Shown here piece by piece: positions 1-64,000 of a stretch of 64,000 nt of DNA. A program made the translations under genes and the position numbers. The notes under the pieces were generated by a model that worked only from the letters and a program-made list of their open reading frames with translations, did no database searches and was not told the origin of the DNA. The stretch covers positions 77,203 through 141,202 of the forward strand of contig JBNGIO010005803.1 of NCBI GenBank assembly GCA_049999805.1, in the 5' to 3' direction. Every line of letters begins with the position of its first letter. The first letter of the stretch is position 1. The DNA comes from Folioceros fuciformis (lineage: Eukaryota).

Positions 1-1063
1 GGGGAAACAGGAAGAGAAGAATCATGCGTGGGAGGTGACGGGGTGGGAGGTGCAAGAACCTGAGGAGGGGATCGAGGAACACAAGAATCATGCATGGGAG
101 GTGCAAGCACCTGAGGAGGGGATCGAGAAAGACAAGAATCATGCATGGGAGGTGCAAGCACCTGAGGAGAGGAAGCAGGAGGATGGATGGGGGGAGGCTG
201 AGGCAGCTGGTTGGAAGGAGGCTCCGTCTACATATGGAGATGGCTTCTTTGACTTCCCCTCGGGCTCTCCCTCCGCTTGTCTACAGAATAAGAGTTGGGG
301 ACAGGACTACGTGGACGTAGGGTACTTTGAACGTCAGGTGGAAGTTGGCGGGCAGATCCTGCGAGTAAGGGTGGCATATACAGCGGCAGCAGTGGAGGAC
401 TGGCTGGGAACATGCACAGCTGACGACAAACTGTTCGGCTTCGATGTAGAATGGCGCCCTAACAGATTTAAAGGAGATGAGAACAAGGTGGCCGTGCTGC
501 AGCTTTCGCTGGCTTCCAAATGTCTTCTGGTGCAGCTCCTCTACATAGACCGGATTCCTTTTGCACTTGTGGAGCTGCTGGCTGACCCACACGTGAAGCT
601 GGGGGGAGTGGGAGTAAAGGGTGATACTGAGAAGTTGCTTGAGGACTATGGATTGAGCTGCTGCGGAGAGGTAGACTTGGCCCTGTATGCTGCAGACGTG
701 CTTAACCAGAGGGAGATGCGTCAGGCCGGACTCTCCACACTCTCCCAACACATCCTTCAGCTGCCTTATAAGAAGAGTAAGAATATATCATGCAGCAACT
801 GGGCTGTGGAGGGCTTGAGCTTCCCCCAAATCAGCTACGCGGCCAGCGATGCCTGGATCTCTTATTCTTTGCTTGTTGCTCTGGAAGCCAAAGCACGGTT
901 GAAGCATCAACACCAACCGGCTCAGCCACAGCCAGCCTTGTCAGGTCTGGAGGAGAGAATTCGCATTGTAGAAGAGGTGGCTGCTTTCCTGAAGGCACAG
1001 AAAGCAACCAGCACTCACACGGCTCTTCAAGCAGATCAGGGATCCACGACAGACCACCTGTGA
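1..1063 (+). CDS. DEDDy 3'-5' exonuclease, Werner-syndrome-like (WEX/WRN-exo family); 5'-partial, intronless in the window
   Basis: ExoI FGFDVEWRP, ExoII GVGVKGD, SNW motif and ExoIII QISYAASDAW are all intact. The frame is open back to the window edge; stop TGA 1061-1063. Confidence 0.9.
   Translation, partial: GKQEEKNHAWEVTGWEVQEPEEGIEEHKNHAWEVQAPEEGIEKDKNHAWEVQAPEERKQEDGWGEAEAAGWKEAPSTYGDGFFDFPSGSPSACLQNKSWGQDYVDVGYFERQVEVGGQILRVRVAYTAAAVEDWLGTCTADDKLFGFDVEWRPNRFKGDENKVAVLQLSLASKCLLVQLLYIDRIPFALVELLADPHVKLGGVGVKGDTEKLLEDYGLSCCGEVDLALYAADVLNQREMRQAGLSTLSQHILQLPYKKSKNISCSNWAVEGLSFPQISYAASDAWISYSLLVALEAKARLKHQHQPAQPQPALSGLEERIRIVEEVAAFLKAQKATSTHTALQADQGSTTDHL
15..170 (+). repeat. Coding tandem repeat (~51 bp; KNHAWEVQAPEEGIE) in the exonuclease N-terminus
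   Basis: aagaatcatgc(a/g)tgggaggtg occurs three times, with near-identical 51-bp units from ~83 and ~134. Confidence 0.9.
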
Positions 1064-1433
1064 CAGTAGGCACAAAATGCTAGAGCCTCGGATGCTTCTG
1101 TCCCAAACTGCTAGAGGATGTCTAAAACTTGTCATAACTTGGATCCTTTAACCACTGCAAAGGATAAGATAAGAGCACGACGTTACCCGAACCCAGGGGT
1201 ATTCTTAGTGATACCACAACACCCGTCCATCGTCTAAATGAAACGCTAAGAACCCGTTGGTGCACCTCAAGGAAGTTACAACGACAAGGACTGCTTGTCT
1301 ACACAAGAGACCACCTCCCCTGTGCCCTGTCGCCTAAAGCCTCCACCAGCATCTGCTCTGCAAAATTGCAAATGCTGATGATCCTACGCTCAACAATGAA
1401 AAGACCTACTATCATAAAGCTTCGAAGCCCTGC

Positions 1434-2351
1434 TCACGACCGACCGTAGCCACCTCTGCGTCCACGGCCTCCGCTTCCAAATCTTTGGCTCCCTCTACCA
1501 CCACCCCCACCTCTGGCAAACCCACTTCCTCCACCCCTATTGTACCCACCTCCCCCACCCCTGTTAAACCCACCTCCCCTGCCACCACCCGCTCTCCCAC
1601 GCCCTCCGCCTCCACGCTGCTCCAGACGGTTCTTCGGATGCTTCTCTACCCCGGTGAGCTTCAACAAGTCGATGTGTATCTTGCCATCAGCCGCCACATA
1701 CTTTGCAGGCAAGGGCAGAATCTGGTCACAGCACTTTCTGTAGCTGAAGTCTTCCACGGACCCATCCGTTCTAACAACGTAGTAGCATAACGAGTGCCAA
1801 TCAGGATGTGTTCTCACTTGAAAAGTATCAATACCAGCTCCAATTTTGCTTTGAGCATCCGCATGCCCTTTCAGCAGCAGATCCGTCATCACCATCGCCT
1901 CATACTGCAAAACGCACACGACTCTCAGAACCGAAACACCAAACAGACAGCTTCCCCCAAGAGCTGGCAGACATTCCAGCAGCCTCACCTTGTTCACGTC
2001 GACGTTCTCCGGCCACGTATGAATAAACTTGTAGAAATAGGTGAAGAGCTCCACGGCATCCCGGAACACCTTCGGACCCAGAGCCACCGATTTAGTACCA
2101 CCATCCGCGCCCGCACCTTCCGCCTCCGCTTCCTTACCTTTATCAGCAGGCTGACCTCCCGCGATTCCACCCTCAGCATCAGCATCAGTCTTCACCTTCT
2201 TGGAAGACGGAGAGGCCTGTTCCTTGGGGACCTGCACATCGGCCCCCTCCTCCTCCTCAGCAACACTGCTCTCATCGTCCCTCTTCCTCTTTCCTGCATC
2301 AATGACCATAGCCCCGTCCTCCACAGCCGCCCTCTCTTGTTCCTCCGCCAT
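1434..2351 (-). CDS. DCL/DOMINO1-like (DUF3223, DeCL domain) protein with acidic N-terminus and RGG-rich tail; 2 exons (2351-1989, 1904-1434)
   Basis: LGPKVF...LLLKGHADAQSKIGAGIDTFQVRTHPDWHSLCYYVVRTDGSVEDFSYRKC is typical DUF3223. KRKR NLS-like motif; GT..AG intron 1988-1905 (84 nt). Confidence 0.88.
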   Translation of the reverse strand: MAEEQERAAVEDGAMVIDAGKRKRDDESSVAEEEEGADVQVPKEQASPSSKKVKTDADAEGGIAGGQPADKGKEAEAEGAGADGGTKSVALGPKVFRDAVELFTYFYKFIHTWPENVDVNKVRLLECLPALGGSCLFGVSVLRVVCVLQYEAMVMTDLLLKGHADAQSKIGAGIDTFQVRTHPDWHSLCYYVVRTDGSVEDFSYRKCCDQILPLPAKYVAADGKIHIDLLKLTGVEKHPKNRLEQRGGGGRGRAGGGRGGGFNRGGGGGYNRGGGSGFARGGGGGRGSQRFGSGGRGRRGGYGRS

Positions 2352-2388
2352 GATTACCCGGCACGAATCGACGGAGATGGACAACCCT

Positions 2389-2396
2389 TAGGGTTT
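2389..2396 (-). promoter_or_regulatory. Telo-box (AAACCCTA) ~40 nt upstream of the DOMINO1-like ATG
   Basis: TAGGGTTT on +. Telo-boxes are typical of plant ribosome-biogenesis and translation genes; TGGGCY site-II-like motifs lie nearby (~2596, ~2868). Confidence 0.6.
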
Positions 2397-3170
2397 GGAA
2401 TTGCAGCTTTGCAGCTCGGGCTAGATTGTGATTGGGAGGGACCATACATACACTGTGTACTTTCAGTTTTAATAGCTCATTTCTAGGCCAGCATCGACAG
2501 TACTCGTCCTTTTCAGGATAGCACCTTGCTCGAATGGGTCCTGCCCACCTCGTGAAAAGGAGCTCGGTGGGCGCTGTTCGCAAACCAACTCGGCTTGGGC
2601 TGCAGACTCCACCCTCCCCGGTTGAAAACCATGAGCTTCCTTCCAGGCCTTTGAGGTCTGCGAGGATGGGGATCGATGGAAGCTAATTCTTCCTATCTGG
2701 ATGCATATAGACTTCAGCCTCCCTGGGTCACAACCGCGGGTTTCCTTCCACGCATCTGTGGCCTGGCCAACAAGGATGGGGATCGAATGCCAGTCTTCCT
2801 AGCCTGTTACACTACAGACACGAGAAGGGACAGATGATGACTAAACGGCGTCGCCGAATGATGAGAATGGGCTCAATCACTCGGAAGAACAGGCGGGCCC
2901 GATGTCTCTTGTTTCTCTTGGATAGGAAGGAAGCCTACGCGCTTTCCAACTCACTCACATAATGTACATCCAAAGCACTACTAATGTAGTGCACACATAT
3001 TTGTGTCTGTTAGGTGGCACTTTCTATGCATACATATGCAGGTGTCTACTAGCTAGCATCAGATCAAGCTCCTAGAAAAAGCGGATAATAGTTGCCCAAG
3101 CGGATAATGGTTGGTCCCGGCTTGGGAGAGTTGCATCAACATGTTGAGTGTGTGTAACACCAAGCGAGGG

Positions 3171-3224
3171 CATGTGCTAGGGTTTCTTACTCCATGGATC
3201 ATGTATCGAGAAACCCTAGGCATG
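3171..3224. promoter_or_regulatory. Two telo-boxes in inverted orientation upstream of NAA50
   Basis: CTAGGGTTTCT (3178-3188) and AGAAACCCTAG (3209-3219) are perfect reverse complements, flanked by CATG on both sides. Confidence 0.5.
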
Positions 3225-3442
3225 GGCTTGCGTCACTGCACCCAGTTGGAGACCGATATCCTGGCGAATCCGTCCTAAGTGTGTGCCGGTAGCTTTTCCA
3301 TCCAGCCTATTTTCTTCTATATTGCCTGGGGCTGGCTGTAGGCAGGAGGTTAGGTGGTGGAATGCCTGGAGAGTTGGAGCTGTTCAGTGGTGGTCACTTT
3401 CCTGTTGGAATGCAGATGTGGTGAGCTGTGGGTGCGAGAGAG

Positions 3443-4114
3443 ATGGGGCGTCCGCACGAGGTGGCACTCACTTTCGACAATGTTCGTGACAAGAATGTGA
3501 TGCAGCTGAGGAAGCTGAACACGGCCATCTTTCCAGTGAAGTATCATGACCAATTTTACACTGACGCTCTGTCGTCGGGGGACTTCACCAAGCTAGGTAT
3601 CTTCCGGGGGAAGCTTGGAATCCAGGGATGCGTTGTCGATGCCTACTGTGATTGGGAGATGGTTGCTAAGTTTGCAATTCTGGTATCGTTTCAGCTTACT
3701 ACGGAGATGTGTGTGTGGGCTCAATTGCTTGTCGGCTTGAGAAGAAGGAGGCCGGGGTCTGTTTGTACATCATGACTTTAGGAGTTCTTGCTCCATACCG
3801 AAGGTTGGGCATTGGTGAGGATGACGTGTGTGGTGCTGAATTTCTGGAAGTCGATGCTCTGGATTCCTGGGAGCTGCCTTGAGTTTATCTTCGTCTTTGC
3901 AGGTTCGAAGCTCTTGAAGAACAGCTTGGACCTTTGTGAGCAGGACTCCAATATCGTGGAAGCGTACCTGCATGTGCAGACCAACAATACTGAAGCCATT
4001 GAGTTTTATGAGAAGTTTGGTTTTCAAATCACTCAGACCATTCGTGATTATTACAAACGAATTGAACCTCCTGATTGCTATGTCCTGTCCAAGAGACTAG
4101 GACCAGCTTCGTGA
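3443..4114 (+). CDS. NAA50: N-alpha-acetyltransferase 50 (NatE catalytic subunit); exons 3443-3596, 3695-3814, 3903-4114
   Basis: Spliced product contains NVMQLRKLNTAIFPVKY, AYYGDVCVGSIACRLE, LYIMTLGVLAPYRRLGIGSKLL, YLHVQTNN and YYKRIEPPDCYVLSK. Introns are canonical GT-AG and in phase. Confidence 0.95.
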
Positions 4115-4722
4115 CGTGCTTGAAGCCATTGTTGTGTCCAATCCACCGTGCAATGTAATTCACAATTGAAACATCATAATCATATCCTGTTGTCCTCTTG
4201 CCGCAGCAGCCGACCGTCTAAAGATCACCAGCCGACGTGGAATACCAACCTGCAGAAGTGTTCCATTGGTACATCCAATCAGGCTTGAGTTCAGCGGTGC
4301 TACTTGGGTACAAATCGTAAAACGGTCATCGTTACATAGTATCCCTTCAACTTGCCGCCGCTGAGCTTCGAGATGTTTCGGTGGCACGATGCCTGGACTG
4401 TCTTGCAGGATGATCCACCTGGAGGAGGATGCAAATTGCTTCCCTGGCAGCCTAAGAGGCTGTGCAACTTACGGAAGTTGGCCGGATACAACAAACGTTG
4501 CGTACTGGAGCAGCATCCACAAACATCGCCTCCCAGAATTTTGTGACACCCGAAGTCCTGGGTTCGGGAAAAAGAGTAGGCCGCTGACCAGATTGCGACA
4601 GTCGATCAGAGCTTTGTGTCTCCAAACTAACACAGAATGTCAAAACGAGGTGGGCAAGAGGCTGTGTCCGGTCTGATACGGAGGAGACCCCGTCATTCCA
4701 GTTGTCCGGGTGATACGTGTAG

Positions 4723-5170
4723 GCTTCCATCCGCGTTGCCGGGCCCTGCTGACGAATACTCCGCCAGTAAGAACTCGTGATGTACTATTTGCGCTCACGT
4801 TCTGCTTGGCTGACGAGCTTTCTGACCCTTATTCGTAAGTGTCTTGCAGCTGATCGAAGTGCCAGACTTTGGTCAAGGAATTTGAGCATATGGTGCAGCA
4901 ACACGTTGAGCCAGGTAGTTCTGCGTTCTGTTGATTCCCTAGGTATGAAGGGTAGATCATGGTAAGGGTCGAGGCTGAGGTGTAGGTGAGCCATGTAACC
5001 ATTGGACCGTTGCAGACAGATCCATATCCACCGTCCTCCGTGCACAGAACAACAAGGAAGGGCTCATGGGAGAACTGTCGACCTGAGAAAGTAGCTCACC
5101 AGGCTGGATCGGAGCCAATTGTAGCTGGTGTTGAGGACACTGAAAATGCTACGGTTCCTCCACCACCAGT
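4723..5170 (+). CDS. Putative small 5' exons of the DYW:KP PPR gene (4723-4766, 4850-4914, 5016-5170); start codon unresolved
   Basis: GT-AG introns 4767-4849, 4915-5015 and 5171-5261 (83-101 nt) join stop-free and in phase with the large PPR exon. Confidence 0.45.
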
Positions 5171-5261
5171 GTACGTTCTTTCTCCGGAGTGTGCATTGTG
5201 CTTGGATAGGTTCTTAGATTGCCATCTCGTCTTTCTGCTTACACTACAATGACCTTTGCAG

Positions 5262-8200
5262 GCTGGCAAGGCGTGAAGATGCCTCACACACTGGAACTTG
5301 GAGCAGATTGTGTGCAGATGGAAATTTGGCAGAGGCTGTTGAAGCCATGGAAGACCTAGTACGGAAAGGATGTCACATTTCCCCATCACTCTACTACCTT
5401 GCTCTTAAAGGATCCATTGAACAAAAGGATGTAGATGTTGGCCAACGCATTCACGCACTTGCTTTGAAAAGTGGGTATGCATCAAATACTTTTTTGGCCA
5501 ATCACATTATGCGCATGTATACTTCTCAGGGTAGGTTGCAGGATGCAATGCAGGTCTTCACTACAGTGGCTGCACCAGATGCATTTATGTGGGCCTCCGT
5601 CATTTTGGCGCATTCAGAACATAAGCAGCCGCTGCAGGCTATCAAACTCTATCAGAACATGCGTCAGTCAACTGTGAAAGCAAACAACCACATATTTGTG
5701 GCTGTCCTGAAGGCATGTGCCAATGCTACAGATTTAGTATCTGGTAAGGAGGTTCATGCTGATCTTCTAGCAAGTGCGGTTGAGCCTAACATATTCGTAG
5801 GAAACTGTTTGGTTGACATGTACGCAAAATGTGGGAGTCTGGACAATGCTCGCCGAGTGTTTGATGGACTACCTACAAAAGATGTTGTATCATGGAATAT
5901 TATGATTGCTGGATTCGCCCAGCATGGACTGGCTCGAGAAGCACTTGCCCTTTATGAAAGCATGCAGCAAGAGGACATTGATATGGCCAATCACGTCACA
6001 TTTGCTTCCTTGTTGAAAGCATGTGCTTCTGTCCGGGCTCTTAACGAGGGGAAACAGATTCATTCCCAGATTGAAAAGGGAGGTTTTGAAGCGGATGTCG
6101 TTGTTGGGAACTGTATAGTAGACATGTACGCCAAGTGTGGGAGTGTAGTGGATGCAAGGAGAGTTTTTGACAGCTTACCAGTAAGAGATGTGGTGACGTG
6201 GACTGCCATGCTTGCTGGATATGTTCAGCAAGGGCTAGGGCGAAACGCCCTTGATCTGTACGCCGATATGCAGAGGGAGGCCGCCATCGAAGCAAATCAA
6301 TATACTTATGCCTGCCTTCTAAAAGCATGTGCTAGCATTGGAGCTTTACAGGAGGGCAAGCAGCTTCATTCCCAGATTCGGACAAAGAGACTTGATTTTG
6401 ATGCTGCGATTGCCACTAGCTTAGTGGACATGTATGTGAAGTGTAAAAGCTTGGAGGATGGTCGAACAGTGTTTGATAGGCTGGTCATAAAAGATGTGGG
6501 GACTTGGACTGCCATGATTACAGGATATGTTGACCATGGGCTTGGGCACGAAGCCCTTGTTCTTTACGCTCAGATGTTACAGGAAGGCATTCCAGCCAAT
6601 AGTACCACATATGTGTGCCTCCTGCAAGCATGCACTGACACTGCGAATCTGGTTCAAGGGAAGCAGCTTCATTTTGAACTCCAGGAGCGAGGTTTGGAAA
6701 TAGATGCAGTGATTGGAAGCTGCCTGGTGGACATGTATGCAAAGTGTGGGAGCTTGGACGATGCTCGAAGCGTGTTCAACAGAGTGTCTACAAAGAATGT
6801 GGTTACATGGAATGCAATGATATCAGGGTATGCTCTGTGCGGGCGAGGTCGAGAAGCTCTGACTCTATTTGCAAGCATGCAACGAGAGGCGAACACAGTG
6901 GCAAGTAATTTCACATTCTCATGCCTTCTAAAAGCGTGTGCCAGCATTGGGGCTTTTTATGAAGGCAAGGAGCTTCATTCCCTAATACGGGAACAAGGGC
7001 TTGAAACGGACTTGGTCGTAGGTAACAGCCTGGTGGACATGTATACAAAGTGCGGTAGCTTAGAGGATGCCCGTAGGGTTTTTGACGGACTGTCCTCCAA
7101 GGATGTGGTTACGTGGACTGCGATGATCACAGGATATGCGCAGCATGGACTTGGTCAAGAAGCCCTTTCTCTGTATGAATTGATGCAAAAGGAGGGCATT
7201 ATTCCAGCTAACAATTCTACATTCGTGAGCCTCCTCAAGGCCTGCGCAAGTGTTGGAGATATATACCAGGGCAAGAAGATTCATGCCCAACTCTGCAAAA
7301 GGGGACTGGAAGCAGATGTTGCGGTTGGCAGCAGCCTGGTAAACTTGTATACAAAATCTGGTAGCCTCGATGAAGCTCGCAAGGTCTTTGACAGATTGCC
7401 CACGAGGGATGTTGTAACTTGGAACGTCATGATCACAGGGTATGCTGATAATGACCTCGGACATGAAGCTCTTGCCCTTTATGCGAACTTGCAACATGAG
7501 GGTACAACTGAAGCCAATCCCGCGACCTTTGTGCCCCTTCTGAAAGCATGTGGTTGTGTTGGAGCCTTTCAAGAGGGAAAGCAGCTGCACAGGCAAATTT
7601 TGGAAAGACAGCTGGAAGCTGACGATGTGGTTATTGGTAGCAGCCTGGTGGACATGTATGCAAACTGTGGAAGCTTCGAAGGTGCGCTACAAGTATTTTT
7701 CGGATTGCCCATAAGAACTGTGGCTACATGGACTGCTTTATTGCGTGCCTGCGGTCAAGAGCATGGTGCTCAGAGGGCAATGCAGTATTTCCAGCAGATG
7801 CAGGAGCAGGGGGTTCATCCCAATGAAGAGACATTCCGCTGTCTTATCATGGCCTGCAGTCGTGAGGGCCTGGTGGATGAAGGGCGCCACTGTTTTAGAA
7901 TGATGGTGGAATCATTTGGCATCCAGCCAGGGGTTGATCACTACTTGTGCATGGTTGACCTTTTTGGGCTGACAGGCCACCTAGATGAGGCAGAAATTAT
8001 GTTGCAAACCATGCCATTTGACACTACCAGTAGTGGATGGACATCGTTGCTGAGTGCCTGCACAAGTCATGGTGATATTGAGCGTGGAAGGCGATGCTTT
8101 GACCATCTCACACGATTAGAACCTCAAAATTCAACTGCGTATGTACTTTTGGCAGGGATGTATGCCAATGCAGGCAGATGGGCGGATGTGGATAGCATTG

Positions 8201-8622
8201 AAACCTTGAGAAAGTCAGCGGGTGCTTACAGGAAGCCTGCACGGGCTTGGATTGAAGTGAGCAGCAAGGTCCACTCGTTTATTGTTGCTGAAGACATGGA
8301 TATTTTCCCGAAATTGAGGAGCCTTGCTCTGCAACTGAAGGATGGAAATGGTCATGTCCTAGAAGCAGAGATTGTGAAAGAAGTTTTTGACAAGGAAGAC
8401 GTGTTGTGTGGGCACGCTGAGAAACTGGCTATGGCCTATGGTCTTCGGAACACTCCTGATGGTGCAACATTGCTGGTCACCAAAAATGTGCAGATGTGCA
8501 AGGACTGTCACACCTACTGCAAAGGAATCTCTAGGGTTGACAAGCGAAATATAATAGTTCGAGACGCACATCACCTGCACCATTTCATGGATGGGGAATG
8601 CACATGTTCGCTTCAGTATTGA
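5262..8622 (+). CDS. PLS-class PPR protein (~26 motifs, E1-E2) with complete DYW:KP-type deaminase domain; candidate U-to-C organellar RNA editing factor
   Basis: Regular P-L-S triplets, then KPARAWIEV (KP box instead of PG box), a shortened gating region, CGHAEKLA (HAE), CKDCH and HHFMDGECTC, ending SLQY. Splice acceptor at 5260-5261. Confidence 0.93.
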
Positions 8623-9071
8623 CAACCAGACGAGTGCACGTTCTTATAACTATTGAGCCATTTGGAAGTAGCGGTGTTTAACCGGGGAAAATAGAGGAGG
8701 TAGGTCGGTATCTAACTTCTTTCCTTTCGCAAAATGTATTATTTCCTTGTAGCTGCTGATCTTGAGCTTTTGTTCGCAGCTTCTGGCACAACTTCTTTTG
8801 CCCCCTTGCTCCGAAGGTAAAAGGCTGGTCTGTTCAGTAAAAACAGACATCTGTGGCTCCAGGTGACGGTTTGGTGTGGAGGTGGTTTTCAGTAAGATCT
8901 GTCTCGTAAGTTTCACCGCGTGGGTTGTCTCTTGAAAGAAGCATCTTCCACAGCACATGCGCATGTACTAAAGCTCTAATTCAGTTTCCCGACTTACTAC
9001 TTGCGAAATAAGGCAGGTAGGTATGCCATGAACTCTGACCCACCACAACGCCGCGAAGCGAATGCGGTAAT

Positions 9072-12000
9072 TTAAAGAAGCAACAGGGCATGCAAAACTA
9101 GGGGCACAAATGCATTATCAAGTTGGGTAGTGAAAGCCTCCAGCAGTGCCGCTCCTGTAACGGCCCCAATCATTGACCACAACTGGAAAAATACATGTGT
9201 CAGAGTCGAAACAGCCTACAGCCTACCAGAAAACTCCTGCTGAAATTTGCTTCTCGATCTAGATGTTTTAAAAGAAAATGAAAACAAACCTGGAGAAGAA
9301 ATATTCAGCAAGGGTTCTGAAATGGTGAGTTACCTGACGTGTTGTGATGCTTTGCATCAGAAGGCAAGAGAGCAAACTACAGGCTAACAGCATGGAAACT
9401 ATTCCCCCCATTGTTCCTTCGATCGTCTTCCCTGCAAACATTGGAAGGTTCTCTTCAATACTGGACGCAGGGATAGAACAACCGTGAAAGCAAATCAAAG
9501 GCGACGATGGGAAACAGCGAGCATACTATTGGTCTTGCTCAATTGGATTCTGCCGTAGTTCACACCTACCAGAGATGCCTAAGAGCAAAGCAACGCTCTA
9601 GTGTCAATTGAGAGCGTAGACAAATCTCAGCCACGTCACAGCACCTGATCACGCCGAGCACAGAACGTACCATTGTGTCGCCAATACCAAGACTCAATAT
9701 CCCTGCGTAAGGTGCTAAACAAAAATCTCCTGATTTGTTGAGCCAAAGAGGCAGTGCACAACCGACCAAAAGTGAAAAGTGACTGCACACAAAAAATCCC
9801 AGTTTATGTGTTAACTACAGAGCTCTGAGGCTTGTCGTCCTGGCAGTGGACTTGCGCCTTGTTTCACCTGATGATCAGAAGGTCTGAATCTCGATTGTCA
9901 GTGAAACCTTTCATGAACTGGTGAACCCATTCCCCTATTGGCGGTAACCGCCAAACCTGCAATGAAATGTACCATGGAAAGGCTCTTAGCTACCACGCCA
10001 GGAAGGACACAAACTCAAACACAGAAGCTCGGAAGAAAAACACTTACCCTGACCATCTCGACTACAACAAAGCCAGCAAACGCTACACCAAACGCAAGTC
10101 GAAGGAAGTCAGGCTGCAAAGACAGACATTGTTGCAATAAGGCAGACAACCTGCTGTACGGCGAAAGGAACGAGTAGCTAGTCGTACTTAGGGAAATAGT
10201 GCAGCCCACGTTCAACTCAAGTTGACTAACGTGATAGTAGGATACGTACCTGAAGCAGAAGCCCAGGCGTGAAAAGAACCACTGCCAATACATGATAGTA
10301 CTTGCGCACAATAATTGTTGCAACTTTCCCGCGCTTAGCGACCCTCAGAATTAGGCTAATTGATGCAATTAAAGTGACCCCCCAGAAGAGGCAGAGAACG
10401 AACCTCTGCCAGAATTCTTCCAAAATGAAATTGAAAATCCTGCTCATAAACATTGCAAAGCTGTTGCACGATCTCATTCCTGAAGCATACTTCGAAGAAT
10501 GCTGAAAGTGTCAGCTTACCAATGTAACAGGTGTTGCTGATGGCCTGTAACAGCTCCGAACCACATAGGTACAAAAATCATGAAAATCACGGCAAGTGCA
10601 ATAACAAATAGAACTGAATTCCCAGCATATGTCGTTTGGGGACTTCCAATTGCTGCACTTCTAGTTCTTGGGGTATCCAGGCCAAGTGTTACAACACTAA
10701 CCAGGACTCTGAAAAGCCATGGTACAAGCAGCAACCCCAGCGTGAGTGCCTGTTCACATTCACTGCTTGGTCATGTTCTAGCCACCTTTTCAAAACAAGA
10801 TAGAAATATCGAGTTGGAAGATCAAGAGTGACAGTTGAGGCTGCTTTTCACAATCCAATGGTCCGATGTGCACCTGCAAAAGAGCATTTACTACGTCCAA
10901 CCGTCCATCCCCAACTCCATAACCGTGATTGAGAAGACGCTTGAATCTCCCTACCTGAAAGGCGGTGTTACCACGAACAGTTAGCGTACTTGTCTATACA
11001 GGACATCTTACAACCTCAAGATGGCTGCACTGTAATGGACAAGATCTTCTAGATGAACCTTGCTCAAAGCATATGCACTTGCATTGCCCAGATACAGGAC
11101 AAGTCCTTCAGCCACTAACAAAGCCTCACCTTTAACAAAACAGATCGGATACATAAGCAGTGACATCATATGAAGAGCAACCGCGAAAGAAACGTTGAGC
11201 ACACAACCCAGGCAGGGCAGAAACGAACAAAGCAACAGTCCACAAAAGAACTCACAGAAAGAAGTAAAAACCTGGTGTTGCACAACCGGGGAAGGTTTCC
11301 AAGACGTACATGAACACAAACTTGCATGCGGCTGACAGTAACAAGATCCAACCGAAGCCGAATACTCCGAGCCCTACTCAAAAGTCGAACAAAAGCAAAG
11401 TTTACAGAATGCAGGATTTAAACCGAGGCCTACAGTGCCAATCGGCTCATCAAGACACTACCTGATTGTGGTCGGGGCAAGAGAGAGGACAGTAGAAAAG
11501 TAGCCAGACATAACAGAAGCTCCACGTCCACAGTGGGTGGACAAGTGCAGCGCCAATCTCCTATTCTCTTTGTAATCAAATTCTCTTTTTTCTGTGTGCG
11601 CTTCCAAGAGATGTCAGCAGAACAGAGCGCCAACCTGAAACTGCAGCAGGTAGCAATCCAGAACTGGAACTTAAGTGTCTCAACTCCTGCAACAAGAACG
11701 GAGAAAGTTGAGCAGTCTTTCATCATGAGAGATGAGCGAGTGTATCAGCTTCGTGGCCATCGTTCAAAATCTCAACCTCCAATCATGGAGGAGTCCGAAA
11801 TCTCACCTGCGAATTCAGAAGAGGAATTCCTCAAGGACTGAACAGCACGAGCAGCAAACTCAATAGGCAACGTCAGAGCTCCCAACAGAACCCCCGACGA
11901 AGGATCCAACCTGCCGATGAATCAACCGATCAACATGTAGAGGACTTTTGCAATTCATGGACCAAACATAATGCGCAAGAAGAATTGCAAGCTCCGACAC

Positions 12001-12205
12001 ACACTGACCTGGGTTTCAACGTTTGCAAACTGCTTCTGAAAATTCCAGAATCCACTGCTCCTGCAACCGCACTGAGCAAGAGCAGTCCCCATTTCTCGCG
12101 TGATAGGGATACATTATCGACTGCAGATTGCAAGGCACATACCACCCTAGCAACTAGCATGAAAACTACGAACGTCTCCCTGGCCCGATCGGTAAACGTC
12201 CACAT
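9072..12205 (-). CDS. DOK1: Dolichol kinase (EVAN/DOK1-like), multi-exon
   Basis: Exons encode GEALLVAEGLVLY, IVRKYYHVLAV, HFSLLVGCALPLWL, YAGILSLGIGDTM, KTIEGT and C-terminal LLEAFTTQLDNAFVPL. ATG 12205, TAA 9074-9072. Confidence 0.93.
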
Positions 12206-12954
12206 TCCGTCGCACCGAAACTTTCCAACATTCGGTTTGCTTCTCGGCGCAGGCAGTAGCACTGAAACCTCAACTAAAACCTTTGGGACCGGCTCTTTTG
12301 TAAATCAGAGTGAAGGAAAGGGTACAAAACCTTATGTCCTATATCATACGAATGTAATATATATTATTTAAAGAGAGAGAGAAAATCTTTTCTATTGACC
12401 AGAACATGAGGAAGGATAATCCCAAGACCACCAAAAGTTTAAAAGGGTTGAATCTATTTAAATATGATTCTCTTAAATTTGTGATGTTAAATAATAAAAT
12501 GACAAAAGGCCTACCTACAGTCGATGTCAAAGAATTGGCTTGACCTACATATTTCATAAATGACAAAAGGCATACCTACAATCGATTCACCGGTCGTAGA
12601 AATTAGCCACTTAATCTACACTTTGTGGTTCTTCTAAAGAAGATCTACATTTGCCATTTTTTTAAAGACGACCTACACTTGTTATTGTTCTAAAGATAAT
12701 CTATACTTGTCACTATTTTAAAGACAATCTATACTTGTTGTAATTTTAAAGATGGGTGAAACATTTGTCACTGTTCTAAAGACCACATGAGTCAATGTCC
12801 TTTGCAAAGTGATGTTGAAAGAAGGCAATCATCAAGGAAAGACAGAGAACCATAATCCTATAACTATGCTACACCTTTGCACACTCCTACCACAAAGGAA
12901 AGAAGAAGAACCCCACTCCTATGACTATGATACATCTTCGTATATTCTTGCCCC

Positions 12955-13925
12955 ATAGATCTCAATTGCAAAGGAGGATGAAAACATGTTCGTCTTGCAA
13001 AGGGATATGTCATGTTGTGTTGCTAAACATTGTACTCATGCATGGTTCATTAGTTAACAATACTCACACCACACCACATTACACAAAAACAAAAACATGC
13101 TCGTCTTGCAAAGGGATATGTCATGCTGTGTAGCTAAACATTGTACTCATGCATGGTTCATGCAAAGGGATATGTCATGCTGTGTAGCTAAACATTGTAC
13201 TCATGCATGGTTCATTAGTTAACAATACTCACACCACACCACATTACACACATTACACGTTAGACACTGCATGATGGTGCTACAACTCTATAAAGAGTGA
13301 AGCGTTTGCTTCCTTCAGACACCACAAAATCTCTCCCACATTCACACTTCTTAAAGCTGTAACTTGACTTTTCAAATCCTTGATCAGGTCACATGATCTT
13401 GGGCAGTGTCTTTATAAAGAGTGAAGCGTTTGCTTCCTTCAAACACCACAAAATCTCCCCCACATCCACACTTCTCAAAGTTGTAACTTGGCTTTTCGAA
13501 TCCTTGATTGGGTCACATGATCTTGCACACTCCGCACATGCACACCTCAACCGGATTCCAACAAGAGAATGCTTCCTCAAGAGAAAGCCTATTCCCATAA
13601 AGCAAGAGAATACAAGCTTCCAACTATAGCGCACACTATTGAGCTAGGCTTTCGTGGCTTTTATGCCTATTACACCAGAGACTTGCTGCAGCCACCTCTA
13701 CATATCTCTAGATAGTTGTGTCTCTATTTAGTTGACTTTGTATTATATTATATTTTTTAATCATCTCCACTAATCAATTGCAAAGGGATGAAAACCTGTA
13801 AAGGATCTCAATTGCAAAAGCGATGACAACATGCTCATCTTGCAAGGGATCTCGATTGCAAAGAGATGAAAATATGCTCATCCTGTAAAGGATCTTAATT
13901 GCTAAGGGGATAAAAACATGCTCCT
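12955..13925. repeat. AT-rich intergenic block of nested direct repeats, probably transposon-derived
   Basis: gcaaagggatatgtcatg...catggttca occurs three times (12997-13215). A ~124-bp-period duplication sits at 13289-13400 / 13413-13525, and ~36-40-bp gatctcaattgcaaa units at 13770-13925. Confidence 0.75.
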
Positions 13926-15018
13926 ACTCCAAGGAAGAATACTTATGAACTTGGGTTGACCTTCTTCCTTTGGCTACCTAGACCACTTTAGGCCTAATAT
14001 GCCCTTACCATGGACACAATCCAACCACATGTGAAGGATCCAACTGAAAGGATGTGCTAATCACATGGGAAGGATCCAAGTGGAAGGAGGTCCTAACCAA
14101 TGGTATTCCATGTCATATGTCGGGCCAAATTGGGATTTGTACACTTTGCTAGCACAACCTTAGTCATCTTTGGACGGTATGTGATTTCACTGGCCAACTT
14201 CCATGAATGTGAATAACAGACCTTGCGAAATGTGGCAGTGGGCTACTCTTCTACAATGAAGAGGTCAGATCATACTTCCCGCTCCATTAGAGAAAAGAGG
14301 GTGCTCCCATGTGGCGACCAAAAACGGTGTGCTGCGTAGGCCACGGCCCTTCTGGCCAACGGTGTGGAATGTTCATCAATAGGTGGGCGGGTGCCTTCGT
14401 CAACAGATCTTGAGGAATCAAGTACAGTATACTTTACTTTTCCTCAAGCATACTTTAATCTGTTCGAACTGGGATCCCACGAGCAGTACATACTTTTACT
14501 GTACAGTAAGATATAATGGCAGAACTACCCTGGCACACCTACCCAAGACTGGCACACCTACCCAAGCCTGGCACAACTACCCGACCCAACCGGAACTGCA
14601 GAACTGTCATGTACAAAACGAGTGTATGCCTTCCCTACTCCGCACTGCCCCAACAACCCGAGAAAGCCACTAGCTATCTCTAAAGATACAAAGAGACATG
14701 ACCCCAGGACACCAACCTGTATCAGACACCTGCCCTACTTACTCAGGGTCCAGTTCCAAATTAGAAGAACTGCGGGCTGAAAATTCCGGTCGAGTCCCTG
14801 CACAAAGCCGGGAGACAAACTCAAACAGCAAGAAGAGGGAACAACAGTTGAACAGATGAGACAGGAATACATCTCAACTCTGGACCAGACTCAGTAGATG
14901 CTCCACTCACCAAGCAAGCTTTCGCAAACATGGCTTCTAACCTGCAGGCATGCTCGAATTCGCTAACTTCAAATATGGTCCAGGTCCTTGCTGTGGAAGT
15001 TACATGAGGGACCACAGA

Positions 15019-18000
15019 CTACCAGAAAGGACACCACCTGCGCAAACGGAGGCATGGATTAGGAATCCAAACAAAACATCCCCCAAAAACGTGGATAGCA
15101 ATGTTTGCTCAATACGTACCCAACGTAGCTCTGACACAAGTTTTCGTGAGACCTGGCTTGTGCAATCAGCTTTTGGACTTGCTCCTGGACGCTCAGACTT
15201 GGTTCAGCATCGCGGCCATCCACCACTGCGGCATTTGGTGCCCCAGGTTCGGTTACGCCAGGAACTGACGTAACCACACCTGGACTTAACGGAGCTGATG
15301 CAAAATCTCGACCAGTAAGCTTGTGCTTCATACGAGCCATAACTTGCACAGCTCGCACATTCAGAACTTCGTTTGCGTCCCCAAGTTGACCGACTGCCTG
15401 CATCCATACGTGGTATCACATCCTTAAGATCGGCTTCAATCACTTGCGGGCTTGGTTCCCAATGAAGGACGTGACTGGTACATAGGCCAGTACCTCTCGT
15501 AGTTCCCGCTCCCGAAGAACTCTTCCTGGAGGAGAAGGGGGGTTCTCGGCTATTTCACCGAGGCCAACTCCTCCAGTTCTTGCGTTTGTTGCCTGGTTTG
15601 TTGCTCCGCCAGTGACCTCATTGAGAGTAAACAGTCGCCAATTTATCAGAGGATCATGGACGAAAGCCTGCAAAGGGACTAAGAGTGATCAGAGACTGCA
15701 CAAACTATTTCTTTGACTCGTACAGCATGAGACCTCAACAGCGGAAACAAACTGCATCCAGCAGGTCCAGAACCCACCTCCATCATTGCCATTACGCTGT
15801 CTCTTTCTGACCGAAGTACTTGCATGACGTTCTCACAAGTTGTCTTGAAATTTCCCTCAATGCCACTGACCTCCATGGCTTTCACAAGCATGCGAGTCAG
15901 ACGGAAAGGAACCTGATTAAACACACAGATCAGATATATGACAGACGAGACCAGGGTCTTCGCCACCACTTACCTAAGAGACATCAGGCAAGGTAAACGA
16001 CATTGCTAAGCGGACGAACCTTTTCTGGAAACTTTTCTCTGTTCATGGATGCTTCAAAGCAGTCCCCAAAATCAATGTGCAAGATCTTCCCACTGAGATC
16101 AGAAAGCACCGTCAACTTGCTATAAGCAACATCTCCAACAGCTGACACAGGATGTGAAAGGAATTACTACACACCTGAATCTATCCAGCATAAGGTTGCT
16201 GGGATGGCGGTCACCCAGACCCAGCAGGTAACCCACCTAGTAACCAACATGACCAGAATCAGTTGGACCCCCAAAAACAGCATACAGTACAAGGTGAACC
16301 AAACTGGGAAATCATGCTACAAACCATGCTCATAACAGCCAGGCTCCTTGTATAGTTTGTTCGCCGATCTAGCCAAACTTCTGAACTGCGGCTCTTAAGC
16401 CACAAAACCTGCATGTACAAAGAGTACACACTTAATCAACCTGAACAGCGAGTTGACGTTCATTCAAAACATCACCACCTTCCATGAAAGCTAACCTTTG
16501 CCAGGTCGTCCCCAACAGTGTTATCTAGAGCATGTTCAAACACTTCCACTTTTGCCATCAACGTGAGATGCTCATAATCTGGGGCAAAAGCAACCATAAG
16601 TCTGTGCTCCACGTTGACTAGTACCTGCCAGCAAGGGAACGAGAGTTAAGCTCTCTCACACAAATCATGAGTGCCACCTTCAAATCCAGCCACGGAAGAG
16701 AACTATTAACCTTGCGTGCATCCCTGTATTCCCGGATGAGATGGTGCAATGTATCACAATTGGGTACCCAGCCAATAAGTCCACTGTTGGGAGATAAGGG
16801 TATAACAGAGTACCGCTGAATAGAAAGATACTTCTCTGCAGTACTCCTTGCATTGCCAAGCAGCGTGTTTACCAGCCCAAAGAGCTGTAAAAGACGTCAT
16901 GCCAAACATGAGATCCTCCTGCACAGGAATCAAAACAACAGAACCCAATGCTTCGAGAGATAGTACAGTACCTGCATGACACGCTCATCCTGGCGCAGAT
17001 CCTCATGACCTTTTAACAAGAAAACATATTCTACACCATCACTTCCATGAATTGTCAACTTTCTTGGTCGCTGTTTAGATGTGATCACAATCAGCTGCGG
17101 GGCGAACTCTCGTATTGTAATAAGATCTGGATCTGCGGGGAAAAAAGGAACGCAGAGCAAATTAAGCGTACAGCCAACACAAGTCAGAATACGAGGAGGC
17201 ACAAAAATTGGACAGGTTGCAAGCAACAAACCACTCCGATAGGTTCCAGGGACAGCGAGCTCCAGATCACGAGCAGATACCAATGCAGGTGAGACGTGCT
17301 GTAGGAAACACCACAGCATGAGAATACTTGCCCAACCTACCACCAAGTCCAGTTATTCAATAGCCATGAAAACAAGAATTATGTAGGCAAACCTGTAACT
17401 CAAGTGTTGTGAGGCCTGGAAGCTGCTTGTTGATGCGCCTGAAAACATGGTAATACAAATCCCAGGCCTGCAAGAAGCACCCGAACAGATGAAATTGACT
17501 TGCAACCAGAAGAGAATCCATATCCTCTCCCAAAATTCAGATGCCTGCCATTTTGGACAGCAGACAACTTCTTGACAAACCTGAGTAAGCTCAGCCTCCT
17601 TTCCTGTCCGCCGGAACTTATTGCAGCACTCGTTAGCTTCTTGCAACTCATGCCCATAGTCCTGCAAGTTATAACAGACGGCAATGTTCAGCTCATGCGA
17701 AGATCCCATGTAAGCACTCACCGAATTTGAGTGCACAACAGCTAGCACAAAAGACGGACTGCAACAAGGGCCAACAATTTTTGCAGCCCACTCTACCATG
17801 AAAACGAGACTGATGAGGCTACTCACATACACACTTTAACATGTAGAACCTCACATCACCTGAATAAATGCCTCCTCTTTGTTTGTAGCTCGTAAGGGTC
17901 CTTCTGTACTGAGAATTTCATGCAAAGGCCTCAGCGCATTTAACATTGCATCTACATTATGTTCACCAAAGTACAAACGGCTGGCCTCCTCAAGTGCTTC

Positions 18001-21000
18001 ATGCCACATCTCATGCCACAAAATGGCAACACGAATGAGCTCCTTGGAGACCAACTGGGCCTGCAGACATCAATCAACGCGGGTCTATCAGAATAACTAA
18101 CCAAGTCCTGGGAGGTGACCATCTTTCGAGGGTTATTCAATCTGAACACGCCTTCCATGCCCAAGAAAAAAGAAACTGTTTGAAGTAAAACCAGGACATC
18201 AAAAGCCGCTTTCGTATCCCGCAAAGGACTCTACCTGCTCCACAAGTTTGCCACGTTCCTGCCGCACTTTGTCAACTACAGCAATGGCAGCATCACGCCG
18301 AGCTGGACTCAATGATTTACACGCCACAAGTAGTGGATACATCAAGGCCTGTTGACCCCAAATGTTAGAACAAAAAACATTGACATGATTTTGAAATTCT
18401 CAATCTTGCATCGTCTGACCTGAGGGTGCCTGTGACCAACGCTCACAAGCAAGGACTGGGTAAGTTCATGGACTGCAGGAATGTGAGAGTGGATGCGAGC
18501 GATAATTTGCGGGAGTACGACAAGCCACGTGTCGATGCTTATCATTTCAAGTCCAGCGTGCAATGCATCTTGAACTTCTGCCGATGCTCCATGTGTAAAC
18601 CAAAGAGTAAGGAGCCTCAAGATATCCTGCCAAAAGAAACTGTATGAGAGCTACGAAACTGTATGAGGGCTACATTTTTCGTTCATGTCCCTTCCGGAAA
18701 CTGAAAGCCAGGTAAAGTACTTCACGCACTGAAGACTTCAGGAGCAAACCTGCAGACTATCATCGCTGCTTTTCATGCTGGAGGCCTTTGAGATGGACTG
18801 AAAGTAGCCCGTGACAGCTGCCACAAGATGCTTTGCAGCTGCTGCTGGACAATCCCTCGTGTTGTAACGGTTCATAACTTCAGTGTTAAAATAAGCCCAT
18901 TTGTGCCAAGCTTTTGCCCACTCACTGGATTGCTCAGTTGCACTTTTGAACTTTAAAAGAATACCTGGAAGAAGAGCACGCAAACTTAGACTATTTCTGG
19001 GATTACACACAAAGTACAACAAGGAGTACTTTGAAAGTTTCAACTGACCTTGGATGGCACTCTCCTCAAGACCAGGGTGAAGAGCCCACTGCCAGGCGCC
19101 AAGTTTCAGGAAGATACGGGCAAGAAGACTTGCCTTCCCATGATGTGTATTCCCATACTGATGAAACAAAGCTGGGTTTGACGCATTTGATGGATCACTT
19201 AGGCGGGCACATAATCCCTGAAAGGCGTACAGAAGAGTTCCACATCAGCCATCAAACAAAAGCTGATAAAAACGTGATAGCACAAGTGACACTACCTCCA
19301 GGCCTCGAAAGGCTTCACGTTGTTTTGGCTCTTCTCCAAGAGACCACTGGTACTTGTAATACCCCAGCATGACTTCCGGTGCACTTGCATAGACTAGCCC
19401 ATCTTGCGGAGGAGAATCTGGATCATACTGCAACAGGCGAGCAGCCATGAGACTATGGCACCCTGGTCCCGTGCCCTGATAGAAAACAAAGTCACATGTA
19501 TGCACCTTCAGAAGCTTAACCAGAGTTGCTCGGGCTTGCCCAATTCGACCGCTCTTACGGCATAAAGAGGAAAACTTCAGCCAAGTGCTGATATCCTCTT
19601 CAGGCGGTAGTACCAACGTTCGGACGGATAGAAGCGCTTGCCATACCTGCAACACGTACAGCAGAAAAAACGAAGGTTATATTGTCAAGGAAGACGGGGC
19701 CATTGTTTGCCACTGTTTGGTAGTCACATTCCTATGCTAGCAGTACTAGCGTACCTCCACTTTTCTCTTTGTCCCGTGGATACGATCAGACCACATCTTC
19801 CGGATTAACCCCTTCCTACTCACACTTTCATCTTTTAGCAAACTGTAATCCATAACCTGTATCCCATCAAGGCAGTTAAGAATCTCAAACTGAGAAACCC
19901 AGACACATTTCCTGGAACAGCAGGCAAAACAGAATAAAGCGACGGCTGCTCACTTCCTCCAGTTCCACAAGCTGCTGTATCCGGACCATGTTAGTGTACG
20001 CCCGATCATAACTCTCCAAGACCTGCATATGGCCCGGGAAACTGATGAGTACTTAATGTTTAACTCAAGTATGATCAGACCGCTCAACAAAGATTATATC
20101 AATGAGGATTACCAAGGCCGCAACTTCAGTAGCCAGGATCTTCCTCGCATTTTCAATGTACACTTTAGCTTCATTGTACTGCAAGAAAAAACAGGGTAAA
20201 TTACAAACACCTGCAGGACATACAGGAGAACAGAGACGACGTTGGGTATCACAAGCTGTTTGTTGTTGTGACCTGCCAATCACTGTACCTCGTCCTCAAG
20301 CTTCTGTTCAGCTTCTCGTTTACTGGAGAAGTAAGTCTTCCACTTGTCTTCCCTGATCATCCTGGCAATCTCCTCTCCATGGTGCACTCTCATGACTGCT
20401 CGGAAGAAAGCTCCATCACTTGCACCACTGTCAGAAGTAACGGTTGGGGGAAGAGTCTGGGACGCCAAAAGAACGCTAACATCATCCTCATCTCCAAGGA
20501 GTTGGACATAATCGTTCATTTCCTCCCATTTCCCCAAATTCCAGGCAGCACTGGCAGCCTGTTCGAGCAAAGCCAAAAATCCATCAATATTGAATGTCAC
20601 AAGAGGCTTGCCATTCAAATGAAGCAGGTGGAAACATTCACACAAACCATTGGTGCCATTTGCCTTCGGGCAGCCCCCTCTGACGCAGCCCATGATCTGC
20701 GACAAAGATCACTTAGCTCATCCCACCGGGCCAGGGCAGCCAAGCAGCGCATCTTCCCTAAAGGAAACGCAACAAAGGAAGTGAGCCGACTTTTGCTTCA
20801 GGCTTACCCACATTACAGAAGATGAGCATCAGCAGTAGCGCATCAACAGGTAACAAGAATGGCAAAGCTAAACCGGGTCTCTCATCCTTTGTTCTGCACC
20901 ACATACCAAGAGTGCGCTCAAGAACAGCGTGAGGATCCTCAACTTGCCAAGACCCCTCATACGCAGCCAGTGCCTCCTCCCAGCGCTGCAGCTTCTCATA

Positions 21001-24000
21001 CCTGTCATAACACACTTGTGAGACGAGAGTCGTACTGACAGATCCTGGGAGCCAACTGGAAAGAAACAACACGCAATCATATTACCATGATTCCTTCAGG
21101 TGATCACCCAAAACTGATTGCTGCCGTGCATATGTCAGTATGCCAACAGCAGCCTGCATTCAGCACCCGATATCACGAACAATGGAATTCTGAAAACTTT
21201 CTTCTCAAAAAAAGGCAGTTTCTTACTGGAGCATTGAGGAGTATCAGGCGACCAGACCCTTTACCTCATGCTGATTGAGCTGATTATTGATGTGAATTAG
21301 CGATTCAACAACAAGGCTGGGTTTTCCATCTTTGGCAACAGCTTGTAGTCCAGCGACAAGACCAGCAAATTCCACTTCCTTGTATCGCAAAGCTTTAGCA
21401 AATGCGTGGCACTGAAAACAACCAAATGCCTTTGAGCAAGACAGGGATGATCACGAGAGCAGATACACAAATTCAGGAGACGAATTGCACCGCGCAAGCC
21501 CATTTCACAGTGCAGAAATCAAAAACCTTTTCAGCAAGAGCACCCAGATTCCTGATGTCAATTGGAAGCTCCTTCTCATCATGTTCCATAAATTCAGCCT
21601 GTCATGACCGATTCATGCATTGAGTAGAGAGAAACCCAGACCGACCCTCTTAACTGTAGGGGAGGGGGGGGTGTTTCCTAACCAGGTTCAGAAGTGTCGC
21701 CAGTATCTCTGGGGGGATATTGGGTGACATGAAGGCACTGTTCAAGCTTCTCACAAGCTGGTCTTGATTAAGCTCATTAAGTTGCCCCCAACAACTCACA
21801 AACGCAGCAGCGAAAAGCTCCCTGGCCATGTAGGGCTGCAACAACGGACAGCGTACAAGAACTTGAGAATATGGACGAATAATGATGTCAAACACCTTGA
21901 TCAACAAGAAGTATGCCAATACCTGCACTTGCGCCAACCCTGCACAAGTGCGCAATGCTGGGGAGGGTGACTCCTTCAGTAACTCTACACTAAAATGCCG
22001 CATCCATTCTGACCAGTCATCCTTTGTGCTCCGCTTAGAAGTTTCCCACACATTTCGTAAATGCCCTTCGTTCATCTGCAGAAAGTTCACAACATAAAAT
22101 TCACAGTTCTTTCATACCTTGTGCTCAGCAAATCGAGGAAGCACTAACCTTCAAAGATCTGAAAGAGCCTGTTGCATCGAGCTCATAGCGCTCGGATTCA
22201 GAATCTACTCCATGCACAGAGCTCCCAGTCAAACTCATCCCATCCCCCATGGCTGTTACGGGAGACATTCGGTAGGAAAGATGCAATTCAGCAATAGGAT
22301 CTCTGCGGCGAAGTCGACGCTCTATCTCATCGAAGAGTGGATGCTACAAGGTCAGGGTGCAATGCAACTCATGTCAGAGCTAACACCAAATGAGAGGAAG
22401 AAGGAGAAAACAAGGCAATGAACCCGCACAAAGTCACACCTGCAGATGATGTTTCTGCAACAGATTTCTCACTGAAGAGATAAAAAGATAGAAATCTGAA
22501 CCCAGTGCTACGGCCAAAGCACAAAGAGCATCAACTGCATCCTTTCGCAGCTCATCAACCGTGCTGAAACAAGTTCACAAAAAATCAGAATGACAGAATG
22601 ACAGAGCTTACACACTCGCCATCAACATGCCTGACGTGAAGAAGGTTGAGATCAATGTGGAAAGATGGTTTTCAAAGAAATACAAAGATGGCTAGCATTC
22701 AAGAACCGGCAAGCTCACCCATCTAGTATTCTCATCAATGGATGTATCAAAGTGGATACGTGCCCAGACACCTGCATGACGGACCATACCGGGTTCAGTC
22801 AGTGACGGACAATCTAAATAGACTTGTTCACAATCACTCCACAAACAATCGACATTTGCTACCACGTGTTGAAGAAGCTCAATAGACGGCAGAAGTTCAA
22901 GCAAACATGGCGAACCTCAAAACAAGAATTTCGCCATACCTGCATGAAAGGTAAAAGATGGGACATAGTCCTCAGTGATGCTCGTTGTATCTCCAGTGAC
23001 GCATTAGATACATCTGGTGTGAAAAGCCTCACAAGCGCCGGAAGAACCAGGTGCAGATGATCATCCAAGCTTGCTGCACAGAATTGTGCAAACCCGGTCA
23101 AACACCATTGCATGCCACGTTTCACACACTAACTTGCTTAAGCAGCCAGTACTCACCACCAAACACTTCTAATGTCTGTAGAGCTTGAGGAACACACGCA
23201 GAATCAGGGTCATTCAGAAGTTGCAGACACCGTGGCAACAACTCTGGAAGGTAGGTGCGAAATTCATCATTCAGTGCCAGGCAGAGCTGTTGCACAAGAT
23301 TCAGAATCTGCAAACAGAGCCTCAGCTACATCAGCAATATGCTCAAAGAAAATATAGCAATGAGCAGCTTCTTGCAGAGATTCGTGTGAGGTACCTTTCT
23401 CATCCAGACAACGGTATTGCAAGCTGCTAGACCACCCTACTCCAGAGAATCACGTCAAACATACTACAGAGAAAGCTCTCACCGGAGAACCAGCACTCGG
23501 TCGAGAAGGTGCCGGAAGGATCATAGTTGTCCAGTAGTCGGAAATCAGAACAAGCACATCGTCAAGATGCTTGCGTATGTGCTGCATGACCAGCAGAAAC
23601 CTGGTTCAGCAAAACATAGAGGTCACCCACTGTCTGTGCATCTGTCAGATTCTATGCACCATACCTGCTTAACAATTGAGACTAGGATTGCCAGTTGCAG
23701 AACAATATACTCCCGCAGACTCTCATCACATGTACGAACAATTACAAGCAGATCCGGCATGACCTGATGTGACAAGGGAAAACAAACAGCAGCAGGTTAC
23801 GAAGGTGTAGAGGAACAATAGACAATGTACTACATGTAGCTTCCCACTCAGGCTACAGTAAGATGGAAAAGGGGTACTGCAATCCTCTCTGGGCAAAATT
23901 GCAGATGTATAAAAAGAAGTACAACACACATAACTCACTTTTGGAAGATAAGGCACGGAAGCTAGTCCCATGGCCTACCACACATAACATTTTTGGAGCG

Positions 24001-27000
24001 TTAATACCAATTCTCATTTGCCAAAGAAGTACAGAAGGCTTTCTTCAGCCACCCAAAAATTGACGTTCGCACGGGGAAATCAAGGGAACACCTTAAATAT
24101 GTACATCAGTGACTTCACAACACTCATATGATAACTGGAGTGGGAGGGCTCACGAAGAATTCGGATGAGTGCATTGATGGCAACCTGTAAACCAAGAGAA
24201 GCATGGCATGCATTAAAACTTACCATTGTCTGCAACCCACTTTCACGACAAAAACTCCCGAAGACAGAAGAAGAGATGACAGCAACACGGATGAAATCCT
24301 TACAGTAGGATAGTAGTCATCAGATGATCCAGACATTCCTCCAGACTGCCACAGCTCCACAGGAAGCTCCTCTACGGAGCGGACAAGGGTTCCTGGTTCA
24401 GAAGCTGCCGCACGTGATCCCTCCACGTAAGGACCCGATAGTTGTTGTAAGTTTCGCTTGTGGATATGAGGATCAAGGGCTCCCATGATACCAAGAACCT
24501 ATTATCACCACAAGGTTCAATGCACTTAGACCACAGTACAAAGATGTACACCAACATACCCGTCATCAGCTGGTCTAGGGGATCACAGAGTCAGCTGTTG
24601 TACCTTCAACACCTCCTGCCTAGTCGACCATTTGAGATCGCCATCTAGGAGTCGTAACAAGACTCCAAGCAGGGTTGGATGTTCTCTATATGGAGCAACC
24701 ACGTACCTGCAAGAAATATGCAAAGATGAGAAGAGGACGTACAAATGCAAATTGACATACTCCAGGCCCCATGTATGTAAGCTTTACCCGGTGCTTGCAG
24801 CTATTTTCCCAAGGGTAGAAACTGCCACTTCTCTTTTCATTGAAGAGGCACCATCCATAAGTGCATCCACAATACGAGGCATAAGACTTGGAAGATCTGG
24901 TACAATAGCCAAGCCCCCCTGAAACAAGACACATCACCCTTTAATCGAGACCAACAACCTTCTGGCAAGCAGTAGAATGGACCTAGGTTCTTCTTATACC
25001 ACCGTCCAAGAATCCGGCTAGCTCATCACAAACACGTTAGCCAAAAGAGATTGCAATGCGGGAAAGGAATATTCACCACTTTGGCTAGCTCCCCAACTGT
25101 GGCTAAGACTCCTGTGACTACAGAGTTGTTACCGCTTCCCACAAGCCCATCACCCAGTTTGGCAATCAAAGTCTGCACAGTAGAGAAAACAGGCATGAAA
25201 TTTGAACCAGTATCTTGCTGTATCCATTCTCTATACGTAGTTGAAGCAAAACTGGCCACCATCACTGCTCGAACTCACCTTCAGAACCGGTGTAATGTAG
25301 GGTGCCATAAGACGTTCACATGCCTTGATGAGACATCCCAACAATTTTGCGCTCTCCTCTCTACTTTTACTTTCAGGACTGATGATACCAGAAGAAACCT
25401 TGTCAAAAAGCATCTGCAGATGATGGACCTGATCCAAGCAATACCATGCACAAACCCCATGGGGCCTTGTACCTTTGCTCCAAGTCCCTAAGCAGCTGCA
25501 GAAGATGCCTCCTCAAGGCAGGAAGGACATACGCTGGATTTTTTTCCGCAAGCCTGCCGGCCATGATGATGGCACGCTCTCGTACTTCAAAGGACTAGAC
25601 ATACGAGATATCAGGATATGAAACAGATACAAGTACTTTGAACCTTACGAAATAGCCAATGACAATGCCAAGAAGAAGTCAGGAACCGATGTACTGACAG
25701 ATGGACACATTGGCCCTAGAATCACCTCGTCATTGAGAGAAATGAAGACAGCACGCAGACTATCTGCCTGGGCCAAGAAGTCCTCGAAGCTCCGATTTTT
25801 AGAAAGAGCCAAGTAAATGGCCGAGCGCACACTAGCGTCTGTATCTGCTACTGCTGCCACCAGAAGCTTCTCCAAAATCTGTACCATCGTATTGGATCAG
25901 CCATGGTAACAATACAGCAAATTATAAATTAAACTACTCCAGCATGAAGAGGAACACACACCCCCACCAAGAGCATGGACTAACCTCTTCAATCAGATGA
26001 CGACGCCTTCTGAAGCCGACTGCAATACCTCGTGGACTTTGGGTTGTCCAGAGGCGGGATCCTGCTGCGTCGGCTTCAGCAGTGCTCACGGAATGCTCAA
26101 CAAGCCTGCAGCAGCAGATTGCAGCATCCCTCCGGGTAACAGGATCTTCGTCATCCAAATAGGATACAACAGACTCCCTTGCGAACTCTAGTAGCTCATG
26201 ACCCTGTTGAACACCATTGGTACAAGTTTCAAATGACATTGGAAGCTAGGTATCGAAATACAGGCACAGGGTGGGAGAAACCAGCTCACCGAGAGGTTGA
26301 ACTCAGCCAATGTCCTGAGCGCAAGTTGGGTAAGAGCTGGGCCTGGGATATCAGGCAAAGGCTGTAAAGTGGGAGAAGATGCAGACCGCACAACCCCTTT
26401 GATTGATCGGTAAGGAGTTTTAGCCAACACATATGAAATTGTCTCTAGAAGCTTCTCTTGAATCTTAGGTAAGAGCAAGTCCATACTGCAAGGAATTGCA
26501 GCCATCATGTCATGCCTACCGTGTAACGCTGCCCGAAGTAACAAAGGACTCACGAAACCATACATCTGTAGAGCATTCTAGGTGATCAAAGAGCCTACCT
26601 CCTTCCAATTTTCCTCAGGGATTCAACAAGCACTGGTGTCAGGCCAGCAGCAAACATAAGGTCCAATAGCCCCCGGACATGCTCTTCCATATCCAATCTC
26701 AGCGCCTTAGCTAGACAGCCAACACATGCTATGGCACTGGGGCAAGGCTTTCCCCTCCGTGGTGCTATCTGCAGACCAAGTTCAACATCTGATTGAGCTT
26801 TGCAGTCTTCGAGTGGGTCCACGAGTTGGTCAGCACATAGCAAAGACATCTGTAGCAAGACTTGTGGTGAAATAAACTAGAAGTCAAAGGTAAAAGATAC
26901 CGCGTCCCGTAGCAATGCAGCAATGACGGGTAGATAAGACTTCAGTTCCCGACCAATAGACTGAGCCATCTCTCCAAGAGCATCAAAACCACTAGCCCGC

Positions 27001-29461
27001 TCTGTGGGATTGCGCATCACAGCTAGAAGATGCTCCATGCAGATCTGCAGACAATCAATAAATTGTAACAAGTCAATGTTCGCGTTTCAACCAGCAAAAC
27101 AACAACGGCATCTTGAAGTACCAACCGTCAGATAAGAGTTTATGAAGCGGTCCCGCAGAAAATCAGCAATGCGCGGCAAGAGAGCAGTAATACTACGGCG
27201 AACAAGCTTGTCCCTATGCTCCCTGTACTTAAACACAATGGCTGCTACTTCCTTGTAGCGAGACATCATGAAATCGCCTGTGTTCCTGCATCAAGGACAC
27301 AATTAGGGTCCCAGTCAGAGAAGGAACAGTAATGGGCTCACGTTGTTCAGCAGACGAGCAAAATCAAATTCAAATACCCAAAATCACCGACCTCAGAAGC
27401 TCTCCAACTGCCAGCAAGGAGCCATGGATGCTTTCAACATTGGCATTCTTCGCAAGACCATCCTGTGTGGCCTCAAACATGCGATAATACCTGGAAGCAA
27501 GAATGGGTTAAGGAGGATGGAGAAGCTGGCAAGACGGAGACTACAATAAAATCTAGACAACATCTCCTCACCATTGCACACGCCATCGAGTTTCCCTTGT
27601 CTCAATCACACGAAGGCAAGCCCGCAGAGCTTCCACAGCCCCTTCCCGTATTGCAAGGATGGGATCTCGTAAGGCAACCCAGACAGCATCAATGAACTCA
27701 GGCACATGTATATTGAACACAGTGGAAGCATGCTCTGCCATCTCCTGCACAAGAAGGAAACAGAAAGCCCTCAGAACCAAAAAGTCCAGTTCACGGCACA
27801 ACACCCATGAGAAAGTTGAAAAAGGCCGAACCTTCAGTATGTGCACAGCAGCAAAGCGTCTATGCTCCACTCGTTCACCTTGCAACCAGCTCAAAGAGCG
27901 CGTCAACTGGTCAAAAAAGGGCAAAAGCACGTTGAGGTCTTCCATCTCGGCATGAAATCCAGGATGGTGTGCAACTATAGAACAGTAGCAAGCAGTTGAG
28001 GGCGGGCCAGTATACCCCCTACCTAGCATGAGGGCACCCGAGCAGGGAAACCAACCTGGAGCTCGACAACGTCGATGGTAAGGGCTCCACCCTCGTGCAC
28101 GAGATGGCCAAGAGCTGAACTTGCAGCCCTGATAGTGTCAAAATCCCGCTTCGTCTCAAAGACATCCCCAAGATAACCAGCAAAGCGTGCAACTTTGGTG
28201 GCATTCTCCCCCAATCGGACATCAATGAGATCATCGATAGCACGGACTGCGCCCAGGTTGTCATGCACATCTTCACTCGCTAGACACTTCTGGATGGACT
28301 CGTAGAAGTTCTCCATAAACCGTTGATAGGCCTCTCCTCCAAGGTCTCGCGCTTCCTCCTCGACATGCTTCCGGAGAAGCATAGCCTCCTGTTTATCGCG
28401 GCAATAATTAACACAAGCTCAGCAAGCAATAAGGCCCCTGACGTGCCACCAGCACCTGCCCCGTGCAACAGTCAGGGCACCCGCAACGACAAGACGGCGA
28501 GCCCGTTTGGCCCGCGCGGACACCAGGGGCAGCAAACTCAGCACGACTCCAAATGAAAGCCAAAGTGGCACGATCCTCTCAAGCCAACAGCAACCGAGAT
28601 GGAAACAGGACACCACACTCGGACTCAGAAAACAACAAGCCCATTTCCAGTTCCCCCTCACTCTCCACTCGTAAGAAAGCACTGCAGCAGCAGCGGCAAG
28701 TCGACCTCCTAAACGTCACCTTGGCACACAGCCAGACCAGCGAGCCATGAGCGTCGTGAGAGACGCCCGCCGCTGCAAGAGCGGCAGACCGAGGCACCGT
28801 GGTCTCCTTTACATGAGTACACGCCCTGCGGTCAGGCCAAAAGCGCGTCTCTCACCAATGCAACTCACTAAGCCTCAATGCCGCTAACCCCTGCCTCCGA
28901 GGGAGTCTGCGAGCTGCCCACATGCAATTCGGTGAGCCAGGATGCACCCAATCCCCCGAGCCCAGCGAAGATGCGAGACAGTGAGGCAGGAAGGGAGGCG
29001 GCAGCCAAAATTGGGCCTCGCCACCTCATCAGCGACCGAATTGTGCAAAAGCACGATCGGGAGGGGGAGGGGGAGCGGGAAGGAACGAAGGCTGGTACCA
29101 AGCCACCAGCAGTCCGACACAGAATGGGCCACACTTGATCGATAACACACACACTGCTCCTTGGAGCAGTACAGCAGCTCGCCCCTACCCTACAGGAAGC
29201 ATAGGCACGGGGAACAGAGGTCACCTGATGGGAGCCAGTGCGGCAGAGGTCGGCGAGGAGGCGGCGCACCGTATCAGGCCCCTGCGTCACCTGGCGATGG
29301 AGCTGGTGCAGGTGGAGCGAGGAGGGGTGGCCAATCCCATGCCCCCCGGCGTGCAGCATGAGGCCCTGGGAGCTGGGCTGGGCCGCCGGGCCCGTCCCGT
29401 GGCCATGGTGGTGCAGCGAGTGGGAATGCTGCTGCGAGTGCGCGTGCGCGTGTGCCTGCGC

Positions 29462-29504
<43 letters not shown>

Positions 29505-29560
29505 GGCTGCGTCTGGTGCTGCTGCTGCTGGTGCAGCTGCGTGAGGGGTCCCGCTGCCAT
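15019..29560 (-). CDS. TOR: Target of rapamycin Ser/Thr kinase, complete, roughly 55 GT-AG introns
   Basis: HEAT repeats, FAT, FRB ([24 protein letters not shown]), kinase ([66 protein letters not shown]) and FATC ([14 protein letters not shown]). ATG 29560, TAG 15021-15019. Confidence 0.98.
29465..29503 (-). repeat. Pure (CAG)13 coding microsatellite (polyQ) in TOR exon 1
   Basis: (CTG)13 on +, in frame with the TOR ATG. Confidence 0.95.
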
Positions 29561-29579
29561 GCTTGCCGCTGCTCCCTGG

Positions 29580-29597
29580 CTACCGCGCGGGCCGCAT
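29580..29597 (-). promoter_or_regulatory. uORF (MRPAR*) ending ~20 nt upstream of the TOR start codon
   Basis: ATG CGG CCC GCG CGG TAG on the - strand within the GC-rich leader. Confidence 0.6.
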
Positions 29598-30251
29598 TGA
29601 GGGGGCGCTGCGGGGGCGGGAAGGAGGGGGAGGTCGTGGAGGCGCCAGCGGGGCAGGCAGTCGCACCACCGCCACCACCACCAGGGAGACTGGTCCGAGA
29701 GCGGGGAGGAGCGCGGGCACCTCGGGGAAGCGGGTTCTGATGAAGCCAGGGGGGAGATGGGCGGGCCAGGCCACGCCCAACCAAGCTAAAGCTAGCTAGC
29801 TAGCCCCGCACCACTGCACTGCACGGCCCGGCTGGGCACACGGCAAAGCACACAGCAGAGGCCAGGCCAGCCCAGGCCAGGCCAGCCGGACTGTATACAC
29901 AGCCCAGCACGGCACAGCACAGCTCGCAGCACGCAGCACGGCGGAGTAGCTGGAGAGACCGGACCGGACCGAAAGGAAAGGAGCAGCAGCATGCGGGGCC
30001 GAGGAAAGCCCAGGGACAGAAGGCGCGTCCTACAGAGGAGCGCAACCAGCAACCAGCAACCAGCAGCCAGCAACCCCCAACACTGCTACTGCTGCTTTGC
30101 GGCCGCTTCAAGGAAAATAGAAATCGCACCAACAGCGCACTACCATGCGCACAATTTATACCTCTCCTTCCTCTTTCTCTCTCTCACACACCTTGTTGCC
30201 CAACCCAACTCCCCGTCCCCCGACTCCCACATACACGACGTACGTAGATAC

Positions 30252-30268
30252 TTTATATACATATATAA
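30252..30268 (-). promoter_or_regulatory. Candidate TATA box of TOR
   Basis: TTTATATATGTATATAAA on -, followed by GA-rich and GC-rich leader-like sequence. Confidence 0.45.
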
Positions 30269-30609
30269 ACAGAGCTCGCCTCGCACTCCTTTCCACCTTT
30301 GTTCGTTTTCTGTCTCCACGACCCGGTTCTGGTCTCGGACCCGGCCCCTTGCCCTCCCTCCTGGACATCTAACCCACGTACAAAACGATACAGTCTTCCG
30401 TAGGCCGCCACAACCTCACCTCCTGTGTACCTCCGCAGAGCTTAGGTATGTTCTATCTAATAATACTATTTTTTTTTCTTTTTTTTTCACAGAATGAAAC
30501 AAAGCTGTGAGGTACTACATAAGTTTGATCCAAGGAGGCTCATGAGCGAGCATAAAACATTCTAGGTTGTGTTCAGCTGGCAGAAGAAGGAATGATGATA
30601 TGAAGTACA

Positions 30610-33170
30610 ATAAATGTAGTCTAGATCACATCTAGCCGCAGGCGCAAACGAAGATATAGAGATTGAATGCATTCTAGGTCACATTTGGCCGCACGCGCGA
30701 ACAGAGATATAGAGATGAAATGCATTCTAGGTCACACCTTGCTCTAGGCGGGAATGCATTCGAGGTCACATTGGCAGGAATGCATTCGAGGTCACATTGG
30801 CGGGAATGTATTCGAGGTCACATTGGAGGCAGGCAGGAACGAAGATATAGAGTGTAAATGCATGGCTAGATTGCACTGCTAAGACAAGGATGTTTAGTAC
30901 AAACGCTTGGTTCAAATACAGTGCAAGAACAACACACTAGAGAGTACAACTCCTAGGTTCATGTGATGCGAACAACGATGAAGATAGAGTACGGACGTCC
31001 TATTCATCTTTCACTACCCGCTAGGTGTATGAAGTGCAGGACAGCATGCGTTACGGAGAGGACACCAACCAGCACAACACATTGTCAAGCATAGTTCGAT
31101 GAAGTACCAATGTTAGGTTTAGACTCTAGCCAGAACAATGTCAGGTTTAGACACTAGCAAGGACAAGAAAGCACCATAGAGCACCAACGTCAGGTTTAAA
31201 TGCATAGCGCGAAAGCAATGTTGTAGAGAGGACAACAGCCCAGACACACTACAGTACAACATGATAGAGTACCAATGTCAGGTTTAAATCTGACAAAGCG
31301 TGAGAGCAACATTAGCGAGATCCGACAAAGCACGAGAGCAACGTCCCACATATGACAAAAGCTAGGTCTATATATTGCAAAGCAGGATAACATTGCTCCA
31401 GAGTATATGTATTGTAGTGCAAGGGTGATGCTGCAACAGAGTGTAGAGAAGACAACAACTAGGTTGAAATAGCGCAATGCAAGATAAGTACACAAGTCGA
31501 GGTTCATACATGAAACTTGATAGCATCGCGGAGTACAAAAGGTTTGTGAGAAGCATCACATGTAGTACTATTCCTTAATTAAGAATTCATATAGCGAGGC
31601 TGCATGGAAGTTGTTGTACATAAATCCCGCGAGGTTGGATTGTGTCGCCTAAGAATGCCGTGGTAGAGCACCAACACTAGATTCATATACTGCAAGAACG
31701 ACCAATTAAGATCTACAGGACAATAGCAATTAAGAACAATGCTCAAGAGTACAAACTTTAGGTTCTTTGTGCAAGGAGCAAGCCTATGCAAAGAACTTAC
31801 TAGCGAAGTACGATACAACTGTTAAGTTCAAATAGCCCTAGCCAAGGATAAGAATATTCTTGATGGAAATATAACATTTATATCAAACTCCAATGAAAAC
31901 AAGATGTAGCATTATTGTAACATGATTCTTGGACCCATTATTGATATCTTATATGATCACAATATGACCACCATTCCTCTGTTCAATATTATGCAAGGAC
32001 AAAAACGGTGTTTGCACTTTGTTAATTAGATTCGGGTTGAAAGTATCAAGGTCTGAAACATCTAATATGTTTTAAAAAAAGTTGACCTCTTTCATATATG
32101 AGCGATATCCTATACATAATGGCATAAACTAAAAGGCAGCTAAAATAAATATTGTTTTGCTAATGAATAAAGTTTTATTATGCAACCATATATAAGATCT
32201 AGATGTAGTTAACATGCTGTCGTTTGAACATGTTGCAATGAACTTAATAGGTTGTCTTTTGAATGGGTTTTTTCCTCTTTTATGCCATGCAAATGTTTAG
32301 TTTGTACTAGTAGCTAGTAGAGTAAACTAATAGGAGCTGCTTGACAATTTTATCACAGGTAGAGAAGGACCACCTTGGGTGTGTACCTCTCAACTTAGTC
32401 ATGGGTAGAAGAGAATGATTGACTGGTATCTTGTCACTTCTGGTATGCTACTTCTCTTGTTGCTTCCAAGCATGCTTTTCTTCTTTTCTTCTCTTGTCAC
32501 TTTTGGGCATGCTACCTTTCAATGTGGCTCCTCTCCTCTCTCCTCTTCTCTTGTCACTTGTAGACAGGCTCATCTTTCAAGGTGGGTAGCTCATACCTTT
32601 ATCACTTTTGTGTAGTTCTCCTTTCCAAGTAGGCTACCTTTCAAGATAGCTCTTATCTTATCACTTCCATGTTGGCCCTTATCCTATCACCTCCAGGCAG
32701 GCTACCTTTCAAATTAGCTCTCCTCATGTCACTTATAAATAGGCTATCTTTCAAATTGGCTCTCCTCATGTCACTTATGAGTAGGCTACCTTTTAATGTT
32801 ACTTCATCGCAACCTTTCAACTTCATTGCGCGCGGAATGACACTTTCAACTTCATAGGATGCAAATGGACAAAGAAAGAAAAGGACTCTTGAGCTAAATT
32901 ATTGCAAATGGCAAGGATATGATCTTATCACTCTAGAAAGTATTCACATGAGTTGGGAAAGCCTTTGGAGAATGACTTTGTTACTTAGAGAGGAAGGGTA
33001 CAATGTGATAATGATGAAAATACTTGAAATGGTAAGGCCTTTGGAGAAGAGTGTGATGGATGAAAGCCCTTAATGTCGGAGCGTTTAGAGAAGAATGTGA
33101 GCCACCCACCTTGAAAGACGAGTTGTACTCAACTTTGTCTCTCCTAGAAGAGCTCAGGGAAGCGAACACC
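30610..33170. repeat. Degenerate minisatellite / transposon-relic block
   Basis: 26-bp unit ggaatgcattcgaggtcacattggc x3 (30751-30826), preceded by ~53-bp units. Recurrent agtaccaatgtcaggttt-like units at 31.0-31.8 kb and aggctacctttcaa...gtcactt units at 32.5-32.8 kb. No credible ORF. Confidence 0.6.
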
Positions 33171-33369
33171 TAAAGAACAAGGCAATCAAAATGTATTAGG
33201 TACGTAACCAAGTACTGACCTAACCTAACTATTGTTCTAACCTAGCTTGACTAGCAAAGTAAAGTTATGCTAGGTGGCTGTATGTAAGGTTCGCTAGCGG
33301 ACTGAAAAGAAACAGAACTTTCTTACATGGGACAGCTTCCATAAGTCCGGGGAAGTCCAGAAGTGACAC

Positions 33370-35900
33370 AAATGCTTCTTGCTTCGGGTTGCAGATATGT
33401 CTTTCAGCCTCAGCTGACTACAGGCGTGCTAGGCTCGTCAATCGGAAGCATCCCAAGGGAAGCAAGAGTAGGCCTCGTCCCCAACCCGAAAACTGTGCCC
33501 CAATCCGTCCAAGTCTGTCCACCAACTCTGAGCCGGCACTTTCCATGCCCTGCTTGTTTTTCTCCAGTCCTGTATCTCCTGTGTCTGCTCCCACATCTGG
33601 GCAGACGTGTAGATGTTGGACATCAACACATATGGTGCAGGATCAGTCTTGTCTAGATTCACTGATTCATCGAAGGTGAGGCACCCCACATCCACATTGC
33701 TCCACTTTCGACAAGCACTCAACAGAGTGTGCCAGATTGCAGGATTGGGCAGTACAGGCATAATCCTCACTAGAACTAGTGCTTAGCTCAGGTGCCTTGC
33801 TCGGCCCAGGAGATCCACGATGCATGAGTAGTGGTCCACAGTGGGGGGCAATGACGTAGTCCCTGTGAATGGCCTCGAAGAATTCTCTCCCCTTTGTCAC
33901 CAGACTTGCATGACTACACGCTGTTAATACACTCAGGAATGTTACACTCGCTGGCCGTATAGCATGCTCTATCATTCTCTGGACCAAGTCGAAGACTGCT
34001 TCGCTGTCACTATGAGAGGTGTAGCCTGCAATCAGTGCACTCCAGGCGACAAAGTCTCTTTTGGGTAGTGCCTCAAACACCTGCTGTGCATCCACCATGC
34101 TCCCGCACTTTCCATACATGTTTATCAAACTGGACCCTAAAACCACATCAGCTTGCAACTCTTGTTCTTCGATCTCCACATATAACTGCCTTCCCAGATG
34201 CAAGGCTGCCAAATCTGCGCATACCTGCAGGAGGCACACAAACGTTACGGAATCAGGTACGGACATGCCATCCTCTTGCATAGCTCGGTAGAGGCTGAGG
34301 GCATCCTGGCCCATGCCCCTGTTGCGAATTTCCTGCGATCATGGCATTCCGCGTGCCCACGACTTTCTCACCGAGTCCGTCAAACACGCTCTGGGCATCG
34401 TCCAAGCCGCCACACTTGGCATGCATGTTCACCAACCTGTTGGCCACGAGCACCTCGTCTTGATATCCTCCTTCTCTAATATGCACATGAAGCTCCTTCC
34501 CCTGCTCCAGAGCTGGAGTGCCCATACCTGCGCAAGCCTGCAGAAGGCACACAAACGTCACAGCATTCGGCACGACCATGCCCTCTTCTAGCATGGCGTT
34601 GTACAAACGAAGAGCTTCCTGCCCCATTCCTTGCTGGGAATAGCCTGCTATCATGGCATTCCAAGTCACCACGTCTTTTCTACCAAGACAGTCAAAGACT
34701 CACCGAGCATCCTCAAAGCTGCCACACTTTGCATACATGTCCACTAAACTGTTGGCTAGAAACACATCATCTTCATATCCCTGTTGCCTAATCTGTGCAT
34801 TAAGCTGCTTCCCCATCTCCACAGCCGGGTTGCCCACACTCGCAAACGCCTGCAGGAGGCACAGAAATGTCACAGAATTGGGCACAGCGACTCCCTCTGC
34901 TTGCATAGCCCAGTACAGACCCAGGACTTCCACCCCCATGCCCTGCTGGGAATATCCTGCAATCAGAGCAGTCCACGTGACTACATTTTTCTGCTCAAGT
35001 CCATCAAACACTCTTCGAGCCTCTTCTACGCTGGCACACTTGGAATACATGTCCACCAGGCAGTTGCAAACGAACACATCAGGGTCAACGCCAGCAGCCA
35101 ACACATCAGCGTGCAGCTCCTGCCCAGCTTTCAAATCCCCACCCCTAGCACAAGCCTGAAGGGCTGCCACAAACACATGCCAATCCGGCTCCACACTTGA
35201 CCTGCGCATCCCACGATACAACTCCAGTGCCTCCTCGTTTCGTCCCTGCCCAACACGCACAGAAATGATGGAAGACCACATGAAGGCACCTGGGCGGGCA
35301 ACCATGGTGAACACATCCATCGTGTCCTGCAACCTGCCATGCCAAGCATACATCCGCACTATGTGGTTGCACAGGAAGGTGTCCAACTCGTACCCCTCTT
35401 TCACCACCAAAGCGTGGACGCGGCGACCCAGCACCAGATCCCTCCTCCCCACACATTCCTTCAGGCAGCGTACAGAAGGGGTCTGGAAACACCGCACCCT
35501 GTCTCCACCGAAACTCCCGACGCCTCAATGGCTTCAGGGAGGTGGCATTGACGACAAAGGCCACTCACGGTTTCACCTCGCACGCCCCTTCCTCCAGGCC
35601 CGCATCCGGGCAAGGAGGCAGCTGCCCCGCCCATCTCCATATTTAGCACGGCCCAGGTCCTCATCCACCCAAGCTGCCTTGCACAAGCTTTTCAACCAGA
35701 GAACCTTGCTTGAGCCTCGTCATTCCGGAGGTCGGACGCATTCCTCCTCTTCTGCTGCTGCCTCCTGTCCCACAAAAGTGTGGGCTCCTGAAGAAACTGC
35801 CGCCACAAAAGCTCCCGGCGAGGAGTCTAGGTGCAAGATCCGTCTCCGACCAGACATCCACTTCCACCGGCTTGGCTTCTGTTGCACCTGGCGCCATCTC
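33370..35900 (-). pseudogene. PLS-PPR pseudogene of the WW type (paralog of the 54-61 kb pair)
   Basis: PPR motifs split over several ORFs: in-frame TGA at 34702-34700, +1 frameshifts near 34317 and 33845, TAA near 33784, another frameshift near 35465. C-terminal KVPAQSWWTDLDGLGHSFRVGD. Confidence 0.9.
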
Positions 35901-36496
35901 TGATTGCAGCGTTGCACTTCGTGCACCCCAAAGCACTGGTTTCCCGGACACAGGAAAGTGGTTTTGTAAGTGAACACCGACAATTGATATCACTCTCGCA
36001 GGGTGACGAGCTTCACATTATTACAGCATCATAGCCAATTGCGCTGCTCGGGTTTCTACATCATGCCTTGACATTGTTCTCATCAGAAATGGCATGGCAA
36101 CGCAGTGACGTATTTTGTCTACATTCTAAGATTCTCATTCAATGCACCTGGCTCATGTAGGTGGCGTCCACTAGCGTGGAGGCAGTCCAGGGACGTTCTG
36201 TGATTTATGTGTATGGAGACACAACTGAGAAGCGACAACGACAGTTGTGTTAAACTATACTACAGGCCAAATTTCAACTTTGCCAACGTCAGAAGCCATC
36301 GCATTGGACGTTTCTCCTCAAACTGAGGAAGTCATGTGCTCCACAACTGCAAGAGCGAAGAAGTTGCAAGAAACAGGGCAGCAAGGATACTGACAAGAAA
36401 GATGGCCAGCGGGCCCCGGGCATCACGAGGTACGTCCAGGAGTTGGACAGCTATAATCCATGAGGATCCATACCAGGTCAGGACCACTACGCTCGT

Positions 36497-37921
36497 CTAC
36501 AGATTGTACAGAGGGCGATCCGTCCAAGCACCAGCAACGTGCCCGTTTTCACACACAAAAGCCCGGACAACTGGCTCCCCGTCATCGTGGTACTCGTGTG
36601 ACCTCCTGAGGCAAAATGTGGAGACCATGTCCCACGTCCGAGGCGATGAGCAGAACGCACAGCACATTCCTGCCTTCCTTGGTTTCAAGTCTTTGAGGTT
36701 TCGCCAGATCTGCGAGGCTTTGAAATTCTTGAACACACCGCGAAAAAGCTTGTACTTCCTCCGCTTCCCGGGATGCATGCACCCAGGCCAGTCACAGATA
36801 TACAGAATGTCCGCTCGGAATCGACTTGCCAGCAGCTTGTTACCCTGCTCTCTTGTCAAGTTCCACATGCCGCACGCCAAATGAGGCTCTTCGTGAGAGC
36901 AACATGCACCATTTCTCAGCCCATCTTTACGGCGGTCATCTACCCTCTTCTTTCTCTTCACTCTGTCGATCCTTGTGTCCTGAGATGAGAATGACGAGCT
37001 TGGCCTGGCGTCTGGATCCACCTGGGGAGCCCCATCAGCACCACCGGTGTCATCTTCGCAGCCCAGAACATGGTGGGGCAAATCGTCCGGCTTGTCATCT
37101 GGAGGAAAGACATTGGCAGCATCAGTTCGAGTATGCCAGCCAGAGGGCGGTTGCACTGGAGTGCCCTTCCCCGATACTACATCAACTCCATGGCGAAGTT
37201 GGTCATCACCACCGTTTTTCCCACCCTCCTGCTGGGCATTGGGCAGCTCAGCAGTAGTTGAAGAACCCGAAGCGAGCTGCACACTTGCTTGTCTGCTGGC
37301 CCTCTCCTTAGCAATTTCGGCAGCCGCTTCCGAAATATCCTGCTCGACGCCAAAGGTAACCTTCTTGCCAGCACTCTTCTTCATTCCTTGAAACGGCTCC
37401 TCGTCCACCTCCCCAGACTTCCTCTTCCCAGTCCGAAACTCCTCGCTCGATCCCAACTCTCTCTCGAGGCCGAAGTCCCAACACTCGAGCATGACACCTG
37501 CGTGACGAAGCCCAGGACAGCACACCAGCAGCTTCTGGAGGGCACCCCAACCTCCAGGCGGCTCTGGAGCATGATGATCCGTTCGGTGAGGCCCTTGCAT
37601 GAGATCCGACACTAAGGCAGGAACCACCCGCAAGCACTGCCTTCTCCACACGGTATGCTTGATCACTCTGGCAAAACGAACACACACGCATGCAAGCCGC
37701 GCCAGGTGCCTGGGATCATCCTCCAACCTGGTAAAGATGTTCACCAGAATATCCTCCGAGATCTTGGAGAAGAAATAAGACGGAATTTGGTCTAGCAGAT
37801 CCGGCATCCTGATGTCGAACAGATTGGCATGGTCCGAAGCCCTAAGACAGTCCTGCATGGCAATGTTGAGCATAGATTCCAACGACAGAGCAGAGATCCT
37901 GATGTCACAAGGGACGGCCAT
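36497..37921 (-). CDS. EID1: Phytochrome A-associated F-box protein EID1-like, single coding exon
   Basis: EDILVNIFTRLEDDPRHLARLACVC, PPGGW..L.KL..CCPGL.HAG, DFGLERELG, REQGNKLLASRFR, LFRGVFKNFK, CAFC, HDDGEPVVRAFVCENGHVAGAWT. First in-frame ATG at 37921. Confidence 0.92.
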   Translation of the reverse strand: MAVPCDIRISALSLESMLNIAMQDCLRASDHANLFDIRMPDLLDQIPSYFFSKISEDILVNIFTRLEDDPRHLARLACVCVRFARVIKHTVWRRQCLRVVPALVSDLMQGPHRTDHHAPEPPGGWGALQKLLVCCPGLRHAGVMLECWDFGLERELGSSEEFRTGKRKSGEVDEEPFQGMKKSAGKKVTFGVEQDISEAAAEIAKERASRQASVQLASGSSTTAELPNAQQEGGKNGGDDQLRHGVDVVSGKGTPVQPPSGWHTRTDAANVFPPDDKPDDLPHHVLGCEDDTGGADGAPQVDPDARPSSSFSSQDTRIDRVKRKKRVDDRRKDGLRNGACCSHEEPHLACGMWNLTREQGNKLLASRFRADILYICDWPGCMHPGKRRKYKLFRGVFKNFKASQIWRNLKDLKPRKAGMCCAFCSSPRTWDMVSTFCLRRSHEYHDDGEPVVRAFVCENGHVAGAWTDRPLYNL

Positions 37922-40189
37922 CCAACCGGAGCCGAACCCGGCTACACAGACGGGAGATGATGAAACACCGACCTCCTTCTCCTCTCCCCCGCCTTTCCCA
38001 ACACGCCCTTTTCCCTTGCCCACCACCTCAAGGCTCAAACCGACACGCCCCACCCGAGCTGAGGTAGCTACCCAGCGTTCAGAACGCCCCCAATGAATGC
38101 TTCACCGAACCATGCCCTCGTCCTCCGGTGCTGCACCCAACACGCCAGTCTCCCATGCCCACCACCTCCAGGCTCCAACTGACACGCTCCACCACAGCTT
38201 ACACCGCTACCCAGCGCTCACGAGGCCGCAATTCTCCATCAAACCATGCCCTCCGTCTCCCGCACGCGGAACCGGAACTGGCCCCCACTTTCCTTCCACA
38301 AGCACATTGTGCCCACAACCCCCGGCTCGAAGGCCCATAGCCATGGCACCATCCCCTCGGCCGGGCGGAGCTGCGAGGCCGGGCGTCCAGTCACCAACCG
38401 CCCAGCACACAGGGGCGAAAACGAGGAACTCCTTCACCACAGGCCACTACTCCTCGGAAGTGTGCCGGCAAGCAAATCCCCCACCCCTTCTTGAATCAGG
38501 CGATCCCGGCATGCAGAGCACTCGGTCCGGCGTGTTGCGTCCACCTTGCGCGACCCTCCACGGCAGCGGCAGCGGCAGCGGCAGTCAGCAAATCGGCAGA
38601 GGGCAGAGTCCACACCCGGATTGAATGAGCGGGAGAGGGACGTAAGACGACAGACGCACATGGGGGCCGGGGCTCTGGCAGCCACCGCCCACACAAGCTA
38701 CATATCAAGGCAGCCAATGAGGAGGCGAGGCCGGACGGGAGGGCATTCCAGAATCATTTGCAGACGCTAGGAGCACATGAGATCGGTGCCGGGGATTGGA
38801 GCCGTGAAACGCACGAATCGCCCGCCTCGGACAGGTGCGGCCAGATAAGTAAATTCGCCGTGAGGGTGAGGCGGAGAATCGGGGTGGGCGGGAAGAACGT
38901 GGCCGCCCTCTCCACGGCCATGTGGCCAAGGGGGCTCCAGCTCCAAGCCTGGCGCAATTCCTCTTCAGCGTGACGTCGCCCGGGTTCTGGTCCGAGCGCC
39001 CTCCTCTGTCATGGCGTCTCGCCAATGGCAGATCTTTGGCAGCTGTGTGGCCCTCATGGAAGCTGCCCAACAGTGGCTGCCACCATTGGTCGTGTTTTGG
39101 GACGGACGCGTGCCACTGGCAGGAGACTGAGAATTGGGAAATGGGAGATACTGGATTTGCGTGAAACTTTAAAGAATCCGGCTCATGACCAGACCCTCTC
39201 CTTCTCCTGCTCCTTCTCCTATTCCTATTGGACGACACCATGCTGGATGCCTTGGCTGAGCAGTGGTGATGTCTTGTCACCCATACATGCAGGAAGTGGG
39301 GGCGGAAGCGGACGGGATGCGGTGTGCCGTGCCCATCGGACACCTGTCGCAACGGTTTCTCTCGTCTTACGATGTGACATGATCTCTGTGTTACTGTGAC
39401 GATTGCTGATAACTTGCGTGCTAGACACGTTGAGCAGAACGTCAGCCGAGCTCACCTGCATACGTGACTGCATACACGCCTCTCTTTTCTCTATCCTTCT
39501 TCTACTCACTCCATTGTCCATTTGCGGTCACAGCTTGAGCAGTACATGCTGTAAGAATTGAAGGATTCACCAGGAAGTCTTGTCTCCTACTACAGGATAG
39601 ATGTTAGGTCCTCTCTCGAGATACCCATTTGCAAATTCCACTCCACAACTCTCCACGTCTTAGAGACGCTTCCTAAAATATTCTTAAGTATTCCATCCTT
39701 TTGCAAAATTAAGAGAGCACATCCAGACATTGCTGGCAAAATATCTAGGTTCTTGAATGTGGAGCAGGTTACCCTGTTTGTAGGATATTCCATCAGTGTG
39801 ATTGAATCACCTGTTTTGGATACCACATGCATTTGTAGGGAAGAGGAAGAACCACACATCTTTCCTTTCTGTGTAGATTGAAAGGATTGCTTGTTGTCTA
39901 TGCTACATACATTGGTTGCAAAGAGGAAGAACCACACAAGCTTTCCTTCTTACATAGATTGAAAGGACTTCAAGATGTGCCAATGTTTCTGTCTTCCTAC
40001 AAGGAAAGAATTTGGGTCACAAGATGGTTCATTCGCAAAAGCTCAGTCAGTGCATTCAGTACATCGTATGTTTGAACGCAAGCAACGCGATTCTTATTGG
40101 AGAACATGGAGAGTGCCAGGCAAGGATTGTACCAAGCGAAGGGCCGTGGAGCACGAGTTCGTGGATTGAGACGATGCTGAAAAGACGGC

Positions 40190-41160
40190 CACATGTTGAA
40201 GCAAAGACGAAAGCGGGTGTGGAGCTGTTAAACAGGCTGTCCACGCTCGGCTAAGTATCCAGGCCCGGCTATAGGTGGTGAGCCTGCTGCAGTCGCGCGC
40301 GCAGTATGCAAAGCATGGAACGAGACTTTGGAATCGCCGAGGCTGTTGAAGGCTCTTCTCGAAGGGCGTGAACGAGAGCCAGATCACGTACTGTGCGTCG
40401 TGTGGAGACGCGAGGTTGATCCCGTTAGTTGCATCGAGCATTCCGCATGCCACCACTCGTACAAACTCCAGCGCTCATCATGGCCTCGCGAGACTCAATC
40501 TTTCCGGTGGATGCTCCTACCGTGGGTACACGGAGTTGTGAATTTCATCGGATGGAAGGACCCCGGCCGGGGGGCCTGGAGCTCACGATATCTACAGCGC
40601 CAAAGCTGCTCTGGTGGGAGATTGTCGTGGTCCGGCACCTAGGCGACCCGCCGCACAGTCTTGGGCCCGGGTATCGATCCTGCCTATTGGCCTGACGCTG
40701 CGGCATTTGGTAGGTGTGTGGTGGACGCCAAGGCTCGCTACTACAAGATAGTGGCGGGGTCGCTCCTTCAAGCCGGCATGCACGCTTCTGGATGGTTGTG
40801 ATGTCAGACAATGCGCTCTATCGACGGACTTACGTTTTCGATTCCACAGTCGGGAGGTGGAACATGAACTGAAAAGCGATCCGTTCCCGGGGGTTCATCA
40901 GAGCGGACTGAGCGGACACGGAGTGTTCATTGGGAACCACGCTATACTGCGTGGATGCGAGATGGTGCAATCTGTGCATGTACGGCCTGAGGCAGAACCA
41001 GTGGAGCTGGCAGCAGGTGCAAACGCCTCCAGGCTTGATCATGTCCGACATCAAACTCGTCTGCGTGAGGGATCGGTTGCTGTGCCTGACCCTAAACTGG
41101 CGCGAAGAGGAACCACATCTGGACATTGGATGGTGGTACAAGGTGTGTGAAGTAGAAAGT
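40190..41160 (+). pseudogene. Decayed F-box / F-box-associated (kelch-like) gene
   Basis: RAVCKAWNETLESPRLL (40298-40348) is an F-box C-terminal signature. Later YVFDSTVGRW and LYC...LCMY.L....W...P...KLV....RL pieces are broken by stops and frameshifts. Confidence 0.6.
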
Positions 41161-42414
41161 CCCATAGAAGGAAATGAAATCCTTCTATGGAAATCCGTTC
41201 ACTCTAATAGAATTCTTCTTTTGCAGCAGCATGTCAGCAAAGTGTCCATCTCCCATTTCCATCCGTCTCGTTCGCAATACCTTCTACACCAACGCACGCA
41301 CACACTTCTATGTACATACATGGTACCTCTCTGTCTCATGTATTCCTACATTCAGGCCCTTGAACGGCTGCTGCTTCACCAGATCCAGTCTCCAATTGAT
41401 TGCCTAAACAATTCCCTACTCCGCAGGTGGTGCGAGACCATTTCCGACGGGACGCCACCCGATCTGGAAGGTGAAAGCAGAGACTAATCGGTCACACAAA
41501 GTGAAGCAAAGAGACTGAGGACACGCGTTGAGAGCAAAGCTCGAAGTCGAGACAGAGCCAGGCTAGGGCAGGAGAGGTTGAAGCAGAAGCGAGCGCGTTG
41601 CAGACCTCGCCAGCTCTGGGGAAGGGAAATGCTTTCTGGAGCAGGAACGAGTTACGAGGCTCGGATCTGTCCACTTGAATAGCGCCTTGCCGCTTTCCAT
41701 AGCCTTCCTTCCCTTGATGCAAGATTGGGATTGTGGATGCCAGACAGAGGGCGACATCGACGACTGCAGAGTGTGTACTTAAAGAGTCCTATGCTGCCCA
41801 AAACAAGTTGGGAAACTACGAGTTGGCAACCCTGGTTTGTGAGGTTGGCAACCTGTTACGTCGTGAGAGTCAGAGGACAGGAGAGAGGTGGGCCTGAACG
41901 CCGACACCCAGGTTACACGAGAGCGTGAGGCGGTGTTTGTGCATTGGCATCGGGGCTGCTGCTGCATCCGAATATGCGGCAGGTCAGAGTTTTGGGAAGC
42001 GCGTCGATGGGAGTGTTGCACTCGCTCGAGGGCGTACACTCATCTCGTGTGCCTGTCAGGAGAGGGATCAGAGTCCAGCAAGGACGCCTTGGTTGAGAGG
42101 AGACACATGATTGCGGAGGCGAGAGGCACCATCTTACATGCACGCTCCCATCGTATGTGTACGTTGTGTCGATTCGGCCAACAAGTACACTTGGCTCCAC
42201 AGAAGTGAAACAGACCCATGAGGACTACACGGGCGACCTACAGGAAAATTTGCTGGCCACAGTAGCCCTGTTCCAAACAACCTTAGCAAAGTCACACATC
42301 TGTTGCACACACCCTGCTCCCACGCTGCCGGGCGAGATTCCGCTCAGGGCAGGAAACTTGCACCTCCTTCAGCTGGGCAACAAACCACTGGGGCACCCTT
42401 CACTGCTGTCTACG

Positions 42415-43260
42415 GCATCGCCTTCCACGCTCAACGTCACCCTAGCTTTTCCAAGCTCTCAGAAAATCATTCCAGTCCACACGGGCATTCACAGGTGGAG
42501 ATGGATTGCAAGCAGAGGAAACCCCTCCCAACAACCCCCAAACTCCCACATTTTTCACACGTTTTCCAAAGAGGTACCGGCTACCACATTCTCTTCCGGG
42601 CCTCTTCCACGAATCTGTGATTGAAGCTGCATATCCTACAACAGGGATCGCTGTCGTGATGGCCTCCTTCTGCATACTTGCATCCAGAGCCAACGCTTCT
42701 TCCCCTCTCCCCCAACGAATGCATCCTGCGATCCCATGGCACACAGCTCCTTCCAGCGAAATTGGCATACACGTTCACCAAATCAGTAGTAACAAATTCT
42801 TTATCCCTAACAGCACTCGCTCGAATACCAGCATTCAGCATCCAAGTCTCCTTCCTGCCAAGGCACACGCCTGGCCTCTGGGAAGGTGCGACTGGATGGC
42901 ATGCAAACCTGCTACTCGCATCGGAGCATACAGGCTGATAGCCACCCATGGCGAGCATAAGCCCAACCCCTGGAGGACTACATGCATACATTTGGCATGA
43001 GCATTCTGGCCACCACCTGCACTGCCTCCTCCCACTTGCCATGCGAGGCACACATACCCTTGATGTGGTAAGCCGAAAAAGCGTCTCATTCGTACTCATT
43101 CCCGATAGCCAGGAGTATGCCCCCTGCCTAGCACACACTAGTCTGCCCCCCGCCTAGCACTCCTTCTCTGCAATACACTTCTTCCCCGCAGCATACAAAG
43201 GAGAATTGGTAAAATAACCACCAGGATGCACCATGCGCTGCAAAGCTTCAACAGATCTTC
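42415..43260 (-). pseudogene. Heavily decayed, internally deleted PLS-PPR relic, closest in this window to the KP-type gene
   Basis: Fragments VEALQRMV..LYAAGKKCIAEKE, MCASHGKWEEAVQV, AISLYAPMR, TDLVNVYA, GRGEEALALDASMQKE and GDVERGRRC. There is an exact 20-nt match of 42434-42415(-) to 8078-8097(+). Confidence 0.75.
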
Positions 43261-44415
43261 CATATTCTCTGTAACCGTGGACCCCTAAACCGAGAATCAC
43301 ACCAGAGAATACCACCAGTCAGCACTGGCTACATCGGCATCGCCATGCTGGTCGTCATAATTCAACAGAGCTTCCACATTCTTCGAACCTTGAACCCCTA
43401 ATACGAGAGTCCCACCAAAAAGCACCGACTACATCGGCATCGCCATCACGCTCGTCATACTTTCAACAAAGGTTCCAAATTCTCCGCAACCAGAACCCCT
43501 AATGAGAAAATCCCACCAAACAGCACTGGCTCCATCGGGATCGCCATGCTGCTCATCATATCGATATGCCATCTGCGCTAGCTCAGACGACGTAACGCCG
43601 AGTCAGTGTTTCATCTCTACCATCGCAGATAGCGCATCAATCCCAAGAACAGCATACCGATGCCGATCCCACCAAACAGCAACAGCTCTACCGGCATCGC
43701 CATGCTGCTTGTCATATCGATACCCCATCTGCGCTAGTTCAGACGAAACAACGGCTGGTCTGTGTTTCTCTCTACTATCGCAGATGGTGCATCAATCCCA
43801 CGAACAGCATACCGATGCAGATCCGAGCAAACATCGTCATCACCCTGCTGCTCAGCACCGGCTCCATCGGCATCTCCCTGCTGCTCGGCATCGGCTCCAT
43901 CGGCATCGCCATGCTGATCGTCACATCGATACCCCATCTGCGCTAGTTCAGACGAACCAACGGCTACTCTTGTGCTTCGCATCCACTATCGCAGATGGTG
44001 CATCAATTCCCAGAACAGCATATCGAAGCCGATCCCACCAAACAGCCCCGGCTACACATCGCCGTGCAACTCGTCATACTTCACCAGAGCTTCCACCTTC
44101 TTTCTCCCTAACCCTGAAACCCACAGTCTTCGTAACCCTGAACCCCGCATCTGAGAATTCCACGAGAGAATCCAACCAAACAGCACCAGCTCCATCGACA
44201 CCGCCATGTTGCCCCTCACATCGATACCCCATCTGCGCTAGTTCAGACGAAACAACGCCTGGTCTGTATTTCGTTTCTACTATCGCAGATGGTGCATCAA
44301 TCCCACGGACAGCACACCGATGCCGATGGAGTCGGTGCATGCAACAAACGAACAAAAAGTGGATGCTCCAAGGAAAACAGAAGGAAAACAGAGCGATGCC
44401 GATGGAGCCGCTGTA
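43260..44415 (-). ncRNA. Tandem array with four ~150-nt fold-back units (43523-43668, 43678-43822, 43887-44036, 44183-44338) plus orphan arms; candidate pre-miRNA/hairpin-RNA cluster
   Basis: On -, TTGATGCACCATCTGCGATAGT pairs with ACTAGCGCAGATGGGGTATCGA (22 bp, 2 mismatches, 2 G-U). Both arms are identical in units 2-4 while the loops differ, and a long lower stem is present. The repeat is certain; the RNA function is inferred. Confidence 0.45.
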
Positions 44416-44582
44416 ACAAAAAACGTAGAAGCCCTAAGAAAGGTACAGCTGTCCAGTCGAACATCCGAGCTCCAATGCAGCGAGGAGTAGGTAATCAATT
44501 CTATTTTCTACATTGTGGGAAAACACTGACCAATCTTTGCGAAATTGGGAGAAAACTGTTCGCCAATCGCCGATTGTGATTT

Positions 44583-44620
44583 TAGGGTTTCGGCAGGCCG
44601 CCCTGTTTTGTGCTATATAA
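44583..44620 (+). promoter_or_regulatory. Telo-box + TATA promoter of the snoRNA cluster
   Basis: TAGGGTTT 44583-44590 and TATATAA 44614-44620. Further telo-box-like motifs at ~44728, 45527, 45540 and 45615. Confidence 0.55.
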
Positions 44621-45066
44621 CCGCAGAATAGTGGCAGTGCTAAACCAGCGTGTCCGATGGCCAGTGCCAGCTGCTCGTTGTTTAGGGCCGCCGGCGCCCT
44701 CGCCTTCGTCCGCGAGCTTGGTTGTTTAGGGTTAGCACGAGATGGTCTGTGTGGCGTCTTGCTGTCTTCCCCGCCGAACTGGGATACCTTCTCAGATGTG
44801 TCGTTGCCATCTTCTGGCGTCGTCCCTGGACACGGTGGGCTGCCTGGAATCATGGAACTGGGCGTGCCGAAGAGCAAGGTTCGACTTATCTCACTTGCTT
44901 TCTTGTGAGCTATTCGAGGTGCCATTACCTCATTCCGTCTCTCCCGGACTGTGTATGCAGATCACTCGGTCGCGGAAGGGTAAACGCAACGGGCCCAAGT
45001 TTCTGAAGCCGTACCCAGTGATCTCCAGATGTGTGTAAGTGGTCTTCCTCGTATATGGTGACCCAC

Positions 45067-45161
45067 GGCTGTGTCATAGTCTTCCTGGGTGGCTTCTCAG
45101 GCAGCCCACAGCTGAAGATAATCTGCTAGTGAGGCGTTCTGCCACCCGGACAAAGACATCC
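45067..45161 (+). ncRNA. Possible H/ACA-like snoRNA or fragment
   Basis: Hairpin GGCTGTG/CACAGCT with an internal pocket and upper stem CCTGGG/CTCAGG. AGATAA (H box) at 45116 lies ~14 nt from the pocket; ACA at 45156 or 45190. The second hairpin is weak and no target was identified. Confidence 0.25.
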
Positions 45162-45282
45162 TTGCTTTTCTGATTCATTGAGGGTGTGAACATTCTCTGA
45201 TGTGAGTCAAGTAATCCTGGATGACATGAGCTGGTGTTTGGTCTTCAGTCGTCTGTTCGGTCCTGTCCAATTTCTCTCATCT

Positions 45283-45368
45283 AGATGGATGTGATGACAC
45301 TTTCCCCAAATGATCGAATATGATTCGACTTTGCAATACTCCAAGCCAGGAACTTGTCTGATCCGTTT
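45283..45368 (+). ncRNA. Box C/D snoRNA copy 1 (SNORD12/snR190-like)
   Basis: C box GTGATGA 45291-45297, guide CTTTCCCC, D' ATGA 45310-45313, D CTGA 45358-45361, terminal stem AGATGGA/TCCGTTT. Confidence 0.85.
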
Positions 45369-45412
45369 GTTTGTCACCACCCAAGGTTTTCATCTTTCTA
45401 CGGTTGCAGTCT

Positions 45413-45492
45413 CGGACATGATGATCCTTTCCCCGAATGATCGAATATGATTCGACTTTGCGCTTATCCAAGCCAGGAACTCTGTTGATCCG
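45413..45492 (+). ncRNA. Box C/D snoRNA copy 2
   Basis: C box ATGATGA 45418-45424, guide CTTTCCCCG, D' ATGA, variant D TTGA 45485-45488, stem CGGA/TCCG. Confidence 0.75.
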
Positions 45493-45622
45493 TCAATTCT
45501 CAGTGTCAAAGCATGTGTTTCATCGTTAGGGTTTAGGTCTAGGGTTTTTAAGATAATCGTTATTCGCCGAGTGATCGAAAAGAGAAGGATTTTTGGTTCA
45601 TTACGTCATTACCCTAGGGTTT

Positions 45623-45702
45623 CGGACATGATGACACTTTCCCCGAATGATCGAATGTGATTCGATTGTGCTGTATTCCAAGCCAGGAACTCGTCTGATC
45701 TG
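45623..45702 (+). ncRNA. Box C/D snoRNA copy 3
   Basis: C box ATGATGA 45628-45634, guide CTTTCCCCG, D CTGA 45695-45698, stem CGGA/TCTG. Confidence 0.85.
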
Positions 45703-45784
45703 TAATCAGTGTTGCACTGGGCATGTGGGTGGGATAAGTGCTGTTTTCAGGCGTGTGTGTTGATTTGTTTCTCCATTCTTGACC

Positions 45785-45863
45785 TGGACAAGATGATACT
45801 TTCCCCAAATGATCGAATATGATTCGATTCGTAACACTCCAAGCCAGGAACTTATCTGATCCA
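45785..45863 (+). ncRNA. Box C/D snoRNA copy 4
   Basis: Variant C box AAGATGA 45790-45796, guide CTTTCCCC, D CTGA 45856-45859, stem TGGA/TCCA. Confidence 0.75.
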
Positions 45864-45959
45864 CTTCTTGCTTTTTGTAGTGTCGTGTAGCCTGAAAAAT
45901 GTCTTCAGTTTTCCTTTCAAAAAATGTGTTACTTTTCCTCTTGGTTTTCGTTCGATTTC

Positions 45960-47510
45960 CGTCTGTCTTGCACTGCCCCTCACACGGTCCACGGTTGTGG
46001 TACTTCTCACAGTGTATGTGGGCGCGTGAAGTTACCGCATCTATTTTGCTGCGTTGGTACTCCGAAGAAGGAACCTTCTTGAATGGAACAGTGCCCAAGG
46101 CGGAGTGCCTTTCTTTTCTGACCAGAGTAGGCCCGATATGGTGCATTTCGGGAGCTCGACGCGCTTTCAGCGCGCTCTGGCGAACCGGGAGGTGAAAAGC
46201 GATGTATACGAAAACCTCCCTGGCATCGCCCCATGGCCGAGCGGTCGGCTCCAGTGATCTATGTTGCTAGGAGATCTCAGGGCGAAGGATTCTTCGTGGA
46301 ACTGGTCGTTCACTGTTCCCTGGTACCTCCAGTGCCGCTTCAGCCCATGCTTTTAATGGTCCTTGTACCCTCCTGTGACGGTGCTGTCCCAGCGGATGTG
46401 GCCGGGGGTCCCTCGTAGGCTTTTGTGATGGTGCTGCCCCAGCTCGTGAGGGCTGTGGTCCCTCGTAGGGTTCAGTGATGGTGCTGCTCCATCGTATGCA
46501 TTTAGGGATCCTCGCCAGTGGTGGTGCCGCTCCACCTTGTGCTTCATTTCACAGTTTGCCGACTCAGAGCTAAGCTACGAGCTTGGTGTCCCCTTTCCTT
46601 GGCATTCCAGAGTTAAGAATTCTAGGCCTTCGGTCAAGAATGATGTTCTACGACTTCAGTGTGAAATTTTTTCCGAAACATCGCTACCAGCGTGCTACAG
46701 TCCTCGAATTCTTCCCAAGCTCGAATTGCTTTCTAGGTTGTATCAATTAATGATTCGTCCCTCGAACTGAAGACGAGTTGCCTAAGTAATACGCGCCTGG
46801 TCATCGTTGAGGCGTCCTATGGTCCTTGAGCTTAGGAAGTACTCTTCGTTAAAGACTAAAATACATCATTGTTCTGCTGGCAGCTCCACGTACCTCTCAC
46901 GCACGCAAGTAGGCTTGCCCTGCCGCGAGCAAGAAATATCTCGGTCTCTTGTTTCGAGGCTCTGAGCGATTTGAAGAGGCAGTCACTCCGATGCACTTCC
47001 ATTTTGTCCTCTGCAGAATTTGTCACCTGGCGGGCAAGCATTGGTGAAGCTAGCTACAGCTGAACTTGACGCGCTGAATCATTTCCGGACAGCGCCATCA
47101 TCACAGCATGCAGATAATGTGGTGATACACATACCTAGTCTGCCCCGATAACCAGTGGATCTTTCCTGCATGCAGCCGTAAAAGTCGATCTCGCCCCACG
47201 GCAAGTCCTGTCATGACACCTCTCTTCGCGCGAGCGGCCCGATGTGAGCAGCAAGCCTGCCACGTACCGGTAGAGGAATCTCACAAGATGATGCACCCCT
47301 CGCAAGGTTCGACAGGCACTGCCCCTTGGTTCGCACGTCCAAGTGTAAGCCCATACTTCCCTCCCACCGCTGGGTGCGCCAGCTTCCACCTCTTAGACAT
47401 TGGATCCTCACACTCACCAGCTCGAGGAAAATATACCCAGTATCAGAACGACGTCCAGCTTCGTCTTCATTCAGAACATGGTCCTCCTATACCTCAACAG
47501 TCAACAGTTT
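45960..47510 (-). mobile_element. Possible LTR-retrotransposon relic (PBS-like site and decayed gag)
   Basis: TGGTTATCGGGGC near 47154-47142 resembles a tRNA-iMet PBS. Broken pieces EEYF..LNDDQAR, WEEF..LVAMFRKKF and knuckle-like HCEKYHNRGPC follow. No pol or second LTR seen. Confidence 0.35.
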
Positions 47511-47609
47511 GTTACGCACTGCCCTAATTTGCTTGCTTAGGGGCTAAATTGAAACATGAAAATGAACCTAATTCTATCGCTAATGCATGAGGGAGTGTGG
47601 TTTTTTCTG

Positions 47610-47795
47610 TATAGGAGGGTTTGGGGTTTAGGGTTTAAATTCTAAACCCTATAGGGAGCGTCCATATATACTTTGTGCAATCAGGTTTACTTAGAAAACC
47701 TTAGAAAACCGTTTAGGGTTTAAATCCTAAACCCTACACCCTATAGGAAGCGTTTGTATATACTTTGTGCAATGAGGTTCACTTAGAAACCTTAG
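47610..47795. repeat. Duplicated ~90-bp unit with palindromic telomere-like core
   Basis: TAGGGTTTAAAT(T/C)CTAAACCCTA ... tatatactttgtgcaat..ggtt.acttagaaa occurs twice. Confidence 0.75.
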
Positions 47796-48466
47796 GTGGG
47801 TAATTTTTGAGAATGATGTTCCAAGCGACTAATACCCTTGTTGATCTTTGGCCCTACTGAGATTGTTTCTTGGAGTAGACGGGACAAGTTCATCATATCA
47901 TATCATATGGCTAAGTTTATTTATTTATGGGAAATGAGGCTAATTCTTCAATTTCTTGTCTGAAATAAATATCACAAACTACATTGTTAGTTTATAAAAT
48001 AATCTACACATCTAAATAAATAATAGAAAATTGAGTACCTTGTACAAGGAGAACATCCAAAGATAATTTTTGAGAAAGAAAAAATAAAAAAATAGAAAAA
48101 TAAAATTATCCTTTGTGGCTATGTAGACGCATGAATGAGATGCATAGCAAAGAAAAATAAATTTAATATTTGGTATTTTTGGAGTTTTTACCCTAAGGCT
48201 AAGGTCCCTTTCGTAAAGTGGATCATTTACTTCAATGCTTCGTTAAGTGTGTGATTTAAGTGTCATGTTCTTCCTCTCTTTTTGTTATTAAAATTGAGCT
48301 TTAAGTCCTTTTTTAAAAGAATCTTTATTATAGTTATATAATAAAAAATATCTTAAGAATTTTTTGCCAAAAGACATCTTTCAACTTCAACCAAGAATTA
48401 TTTCTTGGAGTGTAAGCTACCATCTTGTTCATTGTAACTTGAAGGAATAATTGTTTCCCTATAACC

Positions 48467-48566
48467 NNNNNNNNNNNNNNNNNNNNNNNNNNNNNNNNNN
48501 NNNNNNNNNNNNNNNNNNNNNNNNNNNNNNNNNNNNNNNNNNNNNNNNNNNNNNNNNNNNNNNNNN
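48467..48566. other. Assembly gap (100 N)
   Basis: Run of exactly 100 N, so the true size is unknown. Confidence 1.
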
Positions 48567-48779
48567 AGCTTCAACTGTCTATTCTTTAGTTGCAAGAATG
48601 ATCTTCAAACGATGACTTCAAAGAGCCAAAAATGTGTGTTCTTCAAGGATAAGAGTCATATTCTATTCTTTGAAGTCATCGTTGTTTAACCCTAGTTAGA
48701 AGCATTTCTAATCACATGGTTGTTGAAGAGCTTGCTTACAATTGCAGAATAGGGATATCTTTTAAAATACTAAAAGCTA

Positions 48780-50050
48780 TGTTGGAAAGAATTCCACCTC
48801 CAACTTGCCAAAGCTAGACTTTCAACAACCAAGAGCAACACCTGCAACCCTCTAGAGCTACGGTAGAAGTAGCTACATCGTCAACTGGCTAGAGCTATAG
48901 TGAAAGTAGCTACATGTTCAACCAAATCGAGCTACACTAGAAGGAGTTACATGTTCAACTTGCGGAAGCTATACTAGAAGGAGCTACATGTTCAACCTAC
49001 CAAGGCTACACTTGAACTAGCTACACCTTCAACCAGTTGGGGCTACACTAAAAGTAGCTACATCGTCAACAATATGAGCTACACTGAGAGCAACTACATG
49101 GTCAACCAATTTGAGCTACACTAAAAGTAGCTACATCGTCAACTGAGCTACACTAGGAGCAGCTACATCGTCAACCGATTTGAGCTACACTGAATGTAGC
49201 TACATCGTCAACTGAGCTACACTTAAGAATAGCTACATGGTCAACCCATTTGAGCTACATTGAAAGTAGCTACATTGTCAACTGATTCAAGCTACACTGA
49301 AAGTAGCTACATTTCAACCAACTAGAGCTACACTAGAAGGAGCTACACCTCAACCAACTGGAGCTACACTAGAAGTAGCTACATCTTCAACCAGCTAGAG
49401 GTACACCGAAAGTAGCTATGCCTTCAACCAACTAGAGCTACACTAGAAGGAGGTACACCTTCAACTAGCTACACCTACATTGGAAAGAGGTACATCTTCA
49501 TCTGGCTGGAGCTACACCAGAAGTAGCTACATCGTCAACCAGCTAGAGGTACATGGAAAGTAGCTATGCCTTCAACCAACTAGAGCTACACTAGAAGGAG
49601 GTACACCTTCAACTAGCTACACCTACATTGGAAAGAGGTACATCTTCATCTGGCTGGAGCTAGACCAGAAGTAGCTAAACCTTCAACCAGCTATAGCTAC
49701 ACTAGAAGGAGCTACACCTTCAACTGTCTAGAGCTACACCGTCAACTACCTTAAGTAACATTGGCAAGGAGCTACACCTCCAATTGTCTACCTTGAGTAG
49801 CACTTGTCTACCTTGAGTAGCACTAGGAACGAGCTACACCTTCAACTGTCTAGAACTACACTAGAAGGAACTACGCCTTCAATTGGTTCGAGCAACAAAG
49901 AAAAAGCTACACCTTCAACCAACTAGGGCTATGGTGCAAGGAGCTACACCCTCAGTCAACTAGAGCTATGTTGCAAGGAGCTACACCTAAAGAAACAACA
50001 CCGTCAACCAGTTGGAAGGAGCAACAATTGATCTTCAGATGGACCTTCAA
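48780..50050. repeat. ~35-bp satellite (gagctacactagaaggagctacaccttcaaccaacta), about 30 degenerate copies
   Basis: AGCTAC recurs twice per unit throughout, and there is a ~152-bp higher-order duplication at ~49370-49690. Confidence 0.92.
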
Positions 50051-50081
50051 CCATCCAAACGAGTTAGAGTTACACCTGAAC

Positions 50082-50935
50082 AAGCTCCACCACCTTTGGA
50101 AGGAGTTACAAGCTCCACCACCTTTGGAAGGAGTTACACCCAAACCAGCTCCACCACCTTTGGAAGGAGTTACACCCAAACCAGCTCCACCACCTTTGGA
50201 AGGAGTTACACTTGTTACATCTAGAACTGTAGGAAAGAGTTACTCCTATTACATAGAAGGAGTTACATCTGTTACATCTAGAATTGTAGAAAAGAATTAC
50301 ACATGTTACATTCATATCTAGAACTGTAGAAAAGAGTTACACTTGATACATCCTCCAGTGTTGAGAGGAGTTACGCCTGCTATAGCTCCAACGAAAAGGA
50401 GTTACACCAATTACATCTATTACACTTTCAATAAAAACGAGTGGAGTAGCCCCAATTACACTTCCAATCATCGGATGGAGTTACACTTACACTGTAAGGC
50501 TTTCATCAGAGTGACACTCACGATGTTACAGTGACACTCACAATGTTACACTTTCAACGACACCAATTACTCTAATACTTTCAATGACACCAATTACTCT
50601 ATTACTTTCAACGATACCAGTTACTCTAATACTTTCACCCACACCACTTACTCTAATACTTCTAATGACAATAGTTATATTAACACTACTATACTTTCAT
50701 CTACAACTACACTTTGTACCTATGAGAATAACAACCAACATAAGCTATGCTAAAAGAAAGAGCTACAGTGGAAGGGATTACACCTTAAACTTGTAGCACT
50801 TTCATTCACCTTAAACTTGTGGCACCTTCAATACCTTAAACTTGTAGCACTTTCATTCACCTTAACCTTGTGGCACCTTCAATACCTTAAACTTGTAGCA
50901 CTTTCATTCACCTTAAACTTGTGGCACCTTCATTC
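50082..50935. repeat. Further minisatellites adjoining the satellite
   Basis: agctccaccacctttggaaggagttaca x4 (50082-50210), ttactctaatactttca-type units (50560-50700), and accttaaacttgt(a/g)gcac dimer units x6 (50781-50935). Confidence 0.9.
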
Positions 50936-53900
50936 AGGAAGGAACTCCAACGGATAGGATGTAGAGAAGGAGCATGGATAGGGGTGTAGAGAAAGAGCTA
51001 CAATGGAAGGGGCTAAGCCCAAAAGGAACCATGCTATAACCTTCCTGCACTTTCAACCAGTTGGAGGTGCAACAGGATGAGCTACATTTGAAAGGACTGC
51101 ACATAACCAGGACCCATCATAAACAAAAATGGTGGATGTATGTAATTTATTGAGATTAAGCACTTGCATCTTAATAAATTGCAGAACTGTCCGCTAAGCG
51201 GCAAGTCCATCTTTGTGGACAACCTGTCTGCAAAGTTACTTAAAGTATCCAGAGCTTACTCGATGTTTCCGTCATATGCTTATGTAGGACCTGGAAATTG
51301 GGCAGACGGGAACCGGGTACTACCTATAAAAATGCGTGAATCCTGCGCACGATATTGCCCAACAACTTCTCTACCAACCAATCCAAACTTTGGGCAGGCG
51401 CAGTTTCTTGGAGTCTTCCGAATGTCGTGGACAGCGTAGAAAAAGGTGGCAGAACTTCCTCACGAAGAGCCGATCTGGAAACAGGTCAGGTAACCCTCAG
51501 AAACACACCTGGATGGCAGAGAAGGCGGAAAACAGCAGCAACACTGGAGGGATGGCTGATTCAGGGGTCACCTTTCATGCGCCTTCGGAAAGTTCTAAGA
51601 ACTAGGGTGTCCCTTTGCATTCTCATTACGATCGAACAAATCGCAGGTCGCAGAACACGTGAGCTGGGTTCCAAGCCTGCTCAAGAACACGCCATAGAGC
51701 CACGAGAGTACGTCGGTCAGAGAACTGCAGGATGATACATAGATGAGACAACAACGAAGAGAAGTCAAGAGTTACACAATGTAACAACATAAAGATAGAG
51801 AGGTGCCGCATCTCTCGCAATACACCTCACAGCTGAATTGCAGCCTCCACAACCAACGTGTTTAGAACACTGTGACAGACATTAGACACTTGAAATCGCG
51901 GATGAGCCCCCGGATTCCACGACCAATTATGGGGAGGAGGGTGAGAGCCAAGTGTGGTGACGGACACGCGATCCGGCGCTGGCACAAGTATGCAGTGCAG
52001 ATTAAAAGCTCTGTTATTGATGCTGATCTCTCCAAATATGATATGGATATTCGGTGCCTCACACCGAAGAGATCAGCACCAGCACCAGAGCTTTTTATCT
52101 AAAAGAAGACGAGAGGCTTAGTGCTCAACAGCGCAAGTCTCCAAACCAACCAGAGGCCAGCAGACTTCCTTGTCAGGAACTCCAAGCGCGGTGCGCATGG
52201 AAGTCAGCCACTGGTGCAATGGAAGAATAGGAAACCTCACAAGCATTTGCCTGATACAAAGCGTAGGGTGAGCCGCAAACATGGGTCGCAAGCTGCAACA
52301 AAGGAAGCCGGAAGAGCAAGAAGAGTGGCGTTCTTCCAGGGAAAGTGGGATATCTACTAAGGCAGGCAGGCGAGGAGAGAGGAGAGGGATGTTGCGGTGG
52401 ACAGAAGGAATATAAGAGCAATTTGACACATGTATCGATCAGCGGACTCTCTGGAGTGCTCTCTAAAGCAACCCACCGGTGCAATTATGTCAACTACAGA
52501 GAGGAGCTTAAAAAGGCGTACTGCGGGCCTGTGGAATTGCAGATCGAGTCAGGAAGATCACAGAGCAATAAGGCATAAAGAAAAGAATGTAGTACATGCA
52601 TACATTTGTACACACTAGGCCTACTGGGCTGGCCTGTTCAAATCTTTTGAAGCAGAATTGGAATGACGTTTGGCATTCATTGCAAGGGTCTTGGCAAGCA
52701 CGCAGCTATAACAGACTCTGCGAAAGCAGATCAGACACATTGCGACAACCAACCCGTGACTGTGCGATGACCCGGGCCTTTGAAACTTCCCTTCAAACCA
52801 TGCGTGAACGGAAGGCCTAGGAAGACGAGGCGGATACCTGAAAGCTGAGGAGTCGAGTCGGTCCTCGACCCGACCCGACCCGACCCGACCCGAGCCGTAC
52901 CATGTACGTTCCATCAACTGTATCAGATCTGGACAGAATGCATCCCGCTGTACCGGTAGCAAAAAAAATGAAGCTGCGAAATCGAGACGGAACAGGCTTG
53001 GAAGCAGGTAGTCTAGAATAAAACCTGTGTGAAGATGGCAGCTCACCTTACAGAACACGGATGTCATCGATGACTCATGCCCTGTCCTGTCCTGTCCTCC
53101 GCTGTCCTGTCCTGTCCGACTCCCCCGCTGCCTGCACAAATCGAGCTGGTCACTGCTGCAGTTTGACTGTCAAAGCGCTTGTCATCGATCGCAGTTCACC
53201 GCTCTCTCGCAATTATGCAAAGCTTGCCTACCTAGGTCCTAGACTGGTACCTCAGGCGTTACAACCACAATGATCGCATTGGCAGCCGTCCCGGTCTCGG
53301 CTCCTACCGCCTGATCTGACAAGCTCTGGATCTGGCACAAGAAATGAATTAATCACGGTTAGGACTGCGGATTGGCCGGTGCTCAGCTGCAGCCGGAGAT
53401 TGCTGACAAACCCGGGCCCTCCCCCTCCGACCGCATTGATCGCTGCAGCTGCAGCTGCTGCTGCCCTGCCGCTGTTGCTGTAGCCAATCCGAGTGCTTCC
53501 CGCACGCGCCAGCCGGTGCTTCCGCACCACGCAATTCCGGAGCCATCGTCTCCGGGCAGCGGCCCAGGCGGCCGGATCCCGGCCGAGTCTCGTCTCGTCG
53601 CGTCTCGTCTCGGTACGCCCGGCCAGCCTCGTGACGGTACTCCGTCCGCCCACTCGACCTGTCGCAGTTGTACCACCCGGTCCAAGGCGACGAATATGAG
53701 CAGGCCCGCGCGTCACAGGTTGGGCAACGCGCCGGGCATTCCGTGCACATACTATAATGGCGGGTCGCGGTCGCGCATTCACGCTCCCAATGTGCGCCTC
53801 GCCTCGCCCCGCCCCGTCTCCCGTTCCGTTCTGCTGACCGTCGCTCGCCTGAAGCCTTTGTCACAGAGCAGCAGGAGATCCTGCGAGTGCAGATCCGCAA

Positions 53901-54276
53901 GTACGCAGGCGCCCCCTCCTGCTCCCGTTCCGTCGCGCCCGGAAAAGGGACGGGGTAGGTGGCCAAAGGTTAAAGTATGAAACGAGGAAGCAGGTGTGTG
54001 GGGCCTGGGGTTGGCGGTTAGAGCTGCTCATGAGCCTGGAATATCACGTGAAAATATAAAACTATTCCGCTTACCATCGTGTAGACCTGCCGGTTCAAGT
54101 TTAGTTGAACACCGAACCAGGTACGTGGAGTAATCAACTTCTCGGCGACCTATGGCTATCTGCTGCGAGCCTGGACGATCATGCTTCCCACTTCGCACAT
54201 TATCAAATCAGACGATCCATCAAATGTTGTCACAACCAGACACCAGATGTGTGGGGGACGTCAGGTCATCCATCCG

Positions 54277-57200
54277 CTAGTGAGAACGACGGCAGTGAGA
54301 ATGGGGGGTTTGTATCATGGTTGTTTTGGAGAGGAGGTATTTCAGCCTTGAATATATTCTTTCACTGGAAGGATGGTTTCTATCCCTGACCAGAAACGTG
54401 TGCACCAGGCCATGTGTATCCGTCCACCAGCTTTGGCCCGGCTGCTTCCTTGCTCCAACTTGGATTCTCCGTGCCTGCAATGCCTGTGCCTGCTCCAGCA
54501 TCTGGGCACTTGTGTAAATGTTGGACATCGAAACATATGCTGCAGCATCTTTGTCGTCCATCTTCACTGCTTCATAGAAAGCATGGCGTCCCACGTCCAC
54601 GTTGCTCCACTTTTGAGAGGCACCCAACAGGGTGTGCCACACTGCAGCGTGAGGTAGGGTAGGAATTGTCCTGGCCACCGTCAGTGCCTCCTCCAGATGG
54701 CCTGCACGACCCAGGAGGTCCACCATGCAGGTGTAGTGCTCTGCAGTGGGAGTGATGCCATGGCATCTGCTCATGGCTTGGAAGTACTCTTTCCCTTTGC
54801 TAACCAGGCCAGCATGACTGCACGCTGTTAGCAGACTGAGGAATGTGATGCTGTCTGGATGTACACCATCCTCGGTCATTTTCATGACCAAGTCAAACAC
54901 CTCTTTGCTGTTGCCTTGCCGGGCGTATCCTGTGATGAGGGAATTCCAGGCAACGATGTCTCGTTCGGGCAAAGCATCAAAAACCAGCTGCGCATCCATC
55001 ATGCTCCCGGACTTTGCGTACATGTTGATCAAGCTCATGGCTATGAGCCGATCACCTTCGAGCCCTTTTGCTTCCATCTCAGCATGAAGCTGTCTTCCCG
55101 ACTGCACAGCTGCGAGATGTGCATATGCCTGGAGTAGGCACGCAAATGTCACGGAGTCTGGTGCAGCCACACCTTCTTCATGCATAGCCCTGTACACGCG
55201 AAGGGCTTCTTCGCCCATGCCCTGCTGAGAATAGCCTCCCATCAAAGCGGTCCATGTCACCACATTCTTTGAAACAAGACCGTTGAACACGCCCTGTGCA
55301 CTCTCTAGACTGCCGCACTTGGCATACATGTTCACCAGGCTGCAAGCTACATACGCATTGTCCTGGAGCCCATGTTCTGTGATGCGGGCATGCAAATGCT
55401 TCCCTTTCTCGAGAGCCTCTGCACCCACACATGCACATGCCTGCAAGAGGCACACAAATGTCACAGAGTCCGGTGCAGCAATACCTTCTTCCTGCATGGC
55501 AGTGTAAAGTTGGAGGGCCTCTACACCCTTCCCCTGTTTGGCATAACCTGTTATCACGGCATTCCATGTCAACACATTCTTGTGGGCAAGTCCATCAAAG
55601 ACTAGCTGCGCATCTTCTAAGCTGCCACACTTTGCATACATGTTCACCAGGCTGCAACCTACAACGACGTCCTGCCCGAGACCATGTTCTCCAATCTGTA
55701 AATGGAGCTCCTTCCCTTTCTCCAAAGCCGGGGTACCCATACTGGCACAGGCATGCAGGAGGCACGCAAATGTAGCAGAATCCGCACATACAACGCCTTC
55801 TTCCTCCATAGCACTGTGGAGCTGAAGGGCTTCCTCGCCCATGCCCTGTTGACAGTACCCAGCCATCATGGCATTCCATACTACCACATCTTTTTCAGGA
55901 ATCCCCTCAAACACACGCTTGGCCTCCTCAAGGCTGCCACACTTCGCGTACATGTCTACCAGGCTGCAACCTACAACTATATCAGTCTGGAGCCCTTGCT
56001 CCACAATCTGGGCATGAACATGCCTTCCCTGTTCCAAAGCCTGGGTGCCCATAATTGCACACGCGTGCAGGAGGGACACAAATGTCACACGATTGGGCGT
56101 AACAATGCCTTCCTGTCGCATGGCGCTGTAAAGTTGAAGAGTTTCCTGACCTTTGCCGTGCTGGGCATATCCTGCTAGCATGGCATTCCACGTTACCACA
56201 TTCCTTTCACCGACTTCGTCAAACACACGCTGGGCATCTTCTAAGCTGCCGCACTTTGCGTACATATTCACCAGGCTGCTGCCTAGAAACATATCAGGCC
56301 AGAGCCCATGTTCCCGAATCCTAGCATGGAGCTGCATCCCTGTCTCTAACGCCTGGGAACCCATAGTTGCACACGCCTGTAGCAAGGACAGAAAAGTAAC
56401 AGGATCAGGCTCAACCATGCTTTCTTCTTGCATAGCAGTGTAGAGCTGAAGGGCTTTCTGACCCATTCCCTGCTGAGAATATCCTGCTATCAGGGCATTC
56501 CATGTCACCACATCTTTTTGAGGAAGCGCATCAAACACCCTATGTGCGTCTCCCAAACTGCCACACTTGGCATACATATCTACCAAGCAATTGGATACAA
56601 ACATCGCAGGCTTGTCCCCACTCACCAACAACAAGTCAGCATGCACCTGCTGCCCAGTTTCTAAGTCTGCTTCTCTTGCACAAGCCTGTAGGGCTGCCAC
56701 AAAAACATGGCCGTCTGCCTTCACACTCGCCCTATCCATCTCATGATACAATCGAATGGCCTGCTTAGTTTGCCCATGTCTAACATGTGCAGATATCATG
56801 GAGGACCACATGAAGGCATTTGGTTTTCCCACCCTGAAGAACACATCCATCGCTTCTTCCAACCTGCCATGAGCAGCGTACATTCGCAGGATATGGTTGC
56901 ACAAGAACGGGTCCGACTCGTACCCCCTCTCCACTGTGAGAGCATGGACACGGCGACCTAGAACCAGATCCTTCTTAACCGCACACTTTCTGACAACAGT
57001 GTAGAAGAGAGTCTGGGAAATGCCGCAGTCTCTCTGCACCAGAACTCCCAAAGCCTCAACAGCCTCAGACAACTGCTCCTGCGCACACAATCGGGTAACA
57101 GTTTCGGCATCCATGTGCCGTTCGTATCCTGTACACCTGCAGTGGTCAGGGCCACGCCATGGGGATGTGTGGGAACGAGGTCCCTTCTTCATATCCACAA

Positions 57201-57327
57201 CAGCAAGCTGCCCATCCACCCGCCCCTCGGGAGATGTCGTCCCTCCAATTTCCGTCTGGTGGATCCAGGAAAGCTGTTGCCATCGATACCGTCTGCATGC
57301 ATGAAGTGAAACCACCCTGACGGCCAT
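54277..57327 (-). CDS. Intronless PLS-PPR protein, E1-E2 plus truncated DYW:WW domain (E+), no deaminase site
   Basis: P-L-S arrays, then KQPGQSWWTD..GLVHTFLVRDRNHP..IYSRLK followed by stop, with no HxE or CxxC. ATG 57327 (MAVRVVSL) aligns with the paralog's start. Confidence 0.93.
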   Translation of the reverse strand: MAVRVVSLHACRRYRWQQLSWIHQTEIGGTTSPEGRVDGQLAVVDMKKGPRSHTSPWRGPDHCRCTGYERHMDAETVTRLCAQEQLSEAVEALGVLVQRDCGISQTLFYTVVRKCAVKKDLVLGRRVHALTVERGYESDPFLCNHILRMYAAHGRLEEAMDVFFRVGKPNAFMWSSMISAHVRHGQTKQAIRLYHEMDRASVKADGHVFVAALQACAREADLETGQQVHADLLLVSGDKPAMFVSNCLVDMYAKCGSLGDAHRVFDALPQKDVVTWNALIAGYSQQGMGQKALQLYTAMQEESMVEPDPVTFLSLLQACATMGSQALETGMQLHARIREHGLWPDMFLGSSLVNMYAKCGSLEDAQRVFDEVGERNVVTWNAMLAGYAQHGKGQETLQLYSAMRQEGIVTPNRVTFVSLLHACAIMGTQALEQGRHVHAQIVEQGLQTDIVVGCSLVDMYAKCGSLEEAKRVFEGIPEKDVVVWNAMMAGYCQQGMGEEALQLHSAMEEEGVVCADSATFACLLHACASMGTPALEKGKELHLQIGEHGLGQDVVVGCSLVNMYAKCGSLEDAQLVFDGLAHKNVLTWNAVITGYAKQGKGVEALQLYTAMQEEGIAAPDSVTFVCLLQACACVGAEALEKGKHLHARITEHGLQDNAYVACSLVNMYAKCGSLESAQGVFNGLVSKNVVTWTALMGGYSQQGMGEEALRVYRAMHEEGVAAPDSVTFACLLQAYAHLAAVQSGRQLHAEMEAKGLEGDRLIAMSLINMYAKSGSMMDAQLVFDALPERDIVAWNSLITGYARQGNSKEVFDLVMKMTEDGVHPDSITFLSLLTACSHAGLVSKGKEYFQAMSRCHGITPTAEHYTCMVDLLGRAGHLEEALTVARTIPTLPHAAVWHTLLGASQKWSNVDVGRHAFYEAVKMDDKDAAAYVSMSNIYTSAQMLEQAQALQARRIQVGARKQPGQSWWTDTHGLVHTFLVRDRNHPSSERIYSRLKYLLSKTTMIQTPHSHCRRSH

Positions 57328-57912
57328 GATTGGCAGAGGCGCACACTGAACCCATGGACTCGGGCCTGACACGATCCAGCTGCAGCACACCAGGCCTGCA
57401 AGGTGCGAACTTGATCTCCAGTAGTCCTACTAACGATCGCTGCGGCATCGAACTTGTTAGCTGCTGGACACCCACATCAGCATTTGTGTCACGTTTCGTT
57501 GCCCATCCAGATGTCGAGCAGTCCAATCGTAGCGCTTGCACCGGAAACGGGCACAAACTGGAGTATTGTGCCTCCAATTCACGAGCTATGACGCATGCAT
57601 GTATTATGAGCTGTGGAGCATTGCAGCAGGAGGCGGTCTGACGAGTATGGTAACAAATTGAGATGCCTGCTGCAAACCTTGTTGCAGAGGTTGCAGAATC
57701 AGGAATTTTCTGCCACCCCTTATGGATCTGCAAGGTGTCGAAAGCGCTACGGGCGCAATTGCTGGCTCGCCGGAGCTGGGTTTTGGTCTCTTGGCAGGAC
57801 AGTCTCGTGTGTGCCAACAAACATCCAAGTTTGTGCACGCAAGTCGAAACCATGAAGATGCCTGCTCTGTAACGTGATGTGACGGGAGGACGATGCAGCA
57901 ATGATGCTGATC

Positions 57913-60900
57913 ATGGCTGCCAGAGTCGTTTCACTTTGTTCGCAAAGAAGCAGAAGTCGACGCTGGCAACAGCCTTTCTGGATCTGGCAGAGGGAAATTG
58001 CTGGGACTGCAGGTCACGCTGGCCTGCTTTCAAGGTCTGAATTGGTAGCAGGAATGAGAGTGTCCAGGAGCTGCAGCAGTGAGGATGGACCCCGTGAGTA
58101 CTTTTGGCGACAGTCTTCTTCTGAGCATATATGTTACAAGTCAGCTTGGGCAGACGCACAGCATGCTGCTTTCGAAATGCAGGTGGGTCAGCTTGCCCCT
58201 GCATTCAGCTGGACCTTGACGGATCATCCCGACCCTTGCAGATGTCCAGGATATGAAGGGATGGTGGATGGTGAAACAGTGAGCAAACTGTGTGAGCAGG
58301 GGCAAGTCTCCGAGGCTGTGGAGGCTCTGGGAGTTCTGGTGCACACAGATTGGCATATTCCACAATCTCTGTTTCATACTGTCCTGAAAACCTGTGCGGT
58401 GAACAAGCATCTGGTTCTGGGTCGCCGTGTCCATGCTCTCAGCGTGTGGAAGGGGTATGAATCGGACAGGTTCTTGTGCAACCATATGTTACGAATGTAT
58501 GCCTCTCATGGCAGGTTGCAAGAAGCGATGGATGTGTTCAACCAGATTGCAGAACCAAATGCCTACATGTGGTCCTCCATAATTTCCTCACACGTTAGAC
58601 ATGGGCAAGCTAAGCAGGGCATACAACTCTATAAGCAGATGCGCAAGTCGTCTGTGAAGGCAGATGGCCACGTGTTTGTGGCAGCCTTGCAGGCTTGTGC
58701 AAAGGGAGAAGACTTAAAAGCTGGTCAGCAGGTGCATACTGACGTGCTGGCCAGTGGAATTGAGCCCACTCTATTTGTTACTAATGGCTTAGTGGATATG
58801 TATGCAAAGTGTAAGAGTTTGGAAGATGCTCGCCGTGTGTTTGACGGGCTTGTCCACAAGGATGTGGTGACATGGAATGCCATGATAGCAGGATATTCTC
58901 AGCAAGGCATGGCTGCGGAATCCCTCCATCTTTACAGTGTTATGCAAGGAGAAGGCATTTTGACACCTAATGCCGTAACATTTGTGTGCCTTCTACAGGC
59001 TTGTGCAGCCGTGGGAGCCCCGGCTCTGGAGAAGGGGAGGCTGCTTCATGCACAGCTTCGAGAACAGGGATTTCAGGATGATGCAGTTGTGGGCTGTAGC
59101 CTGGTTCACATGTATGCAAAGTGCGGCAGCCTTGAGGATGCTGGGAGTCTGTTCGACAGACTGTCGCAGAAAGATGTGGTGACATGGACTGCCCTCATAG
59201 CAGGGTATTCCCAGCAGGGTAGGGGAAAGGAAGCACTCCAGCTGTACAGTGAAATGCAAGACGAATGCATTGCTCCAGCCAACTGTGTTACGTTTGTGTG
59301 CCTCTTGCAGGCATGTGCATGTGTGGGTGTCCCAGCTCTGGAGAAGGGAAAGCAACTCCATGCACAGATTCGAGAACAAGGCCTTCAGGACGATGCGTTT
59401 GTAGGTTGCGGCCTTGTAAACATGTACTCAAAGTGTGGCAGTGTCCAGGACGCTAAGATGGTGTTTGACAAACTTGGTAAAAAAGATGTAGTGACGTGGA
59501 CCGCTCTGATAGCAGGATACTCCCAGCAGGGCTTGGGTGAGGAAGCTCTTAATATCTACAGTGCTATGCAACAAGAAGGGGTCACTCCACCCAATTCGGT
59601 AACATTTTTGTGCCTCCTACAGGCATGTGCGAACGTGGGTATCCTGGCTTTGGAGAAGGGAAGGCAGCTGCATGCTCAGATTGGGGAACAACTGTTTCAG
59701 GCTGATGTGTTCATGAGTTGCAGCCTGATGAACATGTATGCAAAGTGCGGCAGCATAGAGGATGCGCAATGCGTGTTTGACGCGCTTGTCCAGAAAGATG
59801 TCGTGACATGGACTACTCTGATAGCAGGGTATGCGCAGCACGGCATGGTTGAGGAAGCCCTCCATCTCTACATTGGTATGTGCAGGGAAGGTATCACTCC
59901 AGTCGATTCTGTGACCTTCGTGTGCCTCCTCCAGGCATGTGCAAACGTAGGGGCTCCGGCTTTGGAAACGGGGAAGCTGATTCACACACAGGTTGGAGAA
60001 CAGGGACTCCAAACTGACACGGTTGTAGGTTGCAGTCTGGTGAACATGTATGCCAAGTGCGGCAGCCTTGTGGATGCCCGGGGCGTGTTTGATGGGCTCG
60101 TTGATAAAACTGTGGTGACGTGGACGGCCATGATAGCTGGATATTCCCAGCAGGGTATGGATGAGGAAGCCCTCAATCTGTACAGAAGCATGCGAGAAGA
60201 AAGTACAATCCTCCCCAACTCTGTGACATTTGTCTGCCTCCTGCAGGCATGTGCAAGTGTAGCAGCATTGCATTCGGGAAGACAGCTTCATTCTGAGATT
60301 AAAGAAAAAGGCCTGGAAAGAGATCCCACGGTGGCCCTCAGTTTGATTACCATGTACGCAAAGTCCGGAAGCATGGTTGATGCACAGCTAGTTTTTGATA
60401 GATTGGCCGAAAGAGATGTCGTCATTTGGAGTGCGCTTATTGCAGGATATGCCCGTCAAGGAGCTAGTGAAGTAGTCTTCGACTTGGTTCACAAGATGAA
60501 GGAGGATGCCATACAACCGGATGGCGTTACATTCCTCGGTGTCCTGACAGTATGCAGTCATGCTGGTCTTGTGCACAAGGGACAGAAGTATTTTGAAACT
60601 ATGAGCAGACACTTTGGCATCACTCCCTCTGCAGAGCACTACACCTGTATGGTAGATCTCCTGGGTCGAGCAGGTCATCTGTACGAGGCACTTGCAGTGA
60701 TAAAAGCAATGCCTGCTCTGCCTCATGCTGCAACTTGGCACACACTGTTAGGTGCTTGTCGGAAGTGGGGCAACGTGGAGGTGGGACTCCATGCATTCCA
60801 TGAGGCAGTGAAGATAAACGAAAAGGATGCCGAAGCGTATGTGTCGATGTCAAACATATTTACCCGTGCCCAGATGTGGGAGGAGGCACAGAGGATTCAG

Positions 60901-61119
60901 ACCAGGAGGAAAGGACTTGGGGCATGGAAGCAACCAGGGCAGAGCCGGTGGACAGACATGGACGGACTGGTGCATACCTTTCTCGTCGGAGACAAAGAGC
61001 ACCGCGAGACTGAAGGTATATATCTAAGGCTGAGGCAGCTCGTTTCGCAAACCAAGAGAGCAAAGTGTGCGGCTGTCTCTCCGGACAGGTGCTCAGCGGC
61101 TGTAGACTGGGAGAGCTAG
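57913..61119 (+). CDS. Intronless PLS-PPR protein, E1-E2 plus truncated DYW:WW domain (E+), no deaminase site
   Basis: KQPGQSRWTDMDGLVHTFLVGDKEH..IYLRLR followed by stop. Start MAARVVSL at 57913 (alternative ATGs 57901/57904); Arg/Ser-rich presequence-like N-terminus. Confidence 0.93.
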   Translation: MAARVVSLCSQRSRSRRWQQPFWIWQREIAGTAGHAGLLSRSELVAGMRVSRSCSSEDGPREYFWRQSSSEHICYKSAWADAQHAAFEMQVGQLAPAFSWTLTDHPDPCRCPGYEGMVDGETVSKLCEQGQVSEAVEALGVLVHTDWHIPQSLFHTVLKTCAVNKHLVLGRRVHALSVWKGYESDRFLCNHMLRMYASHGRLQEAMDVFNQIAEPNAYMWSSIISSHVRHGQAKQGIQLYKQMRKSSVKADGHVFVAALQACAKGEDLKAGQQVHTDVLASGIEPTLFVTNGLVDMYAKCKSLEDARRVFDGLVHKDVVTWNAMIAGYSQQGMAAESLHLYSVMQGEGILTPNAVTFVCLLQACAAVGAPALEKGRLLHAQLREQGFQDDAVVGCSLVHMYAKCGSLEDAGSLFDRLSQKDVVTWTALIAGYSQQGRGKEALQLYSEMQDECIAPANCVTFVCLLQACACVGVPALEKGKQLHAQIREQGLQDDAFVGCGLVNMYSKCGSVQDAKMVFDKLGKKDVVTWTALIAGYSQQGLGEEALNIYSAMQQEGVTPPNSVTFLCLLQACANVGILALEKGRQLHAQIGEQLFQADVFMSCSLMNMYAKCGSIEDAQCVFDALVQKDVVTWTTLIAGYAQHGMVEEALHLYIGMCREGITPVDSVTFVCLLQACANVGAPALETGKLIHTQVGEQGLQTDTVVGCSLVNMYAKCGSLVDARGVFDGLVDKTVVTWTAMIAGYSQQGMDEEALNLYRSMREESTILPNSVTFVCLLQACASVAALHSGRQLHSEIKEKGLERDPTVALSLITMYAKSGSMVDAQLVFDRLAERDVVIWSALIAGYARQGASEVVFDLVHKMKEDAIQPDGVTFLGVLTVCSHAGLVHKGQKYFETMSRHFGITPSAEHYTCMVDLLGRAGHLYEALAVIKAMPALPHAATWHTLLGACRKWGNVEVGLHAFHEAVKINEKDAEAYVSMSNIFTRAQMWEEAQRIQTRRKGLGAWKQPGQSRWTDMDGLVHTFLVGDKEHRETEGIYLRLRQLVSQTKRAKCAAVSPDRCSAAVDWES

Positions 61120-61574
61120 CAGATATGGCAAACTGTAGACTAACACAATGTGGAATGGCATGAACAAAGGGAGGTTACGGGCCTTCATTTGTTGCAGAAT
61201 GAAGGCAATGGATTCCTACAGATTGGCTGCACGCACTACCGTTGAGGCAAACTCGAGCCCTACGGCGTACCTAGCCAAACTCGAGCTACGAACATTGTCC
61301 AACCACACGCGGACCCGATGGCGTGCTGATTCCGAGTCACTGACTTCGAGCTCTGATGTTGTACGCGGGAAATCGCGGTCCCGCCATTATCAACCTTCGG
61401 AAAGAGTTGGAAAATCACCTCCCTACACTGCAGGCGACTCCTTAAACTCGTCAAGTTATTGCAAGCTTGTGTGCAGTCGTGGGGTCCACCACTCTGACAC
61501 CCGTAGCCGATGGAGCGATCATGCCCTCGGTGGAGTGTGGCATGCACATAGTCATTACCTCATACATCCAAAGC

Positions 61575-61686
61575 CAACTCACATATGCCAGTGTATGCCG
61601 GGGTCGAAACAACTCACATACCCCAGTGTATGCCGGGTTGAAACAACTCACATACGCCAGTGTATGCCGGGGTCGAAACAACTCAT
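61575..61686. repeat. ~35-bp tandem repeat x3
   Basis: caactcacata..ccagtgtatgccggg(g)t(c/t)gaaa head-to-tail with no spacers. Confidence 0.9.
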
Positions 61687-62682
61687 GGACGGCGTTGCCA
61701 TAGTTTGCGAGGTACATTCTAACCTTATGTGGCAAACACTTCACATCCCGTTTTTAAGTAAGGGTGTTTGTTTCCTTCAATATCAAAGAGAATTTCCCTT
61801 TAGTACCAAAGAGAAGTACAAAGGGCTCATTCTGAAGCTCACGTCAAGAGCTTTCTTCTGAATCAAGAATCTAAGTATACGAGTAAACATGGAGTCAGAA
61901 AATTATATTCAAAGAACGAGTTGCTTGCTATCTTCTTTGACACATAGCAAGACATATACTGAACCATAATAGCTTTTTCTGAAGCCTATAGTAAGACCAT
62001 TTTTTCTAATCCATTCTTACACCCTAAGAATCAGTATAGACGCTGGTATAGACATTCAAAGAACTCATAACAAAGGATAAGTTGGTTTTCTTCTTTCACA
62101 CACAGCTCGAGATATCTTCAACAAAAACATGGTACATATGACTCATTTTGAAGCTTGAATTGAGAGTGGTTTTTTAAATCAAGGCATGGAGTTTATGGGT
62201 AAGTATGGAGACTACAAAAACCATTCAAAGATATGATGATAGAAGCTAGTTATTGACGAAGATCACACTTGATTCTCATCTCACAGGAGGATCACAGGAG
62301 GACTGTGGATTTCTCCTTTCTCATCTTCTTCAGATGCTTCTAGCTATTTGCAAGCTCAACAATGCTCTTTTCCCGTTTCAAACTATCGCCAAGACCAATG
62401 TCCATTTTGTTGAGCTGAACAAAATTCAAGGTTTGTGCTCCACATAATCGAACTTCTACTTATCGAAGTTGACATAACAGAATGTTGGCTTCAACATATG
62501 CATGCTGAAGCAAAGAAGGATTTGTAGATTGTACAAGATCTTGCAGTGCTTGAATGGTATACTCCCAGTCTTTGTATGAGCATTTTTATGGCATAGCTTG
62601 AGGGTTGTTAGAAGCTTGCACCCCTTTAACACATGATGTGTCCTCTCCTACATGACAAGGTTCGGTGTTTGTTGAAGTACTA

Positions 62683-64000
62683 TTACGTACAAGCGTGAGA
62701 AGGAGGTCCCGAGTTGAATGCAATTGCCCTTTCAGTTTGTAATACCTTTGCTTGGTGTTTGTAGAAAAAGCCTTGCATTCCTCTAAGACAATTGCAGCAT
62801 GCCCTGTCCCCTACAAGATTGTAAATTGTGTACATCAACCTTTTATCTTTGCAACTTTGCACAAGAGCTGGTTCTTGATCGTTAGTAGGAAGTGTAACAT
62901 AGTCCTCAGGTATAGAAAGAGAGCCCCTCACTACATTTTCAATAATCACCTCCATTGTGCTTGAAGCCATGTTGTGTTGTAAAGTGCTTGTGCCAATACA
63001 CTTTGCATACTGTATCCGTTAGTGTATGGAGCAACAAATTCATACGCCGACCTCGTAGACAAATAAAATCATGGCTCAACATGGACTTTAAGAAGCCATG
63101 CCAAGCTTCAATTGATGAATTGCAGTCCTGGCCAGCATGTGGTATGGTCCTGGAATGCCACGTAGGTAGCACCCCCTCCCACTGATTCTTGAAGTACTAA
63201 ATAAACTCTAGAGCTTCTCTTTCATAATCCACATATAAGTATTGTAGCATCTTCCTAGCCTTAGCTTCTGTGTGCCAACGACGAGAAACGTACATGATGT
63301 CACCAAACTAAAGATTGCCACTCTTGTCCTCCACTGCATAACCTTAAGCAAAAGGTGACATAGCCAACATTTTCTAACATGCCATAAACATAGCAAGATT
63401 TGCACAGCCTCCCCCCATATGGTCCGTACACCACCTATTTCATCCACAAGGAAAGCACTGGGATACCATAGTGGACTATGATGCTGCATATGCATTTGAA
63501 ATGCATACAACCACGCCTAGATATCCTCCAGTTTACCACTATCCATGATAATCCAAGCAACAGGAACTCCACTATAGTAATTATCACAAACCAACAAGGT
63601 GTACAAGTAGAACTTGTACTTATTAGTGTCAAAAGTGGCATCAAGGGAGATCACACTATTATTTTCAAATTGAAGCACCATAGACATGTGAAAAGCTCTT
63701 TGCACCCCTAGTGTAAAGGAGCTTGAATTGGAATGGTACCATACGATGTTATTGTGAGCTTCTATCCACATCTACACACTTACCTCATTATTCGGATGAT
63801 ACTGGTAAAAGCCTGTGGTAATAGCTGATGCAATGTTATCAATGTCATGAGGTTGAAGGAAGTCATCACGACAAGGTTCATAACCACATGTGAGTGCTTT
63901 CAAATCCACTCTTTGAACGTTCTTCAAATAGATTTGTCTTTTAGTGACTCCTGCAAAAAGTCTGTGTTGGAGAGTCTTAACATCTTGCCTTTACGTTTCC
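62683..64000 (-). mobile_element. Decayed MULE (Mutator-like) transposase with SWIM zinc finger; continues beyond the window
   Basis: ISLDATFDTNKYKFYLYTLLVCD..GVPVAWII, FLVDE, LLCLWHVRKCW, NSSIEAWHGFLK and CNC..G.....KH, split by frameshifts and stops. Confidence 0.85.

What the first reader, a model, noticed from the sequence alone, without database searches (positions are those of the whole stretch)
43500..44415. Array of four pre-miRNA-like fold-backs with invariant 22-nt arms and variable loops
Seen: each ~150-nt unit folds on the - strand into an upper 22-bp duplex (UUGAUGCACCAUCUGCGAUAGU / ACUAGCGCAGAUGGGGUAUCGA). A lower stem is complete (~21 bp) in unit 4 and shorter in the others. 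Both upper arms are identical in units 2-4 (43717-43738/43774-43795, 43926-43947/43985-44006, 44221-44242/44279-44300) while the loops have diverged. Several deviations from perfect complementarity are G-U on - but A-C on +, including two unit-4-specific changes, which favours a - strand RNA structure. Known: conserved arms, a free loop and a 5' U are hallmarks of plant miRNA precursors. Inference: a lineage-specific polycistronic miRNA or hairpin-RNA locus; I do not recognise the arm as a known miRNA family.
Basis: partly seen in the sequence, partly recalled or inferred. Interest (0 to 1): 0.75.

Follow-up and report, generated by a model that had tools for sequence, protein, structure and literature searches.

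The report
Hornwort four-hairpin microRNA cluster candidate
A transcribed stretch of a likely hornwort genome holds four tandem predicted RNA hairpins with conserved paired arms next to a broken PPR (RNA-editing factor) gene; it likely makes a lineage-specific microRNA that might act on PPR messages, but no small-RNA data were available to test this.

Summary
Observation largely confirmed. Four ~150-nt units fold on the - strand into separate hairpins (z -5 to -10). Both duplex arms are identical in units 2-4 (0 of 44 columns vary, against 30 of 95 in loops and lower stems). Unit 1 differs at 3+3 bases and keeps the duplex. The predicted 21-nt duplex meets the structural criteria for plant miRNAs. 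The G-U strand argument is weak once repeats and composition are allowed for (p=0.23).

New: the window is likely hornwort. The array shares a ~101-nt repeat with, and runs into, a decayed PLS-PPR gene on the same strand. RNA contigs tile both (strand not shown). The locus lies just upstream of a spliced snoRNA host gene.

The 5p arm's complement reads as a PPR-helix-like peptide (P~0.001-0.002, post hoc), but no neighbouring PPR is a target. Best reading: a young polycistronic MIRNA born by duplication of a PPR gene's 5' end (0.62). Small RNAs, targets and genome copy number are untested.

The parts
44183..44338 (-). Hairpin unit 4 (5'-most on - strand); candidate 5p 21-mer 44300-44280, candidate star 44239-44219; longest lower stem
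   Evidence: MFE -90.2, z -10.1; duplex with 2 mismatches, 2 G-U, terminal region 40 nt
43890..44040 (-). Hairpin unit 3; candidate 5p 44006-43986, star 43944-43924
   Evidence: MFE -68.9, z -5.1; terminal region 41 nt
43681..43828 (-). Hairpin unit 2; candidate 5p 43795-43775, star 43735-43715
   Evidence: MFE -75.5, z -7.5; terminal region 39 nt
43525..43672 (-). Hairpin unit 1, variant arms (3 changes per arm; an A.G mismatch becomes G-C, a C-G becomes C.A, two pairs become G-U); candidate 5p 43640-43620
   Evidence: MFE -71.1, z -6.1
43247..43560 (-). Tandem ~101-nt repeat R (about three copies). Its first half is the 3' lower arm of every hairpin; its last copy runs directly into the PPR N-terminal motif. 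A further, expanded copy lies at about 44060-44220.
   Evidence: TRF period 101, 2.6 copies, 43304-43560; families D2, D5, D8; alignment; model hits 43304-43359 and 43405-43459
43832..43916 (.). 33-nt tandem repeat derived from the start of R, between units 2 and 3
   Evidence: TRF
44380..44413 (.). Extra inverted fragment of the R start, upstream of unit 4 on the - strand
   Evidence: inverted repeats I10, I12, I14; weak model hit E 0.19
42430..43309 (-). Decayed PLS-class PPR gene (stops and frameshifts; ~0.9 kb against 3.1-3.4 kb ORFs for intact neighbours), from the pre-PPR N-terminal motif to an E-domain-like remnant
   Evidence: tblastn with window PPRs, best E 4.6e-8, hits in three frames; alignment of the N-terminal motif
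42127..44300 (.). Transcribed interval: overlapping RNA contigs 42127-43745, 43718-43950, 43927-44245 and 44216-44249, with depth to about 44301; strand not shown by contigs
   Evidence: run X1; no cover at 44302-44749
44760..46653 (+). Neighbouring spliced snoRNA host transcript: one GT..AG intron at about 44879-44960, and a second (45035-46013) holding one snoR77-like and four snoZ103-like snoRNAs. Divergent from the array if the array is read on the - strand.
   Evidence: Rfam; joint and loose end in X1; splice ends read

Best explanation
The array is likely a young, lineage-specific polycistronic MIRNA gene of a likely hornwort, whose transcript is inferred to run on the - strand and is predicted to fold into four hairpins from which DCL1 would cut one dominant ~21-nt 5'-U RNA (UUGAUGCACCAUCUGCGAUAG from units 2-4, a variant from unit 1). 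Shown: the four fold-back sequences, arm-restricted conservation, RNA contigs over the array and the PPR remnant, and the shared repeat R. Inferred origin: the 5' part of a PLS-PPR gene was tandemly duplicated (repeat R); one junction was copied in inverted orientation to make the first hairpin; the hairpin was then amplified to four copies while the rest of the PPR gene decayed. Inferred processing: short loop-to-base cutting, since the terminal region is structured and 39-41 nt. Inferred loading into an AGO1-type protein via the 5' U (recalled rule). Most likely targets, weakly supported (about 0.35 if it is a miRNA): a subset of the large hornwort PPR family, at a helix-coding 'L-x-Q-M-x-x-Q' stretch.
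For: Folding and context folding. 0 of 44 against 30 of 95 variable columns, with mismatches and wobbles also conserved, which palindrome homogenisation would not give. Unit 1's six arm changes leave 2 mismatches. Duplex meets the <=5 mismatch, no-large-loop and <300-nt criteria of Axtell and Meyers (10.1101/213314, passages). Terminal region near the ~42 nt of short loop-to-base precursors in Arabidopsis (PMC3787264, passages). RNA contigs, 7 of 8 at 99% identity or more, tile the locus in X1, a run with spliced joints and 3 of 30 empty bins. PPR remnant on the same strand, joined by repeat R. The complement of the 5p 21-mer reads in frame as LSQMVHQ, the best PPR-helix-like heptapeptide in unit 4 on either strand (8.4 bits; 4 of 5000 shuffled arms and 9 of 5000 non-PPR window 22-mers score as high), while the star arm has drifted (2.4 bits). 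A 10-nt exact match joins the 5p arm to the remnant's first motif (P=0.03). Hornwort: KP-type PPR-DYW genes, high gene density, and a relative at 55% identity over 89% of the N-terminal region searched (P0121) that ends in the GRP variant described for hornworts (PMC9478123 passages).
Against: No small-RNA, degradome or dcl1 data could be reached (one search listed three contig-only runs). Strand of transcription is not shown. G-U bias is not significant against composition and covariation is at control level. No target in the window: no arm-derived 21-mer scored <=4; best score on the four neighbouring PPR genes is 8.0, with no enrichment over shuffles (P=0.18). 0 of 151 PPR proteins contain QMVH and 1 of 151 has MVHQ. 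The peptide test was designed after the resemblance was noticed, and another frame of the same 20-mer matches an rpoB motif in 2 of 7 chance metagenome hits, showing how easily such readings arise. Unit 1's variant scores -3.8 on the same test. blastn found no significant match of the hairpins to intact PPR genes in the window. No second species holds the locus (X2 and X3 have no cover there).
Confidence: 0.62

Rival explanations
1. Inert by-product: tandem and inverted duplications in a decaying, still transcribed PPR pseudogene. The arms are alike through recent duplication or patchy gene conversion, and no defined small RNA is made.
For: The region is repeat-prone (101-, 33- and 24-nt repeats; a length variant at 44109-44146 in X1). 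No covariation above control, no target, no conservation in another species shown.
Against: The two invariant runs lie exactly on the two facing arms, separated by a loop that varies at 11 of 37 columns, and include the mismatches; P=3 of 200,000 for run lengths alone. Unit 1's changes preserve the duplex.
Confidence: 0.2
2. Hairpin-RNA (proto-MIRNA) locus cut imprecisely by several DCLs into mixed 21-24-nt siRNAs, as many young inverted duplications are.
For: Most gene-derived inverted duplications in Arabidopsis give complex siRNA populations (PMC1790633, passages). Units can cross-pair (inverted repeats I1, I3, I4), and unit 4 has room for a second duplex in its lower stem.
Against: Fold-backs are short and imperfect, local pairing dominates (P(other partner) <=0.07), and conservation is confined to one ~22-nt register.
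Confidence: 0.13
3. MITE or other transposon-derived fold-back present in many dispersed copies.
For: Unit size and long inverted arms are MITE-like; no genome was held to count copies.
Against: No other copy in the 64-kb window. Only 8 records of X1 lay on 43150-45050 at 80% identity, 7 of them at 99% or more. Units are head-to-tail and share sequence with the PPR-linked repeat R.
Confidence: 0.03
4. The + strand 340-codon open frame 43394-44416 encodes a repeat protein, and arm conservation is protein constraint.
For: A stop-free frame spans the whole array.
Against: No Pfam family; none of 2598 candidates scored E<=0.1; identical arms are read in different frames in different units and are invariant at synonymous sites.
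Confidence: 0.02

Closest known systems
Arabidopsis MIR161 (and MIR163): young MIRNA genes from inverted duplication of target-family sequence; miR161 and miR400 target PPR mRNAs (PMC1790633, passages)
   Same: Non-conserved fold-back tied to PPR gene sequence; proposed action on the family of origin.
   Different: MIR161 is a single locus with a sequenced miRNA and validated PPR targets. Here there are four tandem hairpins in one transcribed interval with the decayed donor gene attached, a PLS/DYW-type donor in a likely hornwort, and no sequenced product or target.
Marchantia MpPPR_66 / Mpo-miR11692.1 (PMC4788410, abstract, passages and section 21)
   Same: Bryophyte PPR transcript carrying a miRNA stem-loop.
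   Different: There an intact PPR-SMR mRNA holds one long stem-loop and regulates itself. Here the PPR part is a pseudogene, there are four short hairpins, and the remnant is a poor target (above the score-4 limit).
Polycistronic MIRNA genes of bryophytes (25% of Physcomitrium miRNAs; Mpo-MIR390/MIR11676) (PMC9291395, passages)
   Same: Several precursors in one transcript.
   Different: Sequence unrelated to any Rfam family; homologous copies traceable to a neighbouring gene.
Short loop-to-base precursors, MIR156/MIR160 type (PMC3787264, passages)
   Same: Structured terminal region of about 42 nt (39-41 nt here).
   Different: Rule derived in Arabidopsis; processing direction here is inferred only, and part of the upper stem is sequence-conserved.

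Membership tests
Plant MIRNA (Axtell and Meyers 2018 criteria) | Fold-back under 300 nt without secondary stems or internal loops over 5 nt inside the duplex | tested here: met
   Predicted hairpins of 148-156 nt with an uninterrupted duplex; criteria read
Plant MIRNA (Axtell and Meyers 2018 criteria) | At most 5 mismatches, at most 3 asymmetrically bulged, in miRNA/miRNA* | tested here: met
   2 mismatches, 2-3 G-U, no bulge in all four candidate duplexes; the register is assumed
Plant MIRNA (Axtell and Meyers 2018 criteria) | miRNA and miRNA* seen in small-RNA-seq with 2-nt 3' overhangs and 20-24 nt length | not testable with these tools
   Only contig-type runs were listed
Plant MIRNA (Axtell and Meyers 2018 criteria) | Processing precision of 75% or more, replicated in at least two libraries | not testable with these tools
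   No small-RNA reads available
Plant MIRNA (Axtell and Meyers 2018 criteria) | Single-stranded primary transcript on the hairpin strand | tested here: inconclusive
   RNA contigs tile 42127 to about 44300 in one run; contigs give no strand and do not prove one molecule
Known miRNA family (Rfam 15; lists in papers searched) | Sequence or covariance match to a described family | tested here: not met
   No match at gathering score; only chance-level hits at E<=10; 0 papers; 0 hits in the supplements searched. miRBase and PmiREN not available.
Young MIRNA from inverted duplication of a target gene (MIR161 type) | Fold-back arm similar to a protein-coding gene outside the miRNA itself | tested here: inconclusive
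   The lower arm equals the start of repeat R, which runs into a PPR remnant, but no significant DNA match to an intact PPR gene among the four in the window
Young MIRNA from inverted duplication of a target gene (MIR161 type) | miRNA complementary to members of the donor family (score <=4) | tested here: inconclusive
   Not met for the 4 window PPR genes (best 8.0); peptide-level resemblance P~0.001-0.002, post hoc; the rest of the family could not be screened
MITE | Many dispersed copies | tested here: inconclusive
   None elsewhere in the window or among X1 contigs at 80%; no genome held
MITE | Terminal inverted repeats flanked by target-site duplications | not tested
   No empty-site or copy comparison was possible

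The most novel reading that the evidence does not exclude
A hornwort PPR editing-factor gene has turned into a silencer of its own family: its 5' end became a four-copy miRNA cassette whose guide pairs with a repeated helix-coding motif of PLS-PPR mRNAs, with the pseudogene tail in the same transcript as a possible source of secondary siRNAs. This would be independent evolution of miR161-like control over the 1,000-plus PPR genes behind hornwort organellar RNA editing.
Probability: 0.22. Interest if true: 0.65.

Novelty: new member of a known kind. Interest (0 to 1): 0.42.

Why it matters
Hornwort miRNAs are barely described (one species profiled, PMC9291395 passage), and PPR genes make up about 7.9% of Anthoceros angustus genes (PMC7027989 passage). 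A PPR-derived miRNA cluster with its donor gene still attached is a clear snapshot of MIRNA birth and amplification. It gives an exact, testable guide sequence for asking whether small RNAs restrain the huge RNA-editing factor family in hornworts, as they do for PPR clades in flowering plants. The kind of locus is known; the lineage, four-copy layout and attached donor are what is new.

Tried and rejected
Whole-genome copy count and target search: no genome held. Run search: three contig-only runs, no RNA holder on record, no small-RNA library. X1 was judged RNA from spliced joints and empty intergenic bins. X2 and X3 gave no cover over the array, which is no proof of absence, and the lack of cover at 44302-44749 in X1 is not used as evidence. 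Target scan with all 21-mers of units 1 and 4, both strands, against the window with the array masked: one hit at score 4.0, from the + strand lower stem, none from the arms. Metagenome scan for the arm 20-mer: 7 of 7 hits are isolated 20-23-nt matches without partner arm or flanks, two of them in rpoB-like frames (recognised from recall), taken as chance. The 340-codon + strand ORF was rejected. H/ACA or C/D snoRNA identity for the hairpins was rejected: no Rfam match, and the stems are too long and closed. G-U bias and covariation as strand proof were not significant. The sigma-70 promoter scan is irrelevant for a plant. Fold strength alone is not distinctive: among 2544 150-nt windows the best MFEI is in the array (-1.05), but repeats elsewhere reach -0.91 to -0.97. 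Earlier scan findings: nothing on this genome or sequence; one unrelated arthropod case. Literature for the arm sequences: 0 papers. For hornwort PPR-targeting miRNA or phasiRNA: none found in the listings.

Full report
Setting. No whole genome is held. The window is gene-dense, 40-60% GC, and encodes a DUF3223 protein, exons with TOR-type domains, an EID1-like F-box gene and several PLS-class PPR genes. The PPR at 5218-8622 has a KP-type DYW domain. Its best relative in an N-terminal search, P0121 (55% identity over 89% of the 136 residues searched), ends in GRP. PMC9478123 (passages) restricts DYW:KP to hornworts, lycophytes and ferns and describes GRP as a hornwort variant. Hornwort genomes are gene-dense and PPR-rich (PMC8075897 and PMC7027989, passages). 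The organism is therefore likely a hornwort; this is inferred, not named by any tool.

Observation. The arm sequences and coordinates for units 2-4 are exact. All four units fold well on the - strand (MFE -69 to -90 kcal/mol, z -5.1 to -10.1) and less well on the + strand in 3 of 4 units by z; for the whole array -383.9 against -266.0. In a 1081-nt fold each unit closes on itself in MFE and centroid. In units 2-4, 0 of 44 arm columns vary against 30 of 95 columns in loop and lower stems. The two longest invariant runs are 32 and 23 columns and face each other; shuffling the variable columns gives such runs in 3 of 200,000 trials, and two runs of at least 21 in 365 of 200,000. The invariance includes mismatched and wobble positions. 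Unit 1 differs at three bases in each arm but keeps two mismatches, one A.G mismatch having become G-C. A 21-nt 5p RNA starting with U and a star with 2-nt 3' overhangs would have 2 mismatches, 2-3 G-U pairs, no bulge and a 39-41-nt structured terminal region. This meets the structural criteria of Axtell and Meyers (10.1101/213314, passages) and resembles short loop-to-base precursors (PMC3787264, passages).

The G-U bias is 34:5 raw but 12:3 when each position is counted once, which is not significant against the strand's composition (p=0.23). Only 1 of 52 pairs has a two-sided change, and 240 of 500 shuffles reach the observed covariation. The loop is not free.

Surroundings. Immediately downstream on the - strand lies a decayed PPR gene, about 43309 to 42430, with hits in three frames to the window's intact PPRs (best E 4.6e-8). 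A ~101-nt repeat R (43247-43560, about three copies, and an expanded copy between units 3 and 4) links it to the array. The first half of R is the 3' lower arm of each hairpin, and the last copy of R ends in the codons that begin the PPR N-terminal motif. The simplest history is tandem duplication of the gene's 5' part, an inverted copy of one junction, and amplification of the hairpin; this is inferred. On the other side, a + strand spliced transcript begins by 44760 and carries one snoR77-like and four snoZ103-like snoRNAs in its second intron. A TATATA at 44614 and TTAGGGT motifs at 44582 and 44726 lie at or just before its start (reading them as TATA and telo boxes is recalled).

Transcription. 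One run, X1, holds 73% of the array's words. It behaves as RNA: a GT..AG joint, a second splice seen as a loose end, 3 of 30 bins empty and a contig matching the EID1-like gene. Overlapping contigs cover 42127-43745 (no differences), 43718-43950, 43927-44245 and 44216-44249, with depth to about 44301. Array and PPR remnant are thus transcribed, and one contig spans the remnant and unit 1. Contigs show neither strand nor a single molecule. Only 8 records lay on 43150-45050 at 80% identity, so no transcribed paralogue was seen. This is one study, and it may be the window's own source species.

Target. The complement of the candidate 5p 21-mer reads in frame as LSQMVHQ. Against a matrix from 528 helix segments of 151 PPR proteins it scores 8.4 bits (natural median 14.5, tenth percentile -0.7). 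It is the best heptapeptide in unit 4 on either strand; 4 of 5000 shuffled arms and 9 of 5000 non-PPR window 22-mers score as high; the star arm scores 2.4. A 10-nt exact match joins the 5p arm to the remnant's first motif (P=0.03). Against this: the test is post hoc; the unit-1 variant scores -3.8; 0 of 151 proteins contain QMVH and 1 has MVHQ; the four PPR genes of the window give a best Allen-type score of 8.0 with no enrichment over shuffles (P=0.18); no arm 21-mer has a site scoring 4 or less in the window; and another frame of the same bases matches an rpoB-like motif in chance hits. PPR targeting is therefore a lead (about 0.35 if a miRNA is made), not a result.

Rivals. An inert duplication in a transcribed pseudogene (0.2) is hard to square with conservation falling exactly on two facing arms. 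An imprecisely diced hairpin RNA (0.13) cannot be excluded without reads. A MITE (0.03) has no support in the window or in X1. The 340-codon + strand frame (0.02) has no family or homologue, and reads identical arms in different frames.

Comparison. It works, by inference, like Arabidopsis MIR161, a young MIRNA from inverted duplication of PPR sequence (PMC1790633, passages). It recalls Marchantia miR11692.1 in the MpPPR_66 transcript (PMC4788410, abstract, passages and section 21). Polycistronic MIRNA genes are common in moss (PMC9291395, passages). It is not a member of a described family as far as tested: no Rfam match; no paper with the arm sequences; no hit in the supplements searched of PMC5569507 (4 files), PMC4788410 (2 of 3 files) and PMC7027989 (2 files, one cut). 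The 180 novel A. angustus miRNAs are in a Dryad deposit and an oversize PDF that I could not see, so prior listing is possible. PMC5569507 (passages) did not sequence hornwort small RNAs. Searches for hornwort PPR-targeting miRNAs or phasiRNAs (listings only) found none. Membership in the MIRNA class itself stays open, because its defining read evidence was not testable.

Verdict. A real, well-formed, transcribed four-hairpin array; most likely a new lineage-specific polycistronic MIRNA of a known kind (0.62), with a visible origin in a PPR gene and an unproven PPR target. Interest 0.42.

Noticed in passing
window 44760-46653 (+): Spliced non-coding host with an intronic cluster of one snoR77-like H/ACA and four snoZ103-like C/D snoRNAs (45099-45864); telo-box-like motifs also lie inside the intron at 45526-45622.
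   Followed up: partly
window 33500-35640 (-): A second broken PLS-PPR gene, in several frames (ORFs 34700-35524 and 33667-34338), partly covered by identical RNA contigs in X1.
   Followed up: no
window 54277-57426 (-) and 57883-61119 (+): Head-to-head pair of PLS-PPR genes with a 312-nt repeat period; both end soon after a PGQS(W/R)WTD box, so the DYW domain looks truncated (the WW-type label is recalled).
   Followed up: no
window 5218-8622 (+): PPR-DYW gene of KP type whose C-terminus ends in SLQY rather than DYW, DRH or GRP; a candidate U-to-C editing factor.
   Followed up: partly
window 36497-38101 (-): EID1-like F-box gene with long insertions; matches an RNA contig at 36110-39100.
   Followed up: partly
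window about 16900-28140 (-): Exons with FAT, FRB and PI3/PI4-kinase matches, consistent with a TOR kinase gene.
   Followed up: no
window 44109-44146: An X1 contig carries an extra copy (about 48 nt) of the short 24-nt repeat between units 3 and 4: an allele or a collapsed assembly.
   Followed up: no
window 48834-51000 and 48467-48566: 37-nt satellite-like array (about 25 copies) and other short tandem arrays beside a 100-N assembly gap.
   Followed up: no
window 47601-47750 and 51951-52150: Other strong fold-backs (MFEI -0.84 to -0.97) outside the array.
   Followed up: no
L001 and L006, 2001-2020: The arm 20-mer occurs by chance in rpoB-like reading frames (identified from recall).
   Followed up: yes
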